From: an uncultured Chitinophagales bacterium
GTDB taxonomy: Bacteria > Bacteroidota > Rhodothermia > Balneolales > HLUCCA01
DNA length: 61,192 nucleotides
Direction: 5' to 3'
NCBI GenBank assembly: GCA_964412365.1
Contig: CAYPOI010000005.1
Location: 1 to 61,192 of the forward strand
Part shown: positions 1-61,192 of the stretch, piece by piece
Position numbering within the stretch: position 1 is the first letter of the stretch
Layout of the letters: every line of letters begins with the position of its first letter
Position numbers and translations under genes: made by a program
The notes under the pieces: generated by a model
What the model was told of the DNA's origin: nothing
Databases searched by the model: none
Seen by the model: only the letters and a program-made list of their open reading frames with translations

Positions 1-3000
1 GGTTGAGCGTCTAATTTCTGACGGATGGATCCACGACGGACGGTTGCCGATTTCGATGTGTTGAAACTCGTACCAGGACCAAACACAATCGCATATTCCC
101 GATCACTTCCGGAAATCGCAATGGCGGATGCCTGAGCCTGGACGTCCATTCCCGACTCCGAACTCCACGATTTTCCGATCAATTTCGGTGTTGTTGTCGT
201 GTCGTTGGTCACAATCACTCTCAGCCCTTCCACAACCGGATTGTCGTTGTTACCGGCAGTCAACGACATGCGGTTTTCGAGCAGAACCGTTCCGGTCGTC
301 AGGTTGGTCAACGTGAAATAACCAGCGATCACGACTGGATTTCCACCTTCGGTGATGGTCGTATCCCTGAATGTGATGCGGTAGGTATGGTTCGCCTTGA
401 GTGCGCGTGGATCGATGATTGATGCCACAACCGTACCCGTCGCTGGCCCGGCGGTATGTGTGACGACTGGATCTTGCGGACCCACATAACCGGCCGAATT
501 CGCAGTTGGTGTCACTTGAATGACGTTTACACCCGCTGAAATGCTTCCGTCCGGGTTCACCGACAGGTTGATGGGGGATTCCGCAGGTGATATGCCCGCT
601 TGCGCCGCGCCACTGTTATAGGCCACCAGCGCATAATAATAGGTGCGACCGTTGATGACATCCGTATCCACGTAGTAGCGTTGCAAGCCGGTGTCATTTC
701 CAAGGAAAAACTCGATTCCGAAAATATCGATCGGATGGTTGCCCGTGATGCCGTTCTTCAAATCGAACTGTGCGATCGGCGATAGGAATTGCTCCGGTGT
801 GCCACGACCGTCTGTGATTAGTTTCGCATCCAAAAGCGCTGCATCGGTCGCACGGAAAATCTTATATCCTTCGAAATTGAAGGGGTTCGCCCCGATCCGA
901 GCCAAATAGCGATCGAAAACGGATTCAGCGATGTCTTCCCAGTACAAGGTCACATACCCATTTCCTGGCACCGCTTTCGTGGGTGGAGGAGGCGGAGCGA
1001 TGGCAAACTGGTAGTTCGCATCATAGGCATTGAAGGCTTGCGCAAGTTGCTGTTCGACCAACGCGACAGACGCGTTATTCGATGAATTCGATGCCGCGAT
1101 GGAAATCGCGATGGCGAATCGTTCGATCGCTCCACGCTGAAGTGGGAAGAAACCAGACGTGACGAACTGATCCGAATCCTGGGTGGCATCGGGTGCGGCG
1201 GAAAACACACCGGGTACGAAGTGCCTGCGCCAGATATCCTCATCCGGACCATTCAGATTCAATCCACCTGCCGGACGGAATGTCGCGGCTGTGATCCCGA
1301 TCGCATCGGTTTCACGTACGTCGGTTTTATCGATGCTTGATTCACCGGGGAATGGGGAGAAGGCACCGGATGTAGGGTATCCGTCACTTTCACCTCGGTC
1401 GCCGGTCAACTCCACCCCATCCAAGCCCACATCATCTGCGGCGGCGCGCCAATCCAGGTTGTTATCGAAGAAATCATCACGAGATTCATCCACCATCGGC
1501 GATTGCGTCTTCGCATTGATGAAAAAGTCATTGAAATAAGAGGCGTCGAATGTACCGGTGTACAGATTTCGGAGCATGGTCTGATACGCTTCGATGTCGG
1601 TGCGGAACGCCGCGTCGGTCGTCATCTTCTCTCGAATCCATGAATTAGGGACCAAGAGTCCGCGTTGGATCGTATCGGAGTGGACAATGGATGTCGTATT
1701 GATCGACATTCCCGTGTAGAACCCATTCCACAGGTAATTGACAAATCGTACCGGACGTGTCACTTCCGTTCCGCGAATAAATCGACTCAACGTGAGGTGG
1801 TTGGGCTGATTCTCATCAATCAAGCCATCCATGTCGTCATCCAATAAGTTCAAATGTCGACCCAACAGAGTGTCTTCTTTCACGACAAGTCCGTTCGGTG
1901 GCAATTTCAAAACGCGTCCTTGCGACATCACCTGAAGGGTATCAGTCAGTCCGGTAGGATACGTGGTCAATACTCGGTTTCCGTTCTCATCGATCAGCAC
2001 AATCCGACTTCCAGGAGAAATGGTTCGTTCGCTGAAATCGGACGCTAAGAACAAGGGCATCACCTCATTCAAGACAACGGAACGAGTGTCGAAGAAGCCT
2101 CCGTTGGCTGTGATCAATGGATTGATGAGGTCGGCATTCCGAATATCATATAACGCGGATTCTTGGATGTAGAAATCGGCATCCCCATCATTGTCAATTC
2201 CATCGATGGCATTACCCGGTGTTTCCAAGAAACGCACTCCGGCCACACCGATCTGCGTGCCGTTGAATTCAGGGGGGGATGCGGTTGGACGTGAATCAGA
2301 GAAGAATGCGGTAGCGCGTTGTTGATCGAAAAATGGACGGTCGTCTTGCGGAGTACCTACCCAGTCTGCGATCCAGAGCATGAAAGAGGCTTTATCATAA
2401 TTGAAGCTCGCATCATTTCGGACCTCATAAATCGCAAAGTGGACGTTGCTGATGAGGCGCTGGGTCCAGGCCAATGTCCGTGAATCCACGATCAAACCCA
2501 ATCCACCACGGGTCGGATCGGTAGCATCCGGACGATATTGGGTGCTTGGATTGTTCAAATAACGAGTGTACAGATCATCACCGGCCCGATAGTAGAATTC
2601 CTGATCGGCATTGAAGATGTCTTTGCCAAAGAATCCGTTCCAGCTGTCTACCCAACCCGGATCACCGGCATCGGCCATCTTGTCTGGCCAGAACGAAGGC
2701 CAGGTATTGCCAAGCGGAGAGCCGGGTCCACGATCGCTACGTGCGATTTCAGGTGAATTCTCGTTGAAGTACCCGTTCACCGGGTTCAAGGCCCAGCTTA
2801 CACCGGTTTGGGGATTGGTTCGGAAGTTCGGTGCGATCACAATCGGGAAACGAGGCGTGGCCGAACCAGGTGCTTGGTTGATGACTTCCGCACCGATGAA
2901 CGCCGCCACGAAATAGATGTACTGGCGGTTCGTATTTTTGGGAAACTCATAGTAGAGCTCATCCCGGTTCGCACCGTTGGAAACCCCTTGATGACCGAAG

Positions 3001-3170
3001 TTGTGATAAGTCGCCCGAACGTTGTTCGCATCCAAAATCGATTTGCGTCGATTCTCGAACCTGGACCGCTCTTGGCTGGGTTGATTGCTTCCCTGCGCCA
3101 TGAGGATGGATTCCGGCAGGAAGCTCCATCCCAACAACACAAGTAATAAGAGGTTTGAAATCCGTTTCAT
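1..3170 (-). CDS. large secreted protein of unknown function (5' end complete, 3' end runs off the window; more than 1056 aa)
   Basis: This gene is absent from the ORF track because it has no stop codon inside the window. Hand translation of the minus strand from ATG 3170-3168 stays open to position 1. I re-checked the frame at 59-3 (TSKSATVRRGSIRQKLDAQ). It starts MKRISNLLLLVLLGWSFLPESILMAQG, a signal peptide. It has Asp-rich Ca-binding-like loops: AIDGIDNDGDADFY at 2169-2210 and LLDDDMDGLIDEN at 1809-1847. A PPPPP linker is followed by an Fn3-like stretch (GNGYVTLYWEDI...FEGYKIFRATD). The listed plus-strand ORFs here are short antisense artefacts. Confidence 0.8.
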   Translation of the reverse strand, partial: MKRISNLLLLVLLGWSFLPESILMAQGSNQPSQERSRFENRRKSILDANNVRATYHNFGHQGVSNGANRDELYYEFPKNTNRQYIYFVAAFIGAEVINQAPGSATPRFPIVIAPNFRTNPQTGVSWALNPVNGYFNENSPEIARSDRGPGSPLGNTWPSFWPDKMADAGDPGWVDSWNGFFGKDIFNADQEFYYRAGDDLYTRYLNNPSTQYRPDATDPTRGGLGLIVDSRTLAWTQRLISNVHFAIYEVRNDASFNYDKASFMLWIADWVGTPQDDRPFFDQQRATAFFSDSRPTASPPEFNGTQIGVAGVRFLETPGNAIDGIDNDGDADFYIQESALYDIRNADLINPLITANGGFFDTRSVVLNEVMPLFLASDFSERTISPGSRIVLIDENGNRVLTTYPTGLTDTLQVMSQGRVLKLPPNGLVVKEDTLLGRHLNLLDDDMDGLIDENQPNHLTLSRFIRGTEVTRPVRFVNYLWNGFYTGMSINTTSIVHSDTIQRGLLVPNSWIREKMTTDAAFRTDIEAYQTMLRNLYTGTFDASYFNDFFINAKTQSPMVDESRDDFFDNNLDWRAAADDVGLDGVELTGDRGESDGYPTSGAFSPFPGESSIDKTDVRETDAIGITAATFRPAGGLNLNGPDEDIWRRHFVPGVFSAAPDATQDSDQFVTSGFFPLQRGAIERFAIAISIAASNSSNNASVALVEQQLAQAFNAYDANYQFAIAPPPPPTKAVPGNGYVTLYWEDIAESVFDRYLARIGANPFNFEGYKIFRATDAALLDAKLITDGRGTPEQFLSPIAQFDLKNGITGNHPIDIFGIEFFLGNDTGLQRYYVDTDVINGRTYYYALVAYNSGAAQAGISPAESPINLSVNPDGSISAGVNVIQVTPTANSAGYVGPQDPVVTHTAGPATGTVVASIIDPRALKANHTYRITFRDTTITEGGNPVVIAGYFTLTNLTTGTVLLENRMSLTAGNNDNPVVEGLRVIVTNDTTTTPKLIGKSWSSESGMDVQAQASAIAISGSDREYAIVFGPGTSFNTSKSATVRRGSIRQKLDAQ

Positions 3171-3192
3171 CCGTTTGAGATACATGGGTTAA

Positions 3193-6096
3193 TCAAAATC
3201 CGAAGGAGAATCCGAGTTGCACACGGCGAGGTTCGCTGTATGCGGTCGGGTTTTCGTAAAACAAGTCTTCAACCACAGCCGGACGCGACACTGGCAATGG
3301 TCCGCTCGGCACGCCCGAATCGGTATAAACAAAGTTCACATTCCGGGTATCCAACAAGTTGTAGATGTTCAGGAAGGTGCGAAGCGTGGTTCCACCAATG
3401 TTGATGTTCTTGTACAAGTTGAGGTCGAGGCTGAAAATGAATGGCATCCGCGAGCTGTTCGTGATCACATCCCGCGAAGCGGATACTCCGGTTTGAGCCG
3501 GAATCGGGCTGCTCGGCGTGTAAGGCAAGCCGGATGAGAACCGTTGAAGGATGTTGAAGCCCCAGTCGTTGCCTGTGTAGAAGAGCGATGAGTTGAACAC
3601 ATGGCTTCGATCCCAGTTGGATGGGGTCAGGAATTTGGACACGGCCGCGCCGGTGGTATCGCCTCTGGATACGTTCGCAAAGAACTCAGACGCCGGATCC
3701 GAGTTGGAATCCTCGGCAATGGAGAAGGTGTAATCGAACCCGATGTTCACACGGTTGGATACGCGTTGGTTCAGGGCTACTGTCAAACCACGGATGTTCG
3801 CATAATCGCGGTTCACCCAGGTTCCATACCGCACGGTCGGGTTGGCGGTGTTGTTGAACGGTCCGGATGACACATAATCCCGCTTATCCTCATAAAATGC
3901 GGTCACATCCAAGCCCACGCCTTCATAAATCTCCTGCTTCAGACCGATTTCATATTTGATACTTCGCTCCGGATTCAGGTTCGGGTTTCCGAACACACCT
4001 TGCACACCGGATGTCTGTTGCAGCAACAATTGCTCGCCGTTGTACATCCGGTTGTAGTCGGGAATCTGGAAAAAATACCCATAGGAGAAGTGGATGACCC
4101 CTCTGGAACTGATGGGGTATGCCACACCGAACCGAGGCGATAAGGCGAATTTGGCATCGGCTGATTTCCAAAAATTGGCAGGACGATCGGCGTAAGGCAA
4201 GAAGAGAGCCGGATCTTCGCTGTTCACAGGAACACGTCCGTTCGAACGGAAATAATCAAAACGAATGCCAGCATTGATGATCAGATCCTCGTATTCCATC
4301 TTGTCTTGGATGTACGCTGCGATGAGAAGCGGTTTGCGGGTCCATTTTTCGTGACCGGGCGTGTTCGCGATGGGAACACCCAACTCGAGGCGTGCAGCCA
4401 GTTCGGGGTCCAAATCCGGAGGTAGCACGATGTTCGGACCCACATTCAGCGGTTGCAGTCCGAAATTGCTATAGGTCATGATGTCGGCCTGCAATTCCAA
4501 TCCGGCCTTCACGAAGTTCTGATTGTTAACTTGGCTTGAGATTTCCACTTTCGCCACATAACTGCGGGTGGACCGCTCGAAAAAGCCATTATCGGTACCG
4601 AAACGGCCGAATTGCCCGGTCACGCCACCTTGATTCGCACCGAAACTACCCACTCGGTCATAATTCAGATATCGCTGATCTTACGGACTGTTGTAGAGCG
4701 AGAATTTAGATGCGTTGTACCGGGTGGCCAGGTTTGTGGAAATGAACGTGGTAGCCGATGGCGTATAGGTCGATTTGAAGTTCAGATAATAGTTGTCGCG
4801 TTTGCTGGTTCCACGCCCGTTCGGCACGAGGCGACGTCCATGATCATACCCTTGGCTGGTTTCCCGACCATAGTTGCCGATCAGGTTCAGGCGAATGGAT
4901 TGCGTCATGTTGTACTGAAGGTTGGCCTGACCACTCCAGCTGTTGTAGGGCGTCATCGCCACCAAGCTGCTGTCACGGAATCCCAGATCACGATATCGGA
5001 TATAATTCACACCGCCGATGCTCACCGTTTCCGCCAGCTCATACCATGGCAAACTGAAATCGATCACATCCCCATAATTGTTCACCGGGTTCGATTCAGG
5101 AACTTCGTTGTACCCTCGCTCCCAGCGGTAGGTCACTTGGTCTTCGTTCAGCTCCGGAAGAATGGGTCCGCGAGGCGAATACGCGTTGTATCCATACAAG
5201 TATCCATTGTTCTGAAACCGACGAGCCGTGACGAACAGGGTCACTTTGTCTTTAATGATGGGACCCGACACATTTCCCTCAATATTGAACATTTGCCACG
5301 GATTGGCTTCCGTGAGGGTTGCCGGTGTGCCGTTGAACAAGCGTTGGTTGGATGTGCCGTAATCACCGCCCCAGACATTCACATACGACTGCCAGGTGTT
5401 GGTGCCCGAACGGCTCACGATGTTCACAATACCCGACATCGCTTGACCGAATTCCGCATTGAAGGTTCCCGATACGACCTGAAGTTCCTCAATGGCTCCA
5501 TTCTCCACACGAAGACCCGAGCTACGGTCGTAATCATCCGTCACGCGAACGCCATCCACGATATACGCCACTTCGGACGCGCGACCGCCGCGAATGTGGA
5601 TCGAACCTCCGGGTCCGACCGTCACACCGGCTTGAAGAGAAATGATGTCCGACACTTCTTGCACCGGCAATTTTTCGATCTGATCGCGACTCACACGCGA
5701 TTCCGAGCTGGTCAAATCTTTGATGATCACTTCACGTGATGCTTGAACCACGACTTCTTGGCCTTGAAACGCTTCCAGTGCCAGTTCGACATCCAAATCC
5801 GTGTTCAAATCGGTTCTCACCAACACGTTTTCAACGATCCGTGTGGAATAGCCCACGTAGCGAAACTCAAGACTGTACGTACCCGGACGCACATTCAAAA
5901 TCCGGTAGTTCCCATCGATGTCGGCCGATGCGCCTTGGGATGTGCCCTGAATCAAAACCGTCGCACCAATGAGCGGCTCGTTGGTGCCGGCTTCCAGGAT
6001 GCGTCCCTGAATCCGGCCGGTCTGGGCCTGCGCACCCATCGCCCCGACAAGGAGAATCACGAGCACGATGCTGAGTCTAGTTGTAGTCATCATCAC
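3193..6096 (-). pseudogene. Oar-like TonB-dependent receptor (about 966 aa) interrupted by one in-frame TAA at 4681-4683
   Basis: ORF 4681-6096 has a signal peptide (MMMTTTRLSIVLVILLVGAMGAQAQ). It has a CarboxypepD_reg-like domain (GRIQGRILEAGTNEPLIGATVLIQG...GTYSLEFRYVGY) and a plug (IEKLPVQEVSDIISLQAGV, IHIRGGRASEVAYIVDGVRV). ORF 3193-4653 is the rest of the barrel and ends RRVQLGFSFGF. Both ORFs are in the same frame (4683-4653=30). Read through, the junction is KFSLYNSP-TAA-DQRYLNYDRVGSFGANQGG. The M at 4653 in the ORF track is a GTG. Confidence 0.8.
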
Positions 6097-7778
6097 AGTT
6101 CAAACGTTATGGAATTGAGTTTTTCTAAATCGATGGTGGCGTTGTACCGAGTGCGGCCCTCGGCGACGATAGCCGAGCGCAATTGCTCTTTGCGCACCTG
6201 TTCGAGGCGCTCACGGATCACCGGAACCGCCTCGCCGAACGTCATCTGACGGGCTTCACGACGCCCTAACACACGGAAAATCACGAAACGGTTGGTTTCG
6301 AGTTGAAACGGACCCCGGATCTCGCCCACTTTCGAATCATGCAGACGGGTTTGAATCGCCCCGAAATACGTGATGGGGATGAACCCCAGCTCGCCATTGC
6401 GATCTTTGGATTCCAGACTGAGTCCGTGGCGGCGCAACAGGTTTCTGAAATCGGCCCCCGCACGCAATTGGGTGGCCACATCTTCGGCCAATGTGGAATC
6501 GGTCACCATCAGTTCCGCGAAATTCATTTCCAACGGATGGATGTAGCTTGAATGATTGCGGTTCCATTCGGCTTGGATCTCATCCTCACTCAAGACCACA
6601 TCTTTGGCGATTTGCTGTTCGAATCGTTCGAACAAATAGCTGTAGAACGTTTCGTCGATCGCGGCCTGCACATACTCTTTGTCCAGGCTCGGGTGGAACT
6701 GGATCACATCCAGCGCATAGTTCCGATACGCCATGGCCTGAACCTGCTCCTTGAAATCAGAATAAGTCTGAGCCGAGGCCCGACGATCGGGCGCCGTATA
6801 CCACGCTTCCGCCATCCATTCGCCCACGGTGAACTCGAACGGACCGTCTTTGGCGATGACCTTCGCACGAAACGCATCGTCGTATGGCATTGCGATTTCG
6901 GTCAACTCCGGCGCATGCTGAGTATAGACAGTGGGTGATTTGCGGATGTCGTTCCAAACTTGGCGCATCACGGCTTCATCAAAGGAAAAACGTGAGATAT
7001 GATGATCCAGATCGGCGCGGGTGGCCAATTCTCGTTTCTGCTCCAAGGCAAGGGGTGTCAGATCCGCTTTCTTTTCTGCGAATTGGATTTCGGTGAGCAA
7101 GGGCACCGTGATTCGATCGGTCAGTTTGATGATGGAATACCCGGTGGATGTGGCCACGGGCTTGGAAATGTCGCCGACGTCCATGGCGTAGGCCGCAGCT
7201 TCGAAACCGAGATCCATCTCATCGACCGTGAAATAACCCAGATCTCCACCTGTGGTTGCGAGATCGGTCGACTTGAAGCGGGCTTTGGCAAGAGCCTCGA
7301 ACGAAGCGCCGGCTTGGAGAAGGTTGTAGAGGGAATCGGCTTCAGCCCGTGTGCGTGCATGCAGATGCGAGGCGCGAAGGGATGTGTTGAAGCGAAGGAA
7401 GAGCTCGCGAAGATCGGCATCTCCCACCTGAACCCGATCATGAATGAATCGACGCTGATATTCCTCCATCATGGCCTTGCGTTCGATCTGGGCTTTGGCA
7501 TAGATGGCATCCGAATCGGAGGCCCATCCGCGTTCGCGTGCGATCTCGACGATGGTGTACCGCTCGATGCGGGAATTCACGACAGCCAGCCTCACCTCTT
7601 CGTTCAGATTCACGGCTTGTCCTGTGCGCATGTAGAACCGCCTCAGCTGGTTTTCCATGTGCCGGTCGGATATCGTGAACTGCCCCACGCTCGCCACGAC
7701 CGATTCCGACTCGGGCTTGTCGCAAGCGACGGCCAACGTCAGAATAGCTAAACTGATAAAGAGGAGTCGATTCGACAT
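6093..7778 (-). CDS. PpiC/parvulin-type peptidyl-prolyl isomerase lipoprotein (SurA/PpiD-like)
   Basis: It has a lipoprotein signal, MSNRLLFISLAILTLAVAC. It has two parvulin-like segments: GGDLGYFTVDEMDLGFEAAAYAMDVGDISKPVATSTGYSIIKL and NGELGFIPITYFGAIQTRLHDSKVGEIRGPFQLETNRFVIFRV. Its stop overlaps the ATG of the downstream receptor (ATGA). Confidence 0.8.
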   Translation of the reverse strand: MSNRLLFISLAILTLAVACDKPESESVVASVGQFTISDRHMENQLRRFYMRTGQAVNLNEEVRLAVVNSRIERYTIVEIARERGWASDSDAIYAKAQIERKAMMEEYQRRFIHDRVQVGDADLRELFLRFNTSLRASHLHARTRAEADSLYNLLQAGASFEALAKARFKSTDLATTGGDLGYFTVDEMDLGFEAAAYAMDVGDISKPVATSTGYSIIKLTDRITVPLLTEIQFAEKKADLTPLALEQKRELATRADLDHHISRFSFDEAVMRQVWNDIRKSPTVYTQHAPELTEIAMPYDDAFRAKVIAKDGPFEFTVGEWMAEAWYTAPDRRASAQTYSDFKEQVQAMAYRNYALDVIQFHPSLDKEYVQAAIDETFYSYLFERFEQQIAKDVVLSEDEIQAEWNRNHSSYIHPLEMNFAELMVTDSTLAEDVATQLRAGADFRNLLRRHGLSLESKDRNGELGFIPITYFGAIQTRLHDSKVGEIRGPFQLETNRFVIFRVLGRREARQMTFGEAVPVIRERLEQVRKEQLRSAIVAEGRTRYNATIDLEKLNSITFEL

Positions 7779-7891
7779 GCCGCTTTCAAAAGGTGATCCG
7801 GGTGAACGGAAATGGTCAACTCTTGAAAATAGTGAAAGCGCTTACATTGTCAAATACTTTTTGCGAATTTTCCCCCAAAAAAGCGGTTACA

Positions 7892-9106
7892 TCACGCGTT
7901 GACGCCGTATCGCTTCATGATGTAGTCGTCTAACATGCGCTTGAAGTCACGACCAATATGATCCCCTTGTAGTGTAATCACATGCTGCCCGTCGACATAC
8001 ACTGGGGCCTTGGGTTCTTCGAAGGTTCCGGGCAATGAGATGCCGATATTGGCGTGCTTCGATTCGCCCGGACCATTTACGACACAGCCCATCACGGCCA
8101 CTTGAAGATCTTCGACACCGGGGTAGACTTGACGCCAGACCGGCATCGTGTCACGGAGGTAGGTCTGGATTTCATCGGCCAATTGCTGGAAGTAGGTGCT
8201 CTTGGTCCGGCCGCATCCCGGACACGCCGTCACTTGCGGCATGAAATTCCGGATCCCCAATGACTGCAGGACTTGTTGCGCCACTCGCACTTCCTCGGCA
8301 CGGTCGCCGCCTGGCATCGGAGTCAGCGAAACGCGGATGGTATCGCCGATGCCTTCATTCAACAATACGCCTAAAGCCGACGCACTTGCCACAACCCCCT
8401 TCATGCCCATGCCGGCTTCCGTCAAGCCCAGATGCAAGGGATACGGGATGAGCATCGACATGCGGCGATACACCGTGATCAAATCTTGAACGCCCGAAAT
8501 CTTGCAACTCACAATGATTTTGTCTGATGCCAAGCCCACATCCTCAGCTAGTTTGCTCGAACGTACCGCACTTTCAAGCATGGTATCGATCATCACTTCT
8601 TTACTGGATTTCGGCTCGGGCATCGCGTTATTGAAATCCATTTTCTCAGCGAGCAGCTGCTGATCCAGCGATCCCCAGTTCACCCCGATCCGCACCGGCT
8701 TGTCGTGCTTGATGGCCTGTTCAACGATGGTGCAAAAGTTCTTGTCGCGCGTCTTGGTACCGGTATTGCCCGGATTGATGCGGTATTTGCTCAATGCGGC
8801 GGCACAATCCGGAAATTCGGTGAGCAGCACGTGTCCGTTGTAATGAAAATCGCCGATCACAGGCACTTCCACATTCCGCTTATCCAATTTTTCCATGATA
8901 TGAGGCACCGCGGCGGCGGCCTCCTTGTTGTTCACGGTGATGCGGACCAATTCCGATCCCGCATCATGCAACTGGATGATCTGTTCTACGGTTTCGTTGA
9001 TGTCGGCTGTGTCGGTGTTCGTCATGGACTGTACCACGATCTGCGAACGTCCGCCAACCGTCACACCACCAACATTTACAGGAATGCTTTCACGACGGGA
9101 TAACAT
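7892..9106 (-). CDS. ispG: 4-hydroxy-3-methylbut-2-en-1-yl diphosphate synthase
   Basis: A 404-aa ORF with an ATG start. Diagnostic motifs are [10 protein letters not shown] and [14 protein letters not shown], plus the N-terminal VGGVTVGG...IVVQSMTNT. Confidence 0.92.
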
Positions 9107-9110
9107 GGTC

Positions 9111-9947
9111 TTACGTCTTGGATGAATCGAATAATTTGCGTTTTTCGTCTGCCGTCAGACTGGAATAGCCTTTCTGAGCGATTTTGTCGAGGATGCGGTC
9201 GATTTCGGATTGATCGATTTCTTCGATGATCACTGCGTCGGAAACCGGGCGCATCCGTTTGTTCTTCGGACCTTTCTTCGGGAAATAGGAGCGAATCAAA
9301 GCCGACATCGTTTCAAATCCTCCGTTGGAATACACCCGCATCAGTCCCCATCCCGAAGCAGCTCCACCTAAATGAACGATGCGGGCGATGTTATCATTCG
9401 CGGTGAGAAAGAGGACGTCCAGGGCGATGAGTCCGGCCACGACATACCTTGCCTGAATGGGCGGAAGCAGCAACAGCATGATGGGCGCGGTGGGATAGAG
9501 CATCGCAAAGGCCACCATCACACCGAAAACGGCACCCGATGCGCCCACAGTGGGCAACAACGTGCTCATACCGAAGATGGCGGTGACGATCAGATTGATG
9601 AGTGCGCCACCGACTCCCGCGCCGATGTATAGAATCAGGAAATTTCGTGCCCCGATGGTGGATTCCACGGCTTGACCCATCCACCATAACCAGAGCATGT
9701 TGAACAGGATATGAAATCCGCCGGCATGCAAGAGCATGTAGGTGAACAAACGCCATGGTTGGAGCAGGGAATCGGACCAATGCGGCATGAGTCCGAATGT
9801 AAGAGTGATCCATCGTGAGGCTTCAAGACCACCAAATAACCCTACCAAGGCCTGCAATAGAAAAACAATGAAGGTGGATACGATGATCCAGCGAAGTCCG
9901 GTAGGCAACTGCATCAATCCGCTTCTGATTGAATCAATAAAGCTCAT
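9111..9947 (-). CDS. rhomboid family intramembrane serine protease with a C-terminal soluble extension
   Basis: It has [18 protein letters not shown] and the catalytic GASGAVFG, with a His in HLGGAASGW. The track start at 9971 is a TTG. ATG 9947 overlaps the upstream stop as ATGA, so I prefer that start. Confidence 0.85.
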
Positions 9948-10555
9948 TCGAGGTTGGTTCGGATGTTCCAATAGCGGATGAGGATGTACCCAGCCACCAT
10001 CCCACCCAAGTGCGCAAAATGCGCCACTCCGGATGCGGTGTACATCACGCCGTTGAAGAGTTCAAACGCGGCGTAGGCCCCGATCAGATACTTCGCTTTG
10101 ACCGGAATCGGTGGAAACAGAAGAACAATGTACCGGTTCGGGAAGATCATGCCGAACGCGAGAAGGATTCCGAACACTCCACCCGATGCACCCAGAACAG
10201 GATTCGAAGAGACGAGCATGTGGATGAGCGCCGCACCGAGCCCGGTGAGCAAATAGTAGATCACGAATCGTTTCGTTCCCCACATGTATTCCAGCGAACT
10301 TCCGAACATCCACAATCCGAACATGTTGAACAGGATGTGGTTGAAATTGGCATGCAGAAACATGTAGGAGATCAACTGCCACGGATAAAAACTCGCTCCT
10401 TCAAGTGGAAGGAACCCGAAGCCGAACACCGCCGGTGGAAACAGGATGAACAAGTTGTTCACGATGTTGCCCACTACAGGCGTCTGCTGCGCGAAAAACA
10501 CCAACGCGTTGATGATGAGGAGATGTTTGACAGCCGGCGGAATGGAGAAATTCAT
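9944..10555 (-). CDS. rhomboid family intramembrane serine protease
   Basis: It has HANFNHILFNMFGLWMFG, GASGGVFG and AHLGGMVAGY. The 203-aa length is typical of a 6-TM core rhomboid. Confidence 0.88.
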   Translation of the reverse strand: MNFSIPPAVKHLLIINALVFFAQQTPVVGNIVNNLFILFPPAVFGFGFLPLEGASFYPWQLISYMFLHANFNHILFNMFGLWMFGSSLEYMWGTKRFVIYYLLTGLGAALIHMLVSSNPVLGASGGVFGILLAFGMIFPNRYIVLLFPPIPVKAKYLIGAYAAFELFNGVMYTASGVAHFAHLGGMVAGYILIRYWNIRTNLE

Positions 10556-10556
10556 G

Positions 10557-12035
10557 TCAACGGAAATGGGTTCGTTTAGCCCGTAAATATACGTTGATTC
10601 CGCCTAAGGTCACGCCGGGGATGCCCTGCCCAGGGTAGGTCGTATCACCACATAAGTACAATCCGGGGATGTGGGTTTCGTTTGGCGTCCAATCCCATAA
10701 CGCACGATCCATCGATTGAGGGATGCCCCCCACGCGACCTTTGTGCCGACCCACCCAGCTTTCCCAACTCGACGGCGAGGCGGAGGTGGCCAGCTTCACT
10801 TCGGCATCCTTGAATCCAGGTAACGAGTCGCGCATCAACTCAAGAATGCGCTCCGTCACGATCTGCTTTCGCTCTTCGTACGTGGCTTCATCGATGTCGA
10901 ACCAAGGCTCGGTCGGCGTATGGGTCGACACATTCAGCACGCGGCCTCCATCCGGCGCTCTCATCGTATCGCCACGCTGGGATAACGAAACGAAAATGGT
11001 ATGGGAGCCGCAGACAGGTACTTCAACGTTGCTGTGTATCTGATGATGGAGGGTCATGCCCTCCGGATAGATGTCATCCGTCACAATCCCCATCGTGAAA
11101 GCCCCCCATCCGACATCGTATTTCTTGGCTTCTTTCTTGAAATAGTTGGATGCGGCGCCGCTGGTCAGGGCTTCCATGTTCCAAACCGGAAGGTTTGCAA
11201 TGACAACCTTTGCTTCGAACTCTTTCCCGTTTTTGCAGGTCACGCGATGGCCACCCGCGATTTGCTCGATCGACACGACTTTGTGTTTCACAAGCACCTC
11301 TCCCCCTTTCTCGCGGATGTGGGCTTGCAACGCATTGGCCATTTCGATCAGTCCGCCCGGCACCGAATAATTTCCCGAATTCGTGTACGTCAGCGCCGGC
11401 GCCCCGAACAGAAACGGGACATCTTGTGATGGAGCCTGTGCCGAAATCATGAGCTGTTCGTCCACAAACCGTTTGAAGGATGGGGATGTGAGTCCATGCT
11501 TGATCATCCGGTCGTACACGCTCACAAAGGCGAACCGCAAGGCCAATGCGTGTTTGGGATGGTTGCCGAGCAACCGAAGCGCATCGCCAATGGATTGGGG
11601 TGGAAAAAACGGATTGCGCTCGGACAGTTTCCACACGATATCGGATGTGTCATACGCCTCATTCCAAAATGCGCGCTGGGCGTCTGGCTGACCAAAATGA
11701 CGAATGGCTTCCTCAATCCACATCTCGCGATCTTCATGTCGGGTGATCGTGGTTCCATCCAGATGCACTGTCATGCTTGGCGTGAGGCGTTCCCGCGGAA
11801 TCCGAATGCCAGTCAATGCTTCCAATCGGGCCAAGGGCTGATGGGCGTCGAAACCGATGAGCGTCGTGGCACCCGATTCGAAGATATATCCTTTCCGGAA
11901 GTAGGACGAACTGCATCCGCCGATGGCATGAGACCCTTCGAGGAGGGTCACGGAGCGGTTGTCGTTGGCAAATAGGGTTGCGGCGGTGAGTCCTCCCATC
12001 CCGCCGCCGATCACAATCACATCTTGTTTAAACAT
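10557..12035 (-). CDS. phytoene desaturase-family FAD-dependent oxidoreductase (CrtI/CrtD-like)
   Basis: It has an N-terminal dinucleotide-binding motif, VIVIGGGMGGLTAATLFA...LEGSHAIGG. It has a C-terminal GLYLCGDTTYPGQGIPGV motif typical of the family. Confidence 0.75.
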   Translation of the reverse strand: MFKQDVIVIGGGMGGLTAATLFANDNRSVTLLEGSHAIGGCSSSYFRKGYIFESGATTLIGFDAHQPLARLEALTGIRIPRERLTPSMTVHLDGTTITRHEDREMWIEEAIRHFGQPDAQRAFWNEAYDTSDIVWKLSERNPFFPPQSIGDALRLLGNHPKHALALRFAFVSVYDRMIKHGLTSPSFKRFVDEQLMISAQAPSQDVPFLFGAPALTYTNSGNYSVPGGLIEMANALQAHIREKGGEVLVKHKVVSIEQIAGGHRVTCKNGKEFEAKVVIANLPVWNMEALTSGAASNYFKKEAKKYDVGWGAFTMGIVTDDIYPEGMTLHHQIHSNVEVPVCGSHTIFVSLSQRGDTMRAPDGGRVLNVSTHTPTEPWFDIDEATYEERKQIVTERILELMRDSLPGFKDAEVKLATSASPSSWESWVGRHKGRVGGIPQSMDRALWDWTPNETHIPGLYLCGDTTYPGQGIPGVTLGGINVYLRAKRTHFR

Positions 12036-12053
12036 ATGGGGTAGAACACCATC

Positions 12054-12818
12054 CTACCATCGCTGCGTTTCGTTGCCCAAAAATCTCCTCACTCCCTCGC
12101 GACAATCCGCATCACCCCGTGCCTGCGCATTCGTTTTCGCGGCCAACTCGAATTGCTGCGACAGAGAAAGACCCGCCTGATCGGCAAGCAGCCCTTTGGT
12201 CCGAGCCATGGCAGACCCGCTTAGGTCGTTCACGAAACGGCTTGCCCACCACCGGCCACGTGAGTCAAGGTCCCCTGCCGGCACCACTTCCGTAACCAGA
12301 CCGATGTTCTGGGCCTCTTGGGCTGAAATCCGTTGGGCGCCCAACAACAAGCGCCGGGCTTGGGTCTCCCCTACTTTGCGGAGCAAGATCGCCGATACGA
12401 TCGCCGGGACGAAGCCGATCGCGGTTTCCGTATAACCGAAGCGGGCGGTTTCGGAAGCGATGGAAATGTCCGCGGCCGTCGCAAGCCCGCATCCACCCGC
12501 AATCGCATCTCCTTGGATGAGCGAAACAATCGGCTTGGGATGGCGAATCACCGCCTCGAACAAGTCGGCGAGTAGCGTGGAATCGGCCAGGTTTTCCTCA
12601 AAACTGGCCGATTGGAGTTTGGACAGGGCGTCCAAATCGGCGCCGGCGGAAAAAACCGTGCCCTCGGCTTGGAGCACGATGACTTTGACGTCCGTGCGTT
12701 CGGCCTCATTCAATGCGGAGAGCAGGCGGTCGGCCAACTCGGAATTCAGCGCGTTGCGCTTTTCCGGCCGATTTAATGTGAGGGTAAGAACTCGATCAAG
12801 CGAATGTTGAGTCAGCAT
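12054..12818 (-). CDS. enoyl-CoA hydratase/isomerase family protein
   Basis: It has the crotonase signature [10 protein letters not shown]...[10 protein letters not shown]...[16 protein letters not shown]. Length is 254 aa. Confidence 0.85.
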
Positions 12819-13515
12819 TCGCCACGTTACGAATTCTTTTGTCGGATTCTAAGAGTCCGTCGCGCAAGCGGATGATTCGATGGGCATGCAATGCGATGTC
12901 TTCTTCGTGAGTCACGAGAATGATCGTGTTGCCTTGCGCGTGCAGTTCTTCGAACAATTCCATGATTTCGACACCGGTTTTGGTATCGAGGTTACCAGTC
13001 GGTTCATCGGCCAATAGAATGGATGGATTGTTGACCAGAGCCCGAGCCACAGCCACACGCTGACGCTGACCACCGGACAATTCATTCGGTTTGTGATGCA
13101 TGCGGTCGGCCAAGCCGACCTTCTCAAGCACGTCGATCGCCTGTTGACGGCGTGCCGAGCCTCTCATGCCGGCATAGATGAGCGGAAGCTCGACGTTGGC
13201 CAGAGCGGTTGAGCGAGGTAACAGATTGAACGTCTGAAAAACGAAGCCGATCTCTTTGTTACGGATGGCAGCGAGCTCGTTGTCGGAAAGGGTGTTCACG
13301 TTCGTTCCGTTCAGGATGTACGACCCGGAACTCGGCGTGTCCAAACATCCGATCACATTCATCATCGTGGATTTTCCGGATCCCGAAGGACCCATGATCG
13401 CCACGTATTCGTTCTTTTGGATTTCAAACGACACGCCACTGAGCGCATGAACGGTTTGAGTACCCATTCGATACTCTTTTTTGACATCCACGCACTGGAT
13501 CACGGTTTTGGCCAT
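12796..13515 (-). CDS. ABC transporter ATP-binding protein (MacB/LolD-type ATPase, no fused permease)
   Basis: It has Walker A (GPSGSGKST), the ABC signature ([15 protein letters not shown]), Walker B ([12 protein letters not shown]) and an H-loop (LVTHE). The track start at 13521 is a TTG inside the TolC stop. I prefer ATG 13515 (MAKTVIQC). Confidence 0.88.
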
Positions 13516-13517
13516 GA

Positions 13518-14894
13518 TCAAAACTCAATGTTGGTCGTGATGTTGCCGATATAGTAATCCAGCAATTTCTCTTGGAACGCGAATTGATAGACGGCGCGTA
13601 TCCGATTGGAAGAGGCATTCACGAACTCGGTGTTGGCACGTGTCAACTCAATCAACGTGCTTGCACCCACTCGGTAGCGTTCTTGCTCGGTCTCGTAAGC
13701 TTTGGTGGCGGCGATCAGGGCGGTCTCTGTTGTGCGAAGTTGCTTGGCGTAAGCGAGATAGTCGTTATGTGCTTGGCGAACTTCCTGAAGGATACCTAGG
13801 CGACGATCTTCCATATCGAGCAAGTCGTTCTTGTATTGGACTTGGCTGCGTTGAACGTTCGTACGTGGACCGAAACGGTTGAAGATCGGGATCTGTAGAC
13901 TCAGACCATAGCTTCTCGTCGGATTGCGATCGAAAAACTGATCATTGAATCCGAGTTTGTTGAATTGTGTAGGATCGACGATGTCGCGTTCACGGTATTG
14001 GTCACTGTAGCTGGAGTTCAGACCTGCCGTGAAGGTCAATGTAGGCAGGTAGGCACCACGAGCGGCCGTGAGGGCGTATTTGCTAGCTCTGATTTGGGCT
14101 TCTTGCGCACTGATGTCGCTGCGGTTAGCCAAGGCTTGATTCACCAACTGATTCAAATCAAACACCTTCACTTCAACGGTTTCTTCTTCGATGCCAGGTG
14201 TCACCAACTCATACTCCAGAAGTGGATCGATTTGCATGATTCGCACCAATTGAAGCAAGGAGATGTTCACGGCGTTCTCGCGTTGCACCAACAAAAACTC
14301 ACTGTTCGCGACCAAGGCTTCCTGATTGTATTGATCTACGATCGGACGCATGCCCACTTCCACTTGAGCCCGGATCTGATCGAGTTGGCGCTGGGCGCTT
14401 TCCAAATCCTGAATAGAGATCGTCAGAAGCTCCTGATTCAACAAAACCGTTAAGAAGCTGCTGGCTGTCTGAAAAATGATGTTTTCCTTGGTGCGCTGCA
14501 GGACTTCCTCGCTCGACAACCGACGGGCTTGAGCTGCGCGAAGATCGCTGATGTTCTGAAAACCGGCAAAGAGGGGAACACTCGTATTTATGCCACCGCT
14601 GATGCCCCGCGTAGTGAATTCATCGAACTGAAGCCGTTCTTGGACAAACTGACGACCTGTGCGACGGTTCGCGTTCATGCTGGCATTCAGGTTCGGTAGA
14701 AACTGACCATAGGCTTGGGTCACAATCCCGTCCTGCAACTCAAGGTTGTTTTCGGCTTTTTTGACGGTGAAGTTGTTCTCTAAAGCCAGTTGGACCGCTT
14801 CTTGAAGCGTCAATTTCGTCGCCGGCTGGGATTGGGAGAACGCCGACTGAGTTGAGAAGAAGGTACAGATGACCAGTGGCAGGAAATAACGCAT
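13518..14894 (-). CDS. TolC-family outer-membrane efflux protein
   Basis: The signal peptide is [21 protein letters not shown], from ATG 14894 (14915 is a TTG). It has a two-repeat coiled-coil/beta architecture with [14 protein letters not shown] and ...[24 protein letters not shown]. Confidence 0.85.
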
Positions 14895-14986
14895 AGGATA
14901 ATGTAGATTGAACAAGATGACGGAAGGTATAAAAATAGGCAGGTCGCTTTAACGGTGTGCAATCCGTTGTGTTTCGAAGCGGTTCT

Positions 14987-15319
14987 TTAACCTTTTTTAT
15001 CAATCGACTCGACGATGGCCTGAACCGCCTTTCTGGCGGCAACTACTTTAAGTTCGGAAAATAGATTCGCAAAAAAGGACGCTTGACCGCGGGTGCGTCC
15101 GCCTGTTGCGGCCATGTAGCCGAAAGCTGCGGCAATGGTGAACGCTTGAAGCGGATATTTTTTGATCCAATACATGGGAGAGACTCTGGCCGTCACATCA
15201 TCCTTCACATCCTCGAAGGTATCGTTCACATGGTTCTCCAACCGGACAAGCTCGTCGCGCAGCGCTTGTTTTCGTGCTTCCAGATCCGAGATCCGGTTGA
15301 TCATGTCTTGTTCACTCAT
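14987..15319 (-). CDS. small membrane protein, third gene of a YqjD/YqjE/YqjK-like trio
   Basis: It has an N-terminal coiled coil (ISDLEARKQALRDELVRLENHV) followed by one hydrophobic segment (PLQAFTIAAAFGYMAATGG). Its ATG overlaps the upstream stop by 8 nt. Confidence 0.6.
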   Translation of the reverse strand: MSEQDMINRISDLEARKQALRDELVRLENHVNDTFEDVKDDVTARVSPMYWIKKYPLQAFTIAAAFGYMAATGGRTRGQASFFANLFSELKVVAARKAVQAIVESIDKKG

Positions 15320-15704
15320 CGGATTTGGACTCCTCGGTCGATTTCAATTCAGTTTTGGGTTGAAGCAAGGCGTTGAGTATAGACAGCTTCACCTTCTGTT
15401 CGATCAGTTTTGGCAAAAGAAGCCAACAGAAGAACGCAAAGACGAATAGCATGACGGCCACGATGATGAATCCACCGGCTGGATTTCGAAGAACCTCGCC
15501 CAAAAACATCGCAAGGGCCAACATCATAAACAAAATTCCAAGCCCAACGATGAACAAGATCACCATCGTAACGATGGCTTTCCCTGAAAACGAGCTGATC
15601 TGTTCACCGATTTCCAACGCCCACAATTGAATCCGAGTCTCCACAATGACACGGATATCATGTGGCAACTGCTTCAGACGATCGGTGATATCCGGATCAG
15701 TCAT
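15312..15704 (-). CDS. phage-holin-family / YqjE (DUF1469)-like membrane protein
   Basis: It has two long TM segments (AIVTMVILFIVGLGILFMMLALAMFL and GGFIIVAVMLFVFAFFCWLLLP) after an amphipathic N-terminus. The track start at 15728 is a TTG. I prefer ATG 15704 (ATGACTGA overlap with the upstream stop). Confidence 0.6.
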   Translation of the reverse strand: MTDPDITDRLKQLPHDIRVIVETRIQLWALEIGEQISSFSGKAIVTMVILFIVGLGILFMMLALAMFLGEVLRNPAGGFIIVAVMLFVFAFFCWLLLPKLIEQKVKLSILNALLQPKTELKSTEESKSDE

Positions 15705-15912
15705 CACTACCACTGAATAGGCGTCCAATCATGTACCCTACGACCACGGCGATACCGACCGCAACCAATGGATGCTCGCGGATAGCGACTTCCGCACGCT
15801 CTTTCAACTCTTCGATGCGCTCGCGCAATTCATCCAATTCGGGGAACTGCTGACTCAAATCCTCGAGCTCTTCCAATTTGCTGGTCAGCTTATCAACGGT
15901 TTTCTTACTCAT
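15697..15912 (-). CDS. DUF883 / YqjD-ElaB-like C-tail-anchored membrane protein
   Basis: It has a charged coiled-coil N-terminus and the family C-terminus HPLVAVGIAVVVGYMIGRLF. The track start at 15939 is a TTG. I prefer ATG 15912 (MSKKTVDKL). Confidence 0.6.
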   Translation of the reverse strand: MSKKTVDKLTSKLEELEDLSQQFPELDELRERIEELKERAEVAIREHPLVAVGIAVVVGYMIGRLFSGSDD

Positions 15913-15952
15913 GGCTTCATCCGATTGGTTAATTATCAATATAGAAAGCCTA

Positions 15953-17059
15953 TCACACTAAATCGAACTCTTTCCCTGCCGATTGTCGTATGATATTTTC
16001 GCATTCTAATGTGAGCAATTGTGTGAGAAGGATAGGCATCGAGCGTTTTAACCGGTCTTGCAACACATCGATATGTTGCCGACCCATCTCATCCAACAAC
16101 CGGCATATCGCGAGCAAATCCTCACTCAGCTCCACGCTTTTCCACCTGGGTTGAGGGGTTTCGACTCGAACACCGTTGGTCAACCACGGGAGTTCTTCAA
16201 GCATATCTCCGACCGACTCGACCAGCTTTCCGGTGCCTTCGCGGATGAGCCGATGCCCGCCACCCCCCTTTTTGGACGTGAGCGGATGGGGTATGACAAA
16301 CACTTCCCGGTTTTGATCGATCGCCAGTCGCGCGGTGATCATACTGCCTCCTGTCAGACCGGTTTCTACGACAAGAACGCCGAGGCTTAGTCCGCTCACG
16401 ACCCGATTCCGTACCGGGAAGTTCATGTAATCGGGTTTGGTACCGGGCGGAAATTCGGAGATTACGGCCCCACCCGTATCGATGATCTGCTCGGCGAGAT
16501 AGGTGTTCACACGCGGATAGATGCGGTCGATACCCGAACCCAGCACGGCAATGGTCTTCCCTTTCTGTTCGATGGTGACCTTATGGGCGATGGTATCGAT
16601 GCCGTAGGCCAAACCGGATATCACATTCAGTCCGGCACCAACAAGTCCTTGCGAGAACGCTTCCGCCATTTCACGTCCGTACACAGACGGCATGCGGGTG
16701 CCGATCACGCCCATCCCAGGCTCACTGAGGCAGTTCACATCCCCATTCACCCATAAGAGTAATGGCGGATCGAAAATCTCCTTGAGTTGCGCGGGATAGC
16801 GGGGATCATCGAGCGGAAGCAGATGGACGCCCAGCGTATGGGCTTTATCCAAAATGCGGTCGACTTCCTCCCATCCGGAAAAGGATAGGATTCCGTGCGC
16901 GACGGTTTTCCCGATGCCTTGGATAGACAGCAGATCGCGGGCTTTGAGCCGGAAGATGGATTCCGGCTCGGGAACAACAGAGAGTAACGTCTTGCTTCGG
17001 CGGGCGCCGAGGTTAGGAATCAGACTGAGGGCGATGATCGTACGTAGGGGATCCTGCAT
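15953..17059 (-). CDS. dprA: DNA-processing protein DprA
   Basis: It has IPNLGARRSKTLL (HhH-like N-terminus), a Rossmann-like core (VISGLAYGIDTIAHK, VLGSGIDRIYP) and a C-terminal winged-helix-like tail. Its start overlaps the obg 3' end by 47 nt. Confidence 0.88.
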   Translation of the reverse strand: MQDPLRTIIALSLIPNLGARRSKTLLSVVPEPESIFRLKARDLLSIQGIGKTVAHGILSFSGWEEVDRILDKAHTLGVHLLPLDDPRYPAQLKEIFDPPLLLWVNGDVNCLSEPGMGVIGTRMPSVYGREMAEAFSQGLVGAGLNVISGLAYGIDTIAHKVTIEQKGKTIAVLGSGIDRIYPRVNTYLAEQIIDTGGAVISEFPPGTKPDYMNFPVRNRVVSGLSLGVLVVETGLTGGSMITARLAIDQNREVFVIPHPLTSKKGGGGHRLIREGTGKLVESVGDMLEELPWLTNGVRVETPQPRWKSVELSEDLLAICRLLDEMGRQHIDVLQDRLKRSMPILLTQLLTLECENIIRQSAGKEFDLV

Positions 17060-18032
17060 CCGGTAGTGCGAGTTTGGCCCAGATGCGTTCTTTCAGCTCG
17101 CTCAGGTTATGGCCAGTGGCGGCCGACACGGCGATCCAATCATCCGGGAGGTTAGGGGGTTCTTCCAACCGGTATCCTTCCTTCAGATCCATCTGCGTGA
17201 TCACCACCAAGCGCTCTTTGAGAAGCAGGTCTTCGCGATACTCCTTCATCTCATTGATGAGGACGTCGTACTCCGCTTGGATGTCGGACATGCAACTGAT
17301 GATCAGCAACAGCATCCGATTGCGTTCGATGTGGCGCAGAAACCGCGTGCCGAGCCCTTTCCCGAGATGCGCGTCTTCGATGATGCCGGGGATGTCGGCC
17401 ATCACGAAACTGCGGTAATCGGGGAACGCCACCACGCCCAAATTGGGCTCAAGCGTGGTGAACGGATAATCCGCGATTTTCGGCTTTGCGGCTGAGAGCG
17501 ATGCGAGCAGCGTGCTTTTTCCAGCGTTCGGATACCCCACTAAGCCCACTTCCGCGATCAGTTTCAGCTCGATCTCCACGATGATATGCTCTCCAGGCAT
17601 GCCGGGTTGGGCATACTTCGGAGTCTGATTCGTATCGGATTTGAAATAGTGGTTTCCTTTACCGCCCTGTCCGCCTGCCGCGATCACCAGTTCTTGGCCG
17701 TCTTCGGTGATTTCACCGAGCCAGCGACGGGTTTCGAACTCATACGCCACCGTGCCAAGCGGCACATCCAGAATGATGGGCGCGCCATCGCGACCCGAGC
17801 GGATGCCGCCCTCACCGTGATTGCCGTGGTCGGCCTTCATGAATTTGCGGTAGCGCAAATCCAGAAGCGTGTTCATGTTTCGGCTGCCACGGAGGATGAT
17901 GTTGCCACCACGTCCCCCATCGCCCCCATCAGGACCGCCCATGGGAACAAATTTTTCCCGGCGGAAGTGAACGGAGCCTGGGCCGCCGTTTCCGGCTTCC
18001 AAGTAGAGTTTGGCGTAATCAGCGAATCGCAT
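17013..18032 (-). CDS. obg: GTPase Obg/CgtA
   Basis: It has the Obg fold (MRFADYAKLYLEAGNGGPGSVHFRREKFVPMGGPDGGDGGRGGNIIL). The G domain has GYPNAGKSTLL, DIPGIIEDA and TQMD. Confidence 0.95.
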   Translation of the reverse strand: MRFADYAKLYLEAGNGGPGSVHFRREKFVPMGGPDGGDGGRGGNIILRGSRNMNTLLDLRYRKFMKADHGNHGEGGIRSGRDGAPIILDVPLGTVAYEFETRRWLGEITEDGQELVIAAGGQGGKGNHYFKSDTNQTPKYAQPGMPGEHIIVEIELKLIAEVGLVGYPNAGKSTLLASLSAAKPKIADYPFTTLEPNLGVVAFPDYRSFVMADIPGIIEDAHLGKGLGTRFLRHIERNRMLLLIISCMSDIQAEYDVLINEMKEYREDLLLKERLVVITQMDLKEGYRLEEPPNLPDDWIAVSAATGHNLSELKERIWAKLALPDAGSPTYDHRPQSDS

Positions 18033-18066
18033 GGTTCAGAATGAAGGTTACCTAAAGATAAGAAGG

Positions 18067-18096
18067 GCGGAACGTGCGATTTCTTACACGTTTCGC
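18067..18096 (-). terminator. hairpin between the usher-like gene and obg (weak terminator or attenuator)
   Basis: The hairpin GCGAAACGUG-N10-CACGUUCCGC pairs at 9/10 bp and is followed by CCUUCUUAUCUUU. Only 34 nt remain before the obg ATG, so full termination is doubtful. Confidence 0.3.
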
Positions 18097-18102
18097 ACAT
18101 AT

Positions 18103-21100
18103 TTAGGAACGAAAGGTATGGATGATGGCGTCTTTGTAGCCGAGTGTGCGCGCCCGACGGTACAGAAGGACCGCGTCTTCGAGTCGATCAGTGGGCCTTG
18201 AGCGCACAAAATATTGGTTTCCGATCTGAATCACATAGTTTTGGATTCCGGCTCGGCTGGTCAATCGTTGTGAAAGTTGGTACGCCTGCGCTTGAGTATT
18301 GAACAATCCGAACTGCACGGTGAATTCCATATCACGACTGTTCACATTCGGCTGGGTGATGAGGAACGCGTCTTTGAGATCCGTTTCAGACCGCAGACGG
18401 TCGCGTTCGGTGGATGCTGTCAAGAAATTGCTCATCGGCTCAAGCACCACTTTGAACTGGTTGAGGATCGCATCAAACAGCATGTGGCCTTTCAGGCCGT
18501 ATCGGGTGTTGATATCGGCGATATGACGAACCGCAGCCAGCGAATCCGAGAACGAGCCCACTTGAATCGCATAGAAGACGTCCTCGGTGGCGAAAATTTG
18601 CTCGCTGATGATGAACGCATCGGAGAATTGGGTTTTGCGCAGCGCGTTGATGGCGGCGAGCGCGTTTTCCAGCCCTTCGATCTCCGTGCTGAAGACGCGG
18701 TAATTGTCCCATCGGCGGCTGTATTGGATCTCATGCACCACCCCGGTCTGCTCCTCGATCTCCATCTTAGCCATGATGGCGCGAGCCAATGTGCTCATCG
18801 TGGCGGTCTGAACTCTGAAATATTGCGGTTTTACCACCACAGGTTCCACCACCGGTTCTTCAACCACAGGCACCGGAATCGGACGCAGTTTCAGATCGAA
18901 ATTCAATCCGGCGATGAAATCCCCTTCCGGAATCGATTGGACGGTGAAATCGATGAACGCGGGATGGGAATCCGATCTCAGAATATTGAGCTGGGTGGTG
19001 TCCACTTGAATCCGATACTCGCCTGGCGGTACTTCCATCGCATAGAACGATCCGTCGAAGAAGGTGATCACTTCCTTGCGCTCGTTCGTGGCCAAGTTGG
19101 TGTAGTAGAGACGCAAGCCACTGATGGACTGCACGTTGCCAGTGGCCGTTTCTCGCGTGGCTCCACCTTCAAAAATGCCGCTCGTACGGAAGGGGATTGA
19201 CAGGATTTTGTGCTGATTCGGATCGGTGATCACACCAAAACGCTCGATCGACGGAACCAATACCGGATTCTCCACCGCAGCCTTGTTCACTTCCACATCG
19301 TACTGGCGATATTGAAGCATTTGGGAATAAATGGCGAACCCTTTCACGGCGTGATACCGAGAACCGGCACCTTGGAAACGCAGGATGTTACCAGGTACCG
19401 ATTGCTCTTCCTTGTCTTTCACACCATTGTCATTGTTGTCGATATAGAGGTCGGCGATGACGGCCGAACGTCCTACCTGGCCTCGGTTGTCGAACCATAG
19501 CAGATTCATCGAAGGTTCATACGCCACCGCACCCCGAATCGATTGGTTCGACGACCATGCCTGGCTCGTGACACGGGTATTGGCACTGGTTCGGACGTAT
19601 TTGAAATCGAAACTAAGGGTCAGGAAAAACGCCGTGACATTGGTCGGTACGATGCGGGTCATGCTGAATTGGATCCGACCATCTCTTAGAAAACTCCGTG
19701 ACATTGTGAGATCGAATCGCTCCGGGTTGTGAATCGCATGAATGGCGTCGTACTGCGCACGCAAGAACATGCCACGCAATGGCAGCCAGACGCTGTTGTC
19801 ACGAGGCATCGTATATGTTGCCGAAACCTGATATCGGTCTTGAATGAGCTTCTCGCCAGTCGCATTCAGCACGCGGCTCGATCGGCGAAATCCACCACGT
19901 GTGGACACTTTTCCAAACCGCGAGTTCAAATCCAGACTGGTGCTTGATAGGATGAAAGCGGGAAATTGTGACCGGTCAAATGACGTCCGCACCGAAATTG
20001 GAGCCTTTTCGTAGGGGATGTTCACAAACAAGGCACCACCGGACTGATTCATGAGTCCGGTGGTGGCGATATCTGCCGATTCCGCATAAACGGTGTAATA
20101 GGCATTTGCGAAATCGCCTCTGGTGGTTTGATAGTACACATCCGATTTCAGGAAATTGCTGGGTGAAAACTCGGTGTTGACGAACAGGCCATCTTTAAGG
20201 CTGGCGTTGATGGTGGCGGATGTGAAGTTCTTCGTAACGTTGGATGGGGTTCTCAAGTATTCCGATGTGGCTCCAACGGTGAGATTTGGTGAGATCCCGT
20301 ATCCGCCGCGCACGTAGCCAAACTGATCATCACCACCTTCAAACACATTATCGTCCATTCCATACCCGGCGTCGTACCTGAATTCACCTTTGGGTACGAA
20401 ATTGAACGGGATACGGATGGTCCGGTTCGATTCGATCAGTTCGCCACCCGGACCATAGATTACCAACTTGATGTCGTTCGGACCATAGACGATGGGAATC
20501 TGAAACGTGAACCGTCCTTGATCGTCAGTGGTTGTGAAATCCGTGAGGCGATCGTTAATGAACAGCTCCACCTCCGAATCGGGCATCGTCAGCTCCGATA
20601 TGGTATAGAAATCGAACACCCGATCCGGATATAAGGGCTCATTCGTGAACCGGACGCCAGTCATGTTGCTTTTCAAGGTGCCACCAGTCGCATTGATATC
20701 GCCCACGAGGGTTTGCGACAACCAGGGATTGTCGCCATGGTAGTACCGATACCGCCAACTGTTGACCCCCGCTTCGGTTCCGGATTCGCTTCTCGCCACT
20801 TGCGAATTGACTTGGACATCTCCACCCAATAGTTCGGAACCAGTGATGAGCGATAAACTGTTGGTGAGCGAATTGCGGCTACTCAGATTTTGCTGATACG
20901 CATAATCCAGGAACCCTCCGTTGAAAAAACGAGGCTGACGTTTAAAGGCCACAGGAAATTCACCCCTCGACGCTGATTTCTCCCTTTCCAATCTCTCACG
21001 TAGACGCAAGCGTTCTTGGCGTAGCACGACTGGCAATTTCAGCGGTGTGACCAAACGTAGCATCAGATTCGAAAAATCGACGCGGAACTCAAGTTGAAAC

Positions 21101-21474
21101 ACGTCTTCAAATACAGCCTGGTCCAAATACAGATCCAACTCTCCCAGATATATCTGGTCTGCCGAAATACGAGTGGTGTTACCAGAGAGGGTCACAAACT
21201 GGTTTATAAAATCAACCACATACGGTTGCTTGTCGTTCAAATATGTACCGCGTGCAGTTGTGCCATTCGCATCCAAGGTGATTGGGATGTACAGTTGGCG
21301 GAACAATTCAGAGATCGGCAACAGGAACGCCTGCGTATCGGAATCGTAGTAGGCGATAAGGTTAATGTTTATACCGCCCTGATAATTGAATTGCAGAAAC
21401 ACCTCGTCGATCTCTCGCGCTGAGAGCGAAGATGACCAAACTGACAGAAGAAGAATGAAAATAAGCCGGTGCAA
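18103..21474 (-). CDS. usher-like outer-membrane assembly protein fused to three C-terminal SPOR repeats (1123 aa)
   Basis: It has a TTG start and a signal peptide (MHRLIFILLLSVWSSSLSA).
- The N-terminal domain resembles an usher NTD: ...LLPISELFRQLYIPITLD... and EFRVDFSNLMLRLVTPLK.
- An usher signature-like stretch lies at aa 300-357 (nt 20404-20577): SEVELFINDRLTDFTTTDDQGRFTFQIPIVYGPNDIKLVIYGPGGELIESNRTIRIPF. Compare the classical pattern V.V..NG......VP.GPF.I.DL....G.L.V.I.E.DG......VPY.
- A long Y/G/S-rich beta region follows, then two Ig-like C-terminal modules (EVPPGEYRIQVD).
- A Pro-rich linker (RPIPVPVVEEPVVEPVVVKPQ) precedes three SPOR-like repeats at aa 885-1123. Confidence 0.6.
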   Translation of the reverse strand: MHRLIFILLLSVWSSSLSAREIDEVFLQFNYQGGININLIAYYDSDTQAFLLPISELFRQLYIPITLDANGTTARGTYLNDKQPYVVDFINQFVTLSGNTTRISADQIYLGELDLYLDQAVFEDVFQLEFRVDFSNLMLRLVTPLKLPVVLRQERLRLRERLEREKSASRGEFPVAFKRQPRFFNGGFLDYAYQQNLSSRNSLTNSLSLITGSELLGGDVQVNSQVARSESGTEAGVNSWRYRYYHGDNPWLSQTLVGDINATGGTLKSNMTGVRFTNEPLYPDRVFDFYTISELTMPDSEVELFINDRLTDFTTTDDQGRFTFQIPIVYGPNDIKLVIYGPGGELIESNRTIRIPFNFVPKGEFRYDAGYGMDDNVFEGGDDQFGYVRGGYGISPNLTVGATSEYLRTPSNVTKNFTSATINASLKDGLFVNTEFSPSNFLKSDVYYQTTRGDFANAYYTVYAESADIATTGLMNQSGGALFVNIPYEKAPISVRTSFDRSQFPAFILSSTSLDLNSRFGKVSTRGGFRRSSRVLNATGEKLIQDRYQVSATYTMPRDNSVWLPLRGMFLRAQYDAIHAIHNPERFDLTMSRSFLRDGRIQFSMTRIVPTNVTAFFLTLSFDFKYVRTSANTRVTSQAWSSNQSIRGAVAYEPSMNLLWFDNRGQVGRSAVIADLYIDNNDNGVKDKEEQSVPGNILRFQGAGSRYHAVKGFAIYSQMLQYRQYDVEVNKAAVENPVLVPSIERFGVITDPNQHKILSIPFRTSGIFEGGATRETATGNVQSISGLRLYYTNLATNERKEVITFFDGSFYAMEVPPGEYRIQVDTTQLNILRSDSHPAFIDFTVQSIPEGDFIAGLNFDLKLRPIPVPVVEEPVVEPVVVKPQYFRVQTATMSTLARAIMAKMEIEEQTGVVHEIQYSRRWDNYRVFSTEIEGLENALAAINALRKTQFSDAFIISEQIFATEDVFYAIQVGSFSDSLAAVRHIADINTRYGLKGHMLFDAILNQFKVVLEPMSNFLTASTERDRLRSETDLKDAFLITQPNVNSRDMEFTVQFGLFNTQAQAYQLSQRLTSRAGIQNYVIQIGNQYFVRSRPTDRLEDAVLLYRRARTLGYKDAIIHTFRS

Positions 21475-21560
21475 CCTGATAAATCCGTAGGGTTTTCCAG
21501 GATGGAAGGTAGGCAGAGCGCTCCGTTCTATTCGATTATAGTTTCCTTATTCCGTCGGAT

Positions 21561-22385
21561 TCAGAACCGTACCTGGAAGGTCTGACGTACCAATTCCATC
21601 GGGATTTGCTCGGAGGAAGGAATGTCGCGCCGATTTGTGGAAAACGACAGCGTTACGGTATAAGCGCCAGGCGTGATTTCATCCAGGGGCATCTGAAAAT
21701 TGCGTTTCCCAGTCTCAAAAATCGTGGTGGTCTGTTGCTCTTCAAAAACAGTTCTGCCGTTGGCGTCTTTGACCACTGCATCGATGGTTCCGAGAAAGGG
21801 AGAGTTGGCGACGAGTGCGACATCGTACACGAGCAATAGATTGCTATCGGTTTTTGCAAATTGAACGTTCGATGGAACCACCGCAGTGCGAAACGCGCCT
21901 TTGGTATAGTAAACCCCAAGAACCTGTTCGAAAATGAAACTGATTTGGGTTCCTACGCCGCCGACTTCTGTTTGCTGAATCACCGCCGATTGAGGAGTGG
22001 ATCGAACTTTCACGCGAGTCCAATACGTGCCGTCTCCAAGCGTGGACGGAGGACGTACCGTAAGGCGTACCGTTTGTCGCTGACCCGGTTCCAACATGAA
22101 CGTGCGCGGAAAACTGCGGACATATTCGGAGATCGATTTCTGATCGGCAAGGGACGTCGAATCGCTGAACATCATCGTGATGTTGCCCAGTGAATCGGAG
22201 ACTGTGTACCCGAATGTAAACTCCACGGCGATCTCTTGCGCCTGATTGGAATTGTTGGTCACCAAAAACGACCCGAAATTATTGTTGCCAATAAAGATGG
22301 TGGTTGGGGATATGGAAACCTGAGCATGAACCGTATTCAACCCGATCAGTGCCACAGTAAAAAAGAGGACAACAAATAGTCTCAT
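21561..22385 (-). CDS. PapD-like periplasmic pilus chaperone
   Basis: The signal peptide is MRLFVVLFFTVALIGLNTVHAQ. The mature N-terminus is VSISPTTIFIGNNNFGSFLVTNNSNQAQEIAVEF, which parallels the PapD-type start V.L..TR.IF......S..V.N....P.L.Q.WI. The segment FPRTFMLEPGQRQTVRL parallels the chaperone PPLFRL.PG..Q.LRI strand. The mature size of about 250 aa fits two Ig-like domains. Confidence 0.62.
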   Translation of the reverse strand: MRLFVVLFFTVALIGLNTVHAQVSISPTTIFIGNNNFGSFLVTNNSNQAQEIAVEFTFGYTVSDSLGNITMMFSDSTSLADQKSISEYVRSFPRTFMLEPGQRQTVRLTVRPPSTLGDGTYWTRVKVRSTPQSAVIQQTEVGGVGTQISFIFEQVLGVYYTKGAFRTAVVPSNVQFAKTDSNLLLVYDVALVANSPFLGTIDAVVKDANGRTVFEEQQTTTIFETGKRNFQMPLDEITPGAYTVTLSFSTNRRDIPSSEQIPMELVRQTFQVRF

Positions 22386-22464
22386 ATGATGCGTTAAGAT
22401 TCGATCTGTAAGGTGAGGTACATTCTTCGTCTAAGTTAGAAGGTAACCATTTCCATGTGTAACG

Positions 22465-22499
22465 CCCTAAAATAAGAAAACATGCGGTATCGCATGTTT
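22465..22499 (-). terminator. second hairpin terminator in tandem
   Basis: The hairpin AAACAUGCG-AUAC-CGCAUGUUU has a perfect 9-bp stem (22478-22499). It is followed by UCUUAUUUU and lies 4 nt after the first terminator's U-tract. Confidence 0.6.
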
Positions 22500-22503
22500 A
22501 TGC

Positions 22504-22538
22504 AAAAAAAAAGGCGGCACCTTTAGAGGTGTCGCCTT
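22504..22538 (-). terminator. Rho-independent terminator after subunit 5
   Basis: The minus-strand RNA is AAGGCGACACC-UCUAAA-GGUGCCGCCUU. This gives a 10/11 bp stem followed by a run of nine U (plus-strand A-run at 22504-22512). It begins 22 nt after the stop codon. Confidence 0.8.
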
Positions 22539-22560
22539 ATAATTCGCTGTTATGTCGAAA

Positions 22561-23091
22561 TCAGAGGTAAATGGCACTTACAGTGAGAGCGCCGGAGTAG
22601 AGTCCGCCGATTGAATCACCTGTTGGTGCTGTAAATGAACCACCAATGTACAAGGTATTACCTGTCGCCAGAGTTGCACCTGTCGTTGTGTTCAACGTGT
22701 ACGCTGTTGGACTGGCAGAATTCACCGCAAAATTTAGAGTAACCGTTATATTAGCGGCCGGAGTAGTTCCACCACCGCTTACATATGGAAGTAAAATGGT
22801 CGGTGTCGCCGTTTGTCCAGAGATACTTAAACCGCTAACTGTGTAAACGGTTGCAGTAGTGGCAGTGGATGTGATTACAGCACGCTTAGCCGTTGAACCT
22901 GCATTGGTAGCGACGTTCGTTGTAGCGAGTACAGAGACGGCGTCTCCGGCCTCTACGTTTCCGTAGACCAAGTCATCTACTTTCGTGAGAGCAAAAGCGT
23001 CGCGAATAGTTGTGGTTACATTCACAGTAGCTGTTTGGGCTATAGAGAGGGCCGGCGCGAGAATTAATGCGAGAACTATGAGTTTTTTCAT
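22561..23091 (-). CDS. DUF4402/SCPU-like secreted subunit 5, candidate major fibre subunit (176 aa)
   Basis: I take the start at ATG 23091 (MKKLIVLALILAPALSIAQ, a signal peptide) rather than the track's 23190. The mature protein is Thr/Ala/Ser/Gly-rich. It has the N-proximal motif DLVYGNV and the C-terminus GGLYSGALTVSAIYL. Two intrinsic terminators follow it. Confidence 0.7.
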   Translation of the reverse strand: MKKLIVLALILAPALSIAQTATVNVTTTIRDAFALTKVDDLVYGNVEAGDAVSVLATTNVATNAGSTAKRAVITSTATTATVYTVSGLSISGQTATPTILLPYVSGGGTTPAANITVTLNFAVNSASPTAYTLNTTTGATLATGNTLYIGGSFTAPTGDSIGGLYSGALTVSAIYL

Positions 23092-23234
23092 GATAATGTC
23101 AGAGTGATAAGAAAGGTTGATAAGAATGTGTTTGTGTGGGCTTTGAGTAAATTTACGTGACTTTGTTCCTGATTTACCATTAGGTTTCATTAATAAAACC
23201 TAGGAGATAGGGTAAATGATGGCCAAATATTAAG

Positions 23235-23774
23235 CTAATCATAGAAAATGATCATGTTCACTTCGCCGAGATATTGGCCTGGAATCGCATCCTTGGTCTC
23301 GACTTTGCCGAAGACAAAGATGGTCATTTGCAGCATGTTCAATTGCTCCTGACCCTCATTCTGAGGCTGAAAGGGAAGGAAAAAATTGGCCTTGTATTGG
23401 TCGACGATCACCGCCCGAGCGTTTCGCCGTCCCGCTTCCAACACCCCGCTATTTGACCAAGCATACGACAGATCCACGCTGATGCGGCACCAATCCTCCT
23501 GGCAGTTCTTGTACTCCTCGTGGATCAGATATTGCGGCGTGTCTATGGAAACACCCACTAGAGAATAAATCAATCCGTTGATGGTGAAGATCCCAACTCG
23601 GGCATCTTCGAGCGTGATCTCCACATCATCGGACATGTTAAGCTGACCAAAATCCAGCTTCAGCTCAGCCTCGATGTTCACTTCGGGTTCCACTTGTACC
23701 GCGAACTGCACGAACTGAGCACTCGTCATCCAAGGAATCCCGAATGCAAACAATGTCAACCAAATGTTACGCAT
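23235..23774 (-). CDS. DUF4402/SCPU-like secreted subunit 4 (179 aa)
   Basis: The signal peptide is MRNIWLTLFAFGIPWMTSAQ. It has the motif KLDFGQL, a CQEDWC pair, and the C-terminus GQYLGEVNMIIFYD. Its ATG overlaps the subunit-3 stop (TGATG). Confidence 0.65.
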   Translation of the reverse strand: MRNIWLTLFAFGIPWMTSAQFVQFAVQVEPEVNIEAELKLDFGQLNMSDDVEITLEDARVGIFTINGLIYSLVGVSIDTPQYLIHEEYKNCQEDWCRISVDLSYAWSNSGVLEAGRRNARAVIVDQYKANFFLPFQPQNEGQEQLNMLQMTIFVFGKVETKDAIPGQYLGEVNMIIFYD

Positions 23775-24343
23775 CAGTTGTAAATGATTTCGATTGTCAC
23801 AGAGTTGGTAAAACTCCCGACCGTTTCGCTACCTGATGTGGTGATGGTGCCACCCACATACAAAAATACAGTTGATAGAGGCAAGGAAGCTTGGGCAATT
23901 TGGGGCGTGGGTGGCGGAGCGGGTGGGCCAGATCCTCGCTTGATCATGGGTATGCGAACCGTACTGGTGACAAATGACGTATTGCCGGTCATGTTGTCGA
24001 GAAAGGTATTCGTATTGTTATAGGCGAAGGTGTAGGTAATCGCGGATCGGCATGAGGATGTCACACATGTATCATCTCCGTTCAAATACACGAATGCGGG
24101 AGCGGTGATGGTGACAAAAATATCGAGATAGCGGATGGCTTCGATGTTGAGCGCGGCCTCATCGCCCGATCCGATCAAAATCACTTTGCTGTCACCGGAA
24201 ACAATGGTTCCGAATGTGAGATTTCGCTCAACAATCAAGTTGGCACTGGAGGTGTAATACGAACCAAAATTGATCTCTTGCGCGTTGAGGGCTGAAGAAG
24301 CACTGATCGTGTAGAGTAAAATAAGGGTCCGTATCCATCTCAT
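23774..24343 (-). CDS. DUF4402/SCPU-like secreted subunit 3 (189 aa)
   Basis: The signal peptide is MRWIRTLILLYTISASSALNAQ, from ATG 24343 (24346 is a GTG). It has the motif NLTFGTI, a CVTSSC pair, a Pro-rich insert (GSGPPAPPPTPQ), and the C-terminus GSFTNSVTIEIIYN. Confidence 0.65.
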   Translation of the reverse strand: MRWIRTLILLYTISASSALNAQEINFGSYYTSSANLIVERNLTFGTIVSGDSKVILIGSGDEAALNIEAIRYLDIFVTITAPAFVYLNGDDTCVTSSCRSAITYTFAYNNTNTFLDNMTGNTSFVTSTVRIPMIKRGSGPPAPPPTPQIAQASLPLSTVFLYVGGTITTSGSETVGSFTNSVTIEIIYN

Positions 24344-24861
24344 CACAAGTACTCGATTTCAATCGTGAACTCGCCTTGATAGGCGCCAAATTGGATGTTC
24401 TCGATGCTGGCGAAGCCACCGATCCAAAAATAAAATTCCCCGGTGCTGCTCATGGTGAGTGTGCGATTCTCTTGAGTCAAGATCTCGGAGGTGAGTTGAT
24501 TGTCTGTAACCGCACCGGCAACGGTGTACGTGAAGTTGATGGTACTTCCACCCCCAATCCGAATCAGTTCCCGTTGTTCAATGAAGGAAACTCGGATGGC
24601 CGCATTGGGCCTGCCGGAGGCTTTCATCAGTCCGGCACCCGCATCTGTTTTCGGATCGAGACGAAGCTCGTTCGCATCGATGTTGAGCCGACCAAAATTC
24701 ATGTTGGAGATGGTAACCAGCTCCACCGTGGAAAGAATTGAGGTTGAAACTGTAACGATGACTCTATCGTCCGACCGCGCAGGATTTGATTGACCAAGAA
24801 CCAATGTTGGCAACAGCATGATTCCTAAAAAACATATCGTACGTCCTGTTTGTCTACGCAT
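24343..24861 (-). CDS. DUF4402/SCPU-like secreted subunit 2 (172 aa)
   Basis: The signal peptide is MRRQTGRTICFLGIMLLPTLVLGQ. It has the motif NMNFGRL and the C-terminus GAYQGEFTIEIEYL. Confidence 0.68.
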   Translation of the reverse strand: MRRQTGRTICFLGIMLLPTLVLGQSNPARSDDRVIVTVSTSILSTVELVTISNMNFGRLNIDANELRLDPKTDAGAGLMKASGRPNAAIRVSFIEQRELIRIGGGSTINFTYTVAGAVTDNQLTSEILTQENRTLTMSSTGEFYFWIGGFASIENIQFGAYQGEFTIEIEYL

Positions 24862-24926
24862 GAGAGTAAAATACCGATTTCAATTCAGCTCGCACCGTTA
24901 GAACCGATTAACAATCGGATACACGC

Positions 24927-24959
24927 AAAAACCCACCCGGATGGTCAAATCCGAGCGGG
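24927..24959 (-). terminator. Rho-independent terminator after subunit 1
   Basis: The minus-strand RNA is CCCGCUCGGAU-UUGACC-AUCCGGGUGGG followed by UUUUUG. The 11-bp stem has two G-U pairs in this orientation; in the opposite orientation those positions would be A-C mismatches. Confidence 0.7.
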
Positions 24960-24986
24960 TAGTTTGCAATCAGGAGATTCGTTCGG

Positions 24987-25391
24987 TCAGTTGTAAAAGG
25001 CCGATACGATGTAGGTCTGTGGCATCGAGCTCATGTGAGCGGTGTCGATCGTGATGCGCTTGACCTGCGTTGGGTTGGTTTTGCCGTAGCTTAGAATGGT
25101 TTCGTTCGACGAAAGGGTGTAGGTGGCTTCAACCGATTGCGTGTTCGGGATGGATGTACTGAGCGTGGTCATGGATGTGTCTCCTGAGTTCTGTGATTGC
25201 ATGACAGAAAACACCACGTCGCTTAGGCTGGAGCTCGTCACCCGGATTTCATCATCCGAGCTTGACAGGTCCAAGCGGGTCGATTCAACTACCGTCGCAC
25301 GGATCTGCATGGAAGCAGAGGCGGTCCGCTGAGCCATTGCGGCTGTTGCGGTGAGTGCGATAAAGAGGAAGGTTGTGATCGAGCGTTTCAT
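24987..25391 (-). CDS. small Ser/Thr-rich secreted protein (134 aa), divergent first gene of the fibre cluster
   Basis: The signal peptide is MKRSITTFLFIALTATAAMAQ. The C-terminus YIVSAFYN keeps the penultimate Tyr, but the protein lacks the xLxFG and GxYxG motifs of subunits 2-5. Its own terminator follows it. Confidence 0.6.
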   Translation of the reverse strand: MKRSITTFLFIALTATAAMAQRTASASMQIRATVVESTRLDLSSSDDEIRVTSSSLSDVVFSVMQSQNSGDTSMTTLSTSIPNTQSVEATYTLSSNETILSYGKTNPTQVKRITIDTAHMSSMPQTYIVSAFYN

Positions 25392-25629
25392 GGTGTCGTC
25401 CTGATTGTTTCAACAGGAGAAACCTACTGCCTTCGACCCTCTTTATTAACCCATCATATTAACGATGTATGATATTTAACTACGTAAGTGCAATTTTAAA
25501 TGTTAAATTTTAAATGACTTACGCCTTAATTAGATTTATTATGAATAATAAATACATTGATTGTAGATAATATTTATACAACTTTGCATACCCATATCAT
25601 TTAAAATTCCTTTGGGCTGAACGTCGTGC
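25392..25629 (-). promoter_or_regulatory. AT-rich upstream region of the fibre cluster (probable promoter/operator region)
   Basis: This 238-nt spacer is the longest and most AT-rich in the window. It contains a 14-nt tandem duplication (25489-25516) bracketed by a perfect 7-bp inverted repeat: CGTAAGT (25483-25489) and ACTTACG (25517-25523). I could not assign -35/-10 or -33/-7 boxes by eye. Confidence 0.5.
25489..25516. repeat. 14-nt tandem duplication TGCAATTTTAAATG / TTAAATTTTAAATG
   Basis: This was read directly from the sequence. It shares 25/26 nt (25492-25517) with 29834-29859. Confidence 0.9.
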
Positions 25630-26511
25630 CTACTTCGACGCTTCGGAGTATCCGTTCGCCAGCAGCTTCAACATCCTTGTGAGGCGCACTTTCAGCTTGG
25701 TGCGTGGCACGATCACATCCACGAATCCGTGTTCAAGCAGGTATTCGGCGGTTTGGAACCCATCCGGAAGGTCACGTCCGATGGTCTGACGCACAACCCG
25801 GGGCCCCGCAAACGCAATCAAGGCGCCTGGTTCTGCGAGGTTGATATCGCCTAGCATGGCGAACGAGGCGGTGACACCACCCGTGGTCGGGTCCGTCATC
25901 AAGGAAATAAATGGCACTCCCGCTTCATGAAGTAGAGCGAGTTTGGCGGATGTCTTGGCCATCTGCATCAAACTGAGCACGCTTTCCATCATACGCGCGC
26001 CACCCGTTTGGGAGATGATGAGCAACGGAATGCGATGTTCACGGGCATGATCGATGGCGATGGCGATCCTCTCTCCGACCACCGAGCCCATGCTTCCACC
26101 AATGAACCGGAAATCCATACACGCCACAACCAAGTCCAACCCGCTCATTTTACCAACGCCCACACGCAACGCATCCGTGAGGCCGGTTTTCTTCTGCGCT
26201 TCGACCAAGCGCGACGCATAGGGCTTCTTATCGGTGAACTCAAGCGGATCTCCTGGGCGGATATTCCCACCGATTTCGGTCCATTTGTTCTCATCGAACA
26301 GAATCTCGAAATACTCCTTGCTCCCCACGCTAAAATGATATCGACTGGCCGGATCCACCCAGCAATTCTCTTCCAATTCGCGACGATGCACCATTTCTCC
26401 GGTACCCGGAACCTTGATCCAGATTCCTTCCGGCATCTCTTTGGGTGTGTCGGTTTGAATATTCGTGTCTGTGCGCTTGAACCAGCTCATATCATCGTGG
26501 TTTGTGGTCAT
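25630..26511 (-). CDS. accD: acetyl-CoA carboxylase carboxyltransferase beta subunit
   Basis: It has MSWFKR (E. coli starts MSWIER) and a CT core (GGSMGSVVGE, SQTGGARMMES, PTTGGVTASFA). A second ATG at 26490 (MSWFKR) is an alternative start. Confidence 0.9.
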   Translation of the reverse strand: MTTNHDDMSWFKRTDTNIQTDTPKEMPEGIWIKVPGTGEMVHRRELEENCWVDPASRYHFSVGSKEYFEILFDENKWTEIGGNIRPGDPLEFTDKKPYASRLVEAQKKTGLTDALRVGVGKMSGLDLVVACMDFRFIGGSMGSVVGERIAIAIDHAREHRIPLLIISQTGGARMMESVLSLMQMAKTSAKLALLHEAGVPFISLMTDPTTGGVTASFAMLGDINLAEPGALIAFAGPRVVRQTIGRDLPDGFQTAEYLLEHGFVDVIVPRTKLKVRLTRMLKLLANGYSEASK

Positions 26512-26517
26512 GGAGCG

Positions 26518-27111
26518 TCAAAAATACAAAGGTTCGAGGTCTTCGGCACGAACGGGTTTCGTTTTGCCGGCTAGCACCTCGCTCAATATGCCCATGGCGG
26601 AGATGCTCTCCGATCCCATCACATGCACCCCTTTGAGCGATTCAGGCGGAAATCGAAGCTGCCCTGTTCCGGCCAGCACATCCCCTATTCGCAGTCGTTT
26701 CGCCATGTCATTGATTTCGACGATGGCGGATTCGGTATACACATGCTGCCTTCTGGCATCTAAGATGGCGTGGATGGAGGCATCCGGATACAGTTTTCCG
26801 GCCATTTGCGCGATGCCGGCCAACGTATTGATGGCGTAAACCGGAGTATCGAGTCCGTACAACATTCCTTTCACGGCCGAGGCACCGATGCGTAGCCCGG
26901 TGAAAGATCCGGGTCCGGCGCTCACAGCCACGGCATCCACGTCTTGAATCGTCATCCCTTCCGAAACCAACAGTTCGCGGATGAAGCGAAATACGGCTTC
27001 GGAGTGGATTCCCCGCTCTTCTGACCGCAGTTCCTTGGGGTCCCGACCCGGTAATGACAAAGCCACCGAGCAGACCGGTGTGGCGGTTTCGATGGCCAGA
27101 ATTCGTTGCAT
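26518..27111 (-). CDS. tsaB: tRNA t6A37 biosynthesis protein TsaB
   Basis: It has MQRILAIETATPVCSVAL...VAVSAGPGSFTGLRIG, which is diagnostic of the YeaZ/TsaB family. Confidence 0.85.
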   Translation of the reverse strand: MQRILAIETATPVCSVALSLPGRDPKELRSEERGIHSEAVFRFIRELLVSEGMTIQDVDAVAVSAGPGSFTGLRIGASAVKGMLYGLDTPVYAINTLAGIAQMAGKLYPDASIHAILDARRQHVYTESAIVEINDMAKRLRIGDVLAGTGQLRFPPESLKGVHVMGSESISAMGILSEVLAGKTKPVRAEDLEPLYF

Positions 27112-27148
27112 CGCCCAATATACCGCAGTAAATCCGTATCATCGGAAC

Positions 27149-28537
27149 GTGAAATTCATCCCCGTCATACTCCTGCTGCTGACCTCGTGCATCCCTGCCA
27201 ACGATGGAACCTTCACCGGTCGAGTACGCTCAAGCGATGCCCAGAACCTGGCAATCATCCGTCCAGGCATTCATTATAAATACGCACCTGGCGACACCAC
27301 CTGGCTGCAAACCGACCAGAATGGACGATTCCGATTCTCTACCCCATTGCAAGCCAACACCCGTTTCGAACTCGTGTTGGGCGGAAGGAAGTTGCCCATC
27401 ATTCTATCCCCCGGAAAATCCTTGGATTTTGATGCGGTTGACCAGTCATTCTCGGGATGGTTCGGCGACCTGCACAATCAATATCTCGATCTGATGGAGC
27501 AGGATGCGCAATTGATGGAACGGATCCGAGCTGAACGCGAGAATTTCGTGGCGGGCAACATCACCCCGACGCTCGACTTTTATCAGTTTCGGATGCGGAT
27601 GGCCACCGAAGTCTTCGGCGACACGCCCATGCGTTCCGTGGTGCACCGGATGTCGGGCGAATACATCATCAAGCAATTGGATGCCCTTCGGTTCGCGCCC
27701 GAATCCATTAACCGGGATCAGATTTTGCAGGATGCGGTGGCGCATGGATTCTTCACCTATGAATCGTTTGTGGCGCAACGTGCCGGGATTCGGGATTTCA
27801 CGGACGCGTGGATCAAATCCTTTCCGGGTCGGGATTTGACCTTGACGGAAGCCGATTGGAAACGCAACCAAGCCCCGCAGCTTGATTCGCTTCGCAACCT
27901 CGTCACTCGCCACATCAGCGACCGCCGCGCCCGAGCCCACGCCGCGATGTTCCTTCTTGCCGAACGCCTCACCGAAGCCCCCTTCCCCTATGCCGAGGCT
28001 TCCTACCACGATTACATCGACCGCTATTCCGATTATCCCGAAAACATCGCTTTTTTGCGCACGCTGTATGAGGATCTGAAACAGGTCCAGCCCCCGAATC
28101 CTGCGATTCCGTTCGAACTGCCGGACCCATACGGTGCCATGGTGAGCTTGGAGGATGTGAAAGGCACGTTCGTCCTGCTGGATTTCTGGGCGTCGTGGTG
28201 CGCGCCGTGCCTGGCTGAATTTCCGCATATGAAACGCCTTCACGCTGAATACAGCCGCAAGGATGTGATATTCATCAGTATTTCGACTGAAGAAGATGAG
28301 CAGATCTGGCGCGATTACCTGGCGGCGGATCCCCATCCCTGGATCCAAGTCTATGCCGGTGGCGGCTTCCTGCATCCGCTGTTTCAGGCCTACAAGGGCG
28401 GTGGCATTCCGTTTTATGTGCTGCTCGACCGCAATGGAAACATCTACCGGTACAATGATTTCAGGCCCTCATCCAACCTGAAAGAGATTCTCGACGCCGC
28501 GCTCACCGCCGAATTCCCGGCGCGATCTATCCCGTAA
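27149..28537 (+). CDS. TlpA/redoxin-family thiol:disulfide oxidoreductase lipoprotein with a large N-terminal domain
   Basis: The C-terminal thioredoxin fold has FVLLDFWASWCAPCLAEFPHM and GGIPFYVLLDRNG. The start is uncertain. GTG 27149 gives an ideal lipoprotein signal (M)KFIPVILLLLTSC. ATG 27092 would overlap the divergent tsaB start. Confidence 0.8.
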   Translation: MKFIPVILLLLTSCIPANDGTFTGRVRSSDAQNLAIIRPGIHYKYAPGDTTWLQTDQNGRFRFSTPLQANTRFELVLGGRKLPIILSPGKSLDFDAVDQSFSGWFGDLHNQYLDLMEQDAQLMERIRAERENFVAGNITPTLDFYQFRMRMATEVFGDTPMRSVVHRMSGEYIIKQLDALRFAPESINRDQILQDAVAHGFFTYESFVAQRAGIRDFTDAWIKSFPGRDLTLTEADWKRNQAPQLDSLRNLVTRHISDRRARAHAAMFLLAERLTEAPFPYAEASYHDYIDRYSDYPENIAFLRTLYEDLKQVQPPNPAIPFELPDPYGAMVSLEDVKGTFVLLDFWASWCAPCLAEFPHMKRLHAEYSRKDVIFISISTEEDEQIWRDYLAADPHPWIQVYAGGGFLHPLFQAYKGGGIPFYVLLDRNGNIYRYNDFRPSSNLKEILDAALTAEFPARSIP

Positions 28538-29816
28538 CGACCAGCATTCCTTTGTTGTAGATGGCATGAGCCCGGCCATGCATCTCGCGACCGATATATG
28601 GCGAATTGGATGATTTCGAGCGGATGTCGGATTTGGCGAAGGTCCAGCGGCTGTCCACATCGAACATAGTCAGATTCGCCACGGCACCGACTTTGATTTC
28701 CGGAACCGGAAGCGACAAGATGCGACGCGGCGCCCCTACCACTTTATCGAGCAACTCGTCCAAGCTGAGGATCTTCGTGCTCAGAAGTCTGCGTACGGAC
28801 ACGCCCCATGCCGTCTCCAGCCCGATGATGCCATTCGGCGCGTAGATGAATTCCACTTCCTTCTCATCGATGCTGTGTGGCGCATGATCCGTGCAGATCG
28901 CATCGATCGTTCCATCGCGGAGTCCTTCGATCATCGCATCCACATCGTCCTGCGTGCGAAGCGGCGGATGCATCTTATAATTGGTATCGAACGGATGGCG
29001 TTCAATTTCTTCGTCCGTCAGATCGAAGTGATGCGGACATACTTCGGTCGTCACGTGAATGCCTCTCGCTTTTCCTTGACGAACCAGATCCACCGCACCA
29101 CGGGTTGAAATATGAGCGACATGGATGTGTCCACCTGTCAATTCCGCCAACAAAATATCACGAGCCACCATCACATCTTCGGCGATGGATGGGGTACCAG
29201 CCAAACCCAGCCTAGAAGAAACCTTGCCCTCGTGCATATGTCCAGGGCGCGACAATGCCAGGTCTTCCATATGATTGATGATCGGCATCTTCAGCATGGA
29301 CGCGTAATCCAGCGCGATGCGCATCAATTTGCTGTTGTGCACCGGATCACCATCGTCCGAAAACGCGACAGCGCCACCTTCTTTCATGTCCGCCATCTCG
29401 GCGATGCTCTCCCCTTTGCGATCTTTCGAGACACATCCGATCGGATAGACATCCACCGCCACGGATTCCGCTTTTTTGCGGATGTACTCGACCACATCAC
29501 GGGTATGGATCGGCGGTTTCGTGTTCGGCATGCAGGCCACAGCGGTGAATCCGCCAGCGGCGGCGGCGGCACTTCCGGTTGCGATCGTTTCCTTGTGCTC
29601 GAAGCCGGGTTCGCGAAGATGCACGTGCATGTCCATCCATCCGCCAGAAACAAGAGCGTTTTTCGCATCATGAATCGGGACACCGTCTGCGGACAATCCC
29701 GCCCCGATCTCGGCAATCACCCCATTCCGGATGAGGATATCGACGGTGGTTTTGGCATTGTGTCCGGCACCGGCGGGGCGAACATTTTGAATGAGGAGGG
29801 ATGATGTAGGCTGCAT
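28527..29816 (-). CDS. pyrC: dihydroorotase
   Basis: It has DMHVHLREPG, the metal ligands HVAHIS and CTDHAPH, and a 429-aa amidohydrolase fold. Confidence 0.9.
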   Translation of the reverse strand: MQPTSSLLIQNVRPAGAGHNAKTTVDILIRNGVIAEIGAGLSADGVPIHDAKNALVSGGWMDMHVHLREPGFEHKETIATGSAAAAAGGFTAVACMPNTKPPIHTRDVVEYIRKKAESVAVDVYPIGCVSKDRKGESIAEMADMKEGGAVAFSDDGDPVHNSKLMRIALDYASMLKMPIINHMEDLALSRPGHMHEGKVSSRLGLAGTPSIAEDVMVARDILLAELTGGHIHVAHISTRGAVDLVRQGKARGIHVTTEVCPHHFDLTDEEIERHPFDTNYKMHPPLRTQDDVDAMIEGLRDGTIDAICTDHAPHSIDEKEVEFIYAPNGIIGLETAWGVSVRRLLSTKILSLDELLDKVVGAPRRILSLPVPEIKVGAVANLTMFDVDSRWTFAKSDIRSKSSNSPYIGREMHGRAHAIYNKGMLVVTG

Positions 29817-29830
29817 CTTTCAAGATAAGG

Positions 29831-29858
29831 TTGAATTTTAAATGTTGAATTTTAAATG
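29831..29858. repeat. perfect 14-nt tandem duplication (TTGAATTTTAAATG)x2
   Basis: This was read directly from the sequence. It lies in the pyrC/xseA divergent spacer. Confidence 0.95.
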
Positions 29859-29875
29859 AAGAGGGGGATGTTAAC

Positions 29876-29903
29876 TGATTCCTGATTCCTGATTCCTGAT
29901 TCC
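29876..29903. repeat. heptamer tandem repeat (TGATTCC)x4
   Basis: This was read directly from the sequence. There are four perfect copies. Confidence 0.95.
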
Positions 29904-29923
29904 CGCTCACCGATTTCTTATTT

Positions 29924-29951
29924 CAACCTTCAACATTCAACCTTCAACATT
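29924..29951. repeat. perfect 14-nt tandem duplication (CAACCTTCAACATT)x2
   Basis: This was read directly from the sequence. Its reverse complement (AATGTTGAAGGTTG) shares the GTTGAA core with the 29831-29858 repeat, giving a loose inverted arrangement around the heptamers. Confidence 0.9.
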
Positions 29952-29961
29952 ATCTTCAGGC

Positions 29962-31200
29962 ATGTCCCAACTCACCGTTTCCGAACTCACATTCGACATC
30001 AAAGACCTGCTGGAAAGCAGTTTTAATGGAGTGAGTGTCTCCGGCGAGGTATCTCAACCCACTTTGGCGAGCTCCGGACACCTGTATTTCACGTTGAAAG
30101 ACGCCCACGCGCAGATTTCTTGCGTGGCATGGCGCGGAACGGTGCAGCGCCTGAAATTGGCCGTGACGCACGGACAACAGCTGATTCTGGAAGGCGATAT
30201 TCAAGTCTATGCCCCTCGTGGAAATTACCAGTTGATCGTGAACGGCGTGAAGCAGGCCGGCATCGGCGCGCTTCAGGAAGCCTATGAAAAGCTGAAGAAG
30301 AAACTGCAGGATGAGGGCTTGTTCGACTCCTCGCGGAAAAAACCATTACCCGTGTTTCCGATGGCGATCGGTGTGGTGACCTCCGAGACTGGTGCGGCGT
30401 TTCAGGACATCCGCTCCACTCTCGAGCGGCGTTGGCCGATGGCTGTGCTCAAATTGTATCATGCCGCGGTGCAAGGCGCGGGGGCTGCGCCCGAGATCGT
30501 GGCTGGGATTGAGCGGTTTACGCGTCGGGGGGATGTCGACGTGTTGATTGTGGGGCGCGGCGGGGGATCGCTCGAAGACCTGTGGCCTTTCAATGAAGAA
30601 GCTGTGGCACGGGCGATTGCGGCCTGTCCGATTCCCGTGATTTCGGCCGTGGGACATGAGACCGATTTCAGCATCAGTGATTTTGTGGCGGATGTCCGCG
30701 CGGCGACGCCCACGCAATCGATCGTGTTGGCGACCCCGGATGTCCGCGATCTTCGCCTAGGGGTGGATGACCGGGCCAAGGCTGTGGAACGAAGCCTGAG
30801 GGAGCGGATGCGGCAGAAACGGGAAACTGTGAATCGGCTATCCGCTTCGCACGGACTCTTGGCGCTTCGCGACAAGATCCAGATCCAGCGCGCCCGGTTC
30901 GAACGAGCACCTGAGCGCATGCGGATGCTGCTCGAATCGCTGTATGTGCGCCGCCGAAAAGATGTGGAGAACTTGGACATCACCGCCTACACCCTCCTCT
31001 CGCGCCGACTCCAATCCGCCAAAGACAAGCATCTTTCCATGCATCATCGTCTCGAAACCCTGAATCCGGAAACGCCACTGGCCCTAGGGTATGTTCGGGT
31101 GATGCAGGATGGGCGTTGGGTTCGGACTGTGGCCAACTTCCAGCCGAAACATCCTACCGAGTTAATTTGGAAGGATGGGAAATCGGAAATTGGTGTATAG
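29962..31200 (+). CDS. xseA: exodeoxyribonuclease VII large subunit
   Basis: It has an N-terminal OB fold (VSELTFDIKDLLE...VSGEVSQP...SGHLYFTLKD) and a catalytic core (IGVVTSETGAAFQDI, RGGGSLEDLWPFNEE, ISAVGHETD). Confidence 0.92.
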   Translation: MSQLTVSELTFDIKDLLESSFNGVSVSGEVSQPTLASSGHLYFTLKDAHAQISCVAWRGTVQRLKLAVTHGQQLILEGDIQVYAPRGNYQLIVNGVKQAGIGALQEAYEKLKKKLQDEGLFDSSRKKPLPVFPMAIGVVTSETGAAFQDIRSTLERRWPMAVLKLYHAAVQGAGAAPEIVAGIERFTRRGDVDVLIVGRGGGSLEDLWPFNEEAVARAIAACPIPVISAVGHETDFSISDFVADVRAATPTQSIVLATPDVRDLRLGVDDRAKAVERSLRERMRQKRETVNRLSASHGLLALRDKIQIQRARFERAPERMRMLLESLYVRRRKDVENLDITAYTLLSRRLQSAKDKHLSMHHRLETLNPETPLALGYVRVMQDGRWVRTVANFQPKHPTELIWKDGKSEIGV

Positions 31201-31286
31201 TGTATGGTGTATGGTTGACTAATATCCGTAATTACCACTCCTCGCACAATTCACAATACACCATAAACCATACACAATACACCATT
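31192..31286. repeat. imperfect inverted repeat made of heptamer arrays, (GTGTATR)x3 versus (CAYMATA)x5
   Basis: The left arm is GGTGTATAGTGTATGGTGTATGGTT (31192-31216) and overlaps the xseA stop. It matches the reverse complement of part of the right arm (31252-31286) at about 22/25 positions. Confidence 0.85.
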
Positions 31287-32459
31287 TTGATCAACTCCCT
31301 CGCCCAGCGCCTCCAGCCTTATTATTCGAAGTTCGATGTCGCGAACCGATTGCTGTTCACGGGCCATTCCCACACGGCTTGGCCGGATGTTGCCGAAGAC
31401 GGATTGAATGATTATTTCCGGGTATCGGCGACGAAGGTGGACGACAAATGGGCTCCGGCGTATGAGCGGGTCGATGTGCTTCGCAACTACTTGCGTCGGT
31501 TTTATTCGGATCCCGACGGACAGTATTCCCTCGCCGCGAACACCCATGACCTGTTGGTGAAATGGATCTCCGCGCTCGATCTGAAGAAGAAGCGGAAGAT
31601 CATCACCACAGATGGGGAGTTTTACAGCTTGTATCGTCAACTCACCCGTTTGGGCGAAGAAGGCGTTGAGATCGTCTGGGTCCCGGCTTTGCCTTTGGAG
31701 GGATTCGCCGAGCGCCTGCGCCCGCATCTCGACAATAACACCGCGGCTGTGATGCTATCGCGTATCTATTTCGAGACGAGCCTCATCAATTCCGACCTCC
31801 AAGAAGTCAATCGCGAGTGCCGGAAACACGGAATACCATTGATGGTGGATGATTACCACGGAACGAATGTCGTGCCATGGAATCTGAAGGAAACGGACAT
31901 GGAAGATGTGTTCATCCTCATCGGCGGATACAAGTATTTGCAATGGGGCGAAGGGAACTGCTTTTTGAGGTATCCGAAGGGCTGCGAGATGCGTCCCGCC
32001 ATCACCGGATGGTTTGCCGCGTTTTCCACCTTGAAACAGCCAAGGTCCAAAACCGTGCTGTATGATGCGGACGACGCGTTGTTCATGGGCGCCACGTTCG
32101 ATTCGGTGTCGCAATTCCGGGCGGCGCGGGTGGCGGAATTTTTTACGGAACAAGGACTCACATCGGAGGTGCTTCGGGCCCAATACTCAGCCCAAGTTTC
32201 CTATCTGCGAGACGCCTTCTTGAACAGCGGAATCAAGCCATCGGACATGCGCTTGAAGCACACCTATCCCATCGAACAAAACGGCGGTTTCCTAGCGTTG
32301 GAGAGCGATAAAGCCCTGTTTGTCTGGGACGAATTGAAGAAGCGGGATGTGTACACAGACTGCAGGGGAACGACCTTGAGATTGGGTCCGGCGCCCTACA
32401 CCACCACAGCCCAAATGGACGCCATGATCGGAGAACTTGTCCGGATTCTGTGCACATGA
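31287..32459 (+). CDS. class V-fold PLP-dependent enzyme, kynureninase-like
   Basis: It has LIGGYKYLQWGEGNCFL, a YKYL-type PLP-lysine motif as in kynureninases. There is no in-frame ATG downstream of the xseA stop. The start is tentatively TTG 31287 (ATT 31284 is possible). Confidence 0.6.
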   Translation: MINSLAQRLQPYYSKFDVANRLLFTGHSHTAWPDVAEDGLNDYFRVSATKVDDKWAPAYERVDVLRNYLRRFYSDPDGQYSLAANTHDLLVKWISALDLKKKRKIITTDGEFYSLYRQLTRLGEEGVEIVWVPALPLEGFAERLRPHLDNNTAAVMLSRIYFETSLINSDLQEVNRECRKHGIPLMVDDYHGTNVVPWNLKETDMEDVFILIGGYKYLQWGEGNCFLRYPKGCEMRPAITGWFAAFSTLKQPRSKTVLYDADDALFMGATFDSVSQFRAARVAEFFTEQGLTSEVLRAQYSAQVSYLRDAFLNSGIKPSDMRLKHTYPIEQNGGFLALESDKALFVWDELKKRDVYTDCRGTTLRLGPAPYTTTAQMDAMIGELVRILCT

Positions 32460-32575
32460 TGTAAGATTTTCGGGAATCCGGCCTCTTATATGTAATTGAT
32501 GTTGATTTGCCCTCTTGCAAATTGAACATATATTGCACATATTATCCCCATCCAATTTCAAAACCAATCTTTTCT

Positions 32576-33616
32576 ATGGCAAACGCACCTTCTGACCGAC
32601 TCAAAGCCCTCGACCTGGCCGTTGGCCAACTCGAAAAACAGTATGGCAAAGGCACGATCATGCGCTTGGGCGACAACCCCATCGTGGCGATCGATTCCAT
32701 CTCCACGGGCTCCATCACCATCGACACCTGTCTCGGTGTGGGGGGAATACCGTGCGGACGCATCACCGAGATTTATGGTCCGGAATCCAGCGGTAAAACG
32801 ACCCTGGCGCTGCATGTGATCGCTGAAGCTCAAAAGAAAGGTGGTTTGGCCGCCTTCATCGATGCGGAACATGCTTTTGATGCCAAGTATGCCAAGAATT
32901 TGGGAATCAAGACCGATGAATTGCTGATCTCCCAGCCTGACAGTGGCGAACAAGCCTTGGAAATCGCTGAAGCTCTGATCCGTTCCGGTGGGTTGGATGT
33001 CCTTGTGATCGACTCCGTGGCCGCACTGGTGCCACGCGCCGAATTGGAGGGCGAAATGGGCGATTCGCACATGGGTCTGCAAGCCCGTTTGATGTCGCAA
33101 GCGCTTCGCAAACTCACAGGTATTGTAAGCAAGACGCATACGGCTGTGATTTTCATCAACCAGATCCGTGACAAGATCGGCGTGATGTTCGGCAACCCGG
33201 AAACGACGACCGGTGGACGTGCCCTGAAATTCTATTCGTCCGTTCGGATTGACATCCGTCGCATCGGCGCCTTGAAAAAAGGTGATGAAGTGATTGGAAA
33301 CCGCACGAAAATCAAAGTCGTGAAAAACAAAGTGGCTCCACCATTCAAGGAAGCAGAATTCAACATCCTGTATGGCAAAGGGATTTCGCGGATCGCGGAG
33401 ATCCTGGACTTGGCCGTGGAGATGGAGATCATCGAGAAACGCGGAAGCTGGTTCCGTTATGAAGGCGAGCCGATTGGTCAAGGAAGCGATGCCGCGATGC
33501 AATTCATCGAAGAAGACAAGGCGCTCATGGCCAAACTCGAAGCCCAGATCCGTGCGAATCTGAATCCGGATGCCGTGCTGGTGAAATCGAGCAATGGCGT
33601 CGCCGTCGAAGACTAG
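32576..33616 (+). CDS. recA: recombinase RecA
   Basis: I take the start at ATG 32576 ([32 protein letters not shown]). Walker A is GPESSGKTT. It also has [20 protein letters not shown] and [27 protein letters not shown]. Confidence 0.97.
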
Positions 33617-34088
33617 CCCATCCGAACCATCCCTACGCGATCGGCTTCTTGGTAAGCTCTCGCGTAGGGAGCATTCGGTGTATGAACTGCGTCAGTTCGC
33701 CAAACAGAAAGGATATCCGATTGATGAGATCACGCCAATCCTGGATGAATTCATCGAACTAAGTTGGGTTGACGACCAACGTTTTGCGGACGCGTTCTGC
33801 CGCCACCGGCTGTCGATTTCACGCTGGGCTCCCGCCCGCATCGTTCAAGGTCTCTTGGCCAAAGGTGTCGCCAAAGACATCGCGCAGAAAACCGTCCGCG
33901 CCCATACCCCCGAAGACCTCACTGATTCCATGAAATCGGTGCTTCGCAAAAAAACCGCCGCTTTCTTGAGAGAATCCGATCTTCGCAAGAGAAAGAAGAA
34001 AATCGTTGATTACCTTCTGAGAAAGGGATATGCTCCCGGAGATGTGTACGATTCAGCCGATTCCCTACTCAACAGTTTGACGGAATGA
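33594..34088 (+). CDS. recX: regulatory protein RecX
   Basis: It lies immediately after recA, overlapping it by 23 nt. The repeat-helical RecX pattern includes [20 protein letters not shown] and [13 protein letters not shown]. Confidence 0.8.
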
Positions 34089-35149
34089 AGAAAAAAATCA
34101 CGTTCGATCGGGTGTTCAGATGGTCCATGCTCATCGTGGTCTTGCTCGGGTTGTTGTATTTGGTGCAACGATTTGCCGGCTTGGTCACTTTTTTCATGAT
34201 TTCTCTGATTTTCGCCTACATCCTCAGTCCGTTGGTCAATCGGCTTGAGTCACGGGGAATGTCGAGATTATGGAGCGTGACCGTCGTCGTGGCCATCCTC
34301 ATTGGCGGACTCACATGGGTGTTCACATCCTTTGTTCCGATGATAGGAAGTCAGTTCATGTCGTTCACATCCACATTCAACTTGGACACGGTACGGCTCA
34401 TCGTCCGTCAATTGACCGATGCCTTTTTCCCCTCCATGAACATCCTGAATGCCGATACCTTCGAAGCGAATCTCATCGACCTGGTGGATGATTACTTTCT
34501 GCTGGGTAGTTTCTCCGACATGATTACGAGCGTGGTCGGCATTTTTACGAATGTATTCACAGCCCTGTTGATCATACCCGTGGCCACGTTTTTCTTATTG
34601 AAGGATGGGTTTCTCATGCGTCGCCGGTTGCTCAAAGTGGTGCCGAACGCCTACTTCGAAACCACGTTGGTGATCATCGATAAAATCGAGTCGCGTCTGA
34701 TTCTGTATTTCAGCAGCGTGTTGTTGCAATCCAGCATTGTCGGTGTGTTGTCGTATGTCTTTTTGAGTATTGTCGGCCTGGAAAGCGCCTTGCTCGTGGC
34801 TGTCGCCATCGGATTGGCCAATTCCATTCCGTATTTCGGTCCGATCATCGGGTATTTGCTGTCGATGGTGATGTCGATTTATGAAGTGGGGAATGTGTCG
34901 TTGGTACCGTCTACATTGTTCGCAATCCTGCTGGTCCAGATGATTGATAACGCGGTCCTTCAGCCCCTCATCTTTTCCAAATCCGCGGATCTCCATCCAG
35001 TCTACATCCTGTTTGTGGTGTTGATCGGTGCTGAAATCAGTGGCGTGATCGGGATGTTGCTCGCGATTCCTGTCGTGACGGTCATCCGGATCACCGTAAC
35101 AGAGATTCGTTGGAGCTTTCAACAGTATCATGTCTTCAAACTTGAATAG
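34085..35149 (+). CDS. AI-2E family transporter (PerM/YhhT-like permease)
   Basis: It is a polytopic membrane protein of 354 aa with the family motif IPYFGPIIG and LHPVYILFVVLIGAEISGVIGMLLAIP. Confidence 0.8.
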   Translation: MKKKITFDRVFRWSMLIVVLLGLLYLVQRFAGLVTFFMISLIFAYILSPLVNRLESRGMSRLWSVTVVVAILIGGLTWVFTSFVPMIGSQFMSFTSTFNLDTVRLIVRQLTDAFFPSMNILNADTFEANLIDLVDDYFLLGSFSDMITSVVGIFTNVFTALLIIPVATFFLLKDGFLMRRRLLKVVPNAYFETTLVIIDKIESRLILYFSSVLLQSSIVGVLSYVFLSIVGLESALLVAVAIGLANSIPYFGPIIGYLLSMVMSIYEVGNVSLVPSTLFAILLVQMIDNAVLQPLIFSKSADLHPVYILFVVLIGAEISGVIGMLLAIPVVTVIRITVTEIRWSFQQYHVFKLE

Positions 35150-36068
35150 AATCCTTCCCAACCGGTTACCGAAAGGTGGCACAATCGGTATCACTGCGCC
35201 ATCATCCACTCCCGATCCGGAGAAGCTGAACAAGGGCGTCCGTTATTTGGAGTCGCTCGGGTATCGGGTGATTGTCGGAACCACCTGCCATAGCACGCAG
35301 CATTATTTGGCTGGAAGTGATGAGATGAGAGCCAATGAGCTGATGCAGTTCTTTTCGGATCCCAAAGTGGATGCCATTTTCTGTGCACGAGGCGGATACG
35401 GATCGATGCACACCCTCGCATCGCTCGATTTCAACCTCATCGCTCATAATCGAAAATTGTTTGTCGGGTTCAGCGACATCACCGCCCTGCAGTGGTCGTT
35501 CTGGAAGCATGCGGGTCTCGTCACCATTTCCGCTGGAATGCCGGCCACCGATATGGCGCATGACGTCCTCGATCCCCAATTCGAATCGCTGTTCTGGAGC
35601 CTCATCGAATCCGGCAACCTTGCCCTGCCACTCCCCTACTCGCAAGACCACTCCCAGACCATCCACGGATTCTCGCTTCCCGGGACAGCTAGCGTGGCGT
35701 CCAAACTCTTCGGAACCCCGCATATGCCGGACCTGAACGGGTCCATTCTCATCCTCGAAGACGTGGATGAGCCCCGTCACAAGATCGAAGGCTACTTGCG
35801 ACAGTTTCAGATGGCGGGCGCCTTCCGCGACGCCCATGCCGTGATCCTAGGCGATTTTACCCCATCCAAAACCGAATCCTATCCGCTGGTGCCCGATCTG
35901 AAAACCGTTTTCGATCGTGTGACGGCCGATAGCCGAGGACCTGTGATTCGCGACGTGGCGTATGGGCACATCCGTCCGAAAATCTGTGTTCCCGTGGGAG
36001 CTGCCATAACCGTATCTTTGGGTCCGGTATCGCAACTCTCCACTACGGGTTCCATTTTTTCCTCTTGA
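35130..36068 (+). CDS. LD-carboxypeptidase (peptidase S66)
   Basis: It has GTIGITAPSS, ARGGYGS and the nucleophile motif GFSDITAL. A Glu/His region lies near the C-terminus (ILEDVDE...AYGHI). Confidence 0.82.
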   Translation: MSSNLNRILPNRLPKGGTIGITAPSSTPDPEKLNKGVRYLESLGYRVIVGTTCHSTQHYLAGSDEMRANELMQFFSDPKVDAIFCARGGYGSMHTLASLDFNLIAHNRKLFVGFSDITALQWSFWKHAGLVTISAGMPATDMAHDVLDPQFESLFWSLIESGNLALPLPYSQDHSQTIHGFSLPGTASVASKLFGTPHMPDLNGSILILEDVDEPRHKIEGYLRQFQMAGAFRDAHAVILGDFTPSKTESYPLVPDLKTVFDRVTADSRGPVIRDVAYGHIRPKICVPVGAAITVSLGPVSQLSTTGSIFSS

Positions 36069-36613
36069 TTCCACGAATCGCTGTTTTCGCATCCGGATCG
36101 GGCTCCAATTTCCAAGCCATTCTCGACGCCATCGCATCGGGTCGACTCGACGCCTCCGTCTGCGCCCTGATCGCCTCTAAACCTGGCATCGGTGCGATCC
36201 AAAAAGCTGAAACGAACCACATCCCTGTGTTCATCCAAGATGCGGATCTAGCTATCGAATCCACGAAACCGGATCTCCTTGTCTTGGCGGGATATCTCAA
36301 GCCGATTCCATCCCACATCATCAATCGGTTTCCGAATCGGATTCTGAACATCCATCCCGCATTGCTTCCCAAATTCGGGGGCAAGGGTATGTATGGTCGG
36401 CATGTGCATGAAGCGGTGATCGCGGCGGGAGAATCGGAATCGGGTTGCACGGTGCATGTTGTGACCGAACACTACGACGAAGGTCCGATCTTGGCGCAAG
36501 CACGAGTCCCGGTACTGCCAGAAGATTCGGCCGAAACGCTGGCGGCGCGAGTGTTGGCACAAGAACATCTTTTATTTCCATTCATCATTCAACAGGTTCT
36601 TCATGGCGGCTGA
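36065..36613 (+). CDS. purN: phosphoribosylglycinamide formyltransferase
   Basis: It has IAVFASGSGSNFQAILDA, NIHPALLPKFGGKGMYG and GCTVHVVTEHYDEGPIL. The TTG start overlaps the upstream stop. Confidence 0.9.
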   Translation: MIPRIAVFASGSGSNFQAILDAIASGRLDASVCALIASKPGIGAIQKAETNHIPVFIQDADLAIESTKPDLLVLAGYLKPIPSHIINRFPNRILNIHPALLPKFGGKGMYGRHVHEAVIAAGESESGCTVHVVTEHYDEGPILAQARVPVLPEDSAETLAARVLAQEHLLFPFIIQQVLHGG

Positions 36614-38177
36614 CGCACACATCCATCCCCTTCACACATCGCCTCTCGTGGTACGTCGGGCATTGCTATCGGTATCCGACAAAACCGGACTCCTCACACT
36701 GGCAGAATTTCTACATGCTCAGGGAGTGGAATTGGTCTCGACCGGTGGCACCAAGAAAACCTTGGAGTCGGCGAATATTCCTGTAAAAGATGTGGCCGAA
36801 ATCACCGGATTTCCGGAAGTGATGGATGGGCGGGTGAAAACGTTGCATCCGGGCGTGCATGCCGGTTTGTTGGCTAGAACATCCTATGCGGCGGATGTCG
36901 AGACACTCAAGCAACTGAACATCCTGCCGTTTGAATTGGTCGTGGTGAATCTGTATCCATTCAATGAGACCGTAGCGAAGCCCGATACCACGCCTGAGAA
37001 AGCATTGGAATTCATCGATATCGGCGGTCCGACCATGGTGCGTGCTTCGGCCAAGAATTTTCCGCATGTCTGCATCCTCACGAATCCGGATCAATACGAT
37101 GCGTTCATGGCGGAATTGACATCCGGAGCGATCTCCTTCCTCACACGTCGGTCTCTGGCTGCGAAAGCGTTCGACCACACATCCGCCTACGACACGGCCA
37201 TTTCACAGTATTTCAGCACGTGGATGGACCACACGATGCCATCTCAATTCGGTCTGACCTTGCCATTGGTCGAGGAAGTGCGTTACGGGGAAAATCCACA
37301 GCAAAAAGCGGCGGTATATGGGGATCCGGGTCGGTATTTCACGTGTTTCCATGGCAAGCAGCTCAGTTACAACAATTATCTGGATCTGGCTGCGGCGATC
37401 GATATCGCATCGGATTTTAAATATGCGGATCCGACGTGCGTGATCATCAAGCACACGAATCCGAGCGGCGTGGCAACGGCCGGAACACTCACCGAAGCGT
37501 ATAAACTGGCTTTCGCGACGGATACCATTTCTCCGTTCGGTGGCATCATCGCCGTGAACACCGAATTGGATCTGGAAGCGGCCACAGCGATGGATGCGAT
37601 TTTCACCGAGATCATCATCGCTCCCTCGTTTTCTGCGGAAGCCGAGGCCTTGTTGACGAAGAAATCACAGCGGCGCTTGATCCGTTTGAACGAATGGCCG
37701 GAATCGGGCAATGCATTGCACATACGATCGATACTTGGCGGCTTGTTGGTGCAACAGCAAGATGCGGTGACCATCACGGAAGCCGATTTGAAAGTGGTGA
37801 CGAAACGTCAACCATCCGAACAGGAAATACAGGATCTGCTATTCGCTTGGAAGATCGCCAAGCATGCGAAATCGAACTGCATCGTGTTTGCGAAAGAGGG
37901 TCGGACTTTGGGTATCGGGGTTGGTCAGACGAGCCGTGTGGACAGCAGTGAACTGGCTGTATTGAAAGCCGCGAAGTTCGGAATCAGCTTGCAAGGCGCG
38001 GCGGTGGCCTCGGAAGCGTTCTTCCCGTTTGCGGATGGTGTTGAAGCGGCGGCAGCGGCCGGTTGCACCAGCGTGATTCAGCCCGGAGGCAGTGTGAGGG
38101 ATGAGGATGTGATCGCCACGGCAGACCGACTCGGACTTGCGATGGTTTTCACAGGAATTCGCCATTTCAAGCATTAA
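36603..38177 (+). CDS. purH: bifunctional AICAR transformylase / IMP cyclohydrolase
   Basis: It has RRALLSVSDKTGL, STGGT, GRVKTLHPGVHAGLL, NLYPF and the C-terminal QPGGSVRDEDVI...GIRHFKH. Confidence 0.95.
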   Translation: MAADAHIHPLHTSPLVVRRALLSVSDKTGLLTLAEFLHAQGVELVSTGGTKKTLESANIPVKDVAEITGFPEVMDGRVKTLHPGVHAGLLARTSYAADVETLKQLNILPFELVVVNLYPFNETVAKPDTTPEKALEFIDIGGPTMVRASAKNFPHVCILTNPDQYDAFMAELTSGAISFLTRRSLAAKAFDHTSAYDTAISQYFSTWMDHTMPSQFGLTLPLVEEVRYGENPQQKAAVYGDPGRYFTCFHGKQLSYNNYLDLAAAIDIASDFKYADPTCVIIKHTNPSGVATAGTLTEAYKLAFATDTISPFGGIIAVNTELDLEAATAMDAIFTEIIIAPSFSAEAEALLTKKSQRRLIRLNEWPESGNALHIRSILGGLLVQQQDAVTITEADLKVVTKRQPSEQEIQDLLFAWKIAKHAKSNCIVFAKEGRTLGIGVGQTSRVDSSELAVLKAAKFGISLQGAAVASEAFFPFADGVEAAAAAGCTSVIQPGGSVRDEDVIATADRLGLAMVFTGIRHFKH

Positions 38178-38250
38178 AATTATATTCGTATTCGCATGGA
38201 AAGCCGTGAAATGGTAACTTCCGCTCAACTTTTTAACTCTCCCGCATCCA

Positions 38251-39306
38251 ATGGTTGAAGCTCCAGACGTACACACAAAGCGCAAATCATCACCAAGTGG
38301 CATTTTTGATTGGATCTACTCCGATATTGCGATCGATCTGGGCACTGCCAATACGCTGATTTACCGAAAAGGGCAAGGAATTGTCCTGAACGAACCCTCC
38401 ATCGTCGCACTGAATTCGCAGAATCTGGCTGTCGCGGTCGGGCATGAGGCCCGCCTCATGCACGAGAAAACGCACAAGGATATCCGTACGGTTCGTCCGT
38501 TGCGCGATGGTGTGATCGCTGATTTCGAAGTCGCGGAGCTGATGATCCGTGGCATGATCAAGAAAGTGAAAATGAAATGGTACACCACCACACGGAAAAT
38601 GGTGGTCTGCGTTCCAAGCGGCATCACCGAAGTGGAAAAACGTGCCGTTCGCGACAGTGCCGAGCACGCCGGTGCCAAAGAAGTGTATCTGGTGGATGAG
38701 CCCATGGCCGCCGCGATCGGTATTGGTTTGGATGTCCATGAGCCGGTGGGCAACATGATCGTGGATATCGGTGGCGGTACCACGGAGATCGCGGTCATCG
38801 CTCTTTCCGGTATCGTCTATTCACAGTCCGTCCGTTTGGGTGGAGATGAATTGAATGATGACATCATCAACTATTTCCGTCGCAATCACAATTTGCTGAT
38901 CGGTGAGCGCACCGCCGAGCAAGTGAAATGCATGATCGGTTCCGCCGCGCCTTTGGATGAGGAAATCGAGATCACCACGAAAGGTCGTGATTTGGTCAAC
39001 GGCGTGCCGCGCATCCGTACCGTCTCGAGTGTGGAGGTTCGGGAAGCCATTTCCGAGTCAGTGAACACCATCATCGAATCGATCACCAAATCGTTGGAAC
39101 AGACACCTCCTGAATTGTCGGCGGATATCCTCGACCGAGGCATCATGCTGACCGGTGGCGGCGCCCTGCTCAAGAACCTCGACAAATTGATCATGGACAC
39201 CACCGATCTTCCGGTCCACATCGCTGAAGATCCATTGACAGCCGTTGTGCGCGGAACCGGCGCCATCCTTGAAAACATCGACTATTATCGTGCTGTGATT
39301 AGCTGA
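38251..39306 (+). CDS. mreB: rod-shape-determining protein MreB
   Basis: It has DIAIDLGTANTLIY, DGVIADFE, VDIGGGTTEIAV and GIMLTGGGALLKNLD. The N-terminal extension is longer than usual, so the exact start is uncertain. Confidence 0.93.
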   Translation: MVEAPDVHTKRKSSPSGIFDWIYSDIAIDLGTANTLIYRKGQGIVLNEPSIVALNSQNLAVAVGHEARLMHEKTHKDIRTVRPLRDGVIADFEVAELMIRGMIKKVKMKWYTTTRKMVVCVPSGITEVEKRAVRDSAEHAGAKEVYLVDEPMAAAIGIGLDVHEPVGNMIVDIGGGTTEIAVIALSGIVYSQSVRLGGDELNDDIINYFRRNHNLLIGERTAEQVKCMIGSAAPLDEEIEITTKGRDLVNGVPRIRTVSSVEVREAISESVNTIIESITKSLEQTPPELSADILDRGIMLTGGGALLKNLDKLIMDTTDLPVHIAEDPLTAVVRGTGAILENIDYYRAVIS

Positions 39307-40148
39307 TGAGGCTGTTTGCCAACATCGGGGATGCCCGCGATCATATTTTGACGGCATTTCTGCTGCTGGTATCCATCGGCCTGATGGTGGCTCGCAATGA
39401 TGGCGGACTCCACAACCTGCGCGTGAGTTCCATTGTGGCGATCAGTTACATGGAGCAGCCACTATCCCAAATCCGCATTTATCGTCAAGCCTTGCTCACC
39501 AACCGGGATCTGCGTCGTGACAACATCCTGCTACAAGACGAAATTAGCCGACTGCGATCTGCGGATGAGGAACTGCTCGAATTACGGGCGATGCTCGGTA
39601 TCCGTGAAAATCCATCCTTCGATCATCCTCTGATTCCGACCAGCATCGTAGGCAAGAACCTGACGGGATTGAACAACTCCCTGACCATCGATTCGGGATC
39701 CATAGACAGCGTGACGGCGGGCATGGCGGTGATCAATAGCAAAGGGTTGGTGGGTCGGGTGATTCTCACATCCCCCGAATACGCGCAAGTGATGCCCTTG
39801 AGCAATTCCTTGTTCCGAGTATCGGCGATGGTTCAAGGATCCCGGAGTTATGGCATCGTGAGTTGGGAAGGAGAACGGATGGATGAACTGGTGCTGAATT
39901 ATGTACCCCGCACCGCCGACATCCAAGCTGGAATGATCGTGGAGACATCCGGTTACAGCAACCATCTGCCGGCGCACATCCCGATCGGAGAAGTGACCCG
40001 CATCGTGCCGGAACCCGGTCGTGAAACGTTGCGAATCTATCTGCGTCCATTTGTCGATCTGTCGACCGTTGCCGAGGGTTTCGTTGTGCGGTATGTGCCT
40101 ACGTTCGAAGTGGACTCTCTTATGACCCGATACGAAACCCTGTTCTGA
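39306..40148 (+). CDS. mreC: rod-shape-determining protein MreC
   Basis: It follows mreB. It has a TM segment, a coiled coil (LQDEISRLRSADEELLELR) and a beta domain with GMAVINSKGLVGRV. Confidence 0.85.
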   Translation: MRLFANIGDARDHILTAFLLLVSIGLMVARNDGGLHNLRVSSIVAISYMEQPLSQIRIYRQALLTNRDLRRDNILLQDEISRLRSADEELLELRAMLGIRENPSFDHPLIPTSIVGKNLTGLNNSLTIDSGSIDSVTAGMAVINSKGLVGRVILTSPEYAQVMPLSNSLFRVSAMVQGSRSYGIVSWEGERMDELVLNYVPRTADIQAGMIVETSGYSNHLPAHIPIGEVTRIVPEPGRETLRIYLRPFVDLSTVAEGFVVRYVPTFEVDSLMTRYETLF

Positions 40149-40149
40149 C

Positions 40150-40620
40150 ATGAGTGTGATTCGCGACATCCTGATCGGAATCCTCATCGTGGTCTTGCAG
40201 ATCACGGTGTTCCGCCATTTGCGGATTCTGGGTATCGAACCGGACATCACCATCATCCTGTTGTTCTTGTGGATGGTTCGATACGACCGGACGCGGATGC
40301 TACTCATCGCATTCAGCATCGGGTTCTTTCAAGATATGCTGATGGATTGGTGGGGATTGAACATGTTCGCCAAAACCCTCACGGTCATGCTCATGCATCC
40401 GTATGTCCCCAAAAAAGACGACAGCACATTGGGCATTTATCCGTTCACACTGTATCTGAGTTTGACCGCTTTCCTTCACCAGATATTCCTCTTATCGATG
40501 ACCATGTTTTCCGATTCGTTCGCACTGGGTGGATCCAAAACCTTGTTTCTGATCGGGAACACCCTCTTCACATCGGGGTTGGGAATGGTGTCGTACATCC
40601 TCAGCGGACGCCGGATCTGA
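40150..40620 (+). CDS. mreD: rod-shape-determining protein MreD
   Basis: It is a 156-aa polytopic membrane protein in the mreBCD position. Confidence 0.75.
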   Translation: MSVIRDILIGILIVVLQITVFRHLRILGIEPDITIILLFLWMVRYDRTRMLLIAFSIGFFQDMLMDWWGLNMFAKTLTVMLMHPYVPKKDDSTLGIYPFTLYLSLTAFLHQIFLLSMTMFSDSFALGGSKTLFLIGNTLFTSGLGMVSYILSGRRI

Positions 40621-40621
40621 T

Positions 40622-42460
40622 ATGGCCACATCCCACCAGCAAACCCAACATCTGAAAACATCGATCCGCATCCTGCAGATCGTTGTGGCCACAATGATGA
40701 TTGGCTTGCTGTTTCGTGCGTTTCAGCTTCAAGTTATCGATTACGAAGAATACGTGCCGGTAAGTCAACAGAACAGCATCCGTCAAGAGCCGATCACCGC
40801 GGCTCGGGGCACCATCATGGACCGAAACATGATCGTGATCGTGGAAAACACGCCGGTCTATTCATTGTATGTGACCCCATCCGATTTCAAACCGGAAAAC
40901 GCCGAACTTTTGGCCGGACTGTTGGATGTGACGGTAGACGAAGTCAGAACCCGATTGGCCAAGGCGCGGGCATACAGCTGGCATCGTCCGTCGAGATTGT
41001 TTGATGAAGTCGAGTTTGAAGACTTTTCGCGGGTTGAAGAAAACATCTGGCAATTGCCCGGGCTCTCCCATCAAATCGAAAGCAAACGCTTCTACCCTGC
41101 CGGTGTGAACGGATCTCATGTGTTGGGCTATTTGAGCGAAGTGACCGAACGCGAATACCGTTCCGATGCCGGCTACCGCTTAGGCGATAAGGCCGGTCGA
41201 AGCGGCGTCGAGTTCACTTACGAACGATATTTGCGCGGTGAAACCGGGCAAGAATACAAAATCGTGAATGCCTATGGGCAAGGCATCGGGCCATTCGAGA
41301 ATGGTGAGAGGGATGTGGAACCGGTCAAGGGGCAGACCATTTTCACCTCGATCGATGCGCGGCTGCAACAACTGGCCGAAGAGCTGATGAAAGGTAAATC
41401 AGGTAGCCTGGTGGCGATGGATCCTCGTACAGGGGAAATCCTCGCCTTGGTGAGTGCGCCGGATTTCGACATCACCCGATTGTCCGGCAAATTAGACAAA
41501 CCCTACTGGCGGATGCTCAACACCGATGGGCAAGGACGTCCACTATTCAATCGTGCCGTCACCACACGTCAACCTCCCGGATCCACTTTCAAGCCCTTGA
41601 TGGGACTCATCGGACTCCGACTCGGTGTGGTCAGTGAGGACACCCGCGTGTTCTGTTCTGGAGGCTACTTCCTCGGTCGATTGTATCGGTGCACGGAACG
41701 GCACGGAAGCCAGGATCTGGAAGATGCCATCAAAAACTCGTGCAATACCTACTTCTATTCCATGATGCACCAGATCGTGCGCCAACACGGACTCGAAGTC
41801 TGGCATGATATGGCTAAGCAATTCGGGTTGGGTCGTCTCAATTATATCGACATCCCCTCCGAAGATACTGGCATTCTTCCCGACTCCTTGTACTTCGACC
41901 GGGCGTTCGGCGTTCGGAAATGGGGCATCGGTGATATGATCAATTTGGGCATCGGTCAAGGTGCGATGGGCTTTTCCCCGCTTCAGATGGCCGAGGTGGT
42001 TTCCATCATCGCCAATGGTGGAAACTGGGTACAACCGCACGTGGTCCGTTCGATCGAGAATGCGGATGGGAATCGTAGCGATATGACAGCCCGGGTTACG
42101 AAAATCGATTGGTTGAGGGATGAGGATTTGGCCATCGTGAAAAAAGGGATGCGTCGCGCGGTGCTTGAAGGAGCCGGACGCTTTTATGTGAACATCCCGA
42201 GTGTGGACATCGCCGGCAAAACCGGAACCGCGCAAAATCCTCACGGATTCGACCATGGCTGGTACATCGGTTTCGCACCGTATGAGTCGCCTACCATCGC
42301 CGTAGCTGTGATCATTGAAAACGGCGGGTTTGGATCCATTTCAGCTGCGCCGATCGCATCCCTGTTGATTGAACAGTATCTGACGGGAGAGTTGAGTCGA
42401 CCGCATGTCAAAAACATGATGTTGAATTTTGTGCCTCGTAGCAGTGAGGTTCGACGCTGA
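40622..42460 (+). CDS. mrdA: penicillin-binding protein 2 (elongasome transpeptidase)
   Basis: It has RGTIMDRN (dimerisation domain) and the transpeptidase motifs STFK (PPGSTFKP), SCN (KNSCNTYF) and KTGT (AGKTGTAQ). Confidence 0.92.
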   Translation: MATSHQQTQHLKTSIRILQIVVATMMIGLLFRAFQLQVIDYEEYVPVSQQNSIRQEPITAARGTIMDRNMIVIVENTPVYSLYVTPSDFKPENAELLAGLLDVTVDEVRTRLAKARAYSWHRPSRLFDEVEFEDFSRVEENIWQLPGLSHQIESKRFYPAGVNGSHVLGYLSEVTEREYRSDAGYRLGDKAGRSGVEFTYERYLRGETGQEYKIVNAYGQGIGPFENGERDVEPVKGQTIFTSIDARLQQLAEELMKGKSGSLVAMDPRTGEILALVSAPDFDITRLSGKLDKPYWRMLNTDGQGRPLFNRAVTTRQPPGSTFKPLMGLIGLRLGVVSEDTRVFCSGGYFLGRLYRCTERHGSQDLEDAIKNSCNTYFYSMMHQIVRQHGLEVWHDMAKQFGLGRLNYIDIPSEDTGILPDSLYFDRAFGVRKWGIGDMINLGIGQGAMGFSPLQMAEVVSIIANGGNWVQPHVVRSIENADGNRSDMTARVTKIDWLRDEDLAIVKKGMRRAVLEGAGRFYVNIPSVDIAGKTGTAQNPHGFDHGWYIGFAPYESPTIAVAVIIENGGFGSISAAPIASLLIEQYLTGELSRPHVKNMMLNFVPRSSEVRR

Positions 42461-42461
42461 T

Positions 42462-43721
42462 ATGACTTGGTATCGCAATTTGGATTGGGTTACGTTCATT
42501 TGCTGGGTGATCCTTACCACCATCGGGCTCGTCGCGATTTACAGCGCCACTCTCGGACCGGTTTCCGAATTCCTTCCGACCAACATCCAAGGAAACTTCG
42601 CAAAACAATCTGCTTTTGTCGGACTGGCCTTTTGCGCGATGGTCTTCATCCAATTCACCGCGCCGAGAACGTTCGAGCAAGTCTCCTATCTGGCGTATGC
42701 ATTTTTCCTGCTTCTTACCATATCCACGTTGTTCATCGGCGTGGAAGTGAATGGTGCGAAAAGTTGGTTGGAATTCGCGGGAGTCCGGATTCAAACCTCC
42801 GAACTGATGAAAGTGGCCACGGTATTGGCCGTCGCAAACTTCCTGACGAGTCGACGGGATATTTCCGCCGTGCGAATCGGAACCGCGTTGATCGCCACGG
42901 GTCTGATCTTGGTTCCGGCCGGCCTCATTCTGTTGCAAAACGATACCGGTACGGCGCTTGTGTTCATGCCGCTTATTCCGGTCATGCTGTTTCTATCGGG
43001 CTTGCCACGAGGTGTGAGCCTGTTCATGATTTCACCGGCCATCATCGGTTATGCGTCGCTCATCGATTGGTATTGGGGACTTATATTGACCGTGGTATTG
43101 GCATTCATGATTTACATGATCCAAAAGCAACCATGGCTGGCCGTGGCTTCCCTCATTGTGGGCATCCTGGTCGTGATCGCTGTGAACGTCGCCTTGACGC
43201 AAGTCTTGCAACCTCACCAAGTAAATCGCATCGAGGCCTTCTTGAATCCACAGAGCGACCCACAGGGCGCAGGATGGAATGTGATTCAAGCCACAACGGC
43301 GATCGGCAGTGGCGGACTATTCGGAAAAGGATTCCTTCAAGGCACTCAGACCCAGCTCCGGTTTCTTCCCGAACAATGGACCGATTTCATCTTCTGTGTG
43401 ATCGGTGAAGAATGGGGATTGCTGGGTACCGGAACCGTCATCATAACCCTTCTTATTTTATTGATGCGATTCATGGGCAACGCGGTGACGATCAAAAACC
43501 CCTTCACGCAATTGATGTTTGTGGGGGCGGCCACCATCTTCTTCACGCACATTTTGATCAACCTAAGCAGCACAATGGGACTCATGCCTATCATCGGCAT
43601 TCCCTTGCCGTTCATCAGCTATGGCGGATCGGCGTTCTTGGCCAATACGATCCTTTTAGCCATCTGCATGAACGCCTACTACTACCAGCGCGAGTTGGTC
43701 GTGTTCGGAAAAGCGCGTTAA
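42462..43721 (+). CDS. rodA: SEDS peptidoglycan glycosyltransferase RodA
   Basis: I take the start at ATG 42462 (MTWYRNLDWVTF), just after the mrdA stop. SEDS motifs include IQTSELMKV, LPEQWTDFIF and GIPLPFISYGGSAF. Confidence 0.9.
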   Translation: MTWYRNLDWVTFICWVILTTIGLVAIYSATLGPVSEFLPTNIQGNFAKQSAFVGLAFCAMVFIQFTAPRTFEQVSYLAYAFFLLLTISTLFIGVEVNGAKSWLEFAGVRIQTSELMKVATVLAVANFLTSRRDISAVRIGTALIATGLILVPAGLILLQNDTGTALVFMPLIPVMLFLSGLPRGVSLFMISPAIIGYASLIDWYWGLILTVVLAFMIYMIQKQPWLAVASLIVGILVVIAVNVALTQVLQPHQVNRIEAFLNPQSDPQGAGWNVIQATTAIGSGGLFGKGFLQGTQTQLRFLPEQWTDFIFCVIGEEWGLLGTGTVIITLLILLMRFMGNAVTIKNPFTQLMFVGAATIFFTHILINLSSTMGLMPIIGIPLPFISYGGSAFLANTILLAICMNAYYYQRELVVFGKAR

Positions 43722-44314
43722 ACCGGCTTCCACTTGAACGACTCGCGGTGCCACGACGTGGGTCCGTGCGTTTGCAAGCCGCGCCGATGCTCTTTGGTCG
43801 GATACCCCACATTACGGTCCCAGCCATACTGCGGCATGGCCTCATGAAGCTCACGCATCAGGTTGTCGCGATATTGCTTAGCCAGGATGGATGCGGCGGC
43901 GATGGAAGCGGAAATGGCATCGCCTTTGACGATGCATAGATGAGGCACGATCGAGCTGGTGAAGCGGTTGCCGTCGATGAGCAGATAATCCGGTGCGGCG
44001 CCCGGGGCTTCGCTACAAGCGACCATCGCCGCGATGGAGGCCCAGAGGATGTTCAGCTGCTGGATCTGCTCCACAGACGATTCCTGGACCGTCCAAAAGA
44101 GAGCACGCTGTTTGATGTCGGCTTCAATCCGAATGCGGTCGCGCTCAGACAGCATCTTGCTGTCGTGCAAATCGGCTGGGATGTCGTTCGGGTTGAGGAT
44201 GACGCCAGCCGCGACAACCGGCCCAGCTAAGCATCCGCGTCCCACTTCATCCAGGCCCATGATCCGGGCATACCCTTGATCCCACAATCGCTGTTCATAT
44301 TCGGTAGATGCCAT
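43718..44314 (-). CDS. rnhB: ribonuclease HII
   Basis: It has GLDEVGRGCLAGPVV, LLIDGN and DSKMLS. Length is 198 aa. Confidence 0.92.
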   Translation of the reverse strand: MASTEYEQRLWDQGYARIMGLDEVGRGCLAGPVVAAGVILNPNDIPADLHDSKMLSERDRIRIEADIKQRALFWTVQESSVEQIQQLNILWASIAAMVACSEAPGAAPDYLLIDGNRFTSSIVPHLCIVKGDAISASIAAASILAKQYRDNLMRELHEAMPQYGWDRNVGYPTKEHRRGLQTHGPTSWHRESFKWKPV

Positions 44315-44334
44315 GGATTCAAATATATTCAGAC

Positions 44335-46107
44335 ATGGTCATTCTTATCGCACTTTTATTGCCATTCTCTGAACCACCCGAATGGGCTCAAAACGCCGTC
44401 TGGTATCAGATTTTCGTGGAACGGTTTCATAATGGAGACCCATCCAACGACCCCACCCTCGAAACCATGAAGGGCTCTTGGCCCCACATTCAACCAGACG
44501 GGTGGACCGTTACTCCATGGAATCACGATTGGTACGAGCAAGAAGAATGGGCAAAAGCCGCCGATCTGGATTTCTACACATCCGTCCAATTACGACGGTA
44601 TGGCGGAGATTTGAATGGTGTGATCCAAAAATTACCCTATTTGGCCGATTTGGGCATCACGGCGATCTACCTGAATCCTCTGAATGATGCCCCATCCCTG
44701 CATAAATACGATGCGAGGCATTATCACCATATCGATGTGAATTTCGGTTCCGATCCGGAAGGTGATATGGCCGCTATGGCCACGGAAGATCCGTCCGACC
44801 CCTCAACCTGGGTTTGGACCATGGCCGATCTCGAGTTTCTCGACCTCATTGAAAAAGCGCATCGCCTCGGAATACGGGTGATATTGGACGTATCATGGAA
44901 CCACACCGGCATGACGTTTTGGGCATGGAAGGATGTTCTTGAAAAGGGCAAGGACTCGAAATACGCCCATTGGTACAACATCGACTCCTTCGATCCATTG
45001 ACCTACACGGGTTGGGCCGGCGTTCCAGAGCTACCTGAATTCAACAAATCATCCGGAAATCTGCCGGATGACGTAAAAGCGCATATGTTCGCGGTCACGC
45101 GTCGCTGGATGGATCCTATGGGTGATGGTCACTTGGCTTATGGCGTGGATGGATTTCGGTTGGACGTGGCCGAATTGGTGCCGATGACCTTCTGGCGCGA
45201 ATATCGAACCTTCGTTCGTTCCATCAATCCGGATGCCTATCTCGTTGGAGAAGTATGGTGGGAGCATTGGCCTGAATCCATGCTGGATCCCGCACCTTGG
45301 TTGCAAGGCGATGTGTTTGATGCCGTGATGAACTACCGATGGTACATGCCATCACGGAGTTTCTTTGGCGACGCCCATCCCCGCATCCACACCACATTCG
45401 AGTATGTGTCGCACTTGGATTCGGTTGCCCGAAATATTCCGATGGCGAATCGTCGCGCCATGATGAATCTGACAGCAAGCCACGATTCGGAGCGATTCGG
45501 AACATCCATCCAGAACCAGAATCTGCCATATAAATATCGGATGTCGCCACGCGAAACGCGTACGATGCGCATCGACAAACCGGATGCTTGGACAAGGCGG
45601 TTGCAAGAACTCATCCTCATCCATCAATTCACGTACATCGGTGCGCCTCATATCTGGAATGGGGATGAGTTCGGGATGTGGGGAGCCGACGATCCGGATA
45701 TGCGCAAACCCATCATCTGGCCGGAGTTGGATTTCAAACCAGAATCCACGCATCCCTTGGGTCTACCCAGGGCTCGGAACGAGGTGGTAGCTGACATGAC
45801 GTTGCAAAACCACTACAAAACCTTGATAGGCATCCGAAGAGCCAATCCAGCGCTCACACAGGGTTCCTTGCGCTATCTACAAACGGGAGCGGACGAGCAA
45901 TCATTGGCGTTTGTGCGTGAAACCGATGGCAACACCGTTTTAGTGGTGTTCAACAATGCCGTGAGTGCACATTCCCTGAATGTGAAAGGGGCTCCGGACG
46001 GCACCTATGAAGATGCGATCGACGGAACCCCTTTTCAGATTTCGGAAGGGTCGTTACAGATCCGACTCGATGCGAAACGCGCTCGAATCCTGATCCATCG
46101 ACCTTGA
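44335..46107 (+). CDS. glycoside hydrolase family 13 alpha-amylase-type enzyme (cyclomaltodextrinase/neopullulanase-like)
   Basis: It has VWYQIFVERFHNGDPSND, GGDLNGVIQKLPYLADLGITAIYLNP, DVSWNHT, GFRLDVA, GEVW and ASHDSERF (GH13 regions I-IV). I prefer ATG 44335 because ATG 44308 would overlap the divergent rnhB start. Confidence 0.88.
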   Translation: MVILIALLLPFSEPPEWAQNAVWYQIFVERFHNGDPSNDPTLETMKGSWPHIQPDGWTVTPWNHDWYEQEEWAKAADLDFYTSVQLRRYGGDLNGVIQKLPYLADLGITAIYLNPLNDAPSLHKYDARHYHHIDVNFGSDPEGDMAAMATEDPSDPSTWVWTMADLEFLDLIEKAHRLGIRVILDVSWNHTGMTFWAWKDVLEKGKDSKYAHWYNIDSFDPLTYTGWAGVPELPEFNKSSGNLPDDVKAHMFAVTRRWMDPMGDGHLAYGVDGFRLDVAELVPMTFWREYRTFVRSINPDAYLVGEVWWEHWPESMLDPAPWLQGDVFDAVMNYRWYMPSRSFFGDAHPRIHTTFEYVSHLDSVARNIPMANRRAMMNLTASHDSERFGTSIQNQNLPYKYRMSPRETRTMRIDKPDAWTRRLQELILIHQFTYIGAPHIWNGDEFGMWGADDPDMRKPIIWPELDFKPESTHPLGLPRARNEVVADMTLQNHYKTLIGIRRANPALTQGSLRYLQTGADEQSLAFVRETDGNTVLVVFNNAVSAHSLNVKGAPDGTYEDAIDGTPFQISEGSLQIRLDAKRARILIHRP

Positions 46108-46108
46108 C

Positions 46109-46642
46109 TTACATGTTCAGACGGGCCATCACTTTGGTTGTGAGATTGTACCGGGTACGGACCTCTTCAGACACATAGATGATGAAAATATCGCCTTCGG
46201 TGGTCATGTCGTTGAGCACGTAAGCGATGCCCTCGGCTTTAGCCACTTCTTCAATGGCGGTTTGAACTCGAGCCAAGATCTTGCCCATCTCTTCTTGTTC
46301 GATGCGGGCCATTTCTTGGTCGGCGGCTTGGCTACGTTCCAGCAATTTACGAGCTTCTTCACGCAAGCGGGTTTCTTCGGTGTTGGCCGCATCAGGAGAT
46401 AATACTCCAGACTCGATTTTCACTTGCAGCTGCTGATTTTCGGTACGGAGACGGTTGTCTTCGGTAGAGAGCTCGCGCGTCACGCGCTCACGATAATTGT
46501 TCATGCGTTGTTGTGCGGAAGCGAATTCCGGCATGCGGCTGACGATGCCGTTCAGTTCGACGTACCCGACTTTGACATCTTGAGCGGTTAACGAACCGGC
46601 GACGAGCAAAAGGGCGATAGAGAGGATGGTAGTGCGGATCAT
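46109..46642 (-). CDS. OmpH/Skp-family periplasmic chaperone (copy 3)
   Basis: It has a signal peptide (MIRTTILSIALLLVAGSLTAQ), VGYVELNGIV, a long Q/E/R-rich coiled coil, and the C-terminal IAYVLN pattern. Confidence 0.82.
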   Translation of the reverse strand: MIRTTILSIALLLVAGSLTAQDVKVGYVELNGIVSRMPEFASAQQRMNNYRERVTRELSTEDNRLRTENQQLQVKIESGVLSPDAANTEETRLREEARKLLERSQAADQEMARIEQEEMGKILARVQTAIEEVAKAEGIAYVLNDMTTEGDIFIIYVSEEVRTRYNLTTKVMARLNM

Positions 46643-46647
46643 ATGGA

Positions 46648-47181
46648 TTATTTCTTCATTTGGTCAATTATGCGCTGTGTGATATCGGTCGGCGTCTTGG
46701 ACGCATCGGCGATAAACAGCAACGGGAGTTGGTTGGCGGCAAGTTGTTGATTGAAGATGTAATCCAACTTCAATTCGATCGCGATCGATTCGATGATGGC
46801 ATTCATTTCCTCCAATACAGGGCGCATCAGTTCGGACTGGCGGCGCTGAATCAGTTCAGGAATGCCACGCTCTGCCTGTTGCAATTCAGCGGCAACACGA
46901 CCCAAGCGGGCTTCTTCTTCTCGCTGCTGGGCTACAGACAGTCCGCTTTGACGAGTCTGATAGGCTTCCGCAGCTTGTTGAAATGAGATATAACGACGTT
47001 CTAAATCAGACTGTAGTTCGCCTTGATAGTCCGCTAACCGACGCTCAACGGCTGCTTTCTCCGGAAGCGCATCAAGTACGGTTTGTGGGTTCACCAAGCC
47101 GATGCGCATCTGAGCCATACTGGCACTGCTGAACATCAAGACGGCGAATAACCCGAGAAGAATCTTTTTGTGGTAGATCAT
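46648..47181 (-). CDS. OmpH/Skp-family periplasmic chaperone (copy 2)
   Basis: It has a signal peptide, IGLVNPQTVLDALPE, a coiled coil, and LDYIFN. Confidence 0.82.
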   Translation of the reverse strand: MIYHKKILLGLFAVLMFSSASMAQMRIGLVNPQTVLDALPEKAAVERRLADYQGELQSDLERRYISFQQAAEAYQTRQSGLSVAQQREEEARLGRVAAELQQAERGIPELIQRRQSELMRPVLEEMNAIIESIAIELKLDYIFNQQLAANQLPLLFIADASKTPTDITQRIIDQMKK

Positions 47182-47238
47182 ATGGATTGGATGTAGTTGA
47201 AAAACGTGCGAAAAATAGGAAATCGTATGCTCTTTTCC

Positions 47239-47763
47239 TTAAGGGGTAGGATTGATACCCAGTTCGAGCAATACCTCATCGCTGATGTTCCATTGGGAAC
47301 GTGTGTATAGAAATAAAAAGTCGCCCGTACGGTCGAATACGAAATCAAATCCATCGCGTTGAGCCACGACTTGGATCGCTTCCATCACACGACGTTGAAT
47401 CGGCTCGAGCAACTGAGTCTGCTGGCGAAAATACTCGCCTTCCGGACCGAATCTGGATTGCTCGTACTGTGCTTTGGCTCGTTTTTTGGTCTGAATCTCC
47501 GCTTCCCGCTGAACACGGACCTCAGCGGTGAACAGGATTTCCCGAGCACTGAATTCTTGCTCGAGTCGGTCGATTTCGACCTGCATCGCGGTCAGCTCCT
47601 GATTCCATTCATTGACCAAGGTGCGTAGACGCTGATCCAACCCGGTGTACTCAGGCATTTTGGATAGGATATAATCGGAATCGACATAAGCCAATTTCTG
47701 GTTCTGTGCGGTCGCGATCAACGGCGCGATCAATACGAAAGCCAAAAACAGATAGCGTATCAT
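47239..47763 (-). CDS. OmpH/Skp-family periplasmic chaperone (copy 1)
   Basis: The start is ATG 47763, sharing 1 nt with the bamA stop (TGATG). It has MIRYLFLAFVLIAPLIATAQ, LAYVDSDYILSKMPE and FDFVFD. Confidence 0.82.
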   Translation of the reverse strand: MIRYLFLAFVLIAPLIATAQNQKLAYVDSDYILSKMPEYTGLDQRLRTLVNEWNQELTAMQVEIDRLEQEFSAREILFTAEVRVQREAEIQTKKRAKAQYEQSRFGPEGEYFRQQTQLLEPIQRRVMEAIQVVAQRDGFDFVFDRTGDFLFLYTRSQWNISDEVLLELGINPTP

Positions 47764-50198
47764 CAGAATGGTGCTCCGATATTGAACAGGAATTCCCATT
47801 TACCCGGCTGGACGAATTGAGATCCTTCAACTCCGTCGTAGCGGTACCCATAACTCAGATCGATCAAGCCCAATATCGGAAGGAAGAGTCGAACACCAAA
47901 ACCGCTCGAGCGCTTGAGGGTGAACGGATCGAAATCACGGAAGCCAAGATAGGCGTTACCCGCTTCCGCGAACATGTAAGGAATAATCTGTACCTGGTCG
48001 TTTGATATCGCCGGATATCTCAGCTCCGAGTAGTACTTGTTGTAGATGGTTCCACCCACTTCACGGCCATTCAAATACGGAGAAATCGAGCCCCCAAAGC
48101 CACCTGGATAGCCTTTCAAGTCGATGTTCTCGCGATAGAAGGTCTGCTGCTGCTGAAGGGGCGTTCCACCAAGGTAGAAGCGGCTGAATTGACTCTTCTT
48201 GTCGTCGTTGAACCATCCCAAAAATCCATACTCGAATCCGTTCGTGAAGACCAACTTCCCGACGACAGGGATGTGGTTTTGAAACGCGGTATTGATCTTA
48301 TAAAATTGCCTGAAATCAGCCATCGGTGGAGCGAATTCCCCAGCCAATGTGAATTTGGAACCGAATGACGGAGAAATCGGATTGTCGAGCGAGTTGCGTT
48401 CCAGAATCTGTTTGAGCGAAATCATGGATGCGCGACCCGGACGAATGAATCCTTCCTGTGAAAACACATCGAACATCTGATAGTTCAAGGTGGATGTGTG
48501 CGTGAAATAGTCATCCGGCCATTGCAAACGACGTCCGTACGAGACGTACGTGGAGAACTGTTCATACTTCTGAGTGGTCGAGAAGCGGTAGTAGCTGTAC
48601 GAGGAACCGAAACCGAACGAGTTCGGACGACCCATAAACCAGGGTTCCATGAAGGAGAAGGAATAATTCCGATACCCACCACCCGTCACTTGAACACCAA
48701 GGGAGAGCTTTTGTCCGTCGCCACTTGGAAGCGGACTCCATGCTTCGCGATTGAACATGTTCTGCGCCGAGAAATTATTGAAGTTCACTCGGGTCGACAG
48801 AATGACACCAAACTGACGTCCACCGAAGCCACCTGAAAATTCGAAGTTGTCTGTGCTAACCGACTCATCCAATGCGAAATCCACATCCACGGTCTTCCGC
48901 TCGAAATTCGGATTCAAGTTCGGTGTGATTTTTTCCGGTGTGAAGTACCCTAAGGTGGCCAATTCACGCACGGTACGAATGATCGCGGTACGATTGTAAT
49001 TCTGCCCAGGGACACTCCGGATGGTGCGGCGAACCACATCATCGTTCGTTTTCGTGTTTCCACTGAACGTGACGGCACGAACCTTGGCGATTTCATCTTC
49101 GGCGATGATAAATTTAAGGTCAAGTTGATTGTCGGGAGCCAAAACGATTTCGTCGCTGACTTGGAAGAACAGATAGCCGGCATCGTGATACAAACTGGTC
49201 ACATCCGTGCTGTTCTTGTTCGCTTGAAGATTGCTCGTGAACTTCTCTTCGTTGAAAATGTCCCCTTCTGTGAAATCAAGCGCCGCAGTCAGTACTTCCG
49301 CTGGATACAGCGTATTGCCTTCCCAAGTGATGTTGCGAACCGTGTATTGAGGGCCTTCATAGACGGTCAGTTCGACTGCGATGCCTTCTTTGTCGCCGCG
49401 GTAGTCATAGGTATAGACGGTATCGGATGTGACATGAAAATCGCGATATCCGTTTTTCTTATACAAATTGGCCAAATTGTCGAGCGCGGTCTCATATTTG
49501 TCTTGCTTGAACAATTGACGGGTCAGGCGCCACCAGGTGTTCACCTTGATCTCTTTCATGGTCTTGCGGAGCTTGCGATCCGAGAATGCCTCATTTCCGT
49601 TGATGGCAATCTTCTGAATCTGGATGCGTCGACCCAGATCGATATCAAAATTTAGGTTCTGGCGATTGCGGAGTGTATCGACCTTGCCGAATGAATGCTC
49701 GATTTCAACCTCGGAATATCCTTTCTCCTCATAATAGCGGCGGATGGTGCCCTTGGCTTGAGCGATCATCGATTCGGTGATCGCGAACCCCGATAACAGA
49801 TTCATTTTCTCACGAAGTTCACGACGCTGGCCTCGACGCACTCCCGTGATGGTGTAATCGTCCAAGCGTGGTTGTTCCTTCACACGGATTTCCAACTCGA
49901 TGCGATCGCCCAATACGGCTGTTTGAAAGATGTCGACTTCCGAAAAGAGCCCGGAGCGGTAGATACGACGAACCGCGTCTGCGATCTGTGGACCCGGAAT
50001 CTGAACCACATCCCCCACATCCAAACTGGCGGATGCCAGCACGAATGCTTGGGTTTGCGCGTCCGCACCCACCACTTGGATGGCGGCGATGGTGTACTGA
50101 CGAGGTTGGTTCAGCGTCGGATCACTGATTTGGGCGAACGCCGAAACAGGAGACAGAACCAGTAAACAAATGGAAAGGAAGCGGGTAATCGGATTCAC
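47763..50198 (-). CDS. bamA: outer-membrane protein assembly factor BamA
   Basis: It has a GTG start and a signal peptide. It has five POTRA-like repeats (for example IAINGNEAFSDRKLRKTM and VTFSGNTKTNDDVVRR). The 16-strand barrel ends WEFLFNIGAPF. Confidence 0.93.
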   Translation of the reverse strand: MNPITRFLSICLLVLSPVSAFAQISDPTLNQPRQYTIAAIQVVGADAQTQAFVLASASLDVGDVVQIPGPQIADAVRRIYRSGLFSEVDIFQTAVLGDRIELEIRVKEQPRLDDYTITGVRRGQRRELREKMNLLSGFAITESMIAQAKGTIRRYYEEKGYSEVEIEHSFGKVDTLRNRQNLNFDIDLGRRIQIQKIAINGNEAFSDRKLRKTMKEIKVNTWWRLTRQLFKQDKYETALDNLANLYKKNGYRDFHVTSDTVYTYDYRGDKEGIAVELTVYEGPQYTVRNITWEGNTLYPAEVLTAALDFTEGDIFNEEKFTSNLQANKNSTDVTSLYHDAGYLFFQVSDEIVLAPDNQLDLKFIIAEDEIAKVRAVTFSGNTKTNDDVVRRTIRSVPGQNYNRTAIIRTVRELATLGYFTPEKITPNLNPNFERKTVDVDFALDESVSTDNFEFSGGFGGRQFGVILSTRVNFNNFSAQNMFNREAWSPLPSGDGQKLSLGVQVTGGGYRNYSFSFMEPWFMGRPNSFGFGSSYSYYRFSTTQKYEQFSTYVSYGRRLQWPDDYFTHTSTLNYQMFDVFSQEGFIRPGRASMISLKQILERNSLDNPISPSFGSKFTLAGEFAPPMADFRQFYKINTAFQNHIPVVGKLVFTNGFEYGFLGWFNDDKKSQFSRFYLGGTPLQQQQTFYRENIDLKGYPGGFGGSISPYLNGREVGGTIYNKYYSELRYPAISNDQVQIIPYMFAEAGNAYLGFRDFDPFTLKRSSGFGVRLFLPILGLIDLSYGYRYDGVEGSQFVQPGKWEFLFNIGAPF

Positions 50199-50212
50199 GA
50201 AAAAAGTAACGT

Positions 50213-51010
50213 TCAGGTGACGGGAGTTATTTGCTCGGAGACTTTTCCGAAGCGTCTCTCCCGTTTTTGATAGGATTGAATGGCTTGATAGAGTTCAGCA
50301 CGTCTGAAATCGGGCCAGTAGGCTTGAGTGATATACAACTCGGAGTAAGCGAGCTGCCAGAGAAGAAAATTGCTGATACGGAATTCACCGCTCGTACGGA
50401 TGATCAGATCCGGATCTGGGATGTCGGCTGTGACAAGTTCGGCCGTGATGAGGGCGTCGTTGATGTCGCTGGGTTGCAATTCGCCGTCTTGAACACGCTT
50501 CGCGATTTTACGAACGGCTTGGGTGATGTCCCAACGGCCGGAATAACTCAAGGCCAAGTTCAACTGCAAGCGGTCGTTGTCTTTGGTCAGGGCGATGGCT
50601 TCGCGAAGTTCTTTTTGACAGATTTCCGGAAACCGCTCGATCTGGCCTATGGCCTGCAATCGGATGTTGTTTTCATTCAACCGACGAGTTTCTTTGCGTA
50701 GACTTTGAACCAGGATCTGCATCAAGGCCGAGACCTCATCGGTCGGACGATTCCAATTCTCAGTGGAAAAGGTGTACAAGGTCAGGTATTCGACGCCAAG
50801 TTGCGCGCACGCTTCGGTGATGTCGCGCACCGAATCCACTCCGGCTTGGTGGCCGAAAATCCGCATGCGGCCTTTGTCTTTCGCCCACCGACCATTTCCG
50901 TCCATGATCACCGCGATATGGCGCGGTATATTCCCGATCTGTTTCAACGCATCTTGAGCGTCGCGATCGGGTGCGGTCTGTGGTGAATCAGTTAAGGTGT
51001 ATACTTTCAA
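50213..51010 (-). CDS. uppS: isoprenyl transferase (undecaprenyl-diphosphate synthase)
   Basis: It has HIAVIMDGNGRWA, LTLYTFSTENWNRP, RTSGEFRISNFLLWQLAYSELY and a TTG start. Confidence 0.92.
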   Translation of the reverse strand: MKVYTLTDSPQTAPDRDAQDALKQIGNIPRHIAVIMDGNGRWAKDKGRMRIFGHQAGVDSVRDITEACAQLGVEYLTLYTFSTENWNRPTDEVSALMQILVQSLRKETRRLNENNIRLQAIGQIERFPEICQKELREAIALTKDNDRLQLNLALSYSGRWDITQAVRKIAKRVQDGELQPSDINDALITAELVTADIPDPDLIIRTSGEFRISNFLLWQLAYSELYITQAYWPDFRRAELYQAIQSYQKRERRFGKVSEQITPVT

Positions 51011-51056
51011 AGTGGAATCTATAATCGGGTAAAATTAGGGCTTTATCACCCGATTC

Positions 51057-51539
51057 TCAAACGGAAAGACGACGAACCTGACTTAGGATATCGAGCATTT
51101 CCAACATGGTGGCAGCGGCCTCCGCACCTTTATTGCCATGGCGTTCACCTGCCCTATCCATGGCTTGTTCCACGGTATCGGTCGTCAGTACGCCGAAAAT
51201 AACGGGTTTGCCGTATCGGATGGACAGATCGCCGAGCCCTCTCGTCACGCCCAATGCCACATAATCGAAGTGGGGCGTATCGCCACGGATGATGGCGCCG
51301 ATGCCGATCACACCGTCCACATTGCGCCGCTCCAGCAAGGCTTGGGCCACGGTCGGTATTTCAAACGCGCCCGGACACTCCACAACAAGAATGCGCTCCT
51401 CGCTCAATCCGTTGGCTCTGAGGATGTCCACCGCGCCGTCTCGCAGACGTTCGGTGATGAAACTGTTCCATTTCGCCATCACAATCGCGACGGTCGAATC
51501 AGACACATGTGCGGGGTTACCGCTGATGTTCACTGGCAT
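51057..51539 (-). CDS. ribH: 6,7-dimethyl-8-ribityllumazine synthase
   Basis: It has VAIVMAKWNSFITERL, VECPGAFEIP, IGAIIRGDTPHFDYV and GNKGAEAA. Confidence 0.93.
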   Translation of the reverse strand: MPVNISGNPAHVSDSTVAIVMAKWNSFITERLRDGAVDILRANGLSEERILVVECPGAFEIPTVAQALLERRNVDGVIGIGAIIRGDTPHFDYVALGVTRGLGDLSIRYGKPVIFGVLTTDTVEQAMDRAGERHGNKGAEAAATMLEMLDILSQVRRLSV

Positions 51540-52353
51540 AATCCATCCGTTCTAAGAAGTAGGTCGATTCCGGTTCGGTCAAGGCCACCATCCCCATCAA
51601 GGTATGGTCTTCAGGCTTATTTCCATGAAAATCCGATCCACCGGTAGGGATCAACTGGCATAACCGGGCATAATCGAGGTATTTCGTGCGTAGAGAGGCA
51701 TCGTGACTAGGATGGATGCATTCCAGGCCTTCCAATCCGGCCGCAACGAGGGATCTCAATTCCAGAAACCCGTACAAATTTCCGGGATGGGCTAGAACTG
51801 TCAGCGCCCCCGCATCCCGAAACCGTTGGATCATGTCCGTCACGTCTGGAAATGGGGATGGAGCTTTGCGCGCCACCGTCACCAAATGCTGGTCGAAAGC
51901 CGATTTCAGGGTTGAAACATGACCTGCTTCCACCATCGCTCGTGCCACATGCACACGACCGAGGGTAAGATGTCCGGCGGATGCGACCACATCATCGATA
52001 TGGATGTCGATTCCGCGTGCTTTCAGCATCGCTAGCAACCCTTTCGCCCGATTGTAGCGGATGGTTTTTTGGGACTGAAGCACCTCCTTCATCAATGGGT
52101 GGTCGGGCGACATGCCGTAAATCAGCAAATGGCAATCTCGACCCTTCAGGGATGTCGACAGTTCCACACCATACATCAGATTCAAACCCAATGCCGCGGC
52201 AGCCGGTACCGCTTCGGCATAGGCTTCCATCGAGTCGTGATCGGTGATCGACACATGCGTCAATCCCGCATTCCTCGCCATGTCCAATACCACCGCTGGC
52301 GGATACGCCCCGTCGGAGTAACGGGTGTGCATATGGAAATCGCCCTTCATCAT
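51517..52353 (-). CDS. PHP-domain metal-dependent phosphoesterase
   Basis: It has DFHMHTRYSDG, ISITDHD, LAHP and GGSDFHG. Confidence 0.82.
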   Translation of the reverse strand: MMKGDFHMHTRYSDGAYPPAVVLDMARNAGLTHVSITDHDSMEAYAEAVPAAAALGLNLMYGVELSTSLKGRDCHLLIYGMSPDHPLMKEVLQSQKTIRYNRAKGLLAMLKARGIDIHIDDVVASAGHLTLGRVHVARAMVEAGHVSTLKSAFDQHLVTVARKAPSPFPDVTDMIQRFRDAGALTVLAHPGNLYGFLELRSLVAAGLEGLECIHPSHDASLRTKYLDYARLCQLIPTGGSDFHGNKPEDHTLMGMVALTEPESTYFLERMDYASEHQR

Positions 52354-53981
52354 CAGGGTGTGCCTTTCAGCAGGGCGGAATAGCGGCTCGAATCCTTGAA
52401 CAAGCGCATGGCTTCGAGGATGGATGGATCCGTTTCAAGGCGTTTGCGGGTCAATGCGGTCGCTCCGAGATATCGCGACAGGATTTCATCATGCAATTCG
52501 GCGCGGATGAGGTCCTCAATCCGTACAAAGTCTTGTCCGCGCAGGCGGGCGAGCTCGTCTTCCATCTGTTTCCAAACCTCTGGATATTTCTGAAGCTCGG
52601 TTTCGGGTACGGATGACCGGATGTCCGCCAGCTGCGCCATCTGGCGGGTTTGGTACGTGAAGTTTTCGGCCACCAGCCATTCGCGAAATTCGCGATAAAC
52701 GGAAGGTGGCAGGCGGTCTTCCGAATAGTCCTCGTTACTGGCGCGAAATTCATTTGCGAATCGGAAATAATAACCGGAGTTGCGCAATTCCAGATCCAGA
52801 CGCTCGGTTTCGGGTTCTTCGAGCCATACATCCGGATCGATTCCGAGTCCGTCTTTCACGTCGCGACCATTTTTGGTCTTGAATGTGGTTCTTAGCGAAT
52901 CCGGCAGCACACTCGCATCCCGTCCGTCATGCAAATACTGCAGCGATTGGATGGATCGGCCGGATGGGGTGTAGTATCGCGATACGGTCAATTTCAGGGA
53001 GACGTTGTACGACAACGGACGCACGATCTGAACCAAGCCTTTCCCGAAACTGCGATCACCCAAGATCACCGCGCGATCCAGATCTTGCAGGGCACCCGCC
53101 ACGATTTCCGACGACGATGCGCTGCCGCCGTTCTGAAGCACGATGAGCGGTCCGTTGAAAAACACAGGTTCCGAGGTCAGGTACTGGTTTCGGTCTTCTT
53201 CGGCGCGACCCACGGTTTTCACCACGAGTTGGTTAGGTGGCACGAATTGATCGACCAAGCGAACGGCTTCATCCAATAATCCACCTGGATTGTTTCGCAG
53301 ATCGAGAATCAAGGATTGGATGGGAGCCTCAGCCTTGAGCAGGGTCAGGGCTTTGCGGATTTCTTCGGTGGCATTGAATCCGAACCGGGAAAGCGAGACA
53401 TACGCCACGCCTTGGGCTTGGTCGATCCACCCCGCATAGGCCACGTTGGTCATCTCAACCCGCTGACGAGTCAGCAAAAAGTCGATTGGATCTTCGATAC
53501 CGCTGCGCAGCAACGTCACCGTCACCGTCGTTCCGACCTCCCCTTTCAACAAATTATATAAGTCTTGGACGGCATACCCTTCCACATCCACGCCATCGAT
53601 TGATTGGATCACATCCCCCGCGCGGACTCCCTTTTCAAACGCGGAATACCCTTCCATCGGCGCAATGATGACGAGTTGGTTGCCTCGAGCGCCCACCTCG
53701 ATGCCAACGCCGGTGTATGTTCCGGTCATCATCATGTCCATTACGGCATCATCGCCGTCATCCATCAAAACGGTGTATGGGTCGAGCAATTCGAGCATCG
53801 CGTTGATGCCGTTGCGCAACATCACGCCCGCTTCCACATCGTCCACATATCGGCGGGACACCTCGTTGTAGACTTCGCTATACAGGGTGAGGTTCTTTTT
53901 GACTTCGAAATAACGGTCGGCTTGCCAGAAAACTATTCCGACTACAAGCAAGGATGCGAATACGAGTCTGTATCGTGCCAT
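52353..53981 (-). CDS. S41 family C-terminal processing peptidase with PDZ domain
   Basis: It has an N-terminal TM anchor, a PDZ domain (GVRAGDVIQSIDGVDV) and the catalytic region VLQNGGSASSSEIVAGALQD...GDRSFGKGLVQ. Confidence 0.88.
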   Translation of the reverse strand: MARYRLVFASLLVVGIVFWQADRYFEVKKNLTLYSEVYNEVSRRYVDDVEAGVMLRNGINAMLELLDPYTVLMDDGDDAVMDMMMTGTYTGVGIEVGARGNQLVIIAPMEGYSAFEKGVRAGDVIQSIDGVDVEGYAVQDLYNLLKGEVGTTVTVTLLRSGIEDPIDFLLTRQRVEMTNVAYAGWIDQAQGVAYVSLSRFGFNATEEIRKALTLLKAEAPIQSLILDLRNNPGGLLDEAVRLVDQFVPPNQLVVKTVGRAEEDRNQYLTSEPVFFNGPLIVLQNGGSASSSEIVAGALQDLDRAVILGDRSFGKGLVQIVRPLSYNVSLKLTVSRYYTPSGRSIQSLQYLHDGRDASVLPDSLRTTFKTKNGRDVKDGLGIDPDVWLEEPETERLDLELRNSGYYFRFANEFRASNEDYSEDRLPPSVYREFREWLVAENFTYQTRQMAQLADIRSSVPETELQKYPEVWKQMEDELARLRGQDFVRIEDLIRAELHDEILSRYLGATALTRKRLETDPSILEAMRLFKDSSRYSALLKGTP

Positions 53982-55685
53982 TTAACGAGACACTCTAAGT
54001 ACTTGTCCCGGACGCACCACATCGCCGCGCAGATTGTTCATCCGTTTGAGCTGGTTGACCGACATGCTATGTTTGCGTGCGATTTCCCACAACGAATCAC
54101 CCGATCTCACGCGATATGTCCCGGAGGAAGCCACTGCCGTAGTGCGAGTCGATGTCGCCGCGGTTCTAGCACGGGATGGAGAATCGGCCAAAATCGCAAC
54201 ATTGCTTCCTCCTTGCACCGGTATCATGATTTGTTGACCCGGATGGATCGTCGTTTTCAGCGATTCATTGGCAGCGAACAGGTCACGGACCGTGATGCCA
54301 TACCGATTGGCGATCATGCCAAGAGATTCACCCCTTTTCACCGTATGGAGCGCCATGTCTTGAATGGCGGAGGCCGCAAGCGTCTCGAAATCCTGCATGA
54401 ACGCATTCTTGCGTCCGGTTGGAATTTTCAATTGATAGGGTTTCGGTCCGGGTGGCGTGGCCCAGCGAAGCAATTCCGGATTCATGTCCCGCAATTCCTG
54501 CGTGGTCATGCCGGCCAATTTCGCGAGGGCGCTCAATTCGATGGATCCTTTGATTTCAACCACATCAAATGTCTGCTCTTCTTTCATCGGAACGCGCTCG
54601 AAGCCATAATCTTCCGGATTCATGGCGATGGTGGTCGCAGCGATGAACGCCGGCACATACCCGCGTGTCTCACGTGGCAGATACGGATAGATGGCCCAAT
54701 AATCGCGCTGACCATTCGCCAAAGCGATGGAGCTGCGGATCCGTCGCGGACTCACATTGTAATTCGCCAAGGCCAGATGCCAATCACCCCAAATCACATA
54801 CAGATCTTTCAAGTGTCGGGCGGCGGCGCGGGTGGATTTCAACGGATCACGACGTTCATCAATCCACCAATTCACTTCCAAGCCATAACTGTTCCCCGTG
54901 GCTTTGATGAATTGCCAGAGTCCGACCGCGCTGGCGCTGGATCGGGCCACTGGAACCAAGCCTGATTCGATCATCGACAAGTGAATGAGTTCTTCTGGCA
55001 CACCTTCTTCTTGGAAGATGCGGCGCATCATCGGGAAATAGATGGATGAGCGTTCGAGCCAGCGTTCCATGATTTCGGGACGGCGTTGAGTCAGATAGGC
55101 CATCTGATTCTGCACTTGCGTGTTGAAGATCAAAGGCACCGTCGTCGTAACTTCCTCACGACGCGGAATGATCAGCTTGGAATCGTCGATGAAGGTGTCT
55201 TCGATCGCGAACATGTCTTCAAGAATGGCGAAAATCTCGCCTTCCGAATCGCGCAACGGTTCGGTGATGCCATAAAAGGATTGGTATTCGATCAGAATCG
55301 TGCGATACAACTCGGTGTAGCGGCGGTTGGTCTGTGCTTCCGGGTATTCATCGATGATGCTTTGCAAGGCGTTCAGCGATTGCAACAGATAATGCTCGGC
55401 GGAGAGGATGTCGAACGCCAGCTGCGCCTGCAGTTGAGCCACATGCAAGGTGTAGACATCGGCGATTCGTTTGACCAACTCGCGCTCGGTGTCTTCAGAC
55501 GCATTGGCGGTTTGTCCTAAGGCCCAGACCGCATCCACCTTCACTGGCGGATCGAAAGGTAATTGGGGATCCGGCACCGGTTGATACATCACACGCCCCT
55601 CTTGGGCGTAAACAGACGTGGTGAACAACAACAGTGCGAGAAGACAGAGAATCCGATACATAGGCCAAAAGAAGAGTTTAATCAT
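53982..55685 (-). CDS. lytic transglycosylase (SLT domain) with C-terminal LysM repeats, MltD-like
   Basis: The SLT core is LSMIESGLVPVARSSASAVGLWQFIKATG. LysM repeats are HTVKRGESLGMIANRYGITVRDLFAAN and YRVRSGDSLWEIARKHSMSVNQLKRMN. An alternative ATG lies at 55661. Confidence 0.88.
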   Translation of the reverse strand: MIKLFFWPMYRILCLLALLLFTTSVYAQEGRVMYQPVPDPQLPFDPPVKVDAVWALGQTANASEDTERELVKRIADVYTLHVAQLQAQLAFDILSAEHYLLQSLNALQSIIDEYPEAQTNRRYTELYRTILIEYQSFYGITEPLRDSEGEIFAILEDMFAIEDTFIDDSKLIIPRREEVTTTVPLIFNTQVQNQMAYLTQRRPEIMERWLERSSIYFPMMRRIFQEEGVPEELIHLSMIESGLVPVARSSASAVGLWQFIKATGNSYGLEVNWWIDERRDPLKSTRAAARHLKDLYVIWGDWHLALANYNVSPRRIRSSIALANGQRDYWAIYPYLPRETRGYVPAFIAATTIAMNPEDYGFERVPMKEEQTFDVVEIKGSIELSALAKLAGMTTQELRDMNPELLRWATPPGPKPYQLKIPTGRKNAFMQDFETLAASAIQDMALHTVKRGESLGMIANRYGITVRDLFAANESLKTTIHPGQQIMIPVQGGSNVAILADSPSRARTAATSTRTTAVASSGTYRVRSGDSLWEIARKHSMSVNQLKRMNNLRGDVVRPGQVLRVSR

Positions 55686-55708
55686 ACAGGAACGACAAGA
55701 TAGCCAAT

Positions 55709-57385
55709 TTATGATGATGCCTTTTCACGCCATTGCTGCGCGATGGGCAATCGGCGACCAATCCCAAAGGCTTTGGCCGAGATCCGTAACCCTGGCGGAG
55801 CTTGTCTCCGCTTGTATTCCGCACCATCTACCAGTTGTAGAACCCGAAGCACCGTAGACAGTTCCATTCCTTGCGAACAAATCTCATCCACTGAGGCCTG
55901 ATTCTCGATGTAGAGACGTAAAATCTTGTCCAATATGTCATATTCCGGCAGCGAGTCAGAATCTTTCTGATCCGGACGCAGCTCGGCGCTCGGCGCTTTT
56001 GTCAGGATCGAACGAGGAATGACCTCTTGCTTGTAATAGACATCGTTTAACCAATGGCACAAAGCATAGACTTCGGTCTTGTACACATCGGAGATCACGC
56101 TGAGTCCGCCCGCCATGTCTCCATACAAGGTGCAATAGCCCACCGCCATTTCCGATTTGTTGCCCGTGTTGAGCACGATGTGGCCGAATTTATTGGATAT
56201 GGCCATCAACAATTGTCCACGGATGCGGCTTTGCAGGTTTTCTTCCGCCACAGAAAAGGATGTTCCCGTGAACAGTGGATCCAACGTGGTAAGCGCCGTC
56301 TTATACATCTCGGCAATCGCTAACGTCTCGATGTGAATCCCAAGGTTTTGCGCCAGTTGGATGGAATCATCCACGCTTCCCATGGACGAGAATTCGGATG
56401 GCATCGTCACGCCCATCACGTTTTCCGCACCTAAGGCTTCTTTGGCGAGCACCGCGACCAAGGCCGAATCGATACCACCACTGAGTCCTAATAAGGCTTT
56501 GGCCGGCATGCCGGATTTGGCCACATAATCGCGGATCCCAAGCACCAAGGCCTTGAACATGCGTTCTTCATAGGTGAAATCGCGCAGACGAAGGGGCGAC
56601 AAACCACGAACCGAACCATCTTTTTCCAACTCCACATCACAAAAAGCGGCATCAAATAGTCCGGCCGAGGCTACCAATGCCCCATCCCGATCAAGCGCCA
56701 TCGAATCGCCATCGAACACGACTTCCGTGTTCGCTCCAGCCTGATTCACATAAAGGATGGGAACCTTCAGTTTCGCCACATGATTTCGCAGCATGCCGAT
56801 GCGGATATCCGCTTTTCGTTTGCTGAAAGGGGATGCGGACACATTCACGATCACCTTCGCGCCACGTTTGACCAGCTCTTCGGCCGGATTCACCAAATAG
56901 CGATGATAGACAATCTCGTTTTCGCTGTTCCAGATGTCTTCGCAGATGGTAATGCCGAATGGGATTCCACCGATGTCCACCACATCGAATGACGTGTTCG
57001 GCTCGAAATACCGGAACTCATCGAAGATGTCGTAGGTGGGGAGAAGGGTTTTGTGCACCACGGATTGCACCTGGCCGTGGCGGGCCACGATCACCGAATT
57101 GTGGATCGGTCGGCTGCGGGTCACGGGCGCCTCGGTGACGGTGCCGAACATGAGCGCAGTGGAGCCGGTCATGGCCGTGAGTTCGGCGTTGGCCCGCAGC
57201 AGACGATCGAGGAAGGAACGTCGTTCGAGCAAGTCCATCGGCGGATAGCCGCAGGTCGCGAGTTCGGTGACGATCAACAGATCGATGTTGTGAGCGGATG
57301 CGTCTTCGTACACCGCTCGAATCGCTGCCACATTCGCATCAATGGCACCGACCGTCGGATTCAGCTGATGGAGGCGGACTCTCAT
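55709..57385 (-). CDS. nadE: glutamine-dependent NAD+ synthetase
   Basis: I take the start at ATG 57385 (MRVRLHQLNPTVG), an ATGA overlap with the upstream stop. It has an N-terminal nitrilase/CN-hydrolase domain (ICEDIW). The C-terminal synthetase domain has the P-loop LGLSGGIDSA. Confidence 0.92.
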   Translation of the reverse strand: MRVRLHQLNPTVGAIDANVAAIRAVYEDASAHNIDLLIVTELATCGYPPMDLLERRSFLDRLLRANAELTAMTGSTALMFGTVTEAPVTRSRPIHNSVIVARHGQVQSVVHKTLLPTYDIFDEFRYFEPNTSFDVVDIGGIPFGITICEDIWNSENEIVYHRYLVNPAEELVKRGAKVIVNVSASPFSKRKADIRIGMLRNHVAKLKVPILYVNQAGANTEVVFDGDSMALDRDGALVASAGLFDAAFCDVELEKDGSVRGLSPLRLRDFTYEERMFKALVLGIRDYVAKSGMPAKALLGLSGGIDSALVAVLAKEALGAENVMGVTMPSEFSSMGSVDDSIQLAQNLGIHIETLAIAEMYKTALTTLDPLFTGTSFSVAEENLQSRIRGQLLMAISNKFGHIVLNTGNKSEMAVGYCTLYGDMAGGLSVISDVYKTEVYALCHWLNDVYYKQEVIPRSILTKAPSAELRPDQKDSDSLPEYDILDKILRLYIENQASVDEICSQGMELSTVLRVLQLVDGAEYKRRQAPPGLRISAKAFGIGRRLPIAQQWREKASS

Positions 57386-59037
57386 TTCTCGGTACGCTGA
57401 AACATCTGCTTCCCTCCGACCCACGTCTGCATTACCTGGATCTGATGGATTTCCTGCGCCGGAACCTCGAAATAGTCCCTATCGATGAGAATGAAATCGG
57501 CATATTTCCCGGCAGATAAACTTCCAGTCACATCGTCCATGTGTCCGGCATAGGCCGCATCCAAGGTGAAGGATTTCAGAGCTTCGGCGCGGCTCATCAG
57601 GTGTTCGGGGTACCATCCGCCCGGCGGATTCCCATCAAAATCCATCCGCGTGACCGCTGAATAGAGTCCGAAAAACGGATTCACCGCTTCCACTGGAAAA
57701 TCAGATCCCGATGCGATGATGGTGCCCTGGTCCATGTACGTCCGCCACGCATACGCGCCGCGGATGCGATGGATGCCGACGCGCGCTTCGGCCATGTTCA
57801 TATCGCTGGTGGCATGAGTCGGCTGCATGGACGCGATCAGGTCGAGGGATTTGAAGCGAGGGATGTCGGTCAAGGCCACGACCTGGGCATGCTCGATGCG
57901 GTGACGCATTCCGGATTTTCCACCTTGAGACGACAAGGAATCGAATGCATCCAACGCGGCGCGGTTCGCCATATCGCCGATGGCGTGGATGTTGATCTGA
58001 AATCCTTTGCCGCTGATTTTCTCGAACATCGGAATCAGCTGCTGTGTGGTGGAAAACAGCAAGCCGCGATTGCCTGGGTCGTCGGAATAATCTTCGATGA
58101 GGGCGGCGCCCCGGCTTCCGAGCGCGCCATCGCCATACAACTTTACCGAGCGCATGGTGAGCCTATGTTCAGCGTAGCCGATGACGGGTCCGTTTGCAGC
58201 GAGCGTATCGAAAATGGCTCCAGCCCCCGAAACCATCGCATAGATGCGGGTCGACAGGTAGCCGTTATCCGCGAAATCTTTGTACAAGGCCCAATCGGCG
58301 ACTCCGACCCCGGCATCATGCACGCCGGTGAGTCCATGTGAGGCAATGGAAGCCAGAGCTCGGCCCAGCGCTTCGCGGCGGGCGGCGGTGGTCGTGGCTG
58401 GGATGACGCGATCAACCAGGTACGATGCCCGGTCGATGAGTACGCCGCTCGCCGCGCCGGATGCATCGCGCAGGATGACGCCTCCATCCGGATTCTGGGT
58501 GTCGTTGGTGATGGAAGCGAGTTCTAGGGCACGGGAGTTCACCCACGTGGCGTGGCCATCGACGCGTTCGAGGGCGACAGGACGCTCGGGGAGGATGGCA
58601 TCAAGGTCCGCGGCCGTCGGAAAGGCGTTCTCTGGCCACAGCGTCTGGTTCCATCCCCTTCCCACAATCCATTCTTGATTCGGGTTCGCGTCGGCGAAGG
58701 CTTTGATGCGGGCCAAGGCTTCCTGTTTGGTGGATGCACCCATCAAGTCGACGGACATCAGCGCGCTTCCGAGTCCCATGATATGCGCATGGGCGTCGAT
58801 CAGGCCGGGAAGCAAGGTGAGTCCGCCTCCATCCCGACGAGGAAAATCATAGGTGTCAAGCAACGACTCGTCGCCCTTGGCCAGAACCTTGCCGTCTTGA
58901 ATGACAAGCACCGAAAACCGCTCCACCTGATTTCCATTGAGGTCATAACCGTTGACGTTGTGAATGATCTGATTGTCGTGAGTGGGTCCGGCACAGGCAC
59001 ATAGAAAACCGATGAACAAGACAAGGAAAAGACGCAT
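57382..59037 (-). CDS. amidohydrolase-3 family (YtcJ-like) metal-dependent hydrolase, lipoprotein
   Basis: I take the start at ATG 59037 (MRLFLVLFIGFLCAC, a lipobox). It has GLIDAHAHI, VKLYGDGALGSR, INIHAIGD, RIEHAQ and SGSDFPVE. Confidence 0.85.
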   Translation of the reverse strand: MRLFLVLFIGFLCACAGPTHDNQIIHNVNGYDLNGNQVERFSVLVIQDGKVLAKGDESLLDTYDFPRRDGGGLTLLPGLIDAHAHIMGLGSALMSVDLMGASTKQEALARIKAFADANPNQEWIVGRGWNQTLWPENAFPTAADLDAILPERPVALERVDGHATWVNSRALELASITNDTQNPDGGVILRDASGAASGVLIDRASYLVDRVIPATTTAARREALGRALASIASHGLTGVHDAGVGVADWALYKDFADNGYLSTRIYAMVSGAGAIFDTLAANGPVIGYAEHRLTMRSVKLYGDGALGSRGAALIEDYSDDPGNRGLLFSTTQQLIPMFEKISGKGFQINIHAIGDMANRAALDAFDSLSSQGGKSGMRHRIEHAQVVALTDIPRFKSLDLIASMQPTHATSDMNMAEARVGIHRIRGAYAWRTYMDQGTIIASGSDFPVEAVNPFFGLYSAVTRMDFDGNPPGGWYPEHLMSRAEALKSFTLDAAYAGHMDDVTGSLSAGKYADFILIDRDYFEVPAQEIHQIQVMQTWVGGKQMFQRTEK

Positions 59038-59093
59038 AATTGGCTTTGGTTTTGTGTAGCTTAAGGGCGAAAAATAGCACAATTTCCCGCATT

Positions 59094-59537
59094 ATGGATG
59101 ACCTGAGCATCGCCGAACTGTCACTGGAACAAGCCGATGAGATCCTGGATCTGAACCAACGGATCTTCGGCGAAACACGATTGGTGCAACACGTGGAGCA
59201 TCCAGGACTACTTGTGATCGGAGCTTATATGAAGGGGGAACTCGTCGGCTTCAAGGTCGGCTATCCGAAAGACCGCACCGTGTTTTATTCCGCCAAAGGA
59301 GCGGTGGACCCAGCCTGGCGCCGCAAAGGAGTGGCCCGGAAACTAATGCATTTCATGATGAGTCGGGTCTACTTGTCGGGTTTCGACACCCTTCAGTATC
59401 ACACCTTCCCGAACCGCGATCCTGGCATGCTCGTGATGGGCTTGCAAGAAGGCTTCAAAGTGATCGACGCACGGTACAATGCCGAATTCAAAGATTGGCA
59501 GGTGGAAATGAGTATAGCGTTGAAGGATGTAATGTGA
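59094..59537 (+). CDS. GNAT family N-acetyltransferase
   Basis: I take the start at ATG 59094 (MDDLSIAEL). The acetyl-CoA-binding motif is VDPAWRRKGVARKLM. Length is 147 aa. Confidence 0.8.
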   Translation: MDDLSIAELSLEQADEILDLNQRIFGETRLVQHVEHPGLLVIGAYMKGELVGFKVGYPKDRTVFYSAKGAVDPAWRRKGVARKLMHFMMSRVYLSGFDTLQYHTFPNRDPGMLVMGLQEGFKVIDARYNAEFKDWQVEMSIALKDVM

Positions 59538-59541
59538 TGAT

Positions 59542-59576
59542 GGTAGTTGGTAGTTGGTAATTGGTAGATGGTATTT
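59542..59576. repeat. heptamer tandem repeat, GGTAGTT-like x5
   Basis: The copies are GGTAGTT GGTAGTT GGTAATT GGTAGAT GGTATTT. The array starts 5 nt after the GNAT stop. Confidence 0.9.
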
Positions 59577-59639
59577 GGAAGGGAGAAGTAGGAAGATCTT
59601 GGCTTATTGGTACATATTTCAGTGTACAAGCCTTCATCA

Positions 59640-59679
59640 TTTCATCCTTTCATCCTTTCATCCTTTCATCCTTTCATCC
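59640..59679. repeat. octamer tandem repeat (TTTCATCC)x5
   Basis: There are five perfect copies, preceded by one degenerate copy (TTCATCA). The array ends 7 nt before the lipoprotein ATG at 59687. Confidence 0.95.
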
Positions 59680-59686
59680 TCCCCAA

Positions 59687-60388
59687 ATGAAATCCCACCT
59701 CGTTCTCATGCTGCTTCTTTCGAGTTGCGCCGTTCACAACCCGATGAGCGAGATGGTGATGTTCCAAAAAAAGGTGGAACGTGACGGAACCGTGAGGTAT
59801 GCCGGGTATGGTCATGCCTTCGTGGGAACCAGCATCGACAAGTATCCGATTTCTGGTGTGACCGACTACCTGAATCGAAAAAACGGCAGAACAAATGAGT
59901 ATGAGCATATGAAGGTGTCTTCATTGACGACCCATGCGATGATCATGGATCGCTCGAACCGTAATTTTGCATTATCTATCGCACTAGGATTTCCACTGGG
60001 TTTGGATCTGACCACCAAATTGACCCATTCCCTTTATGCGACCGGGTCTGTCGGTCTGAGTTGGTATAAACCTTTTAATTGGCAATTCATTCTGCAACGA
60101 CGGCTGCTTGATGGGAATCCGACCGGATTATCGATCGGTGCGATGGTGGTGAGTAACCATTTCAGTTATAGTGCAGAAAGACTACCCGATGAAGACTCAT
60201 GCAAATACTGCAAATCCCCATATATCTCAACCACATCGGTCGGAGTTCGAGGAGTGTTGGTAATGAGGATGGAACCCCAATATGAGACCACGGACCGTGT
60301 GTTCTTCTACGCAAACGCGGCTTACATGTACGACACCACGATGAAGCTTTGGTATCCGAAAGTGGGGTTCTCGATCGGGTTTTATTGA
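59687..60388 (+). CDS. hypothetical lipoprotein with beta-barrel-like C-terminus (233 aa)
   Basis: I take the start at ATG 59687 (MKSHLVLMLLLSSC, a lipobox) rather than TTG 59561. The sequence is beta-rich with alternating hydrophobicity and ends KVGFSIGFY (terminal aromatic). Confidence 0.65.
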   Translation: MKSHLVLMLLLSSCAVHNPMSEMVMFQKKVERDGTVRYAGYGHAFVGTSIDKYPISGVTDYLNRKNGRTNEYEHMKVSSLTTHAMIMDRSNRNFALSIALGFPLGLDLTTKLTHSLYATGSVGLSWYKPFNWQFILQRRLLDGNPTGLSIGAMVVSNHFSYSAERLPDEDSCKYCKSPYISTTSVGVRGVLVMRMEPQYETTDRVFFYANAAYMYDTTMKLWYPKVGFSIGFY

Positions 60389-60409
60389 GGGTTGAATTCT
60401 TAACGATTA

Positions 60410-60429
60410 CCCCCACCTTCAGGTGGGGG
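60410..60429 (+). terminator. GC hairpin after the lipoprotein gene
   Basis: The hairpin CCCCCACC-TTCA-GGTGGGGG has a perfect 8-bp stem and lies 22 nt after the stop codon. There is no clear T-tract. It sits between convergent genes. Confidence 0.45.
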
Positions 60430-60561
60430 CTCTTCAGACGAGGTATTGAGTCAATCAATGCGGTCGCAATTTCCGCCCGCATCCAGGCGGTATAAAAGTC
60501 TTGCCTCTCTTATCCACCCTTAACCCTTCCTACCGGCAGGCAGGCTCCCTGTTAAATCTTC

Positions 60562-60927
60562 TCAGACCCACCCTATCTCCGTAATCATCTGCCGCCCCTC
60601 CGGTAATTCCGGATCCGAGCCTAGCTTCAACTCCCCTCCCACTCTTGTCACGTGATAGTACAATTCGATCGCATGCCAGGGCAATTGGATGAATTCCTTC
60701 ACGTCGGCCAGTTCTCCGACATCGATCTCCAGCCCCGTCTCCTCACGAAACTCGCGCTTCAGCGCGTCCTCCAGGCGTTCTCCCAATTCCACGCCACCTC
60801 CCGGCGGCGCCCAAAAGGGCTCGGACGTGGTGCCGGGATCGATCCGCACCATCAACGTTTTTCCATCCTCAACCAACAAGCCGAGCACGCGAACCCTCAC
60901 GCGACCCGTGAAGGGATTCGCGCTCAT
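60562..60927 (-). CDS. NUDIX hydrolase (121 aa)
   Basis: The Nudix box is [25 protein letters not shown] take the start at ATG 60927 (MSANPFTG), an ATGA overlap with the pyrG stop. The longer track ORF runs into pyrG. Confidence 0.85.
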
Positions 60928-61192
60928 GCCTTTTCCGAGCGTTCGAGGGCCGCTTTCACAAAGCCGACGAACAACGGATGCGGTTTCGTGACGGTGCTTT
61001 TCAGCTCCGGGTGGAATTGAACCCCCACAAACCATGGATGCTCAGGTATTTCGACGATCTCGACCAATCCGCGATCCGGATTAAGTCCGGAAATCTTAAG
61101 TCCTTTGGATGTCAGCTTCTCACGGTATCCGTTGTTGAACTCATATCTGTGCCTGTGACGCTCGCTGATGTTCGCCGATCCGTAGGCGCGGA
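60924..61192 (-). CDS. pyrG: CTP synthase, C-terminal fragment (5' end outside the window)
   Basis: By hand translation it reads ...[80 protein letters not shown]-stop. This is the glutamine amidotransferase tail of PyrG. Confidence 0.88.

What the first reader, a model, noticed from the sequence alone, without database searches (positions are those of the whole stretch)
18103..25391. Non-canonical chaperone-usher-like fibre cluster built from DUF4402/SCPU-like subunits in an FCB-type genome
Seven co-oriented genes form the only clearly accessory block in the window. They sit between the housekeeping pairs accD/tsaB and obg/dprA, with no mobility genes nearby.

The order is:
1. A divergent small secreted protein.
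2. Three tightly coupled small secreted proteins, with 1-nt TGATG overlaps.
3. A Thr/Ala-rich candidate major subunit.
4. A 274-aa protein with PapD-like strands (VSISPTTIFIG..FLVTNNSN and FPRTFMLEPGQRQTVRL).
5. An 1123-aa protein with an usher-like N-domain and the usher-type motif SEVELFINDRL...GRFTFQIPIVYGPNDIKLVIYGPGGELIESNRTIRIPF.

The subunits do not look like classical Fim/Pap pilins. They are not lipoprotein-type Bacteroidota type V pilins either, since they lack a lipobox. By eye they resemble the uncharacterised DUF4402 family and the SCPU/Csu archaic pilins.

To my knowledge, no DUF4402-based assembly system has been studied experimentally.
Basis: partly seen in the sequence, partly recalled or inferred. 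Interest (0 to 1): 0.85.

Follow-up and report, generated by a model that had tools for sequence, protein, structure and literature searches.

The report
Deep-branching chaperone–usher pilus gene cluster
This is a seven-gene operon-like block for an unstudied branch of the chaperone–usher surface-fibre machinery, found across Bacteroidota-type bacteria, whose building blocks are the uncharacterised DUF4402 proteins and whose outer-membrane pore carries cell-wall-binding SPOR domains.

Summary
Seven co-oriented minus-strand genes (18103–25391) lie between accD/tsaB and obg/dprA. All quoted motifs and both TGATG overlaps are present.

- **Usher.** The 1123-aa protein's family matches genuine ushers profile-to-profile (97.6%, 524 columns, barrel plus plug). 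It ends in two to three SPOR domains.
- **Chaperone.** The 274-aa protein models confidently as a two-Ig-domain fold, and its best PDB matches are almost all pilus chaperones. It keeps the superfamily's invariant proline and the F1 arginine typical of non-classical chaperones. It lacks the classical Arg/Lys pair.
- **Subunits.** S2–S5 are paralogous DUF4402-type proteins. The S5 type aligns end-to-end with Csu (SCPU) archaic pilins, including the donor-strand segment. S1 is only weakly linked.
- **Distribution.** The order subunits→chaperone→usher recurs in Balneolales, Bacteroidales, Cytophagales, Rhodothermales, Ignavibacteria and Zixibacteria. There are 389 usher loci and 2718 chaperone clusters.
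- **Distance.** Similarity to archaic and classical systems is weaker than their similarity to each other.
- **Literature.** No paper in the searchable library mentions DUF4402.

Verdict: a real, unstudied variant of the chaperone–usher pathway. Fibre formation and donor-strand exchange are inferred, not shown.

The parts
25392..25629 (-). AT-rich intergenic region upstream of S1; probable promoter/regulatory region (not tested).
   Evidence: Sequence. Only weak sigma-70-like matches were found.
24987..25391 (-). S1: a 134-aa secreted small protein. It is a divergent, short, DUF4402-like candidate subunit; membership is weak.
   Evidence: ORF. Signal peptide ends ...AMA|QR. The N-terminal strand is ASMQIRATVVES and the penultimate residue is Tyr. 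hhalign to S4 reaches only 36%. 2 of 10 S1-like orthologues give sub-threshold DUF4402 hits. An S1-like gene is linked to the cluster on either side in at least 12 loci.
24931..24960 (-). Terminator-like hairpin plus T-run directly after S1.
   Evidence: 12 pairs, 7 G-C. The same position is occupied in L001, and a hairpin lies about 115 nt after the S1-like gene in L004.
24343..24861 (-). S2: a 172-aa DUF4402-type subunit, first of a translationally coupled triad.
   Evidence: Pfam DUF4402 E 1.2e-3, 20.0 bits, below the 25.2 cut-off. A UniRef source names an orthologue as a DUF4402 protein. AF2 model pLDDT 77.6; the best PDB matches are the pilins CfaB, FimA, Caf1 and CsuA/B. C-terminus GAYQGEFTIEIEYL has Gly at -14 and Tyr at -2.
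23774..24346 (-). S3: a 190-aa DUF4402-type subunit (189 aa if it starts at ATG 24343) with a Pro-rich insert and a Cys pair.
   Evidence: Pfam DUF4402 E 4.8e-4, 21.2 bits, below the 25.2 cut-off. hhalign S3-S4 99.8% and S3-S5 97.8%. TGATG overlap with S2.
23235..23774 (-). S4: a 179-aa paralogous subunit.
   Evidence: No direct Pfam hit. hhalign S4-S3 99.8%, S4-S2 97.1%, S4-S5 96.8%. TGATG overlap with S3. Mature N-terminus is QFVQFAVQVEPEV.
22561..23091 (-). S5: a 176-aa Thr/Ala-rich subunit and candidate major subunit; homologous end-to-end to Csu/SCPU archaic pilins.
   Evidence: Start corrected. hhalign of the S5-type family against CsuA/B+CsuA+CsuB gives 93.8%, E 1.7e-7, 142 columns. QTATVNVTTTI lies opposite the CsuA/B donor-strand segment. 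The S5 type is the only subunit type in the Zixibacteria and Ignavibacteria loci.
22478..22536 (-). Two terminator-like hairpins between S5 and the chaperone gene; the first is followed by a run of nine T. Candidate attenuator that sets the subunit:machinery ratio.
   Evidence: A hairpin occupies the same position after the S5-type gene in L001, L002 and, with an unrelated sequence, L004.
21561..22385 (-). 274-aa periplasmic PapD-like chaperone of the non-classical type.
   Evidence: - AF2 pLDDT 88, pTM 0.78.
- Foldseek PDB top 50 are nearly all chaperone-usher chaperones, E 1e-9 to 3e-7.
- hhalign to E. coli chaperones 90-95% and to CsuC 94.7%.
- Invariant P93 and R124 align to CsuC/EcpB Pro59/60 and Arg89. 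The G1 residues I148/F150/F152/Q154 lie opposite the CsuC donor residues.
18103..21474 (-). 1123-aa outer-membrane usher with a C-terminal SPOR extension.
   Evidence: hhalign of its family against five E. coli ushers: 97.6%, E 2.8e-12, 524 columns. 3 of 20 homologues hit Pfam Usher, two above the gathering score. The signal peptide is conserved in orthologues.
19249..20961 (-). Usher-homologous core (residues 172-742): beta-barrel with the inserted plug domain.
   Evidence: Aligned range.
20410..20607 (-). Plug-domain segment (about residues 290-355) holding SEVELFINDRL...IRIPF.
   Evidence: It aligns with the FimD plug segment AQVTIKQNGYDIY...FTVPYSSVP. The Pfam Usher matches in homologues cover profile positions 20-202.
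18133..18828 (-). SPOR repeats (residues 883-1114): two confident and one sub-threshold. Predicted peptidoglycan anchor.
   Evidence: Pfam SPOR 23.8 and 23.3 bits (cut-off 21); the middle repeat scores 14.6 bits. NCBIfam gives an RlpA-like match at 1041-1082.

Best explanation
The block encodes a complete chaperone-usher (CU) assembly system. It belongs to a deep-branching lineage that is widespread in the FCB group: Balneolota, Bacteroidota, Rhodothermota, Ignavibacteriota and Zixibacteria.

Proposed steps; all of them are inferred from homology and none was observed directly:
1. Five small DUF4402-type proteins are exported by Sec. Their signal peptides are cleaved before Gln.
2. The 274-aa two-domain chaperone captures them in the periplasm. 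It inserts its G1 strand (I148/F150/F152...) into the subunit's incomplete Ig fold. It anchors the subunit's C-terminal carboxylate with the invariant F1 arginine R124 and probably Tyr242 of domain 2. This is the mode used by archaic and alternative chaperones such as CsuC and EcpB, not the classical Arg8/Lys112 pair.
3. Chaperone-subunit complexes dock on the 1123-aa usher, a plugged beta-barrel in the outer membrane. There each subunit's N-terminal strand of alternating hydrophobic residues (for example QTATVNVTTTI in S5) replaces the chaperone strand of the previous subunit. This donor-strand exchange extrudes a fibre.
4. S5 is the major subunit. It is the ancestral subunit type, is followed by a conserved terminator-like hairpin, and is homologous to CsuA/B.
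5. The translationally coupled S2-S3-S4 triad supplies stoichiometric minor, tip or adaptor subunits. S1 is a separately terminated, divergent extra subunit of unknown role.
6. The C-terminal SPOR repeats tether the usher to peptidoglycan.
For: **Usher**
- Profile-profile match to FimD/SfmD/HtrE/YehB/EcpC: 97.6%, E 2.8e-12, over 524 columns covering barrel and plug. Confirmed at 96.6% over 555 columns against the four classical ushers, and at 94.6% against CsuD.
- Pfam Usher hits in 3 of 20 homologues, two above the gathering score.

**Chaperone**
- AF2 model pLDDT 88.
- The Foldseek PDB top hits span both domains of FimC, PapD, CfaA, EcpB, Caf1M, SafB and CsuC.
- hhalign 95% to E. coli chaperones and 94.7% to CsuC.
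- PapD_N is the most frequent Pfam hit among 145 family representatives, 16 of 145.
- Only P27, P93 and R124 are invariant in those 145 sequences. P93 and R124 align to Pro59/60 and Arg89 of CsuC and EcpB. PMC4654587 names that proline as invariant across the CU superfamily. It names that arginine as the hallmark of non-classical chaperones.
- The low-confidence F1-G1 loop (residues 131-150) is followed by an alternating hydrophobic G1 strand.

**Subunits**
- 45 of 96 cluster-linked small proteins hit DUF4402, best E 7e-12.
- S2-S5 are mutually homologous at 93-99.8%.
- The S5 type against Csu SCPU pilins gives 93.8% over 142 columns, including the donor-strand and C-terminal F-strand regions.
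- The S2 model best matches CfaB, FimA, Caf1 and CsuA/B.
- S2-S5 carry Gly at -14 and Tyr at -2, the classic pilin C-terminal signature (sequence; established knowledge of Pap/Fim subunits).

**Synteny**
- Subunits, chaperone and usher keep their order in about 30 of 33 chaperone-anchored loci.
- Among 55 usher-anchored loci with at least 3 kb upstream, 49 have the chaperone, 50 have subunits and 47 have both.

**Expression architecture**
- Terminator-like hairpins after S5 and after S1 are positionally conserved in diverged loci.

**SPOR**
-.
Against: - No Pfam or NCBIfam model recognises the window's chaperone or usher directly.
- Sequence profiles of the chaperone and of S2 find nothing in the PDB.
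- The usher N-terminal 140 residues match no usher N-domain.
- Foldseek TM-scores are modest: 0.4-0.66 for the chaperone and 0.4-0.55 for S2. WxLIP proteins score about as well as the pilus chaperones.
- The S2 model has low confidence exactly at the proposed donor strand (pLDDT 40-49).
- No two-domain tip adhesin is encoded.
- Donor-strand complementation, fibre formation, expression and SPOR-peptidoglycan binding were not and could not be tested here.
- The assignment of S5 as major subunit and of S2-S4 as minor subunits is inference from gene order, terminators and distribution.
Confidence: 0.8

Rival explanations
1. It is simply an ordinary member of the already known archaic (sigma) chaperone-usher class, the Csu/CupE/Mcu type, rather than a separate lineage. 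The mechanism would be the same as in the best explanation; only the classification would differ.
For: - Archaic systems are reported in a wide range of phyla (PMC9452303).
- The chaperone carries the non-classical F1 arginine and scores best against CsuC: 94.7% versus 68% for classical and 44% for Ecp.
- S5-type subunits are homologous to SCPU pilins.
Against: - None of 96 subunits hits Pfam SCPU, whereas 45 hit DUF4402.
- CsuD resembles classical ushers far more (99.8%, E 6e-30, 688 columns) than the new family resembles either CsuD (E 7e-8, 165 columns) or classical ushers (E 6e-10).
- Most family ushers fail the Pfam Usher model.
- Only Acinetobacter Csu sequences represented the sigma class, and no phylogeny was built.
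Confidence: 0.25
2. The machinery is chaperone-usher type but the product is not a long pilus. The DUF4402 proteins would form a surface coat, a capsule-like polymer or short oligomers. The precedents are the Caf1 capsule and the Myxococcus spore-coat protein U (from general knowledge).
For: - The SCPU relatives take their name from a spore-coat protein.
- S5 is Thr/Ala/Gly-rich and has no obvious adhesin domain.
- No two-domain tip adhesin is encoded.
- Caf1 is among the structural matches of S2.
Against: - Having five or more distinct subunit types, with a conserved coupled triad, is typical of composite pili with tip fibrillae.
- Nothing in the data discriminates the morphology.
Confidence: 0.15
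3. It is not a chaperone-usher system at all. An unrelated outer-membrane barrel with carboxypeptidase-regulatory-like domains, and generic Ig-fold periplasmic or surface proteins (for example WxLIP-like), would resemble CU parts only by fold convergence.
For: - Direct library searches fail.
- Generic Ig-like families (fn3_5, WxLIP_PGBD, NPCBM_assoc) score near PapD_N.
- WxLIP structures appear among the Foldseek hits.
Against: - Collinear profile alignment over more than 520 usher columns, including the plug insertion.
- The chaperone's only invariant residues coincide with the functionally defined Pro and Arg of CU chaperones.
- Full-length subunit homology to CsuA/B.
- Strict three-component synteny across phyla.
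- WxL systems belong to monoderm bacteria and no WxL-domain partner is present.
Confidence: 0.04

Closest known systems
Archaic (sigma) chaperone-usher pili: Csu of Acinetobacter baumannii (CsuA/B-A-B-C-D-E), CupE of Pseudomonas
   Same: - Same three components and the same gene order: subunits, then chaperone, then usher.
- The chaperone shares the invariant D1 proline, the F1 arginine carboxylate anchor, the alternating G1 donor residues and the following Y-x-K-G motif.
- S5-type subunits align end-to-end with CsuA/B. The alignment covers the N-terminal donor strand, the L-x-F-G motif and the C-terminal G-x-Y...Y/F strand.
   Different: - The subunits belong to Pfam DUF4402, not SCPU; 0 of 96 hit SCPU.
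- The SCPU cysteine pair is absent from S1, S2 and S5.
- There is no CsuE-like two-domain tip adhesin.
- The usher is much more distant from CsuD than CsuD is from classical ushers, and it carries SPOR domains.
- The host range is the FCB group.
Classical chaperone-usher pili (type 1 Fim, P pili Pap, Caf1/F1)
   Same: - Usher barrel plus plug is collinear over about 550 columns.
- The chaperone has the two-Ig-domain fold.
- The subunit C-terminus has Gly at -14 and a penultimate Tyr.
- There is a terminator-like element after the putative major subunit gene, as after papA/fimA (the latter from general knowledge).
   Different: - The classical carboxylate anchor pair Arg8/Lys112 is absent. The aligned positions are Thr and Gly/Ser/Ala.
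- Pilin Pfam families do not match.
- The usher N-domain is not recognisable.
- There are no lectin-type adhesins.
- The host is not a beta- or gamma-proteobacterium.
Alternative chaperone-usher pili (CFA/I, ECP)
   Same: The non-classical F1 arginine (YWTR-V versus YYR-I in EcpB/EcpE) and the D1 proline. CfaB is the best structural match of the S2 model.
   Different: Profile similarity to EcpB/EcpE is weak (44-56%), and to EcpC it is absent.
Type V pili of Bacteroidota (FimA/Mfa1)
   Same: Both are surface fibres built from Ig-like subunits by strand exchange in the same phylum (general knowledge).
   Different: Type V pilins are lipoproteins that are processed by a protease and need no usher or chaperone. 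Here there is no lipobox, and a chaperone and an usher are present.
SPOR-domain and OmpA-domain envelope proteins (RlpA, FtsN, DamX)
   Same: The C-terminal repeats match Pfam SPOR and the RlpA C-terminus. One family member carries an OmpA domain instead.
   Different: Here the SPOR repeats are fused to an outer-membrane usher. No paper in the searched library describes such a fusion.

Membership tests
Chaperone-usher pathway (superfamily) | Outer-membrane usher homologous to FimD/PapC (Pfam Usher PF00577): beta-barrel with an inserted plug domain. | tested here: met
   - The window protein itself has no Pfam Usher hit.
- 3 of 20 homologues do: 29.5 and 27.5 bits against a gathering score of 27.1.
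- Family profile against five E. coli ushers: 97.6%, E 2.8e-12, 524 columns.
Chaperone-usher pathway (superfamily) | Periplasmic chaperone with two Ig-like domains (PapD fold). | tested here: met
   - AF2 pLDDT 88.
- The Foldseek PDB top 50 are almost all CU chaperones, aligned over about 250-280 columns, E down to 1.8e-9.
- hhalign 95%.
- PapD_N hits in 16 of 145 relatives, best E 1.3e-5.
Chaperone-usher pathway (superfamily) | Invariant proline that kinks strand D1 of the chaperone (PMC4654587). | tested here: met
   P93 is invariant in 145 representatives. It aligns with EcpB Pro60 and CsuC Pro59.
Chaperone-usher pathway (superfamily) | Subunits with an incomplete Ig fold completed by a donor strand, from the chaperone G1 strand and then from a neighbour's N-terminal extension. 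| tested here: inconclusive
   - The pilin-like fold of S2 is supported.
- The S5 N-terminus aligns with the CsuA/B donor strand.
- N-terminal strands of alternating hydrophobic residues are conserved.
Chaperone-usher pathway (superfamily) | Subunit C-terminal signature: penultimate aromatic residue and Gly about 14 residues from the end. | tested here: met
   By sequence, S2, S3, S4 and S5 all have Gly at -14 and Tyr at -2. The motif is conserved in orthologues. S1 keeps Tyr at -2 but not the Gly.
Chaperone-usher pathway (superfamily) | Subunit, chaperone and usher genes clustered and co-oriented. | tested here: met
   for the window. for more than 70 loci.
Chaperone-usher pathway (superfamily) | A polymeric fibre on the cell surface that depends on the chaperone and usher. 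| not testable with these tools
   This needs genetics and electron microscopy.
Classical CU class | Carboxylate anchor pair in domain 1 (PapD Arg8/Lys112; Caf1M Arg20/Lys139). | tested here: not met
   The aligned positions are Thr (ISPTT) and Gly/Ser/Ala/Pro (EQVLGVYY) throughout the family.
Non-classical (archaic + alternative) CU chaperones | Super-conserved arginine in strand F1 that binds the subunit carboxylate (CsuC/EcpB Arg89). | tested here: met
   R124 is invariant in 145 sequences. It aligns with Arg89 of both EcpB and CsuC.
Non-classical (archaic + alternative) CU chaperones | Domain-2 Tyr and Arg (CsuC Tyr196/Arg174) completing the anchor. | tested here: inconclusive
   G240 and Y242 are nearly invariant, and R228 is nearly invariant among close relatives. 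G240 aligns with the Gly before CsuC Tyr196, but the domain-2 alignment has low confidence.
Archaic (sigma) CU class | Subunits of the SCPU family (Pfam PF05229). | tested here: not met
   0 of 96 cluster-linked subunits hit SCPU at E<=0.01. Only remote profile-level homology exists, for the S5 type.
Archaic (sigma) CU class | Usher and chaperone nest within the sigma clade in a phylogeny. | not tested
   Only hhalign scores against Acinetobacter Csu were obtained. They suggest an outgroup position, but no tree was built and other sigma lineages were not sampled.
DUF4402 (Pfam PF14352) | Match to the family model at or above the gathering score (25.2 bits). | tested here: inconclusive
   - Window S2 scores 20.0 bits and S3 scores 21.2 bits, both below the cut-off. 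S1, S4 and S5 have no hit.
- At family level, 45 of 96 orthologues and paralogues match at E<=0.01, best 7e-12.
- S2-S5 are mutually homologous.
Type V pilins (Bacteroidota FimA/Mfa) | Lipoprotein signal peptide with a lipobox cysteine. | tested here: not met
   All five signal peptides end in a small residue followed by Gln. No Cys lies near the cleavage site.
SPOR domain (PF05036) | Match above the gathering score (21 bits). | tested here: met
   The whole protein scores 43.8 bits. Single repeats score 23.8 and 23.3 bits, and the middle repeat 14.6 bits.

The most novel reading that the evidence does not exclude
The FCB-group DUF4402 systems would be a fourth, previously unrecognised major class of the chaperone-usher pathway. 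This class would branch outside both the classical and the archaic (sigma) classes. Its ushers would often be tethered to peptidoglycan through SPOR, OmpA or TPR extensions, possibly positioning fibre assembly at septal or denuded glycan. If so, chaperone-usher assembly would be an ancient feature of diderm bacteria well beyond Proteobacteria. It would also coexist with type V pili in Bacteroidota.
Probability: 0.45. Interest if true: 0.75.

Novelty: new variant of a known kind. Interest (0 to 1): 0.64.

Why it matters
Chaperone-usher pili are among the best understood bacterial assembly machines, but almost all knowledge comes from Proteobacteria. In Bacteroidota the textbook fibre is the unrelated type V pilus.

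This cluster shows that a large, conserved and unannotated CU lineage exists across the FCB group. It comprises 2718 chaperone clusters at 50% identity, and 389 usher loci among species-representative genomes.

It assigns a concrete role to the DUF4402 family, as pilin-like subunits. It provides a distant outgroup for reconstructing how donor-strand complementation and the two carboxylate-anchor solutions evolved. It also reveals ushers fused to peptidoglycan-binding SPOR domains, which raises a testable idea about the spatial control of fibre assembly.

Cultured hosts make experiments feasible: Algoriphagus jejuensis, Cecembia lonarensis, Gracilimonas mengyeensis and Rhodohalobacter halophilus.

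Tried and rejected
- **Direct family searches.** Pfam and NCBIfam scans of the seven window proteins gave only sub-threshold DUF4402, plus SPOR and a carboxypeptidase-regulatory-like domain.
- **PDB sequence searches.** HMM profiles of the chaperone family (22 and 145 sequences), the usher family and the S2 family found no chaperone, usher or pilin. The links appear only with profile-profile or structure comparison.
- **Failed scan.** A genome scan seeded with the 145-sequence chaperone alignment failed because no stretch was conserved enough.
- **Literature.** Searches for DUF4402/PF14352/IPR025514, for chaperone-usher with Bacteroidota, and for SPOR domain with usher returned nothing relevant.
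- **Type V pili rejected.** There is no lipobox.
- **Type IX secretion cargo rejected.** The subunits have no C-terminal sorting domain. The weak Por_Secre_tail hits in 7 of 145 chaperone relatives are probably beta-sandwich noise.
- **WxL/WxLIP system rejected.** That system belongs to monoderms and no WxL partner is present.
- **Mobile island rejected.** The chromosomal slot is conserved in L001, L002 and partly in L004/L005. No mobility genes, tRNAs or Rfam elements were found.
- **S3 as a tip subunit without a donor strand.** I dropped this idea because the S3 N-terminus is collinear with that of S4.
- **Not modelled.** The usher structure and chaperone-subunit complexes could not be modelled because the two structure jobs went to the chaperone and to S2.

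Full report
**1. Observation**

- S1: 24987-25391, 134 aa.
- S2: 24343-24861, 172 aa.
- S3: 23774-24346, 190 aa.
- S4: 23235-23774, 179 aa.
- S5: 22561-23190 as listed. The sequence shows that the sensible start is the ATG at 23091 (MKKLIVLALIL..., 176 aa).
- A 274-aa protein: 21561-22385.
- An 1123-aa protein: 18103-21474.

All quoted motifs are present. Both S2/S3 and S3/S4 junctions read TGATG. The flanks are Obg and DprA on one side and AccD and TsaB on the other, all above NCBIfam cut-offs. G+C dips to 0.47-0.48 over the subunit genes. No tRNA or Rfam element lies in the window. Every product begins with a signal-peptide-like segment ending in a small residue before Gln (Arg for the usher), and none has a lipobox cysteine.

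**2. The usher**

The 1123-aa protein gives no direct Pfam Usher hit. It matches only SPOR and a carboxypeptidase-regulatory-like beta-sandwich.

Its homologues form a family (alignment A2). Three of 20 members hit Pfam Usher. Two exceed the gathering score (29.5 and 27.5 bits against 27.1), over profile positions 20-202, which is the first barrel strands plus the plug.

I fetched genuine ushers from E. coli K-12 (FimD, SfmD, HtrE, YehB, EcpC) and compared profiles. The result was 97.6% probability, E 2.8e-12, over 524 collinear columns. These cover residues 172-742 of the window protein and about positions 161-752 of the usher profile. A repeat run gave 96.6% over 555 columns against the four classical ushers, and 94.6% against Acinetobacter CsuD.

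The first ~140 residues match nothing, so the 'usher-like N-domain' is not verified.

The C-terminus carries two confident SPOR repeats (23.8 and 23.3 bits, cut-off 21) and one sub-threshold repeat. In other lineages the core usher is about 860-890 aa without SPOR. One member carries OmpA or TPR instead, or a much longer SPOR-containing tail is present.

**3. The chaperone**

The 274-aa protein has no significant family or PDB sequence match, and the word-indexed search found only 21 homologues.

With that alignment AlphaFold2 gave a confident two-domain all-beta model (pLDDT 88.0, pTM 0.78). One loop, residues 131-150, has low confidence.

The Foldseek top 50 PDB matches are almost entirely chaperone-usher chaperones: FimC, PapD, CfaA, EcpB, Caf1M, SafB, FaeE, DraB, YadV, CupB2 and CsuC. 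They align over both domains with E 1.8e-9 to 3e-7. A few WxLIP entries are interspersed.

Profile-profile comparison with six E. coli chaperones gave 90.1%.

An exhaustive HMM search of 1.84 billion representatives found 2718 clusters at E<=1e-3 and 408 at E<=1e-30. With 145 of these (A7) the probability rose to 95%. PapD_N was the commonest Pfam hit, in 16 of 145.

In A7 only P27, P93 and R124 are invariant. Pakharukova et al. (PMC4654587) make three relevant statements:
- A D1 proline is the only residue invariant across the whole CU superfamily.
- Classical chaperones use an Arg/Lys pair in domain 1 instead.

Alignments place P93 on EcpB Pro60 and CsuC Pro59, and R124 on Arg89 of both. The classical pair positions are Thr and Gly/Ser/Ala in this family. 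I148/F150/F152/Q154 lie opposite the CsuC donor residues V110/F112/M114/Y116, and are followed by a shared Y-x-K-G motif. The nearly invariant G240-x-Y242 may correspond to the G-Y196 of CsuC, but that part of the alignment is weak.

**4. The subunits**

S2 and S3 give sub-threshold DUF4402 hits (20.0 and 21.2 bits against 25.2). A UniRef source names an S2 orthologue a DUF4402 protein.

I collected 96 small secreted proteins from the related loci. Of these, 45 hit DUF4402 (best E 7e-12) and none hits SCPU.

Family-level hhalign shows that S2, S3, S4 and S5 are paralogues (93-99.8%). S1 is barely connected (36% to S4 over 30 residues). Only 2 of 10 S1-like proteins give weak DUF4402 hits.

I recalled the CsuA/B sequence and verified it as identical to PDB 7ZL4 chain A. 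I fetched csu operons from Acinetobacter genomes and compared them. The S5-type family matches CsuA/B+CsuA+CsuB at 93.8%, E 1.7e-7, over 142 columns. For scale, SCPU against classical Fim pilins gives 94.3%.

That alignment runs from the mature N-terminus to the C-terminal strand. QTATVNVTTTI lies opposite AVTGQVDVKLNI, the segment removed as the 'donor sequence' in the CsuC-CsuA/B crystal construct. The alignment continues through the L-x-F-G motif to the C-terminal G-x-Y...Y/F strand.

An AF2 model of S2 (pLDDT 77.6, core above 84, proposed donor strand 40-49) best matches CfaB, FimA (including self-complemented forms), Caf1 and CsuA/B, with E 4e-4 to 4e-2. Unrelated folds have clearly lower probabilities.

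S2-S5 all carry Gly at -14 and Tyr at -2, the classic pilin C-terminal signature.

Donor-strand complementation itself was not modelled.

**5. Conservation and distribution**

A chaperone-seeded genome scan gave 33 loci. In about 30 of them the order S2-S3-S4-(S5 type)-chaperone-usher is kept. The same accD/tsaB...obg/dprA slot is used in the closest relatives, and the obg/dprA side in two loci about 43% identical. The block is therefore vertically inherited, not a recent insertion.

A usher-seeded scan found 389 loci. The best 80 include Balneolales, Bacteroidales (Prolixibacteraceae, Lentimicrobiaceae, Mariniphaga), Rhodothermales, Ignavibacteriaceae, Zixibacteria and the cultured Gracilimonas mengyeensis.

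Of 55 loci with at least 3 kb upstream of the usher gene, 49 have the chaperone, 50 have DUF4402-like subunits and 47 have both.

Zixibacteria and Ignavibacteria loci carry three to five S5-type genes and no S2-S3-S4 triad. The S5 type is therefore probably ancestral.

**6. Expression architecture**

Terminator-like hairpins with T-runs follow S1 (24960-24931) and S5 (22531-22518, then nine T; a second hairpin at 22499-22478). Hairpins occupy the same positions in L001, L002 and, with an unrelated sequence, L004. This fits high expression of S5 (and S1) relative to the chaperone and usher, as known for major-subunit genes of classical operons (general knowledge). The TGATG coupling of S2-S3-S4 suggests equimolar minor subunits. 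These functional assignments are inference.

**7. Position among known classes**

By hhalign, the chaperone family is about as close to CsuC (94.7%, E 6e-8) as CsuC is to classical chaperones (96.1%).

The usher family is much further from CsuD (E 7e-8, 165 columns) and from classical ushers (E 6e-10) than those two are from each other (E 6e-30, 688 columns).

Together with DUF4402 rather than SCPU subunits, this points to a separate deep lineage whose mechanism is closest to the non-classical systems. However, only Acinetobacter represented the sigma class and no tree was built. Membership in a broad sigma clade cannot be excluded; I put it at about 0.25.

**8. Literature**

Searches of the library found no paper mentioning DUF4402, PF14352 or IPR025514. 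Only two irrelevant papers combine chaperone-usher with Bacteroidota. No paper describes a SPOR-bearing usher. Reviews state that classical and alternative systems are confined to beta- and gamma-Proteobacteria, while archaic systems occur in many phyla.

**9. Verdict**

This is a real, complete and conserved chaperone-usher-type system of an unstudied lineage.

It is a new variant of a known kind, not a categorically new mechanism. Three things are new:
- The DUF4402 subunit family gets a role.
- The lineage has breadth and depth across the FCB group.
- The usher is tethered to peptidoglycan.

The assembly mechanism, fibre morphology and subunit roles are inferred from homology and gene architecture. 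They need multimer modelling and experiments.

Noticed in passing
window 14987-15939 (- strand): Three small overlapping ORFs lie downstream of dprA. The 80-aa one matches the DUF883 C-terminal glycine zipper (ElaB/YqjD type, 27.2 bits). The 138-aa one matches Phage_holin_3_6 (YqjE-like, E 3.5e-10). The 110-aa one matches nothing. Together they look like a yqjD-yqjE-type membrane stress trio.
   Followed up: partly
window 26981-28537 (+ strand): A 518-aa ORF has a C-terminal thioredoxin/TlpA/ResA-like domain at residues ~359-447. As listed, it overlaps tsaB on the other strand by 131 nt, so its real start is probably further downstream.
   Followed up: partly
L015 14447-15963: This Balneolaceae locus has a second chaperone homologue (15130-15963) and an extra S5-like gene (14447-14998) just downstream of its usher. 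This looks like a partial second cluster.
   Followed up: no
L008/L009 (also L054/L093), Balneolaceae bacterium ANBcel3 contigs 92 and 100: One isolate genome carries two near-identical copies of the whole cluster on two contigs, each with extra S5-type genes.
   Followed up: no
L111, L113, L120, L122, L129, L130: Six Bacteroidales/Lentimicrobium loci have usher homologues of about 1000-1450 aa. None has a chaperone homologue within 5 kb upstream. Three of them have only an S5-like gene nearby. This may be a different sub-architecture.
   Followed up: no
L011, L078, L083, L088: Cluster-bearing contigs are assigned to MAGs named Limnohabitans, Thioalkalivibrio, Nitriliruptoraceae and a Methanofastidiosia archaeon. 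The contigs are short and their proteins resemble Balneolales/Bacteroidales versions, so mis-binning is the likely cause.
   Followed up: no
L021, L023, L027, L030, L031, L032 (Rhodohalobacter and relatives): The ushers here are about 1450-1466 aa, with a roughly 600-aa C-terminal extension containing SPOR. An S1-like gene sits just downstream on the opposite strand in five of the six (not L030), followed there by a dihydrolipoamide acyltransferase-like gene (judged by eye).
   Followed up: partly
alignment A7 (145 chaperone-family representatives): Seven members give weak hits to the type IX secretion C-terminal sorting domain (Por_Secre_tail, best E 2e-4). This is probably beta-sandwich similarity in domain 2, but it was not examined.
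   Followed up: no
window 21000-25000: G+C is 0.47-0.48 across the subunit and chaperone genes, against 0.52-0.58 in the flanking housekeeping genes. This holds even though the block occupies a conserved chromosomal slot in relatives.
   Followed up: partly

What the first reader, a model, noticed from the sequence alone, without database searches (positions are those of the whole stretch)
18106..18822. Usher-like protein carries three C-terminal SPOR repeats, suggesting a peptidoglycan-tethered assembly platform
The last 239 aa follow a Pro/Val/Glu linker (RPIPVPVVEEPVVEPVVVKPQ). They form three units of about 72-76 aa, each with the SPOR pattern.
- Unit 1: YFRVQTATMS...YRVFSTEIEGLENALAAINALRKTQFSDAFIISE (nt 18601-18822).
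- Unit 2: FYAIQVGSFSDSLAAVRHIADI...FKVVLEPMSNFLTASTERDRLRSETDLKDAFLITQ (nt 18352-18579).
- Unit 3: EFTVQFGLFNTQAQAYQLSQRL...YFVRSRPTDRLEDAVLLYRRARTLGYKDAIIHTF (nt 18112-18327).

Usher C-terminal domains face the periplasm, so the topology is consistent with cell-wall binding. SPOR domains are known to bind denuded glycan strands, typically at septa. I am not aware of any described usher with a SPOR module. The fusion could localise or anchor fibre assembly.
Basis: partly seen in the sequence, partly recalled or inferred. Interest (0 to 1): 0.7.

Follow-up and report, generated by a model that had tools for sequence, protein, structure and literature searches.

The report
Pilus usher with SPOR cell-wall anchor
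The outer-membrane pore that assembles surface fibres (an usher) in a Balneolales bacterium ends in three cell-wall-binding SPOR domains, a design I found no description of but which is common in this bacterial group and probably fastens the fibre-assembly machine to the cell wall.

Summary
ORF 18103-21474 (-) encodes a 1123-aa secreted protein. Its last 239 aa are three SPOR units (Pfam PF05036, E=3e-11 for the protein, 8.5e-14 for the tail). Each unit is predicted as beta-alpha-beta-beta-alpha-beta and keeps the glycan-binding Gln.

The first ~865 aa give no Pfam Usher hit. However, the AlphaFold model (pLDDT 80.6) has the full usher layout, and its 17 best PDB matches are all FimD/PapC (E down to 7e-29). 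The upstream gene folds like a PapD/FimC chaperone. Five DUF4402-like subunit genes precede it. This is therefore a divergent chaperone-usher fibre operon.

The fusion is not a one-off:
- The usher family has about 6800 clusters at 50% identity, from Balneolota, Bacteroidota, Zixibacteria and Ignavibacteria.
- About 37% of 168 sampled members carry 1-5 SPOR units, most often three. Others carry an OmpA-like domain, a TPR tail or no tail.
- TPR-tailed ushers are always followed by FliG-like, MotA-like and MotB-like genes, and there the MotB-like protein carries the triple SPOR.

The best reading is a non-covalent peptidoglycan tether for the assembly platform. This is inferred, not shown. I found no paper describing it. 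It is a new variant of a known kind.

The parts
18103..21474 (-). Gene for the usher with a triple SPOR tail (1123 aa, TTG start, stop codon at 18103-18105)
   Evidence: ORF list and translation. Relatives share the architecture. AlphaFold model has pLDDT 80.6. Best PDB fold matches are FimD/PapC.
21418..21474 (-). Signal peptide, aa 1-19 (MHRLIFILLLSVWSSSLSA)
   Evidence: Read directly from the sequence. The N-terminus aligns with relatives. The database gene call of 1099 aa starts downstream and would lose this peptide.
21049..21411 (-). Predicted periplasmic N-terminal domain, aa 22-142
   Evidence: Model secondary structure. Full-length alignments to FimD/PapC.
19516..20925 (-). Predicted 24-strand outer-membrane barrel, aa 184-653, with the plug inserted
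   Evidence: Strand count from DSSP on the model: 6 strands, then the insert, then 18 strands. Matches the PapC/FimD translocation pores 2vqi and 3ohn, E about 1e-15.
20410..20619 (-). Plug-like beta-sandwich, aa 286-355, inserted between barrel strands 6 and 7
   Evidence: Model. This is the region where relatives P0008 and P0013 hit Pfam Usher. It is the best-conserved part of the core across the family.
18886..19467 (-). Two C-terminal beta-sandwich domains, aa 670-863 (equivalents of usher CTD1 and CTD2)
   Evidence: Model. Weak CarboxypepD_reg and SdrD_B hits.
18823..18885 (-). Pro/Val/Glu-rich linker, aa 864-884
   Evidence: Sequence. pLDDT below 50 at aa 867-882. Least conserved segment, 38-48% identity among close relatives.
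18601..18822 (-). SPOR unit 1, aa 885-958 (Q889; atypical QTATM motif)
   Evidence: Pfam SPOR 22.5 bits when scanned alone. Predicted beta-alpha-beta-beta-alpha-beta. 84-95% identical among close relatives.
18352..18579 (-). SPOR unit 2, aa 966-1041 (Q971, F975)
   Evidence: Pfam SPOR 14.7 bits when scanned alone, below the threshold. Predicted fold. Matches unit 2 of relatives best.
18112..18327 (-). SPOR unit 3, aa 1050-1121 (Q1054, F1058)
   Evidence: Pfam SPOR 23.9 bits when scanned alone. NCBIfam aligns it to the RlpA SPOR region. Predicted fold.
21561..22385 (-). Periplasmic chaperone candidate, 274 aa, two beta-sandwich domains
   Evidence: Model pLDDT 88.5. Foldseek best hits are FimC, PapD, Caf1M, CfaA, SafB and CsuC, E=1e-9 to 1e-7 over both domains. 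One source names a homologue 'P pilus assembly chaperone PapD'. There is no Pfam hit.
22561..23091 (-). Subunit-like secreted protein (probable start at the internal ATG; the ORF extends to 23190)
   Evidence: Signal peptide, the position of the LNFG motif (here LVYG) and the C-terminal G.Y.G...V.v.Y motif shared with DUF4402 proteins. A terminator-like hairpin follows at 22478-22499.
23235..23774 (-). Subunit-like secreted protein, 179 aa
   Evidence: Aligns with DUF4402-type subunits of related operons.
23774..24346 (-). Subunit-like secreted protein, 190 aa
   Evidence: Pfam DUF4402 E=4.8e-4, below the threshold. Alignment.
24343..24861 (-). Subunit-like secreted protein, 172 aa
   Evidence: Pfam DUF4402 E=1.2e-3, below the threshold. 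Alignment.
24987..25391 (-). Subunit-like secreted protein, 134 aa, first gene of the cluster
   Evidence: Signal peptide and C-terminal ...VSAFYN motif. A terminator-like hairpin follows at 24931-24960.

Best explanation
Genes 18103-25391 (-) form a divergent chaperone-usher fibre operon of a Balneolales bacterium. It holds five DUF4402-type subunits, a PapD-like periplasmic chaperone and an outer-membrane usher.

The usher works like FimD/PapC. Its N-terminal domain would recruit chaperone-subunit complexes. A plugged 24-strand barrel would be the exit pore. Two C-terminal domains would hold the growing fibre base.

An extra module follows the last C-terminal domain: a roughly 20-residue Pro-rich hinge and three SPOR domains, all in the periplasm. 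The SPOR domains most likely bind peptidoglycan glycan strands that lack stem peptides, three sites giving avidity. This would fasten the assembly platform non-covalently to the cell wall. The design is the same as OmpA: barrel, Pro-rich hinge, wall-binding domain. A tether would pass pulling forces on the fibre to the sacculus rather than to the fluid outer membrane, and would fix the usher's position.

Shown here: the domain identities, the predicted folds, the operon context, and the distribution and conservation of the tail. Inferred: peptidoglycan binding by this tail, the ligand, and the anchoring role.
For: SPOR identity.

Binding residues. The glycan-contacting Gln is present in all three units. 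It is conserved across 28 three-unit relatives in 26, 21 and 24 of 28 cases for units 1, 2 and 3, with an aromatic residue at +4 in most (role of these residues from PMC6895207).

Usher fold and topology. Pfam Usher passes its threshold in relatives P0008 (29.5 bits) and P0013 (27.5 bits).

Chaperone fold. The order subunits, chaperone, usher is conserved in L001, L002, L006 and L045.

Selection on the tail. The SPOR units are as conserved as the barrel or more so, while the linker drifts. Units are positionally orthologous across proteins: same-unit comparisons average 33-36 bits against 21-23 bits for different units.

A second wall-binding module at the same position. An OmpA-like domain replaces or precedes SPOR on some ushers. 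P0019 has OmpA at E=1e-16 plus one SPOR. 5 of 168 sampled members have an OmpA-like tail.

Same block on a known anchor. In loci with TPR-tailed ushers a triple-SPOR block sits on a MotB-like protein, behind its OmpA-like domain. MotB proteins anchor to the wall. Units of the two blocks match in order: diagonal 20-22 bits against 11-16 off the diagonal for the L007 group.
Against: - There is no experiment and no solved structure.
- Unit 2 alone is below the Pfam threshold.
- Unit 1 lacks the Gly and the aromatic residue of the QxGxF motif (QTATM), yet it is the most conserved segment of the whole protein. It may do something other than bind glycan.
- SPOR ligands (denuded glycans) are enriched at division septa and scarce elsewhere (PMC6895207). 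A uniform anchor is therefore not the obvious outcome.
- About 37% of sampled family members have no tail at all, so the tail is an accessory.
- The model's pTM is 0.53, so the relative placement of domains is unreliable.
- The protein itself has no Pfam Usher hit at E<=0.1.
- The collinearity with the MotB-like SPOR block is weak for the window's own subclade (L001, L003, L059).
Confidence: 0.7

Rival explanations
1. Targeting rather than anchoring. The triple SPOR tail recruits the usher to sites rich in denuded glycans, namely the division septum and hence the new poles. Fibres would then be built at defined places or times. Mechanical tethering would be secondary.
For: All characterised SPOR domains localise to septa by binding denuded glycans (PMC6895207). 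The key Gln is conserved in all three units.
Against: A triple-SPOR block also sits on MotB-like stator proteins, and OmpA-like domains, which are not septum-specific, can take its place on the usher. This points to generic wall attachment. Nothing in the sequence can distinguish the two readings, and they are not mutually exclusive.
Confidence: 0.2
2. Protein docking or regulation. The tail, and unit 1 in particular, binds a protein partner or the usher's own periplasmic domains. It would act as a gate or auto-inhibitor, or as a receptor for a periplasmic factor, rather than bind peptidoglycan.
For: Unit 1 departs from the QxGxF motif yet is the most conserved segment, at 84-95% identity. In sister loci the equivalent position holds a TPR tail, which is a protein-binding module.
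Against: Units 2 and 3 keep the canonical Gln and Phe. The Gln is conserved in unit 1 as well (26 of 28). No protein-binding SPOR domain is known to me (own knowledge).
Confidence: 0.07
3. The system is not a fibre usher. The barrel would export or display DUF4402 proteins as a surface layer or coat, or serve as a general pore, with the tail simply stabilising an abundant outer-membrane protein, as in OmpA.
For: The subunits are an uncharacterised family (DUF4402) with no PDB sequence match. None of them is a two-domain tip adhesin.
Against: A PapD-like chaperone fold, the plug and N- and C-terminal domains of the usher, and subunits with an N-terminal alternating strand and a C-terminal ...Y-x motif together make up the full donor-strand assembly toolkit.
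Confidence: 0.05

Closest known systems
Chaperone-usher pilus ushers FimD and PapC (PDB 3rfz, 9fw9, 7lhg, 2vqi) and the archaic Csu system of Acinetobacter (CsuC chaperone, 6fqa)
   Same: The predicted N-terminal domain, the 24-strand barrel with a plug between strands 6 and 7, and two C-terminal beta-sandwich domains match. A two-domain PapD-like chaperone is encoded next door. Several small secreted subunit genes lie upstream.
   Different: Sequence identity is only 10-13%, and the protein has no Pfam Usher, PapC_N or PapC_C hit at E<=0.1. The subunits are DUF4402, not Fimbrial or SCPU. There is an extra Arg/Glu-rich helix (aa 147-169) between the N-terminal domain and the barrel. A C-terminal hinge and three SPOR domains are added; I found no usher described with them.
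OmpA of E. coli and OmpA-family outer-membrane proteins
   Same: The overall design is the same: an outer-membrane barrel, a Pro-rich hinge and a periplasmic peptidoglycan-binding domain (own knowledge). Some relatives of this usher carry a genuine OmpA-like domain at this position.
   Different: The barrel here is a 24-strand secretion pore rather than an 8-strand anchor. The binding module is SPOR (glycan strands without peptides) rather than OmpA-like (stem peptide), and it is present in three copies.
RlpA and the other SPOR proteins (FtsN, DamX, DedD, CwlC)
   Same: The SPOR profile, the RNP-like fold and the conserved Gln on strand 1 are shared. RlpA is also attached to the outer membrane and reaches the wall from that side.
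   Different: Those proteins act in cell division or wall remodelling and mostly carry one SPOR domain. Here three SPOR domains are fused to a secretion pore. Automatic annotation already mislabels a fragment of this tail as 'cell division protein FtsN'.
Inverse autotransporters with periplasmic LysM (intimin, YeeJ; PMC5595812), and secretin or stator anchors (PilQ AMIN domains, MotB)
   Same: These are outer-membrane or envelope-spanning export and adhesion machines with a built-in peptidoglycan-binding domain (for YeeJ; the rest is own knowledge).
   Different: The barrel families and the binding domains differ, and none belongs to the chaperone-usher pathway.

Membership tests
Outer-membrane usher (Pfam PF00577; FimD/PapC type) | Sequence match to the Usher profile | tested here: inconclusive
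   The window protein has no hit at E<=0.1. 3 of 20 relatives hit at E<=0.01. P0008 (35% identical to the window protein) and P0013 pass the gathering score, at 29.5 and 27.5 against 27.1 bits, over the plug region. Homology is therefore transitive.
Outer-membrane usher (Pfam PF00577; FimD/PapC type) | 24-strand beta-barrel with a plug domain inserted between strands 6 and 7 | tested here: met
   In the predicted structure only: 6 strands (184-277), a 6-strand sandwich (286-355), then 18 strands (365-653). The PapC and FimD pore structures are matched at E about 1e-15. The topology of real ushers is from own knowledge of the PapC and FimD structures.
Outer-membrane usher (Pfam PF00577; FimD/PapC type) | Periplasmic N-terminal domain and two C-terminal Ig-like domains | tested here: met
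   The predicted domains span aa 22-142 and aa 670-863. Foldseek alignments to full-length FimD and PapC span 910-938 columns at E=1e-28 to 4e-21.
Chaperone-usher pathway | Cognate PapD-like two-domain periplasmic chaperone in the operon | tested here: met
   Gene 21561-22385 gives a model with pLDDT 88.5. Its best PDB matches are FimC, PapD, Caf1M, SafB, CfaA and CsuC, E=1e-9 to 1e-7. Sequence profiles find nothing.
Chaperone-usher pathway | Subunits with an incomplete Ig fold, assembled by donor-strand exchange | not testable with these tools
   Only sequence hints are available: a signal peptide, an N-terminal alternating strand and a C-terminal G.Y.G...V.v.Y-x motif. 11 of 16 aligned subunits are DUF4402.
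SPOR domain (Pfam PF05036) | Profile match above the gathering score | tested here: met
   Whole protein 43.8 bits, tail 52.1 bits, units alone 22.5, 14.7 and 23.9 bits, against a threshold of 21.
SPOR domain (Pfam PF05036) | RNP-like beta-alpha-beta-beta-alpha-beta fold, with a conserved Gln (and usually Phe at +4) on strand 1 | tested here: met
   The predicted secondary structure of all three units fits. Q889, Q971 and Q1054 are present, as are F975 and F1058; unit 1 has M893. The reference for these residues is PMC6895207.
SPOR domain (Pfam PF05036) | Binding to peptidoglycan glycan strands that lack stem peptides | not testable with these tools
   This needs a sacculus pull-down or a glycan-binding assay.
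Archaic (sigma, Csu/SCPU-type) chaperone-usher systems | Subunits of the SCPU family (PF05229) | tested here: not met
   No SCPU hit was found, even at E<=1, for 16 subunits of three operons; they hit DUF4402 instead. The chaperone model matches CsuC no better than it matches classical chaperones.

The most novel reading that the evidence does not exclude
This usher family may belong to an envelope-spanning, ion-driven fibre machine.

In the sister class, a TPR-tailed usher is co-transcribed with three further components. One is a FliF/FliG-like rotor protein (signal peptide, periplasmic domain, one transmembrane helix, then FliG middle and C-terminal domains). The others are a flagellar-type MotA and a MotB that carries an OmpA-like domain and the triple SPOR.

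The window's protein would be the motor-less derivative, in which the stator's cell-wall anchor has been moved onto the usher. The usher itself would then become the fixed, wall-bound element against which the fibre is extruded, or turns. If so, the SPOR tail is a stator-type anchor rather than a passive tether, and chaperone-usher assembly, thought to need no energy source, would have energised relatives.
Probability: 0.15. Interest if true: 0.85.

Novelty: new variant of a known kind. Interest (0 to 1): 0.6.

Why it matters
Chaperone-usher pili are a textbook system, known almost entirely from Proteobacteria. In the textbook picture the usher is a free-floating outer-membrane pore with no link to the cell wall.

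This locus shows a large, unstudied branch of the pathway in Balneolota, Bacteroidota, Zixibacteria and Ignavibacteria. In roughly 40% of sampled members the usher has a built-in peptidoglycan-binding module.

That gives a directly testable idea. In bacteria that may lack a Braun-type lipoprotein, fibre bases may need their own wall anchor to withstand pulling.

It also extends the known roles of SPOR domains beyond cell division. It warns that such tails are being auto-annotated as FtsN.

The cultured carrier Gracilimonas mengyeensis makes experiments possible. The motor-linked sister loci could open a separate question about energised fibre assembly.

Tried and rejected
- Sequence searches of the whole protein, the family profile, the chaperone profile, the subunit profile and the tail against PDB sequences gave nothing useful for the usher, chaperone or subunits. 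Only fold comparison worked.
- Pfam gave no Usher, PapC_N, PapC_C or PapD hits at E<=0.1 on the window's own proteins.
- I considered that the subunits were SCPU (Csu-type) pilins. No SCPU hit appeared at E<=1.
- The third protein search, with the tail alone, returned only three fragments of close relatives. It could not show where else the triple-SPOR block occurs.
- I looked for a separately encoded SPOR protein next to tail-less ushers and found none in the fetched loci.
- I looked for FliG-, MotA- or MotB-like genes in the window and found none.
- Literature searches found no description of this system. The terms were usher with SPOR domain, DUF4402, PF14352, archaic chaperone-usher with Bacteroidetes, usher with peptidoglycan-binding domain, and FliG-like with stator and usher.
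- The window has no tRNA genes and no Rfam matches.
- Promoter- and terminator-like sites are no more frequent than in shuffled sequence.
- N-terminal extensions seen in some family members are neither fused chaperones nor fused subunits.
Full report
**What is in the sequence**

ORF 18103-21474 on the minus strand is uninterrupted. From a TTG start it encodes 1123 aa, beginning with a typical signal peptide.
- Pro/Val/Glu linker: aa 864-884
- unit 1: aa 885-958
- unit 2: aa 966-1041
- unit 3: aa 1050-1121

**The SPOR repeats are real**

Pfam SPOR (PF05036, gathering score 21 bits) scores as follows:
- whole protein: E=3.2e-11
- the 261-aa tail: E=8.5e-14
- the three units scanned alone: 22.5, 14.7 and 23.9 bits

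Unit 2 is below threshold on its own. NCBIfam aligns the tail to the SPOR end of RlpA. A profile of the family weakly matches the solved CwlC SPOR domain (1x60, E=0.057).

The AlphaFold2 model was built with 20 relatives and has mean pLDDT 80.6. It gives each unit the beta-alpha-beta-beta-alpha-beta order of the RNP-like SPOR fold, with low-confidence linkers between units.

The crystallographic study of RlpA-SPOR with denuded glycans identifies two conserved ligand contacts on strand 1: a Gln, and usually a Phe four residues later. It also describes a basic patch on the sheet (PMC6895207). The window protein has Q889, Q971 and Q1054. It has F975 and F1058. Unit 1 has M893 in a QTATM motif.

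**The first 865 residues are an usher by fold, not by profile**

Neither the whole protein nor its first 883 aa hits Pfam Usher at E<=0.1. PDB sequence searches are empty. The model, however, shows this layout:
- an N-terminal domain (aa 22-142);
- a charged helix (aa 147-169);
- six barrel strands;
- a six-strand beta-sandwich (aa 286-355);
- eighteen more strands, to aa 653;
- two beta-sandwich domains (aa 670-863).

Twenty-four strands with a plug between strands 6 and 7, flanked by one N-terminal and two C-terminal periplasmic domains, is the FimD/PapC architecture (own knowledge of those structures).

Foldseek against the PDB returns FimD or PapC for all 17 best hits. E-values run from 7e-29 to 2e-14, and up to 938 columns align. 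The next hits are unrelated porins at E about 1e-7.

Sequence homology can be traced through relatives. P0008 (35% identical to the window protein, E=8e-141) and P0013 pass the Usher gathering score over the plug region.

**The neighbourhood is a chaperone-usher operon**

Immediately upstream, gene 21561-22385 encodes a 274-aa secreted protein with no Pfam family. Its model (pLDDT 88.5) has two beta-sandwich domains. Its best PDB matches are the pilus chaperones FimC, PapD, Caf1M, SafB, CfaA, EcpB and CsuC, at E=1e-9 to 1e-7.

Five small secreted proteins are encoded further upstream (22561-25391). Two give sub-threshold DUF4402 hits. When aligned with the subunits of related operons, they share four features:
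- a signal peptide ending in AQ;
- an alternating N-terminal strand;
- an LNFG motif;
- a C-terminal G.Y.G...V.v.Y-x motif.

Eleven of the 16 aligned proteins hit DUF4402, the best at E=1e-29, and none hits SCPU. The order subunits, chaperone, usher recurs in L001, L002, L006 and L045.

**Organism and family size**

The nearest genomic relative (83% identity) is a Balneolales MAG.

A profile of the usher core finds 6805 clusters at 50% identity with E<=1e-3, and 2711 with E<=1e-30. A scan of one genome per species finds 389 relatives. They come from Balneolales, Bacteroidales, Prolixibacteraceae, Lentimicrobiaceae, Zixibacteria, Ignavibacteriaceae and Rhodothermales.

**The tail is a recurrent, selected accessory**

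I classified the tails of 168 family proteins with home-made profiles:

| Tail type | Proteins |
|---|---|
| SPOR-like units | 62 |
| OmpA-like domain | 5 |
| TPR | 17 |
| No tail (900 aa or less) | 62 |
| Other | 24 |

Two proteins carry two of these modules and are counted in both rows.

Among the SPOR-tailed proteins, 13 have one unit, 19 have two, 28 have three, one has four and one has five.

Pfam on 43 tails (the window's own plus 42 from genomic loci) finds SPOR in 21, TPR in 14 and OmpA in 2.

Units are positionally orthologous. Unit n of one protein matches unit n of another at 33-36 bits, against 21-23 bits for different units. The Gln is kept in 26, 21 and 24 of 28 proteins for units 1, 2 and 3.

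Among close relatives, the SPOR units are 69-95% identical, the barrel 57-85% and the linker 38-48%. The triple module is therefore old and under purifying selection.

**Evidence bearing on function**

The position after the last periplasmic domain, and the Pro-rich hinge, put the tail in the periplasm. Three observations favour wall attachment.
- An unrelated wall-binding domain occupies the same position in some relatives. P0019 has an OmpA-like domain (E=1e-16) followed by one SPOR.
- In every TPR-tailed locus with enough downstream DNA (15 of 15), the usher gene is followed on the same strand by four genes: a 620-650-aa FliG-like protein, a small TPR protein, a MotA-type protein, and a MotB-like protein with MotB_plug, OmpA-like and three SPOR units. 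On a MotB-like protein this block can hardly be anything but a wall anchor.
- The MotB-borne units and the usher-borne units match in order, though weakly: diagonal 20-22 bits against 11-16 off the diagonal for the L007 group, and less clearly for the window's own subclade.

No SPOR-tailed or tail-less locus has these motor genes, and the window has none.

**Explanation adopted**

I take the tail to be a non-covalent, multivalent peptidoglycan tether for the fibre-assembly platform, analogous in layout to OmpA. It would transmit load to the sacculus and immobilise the usher.

Whether the preference of SPOR domains for denuded glycans also places the usher at septa or new poles cannot be decided from sequence.

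Unit 1 deviates from the motif yet is the best-conserved segment. It may have an additional role.

**Comparison and novelty**

The protein works like a FimD/PapC usher. It meets the structural definitions in prediction, but not the Pfam profile. I file it as a divergent usher of a DUF4402-type chaperone-usher branch, not as a Csu/SCPU-type system.

Within the searchable library, no paper mentions an usher with a SPOR or other peptidoglycan-binding domain, nor DUF4402. The nearest functional analogues are:
- OmpA;
- RlpA;
- inverse autotransporters with LysM (PMC5595812);
- secretin and stator anchors.

It is a new variant of a known kind. It is widespread in databases but, as far as I could find, undescribed.

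**Limits**

All folds are predictions. The pTM of 0.53 means that the arrangement of domains is uncertain. Tail classification beyond Pfam used home-made profiles, which can cross-hit: the P0019 tail was picked up by both the SPOR and the OmpA-like profiles, although Pfam confirms that it has both domains. Literature searches cover open-access texts only.

Noticed in passing
L006:8965-16926 (also L005, L009-L016, L018, L020, L039, L052, L060): Ushers of this family that end in a TPR tail are always followed on the same strand by four tightly packed genes. The first is a 620-650-aa protein with a signal peptide, a periplasmic domain, one transmembrane helix and FliG middle and C-terminal domains (PDB FliG E=5e-24, with weak FliF and FliG_N matches). 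The others are a small TPR protein, a flagellar-type MotA/PomA-like protein, and a MotB-like protein with an OmpA-like domain and three SPOR units. This is a flagellar-motor-like rotor and stator module linked to a chaperone-usher operon. One literature search found no description.
   Followed up: partly
window 20968-21036 (aa 147-169): A long Arg/Glu-rich helix (LPVVLRQERLRLRERLEREKSAS) is predicted between the usher's N-terminal domain and the first barrel strand. I do not recall an equivalent in FimD or PapC. Pro148 and Arg155 are invariant or nearly so in the family.
   Followed up: no
window 24931-24960 and 22478-22531, minus strand: Terminator-like hairpins lie just after the first subunit gene (24987-25391) and after the last subunit gene (22561-23091), ahead of the chaperone gene. 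The placement recalls the attenuators after major-pilin genes in classical operons. The number of such sites in the region is not above the shuffled expectation.
   Followed up: no
window 15953-18032; L001:11575-13663: The obg and dprA genes follow the usher gene directly, with a 70-bp gap, on the same strand. The same usher-obg-dprA order is kept in L001, whose usher is only 35% identical. The usher-SPOR gene may therefore share transcription or a long-standing position with housekeeping genes.
   Followed up: no
P0190 (fragment 77% identical to window aa 883-1123): A metagenomic fragment of this usher tail is named 'cell division protein FtsN' by its source. Such tails on short contigs are likely to be counted wrongly as division proteins.
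   Followed up: no
L028, L033, L038: Contigs that carry this usher family are assigned in their MAG titles to Thioalkalivibrio, Nitriliruptoraceae (Actinomycetota) and a Methanofastidiosia archaeon. All three come from the same sediment series. These are probably binning errors rather than real occurrences outside the FCB group.
   Followed up: no
P0098, P0123, P0128, P0129, P0143, P0145, P0156, P0161: Some family members carry 160-675 extra residues before the usher core. These contain repeats of a motif such as 'LISPG..PGE.I....P.F.W..V..A..Y'. They match neither the chaperone profile nor the subunit profile.
   Followed up: partly
window 21403-21474: The database gene call for this protein (P0001, 1099 aa) is 24 residues shorter than the ORF, so it presumably starts 24 codons downstream of the TTG and would remove the signal peptide. 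Relatives align from the longer start.
   Followed up: partly
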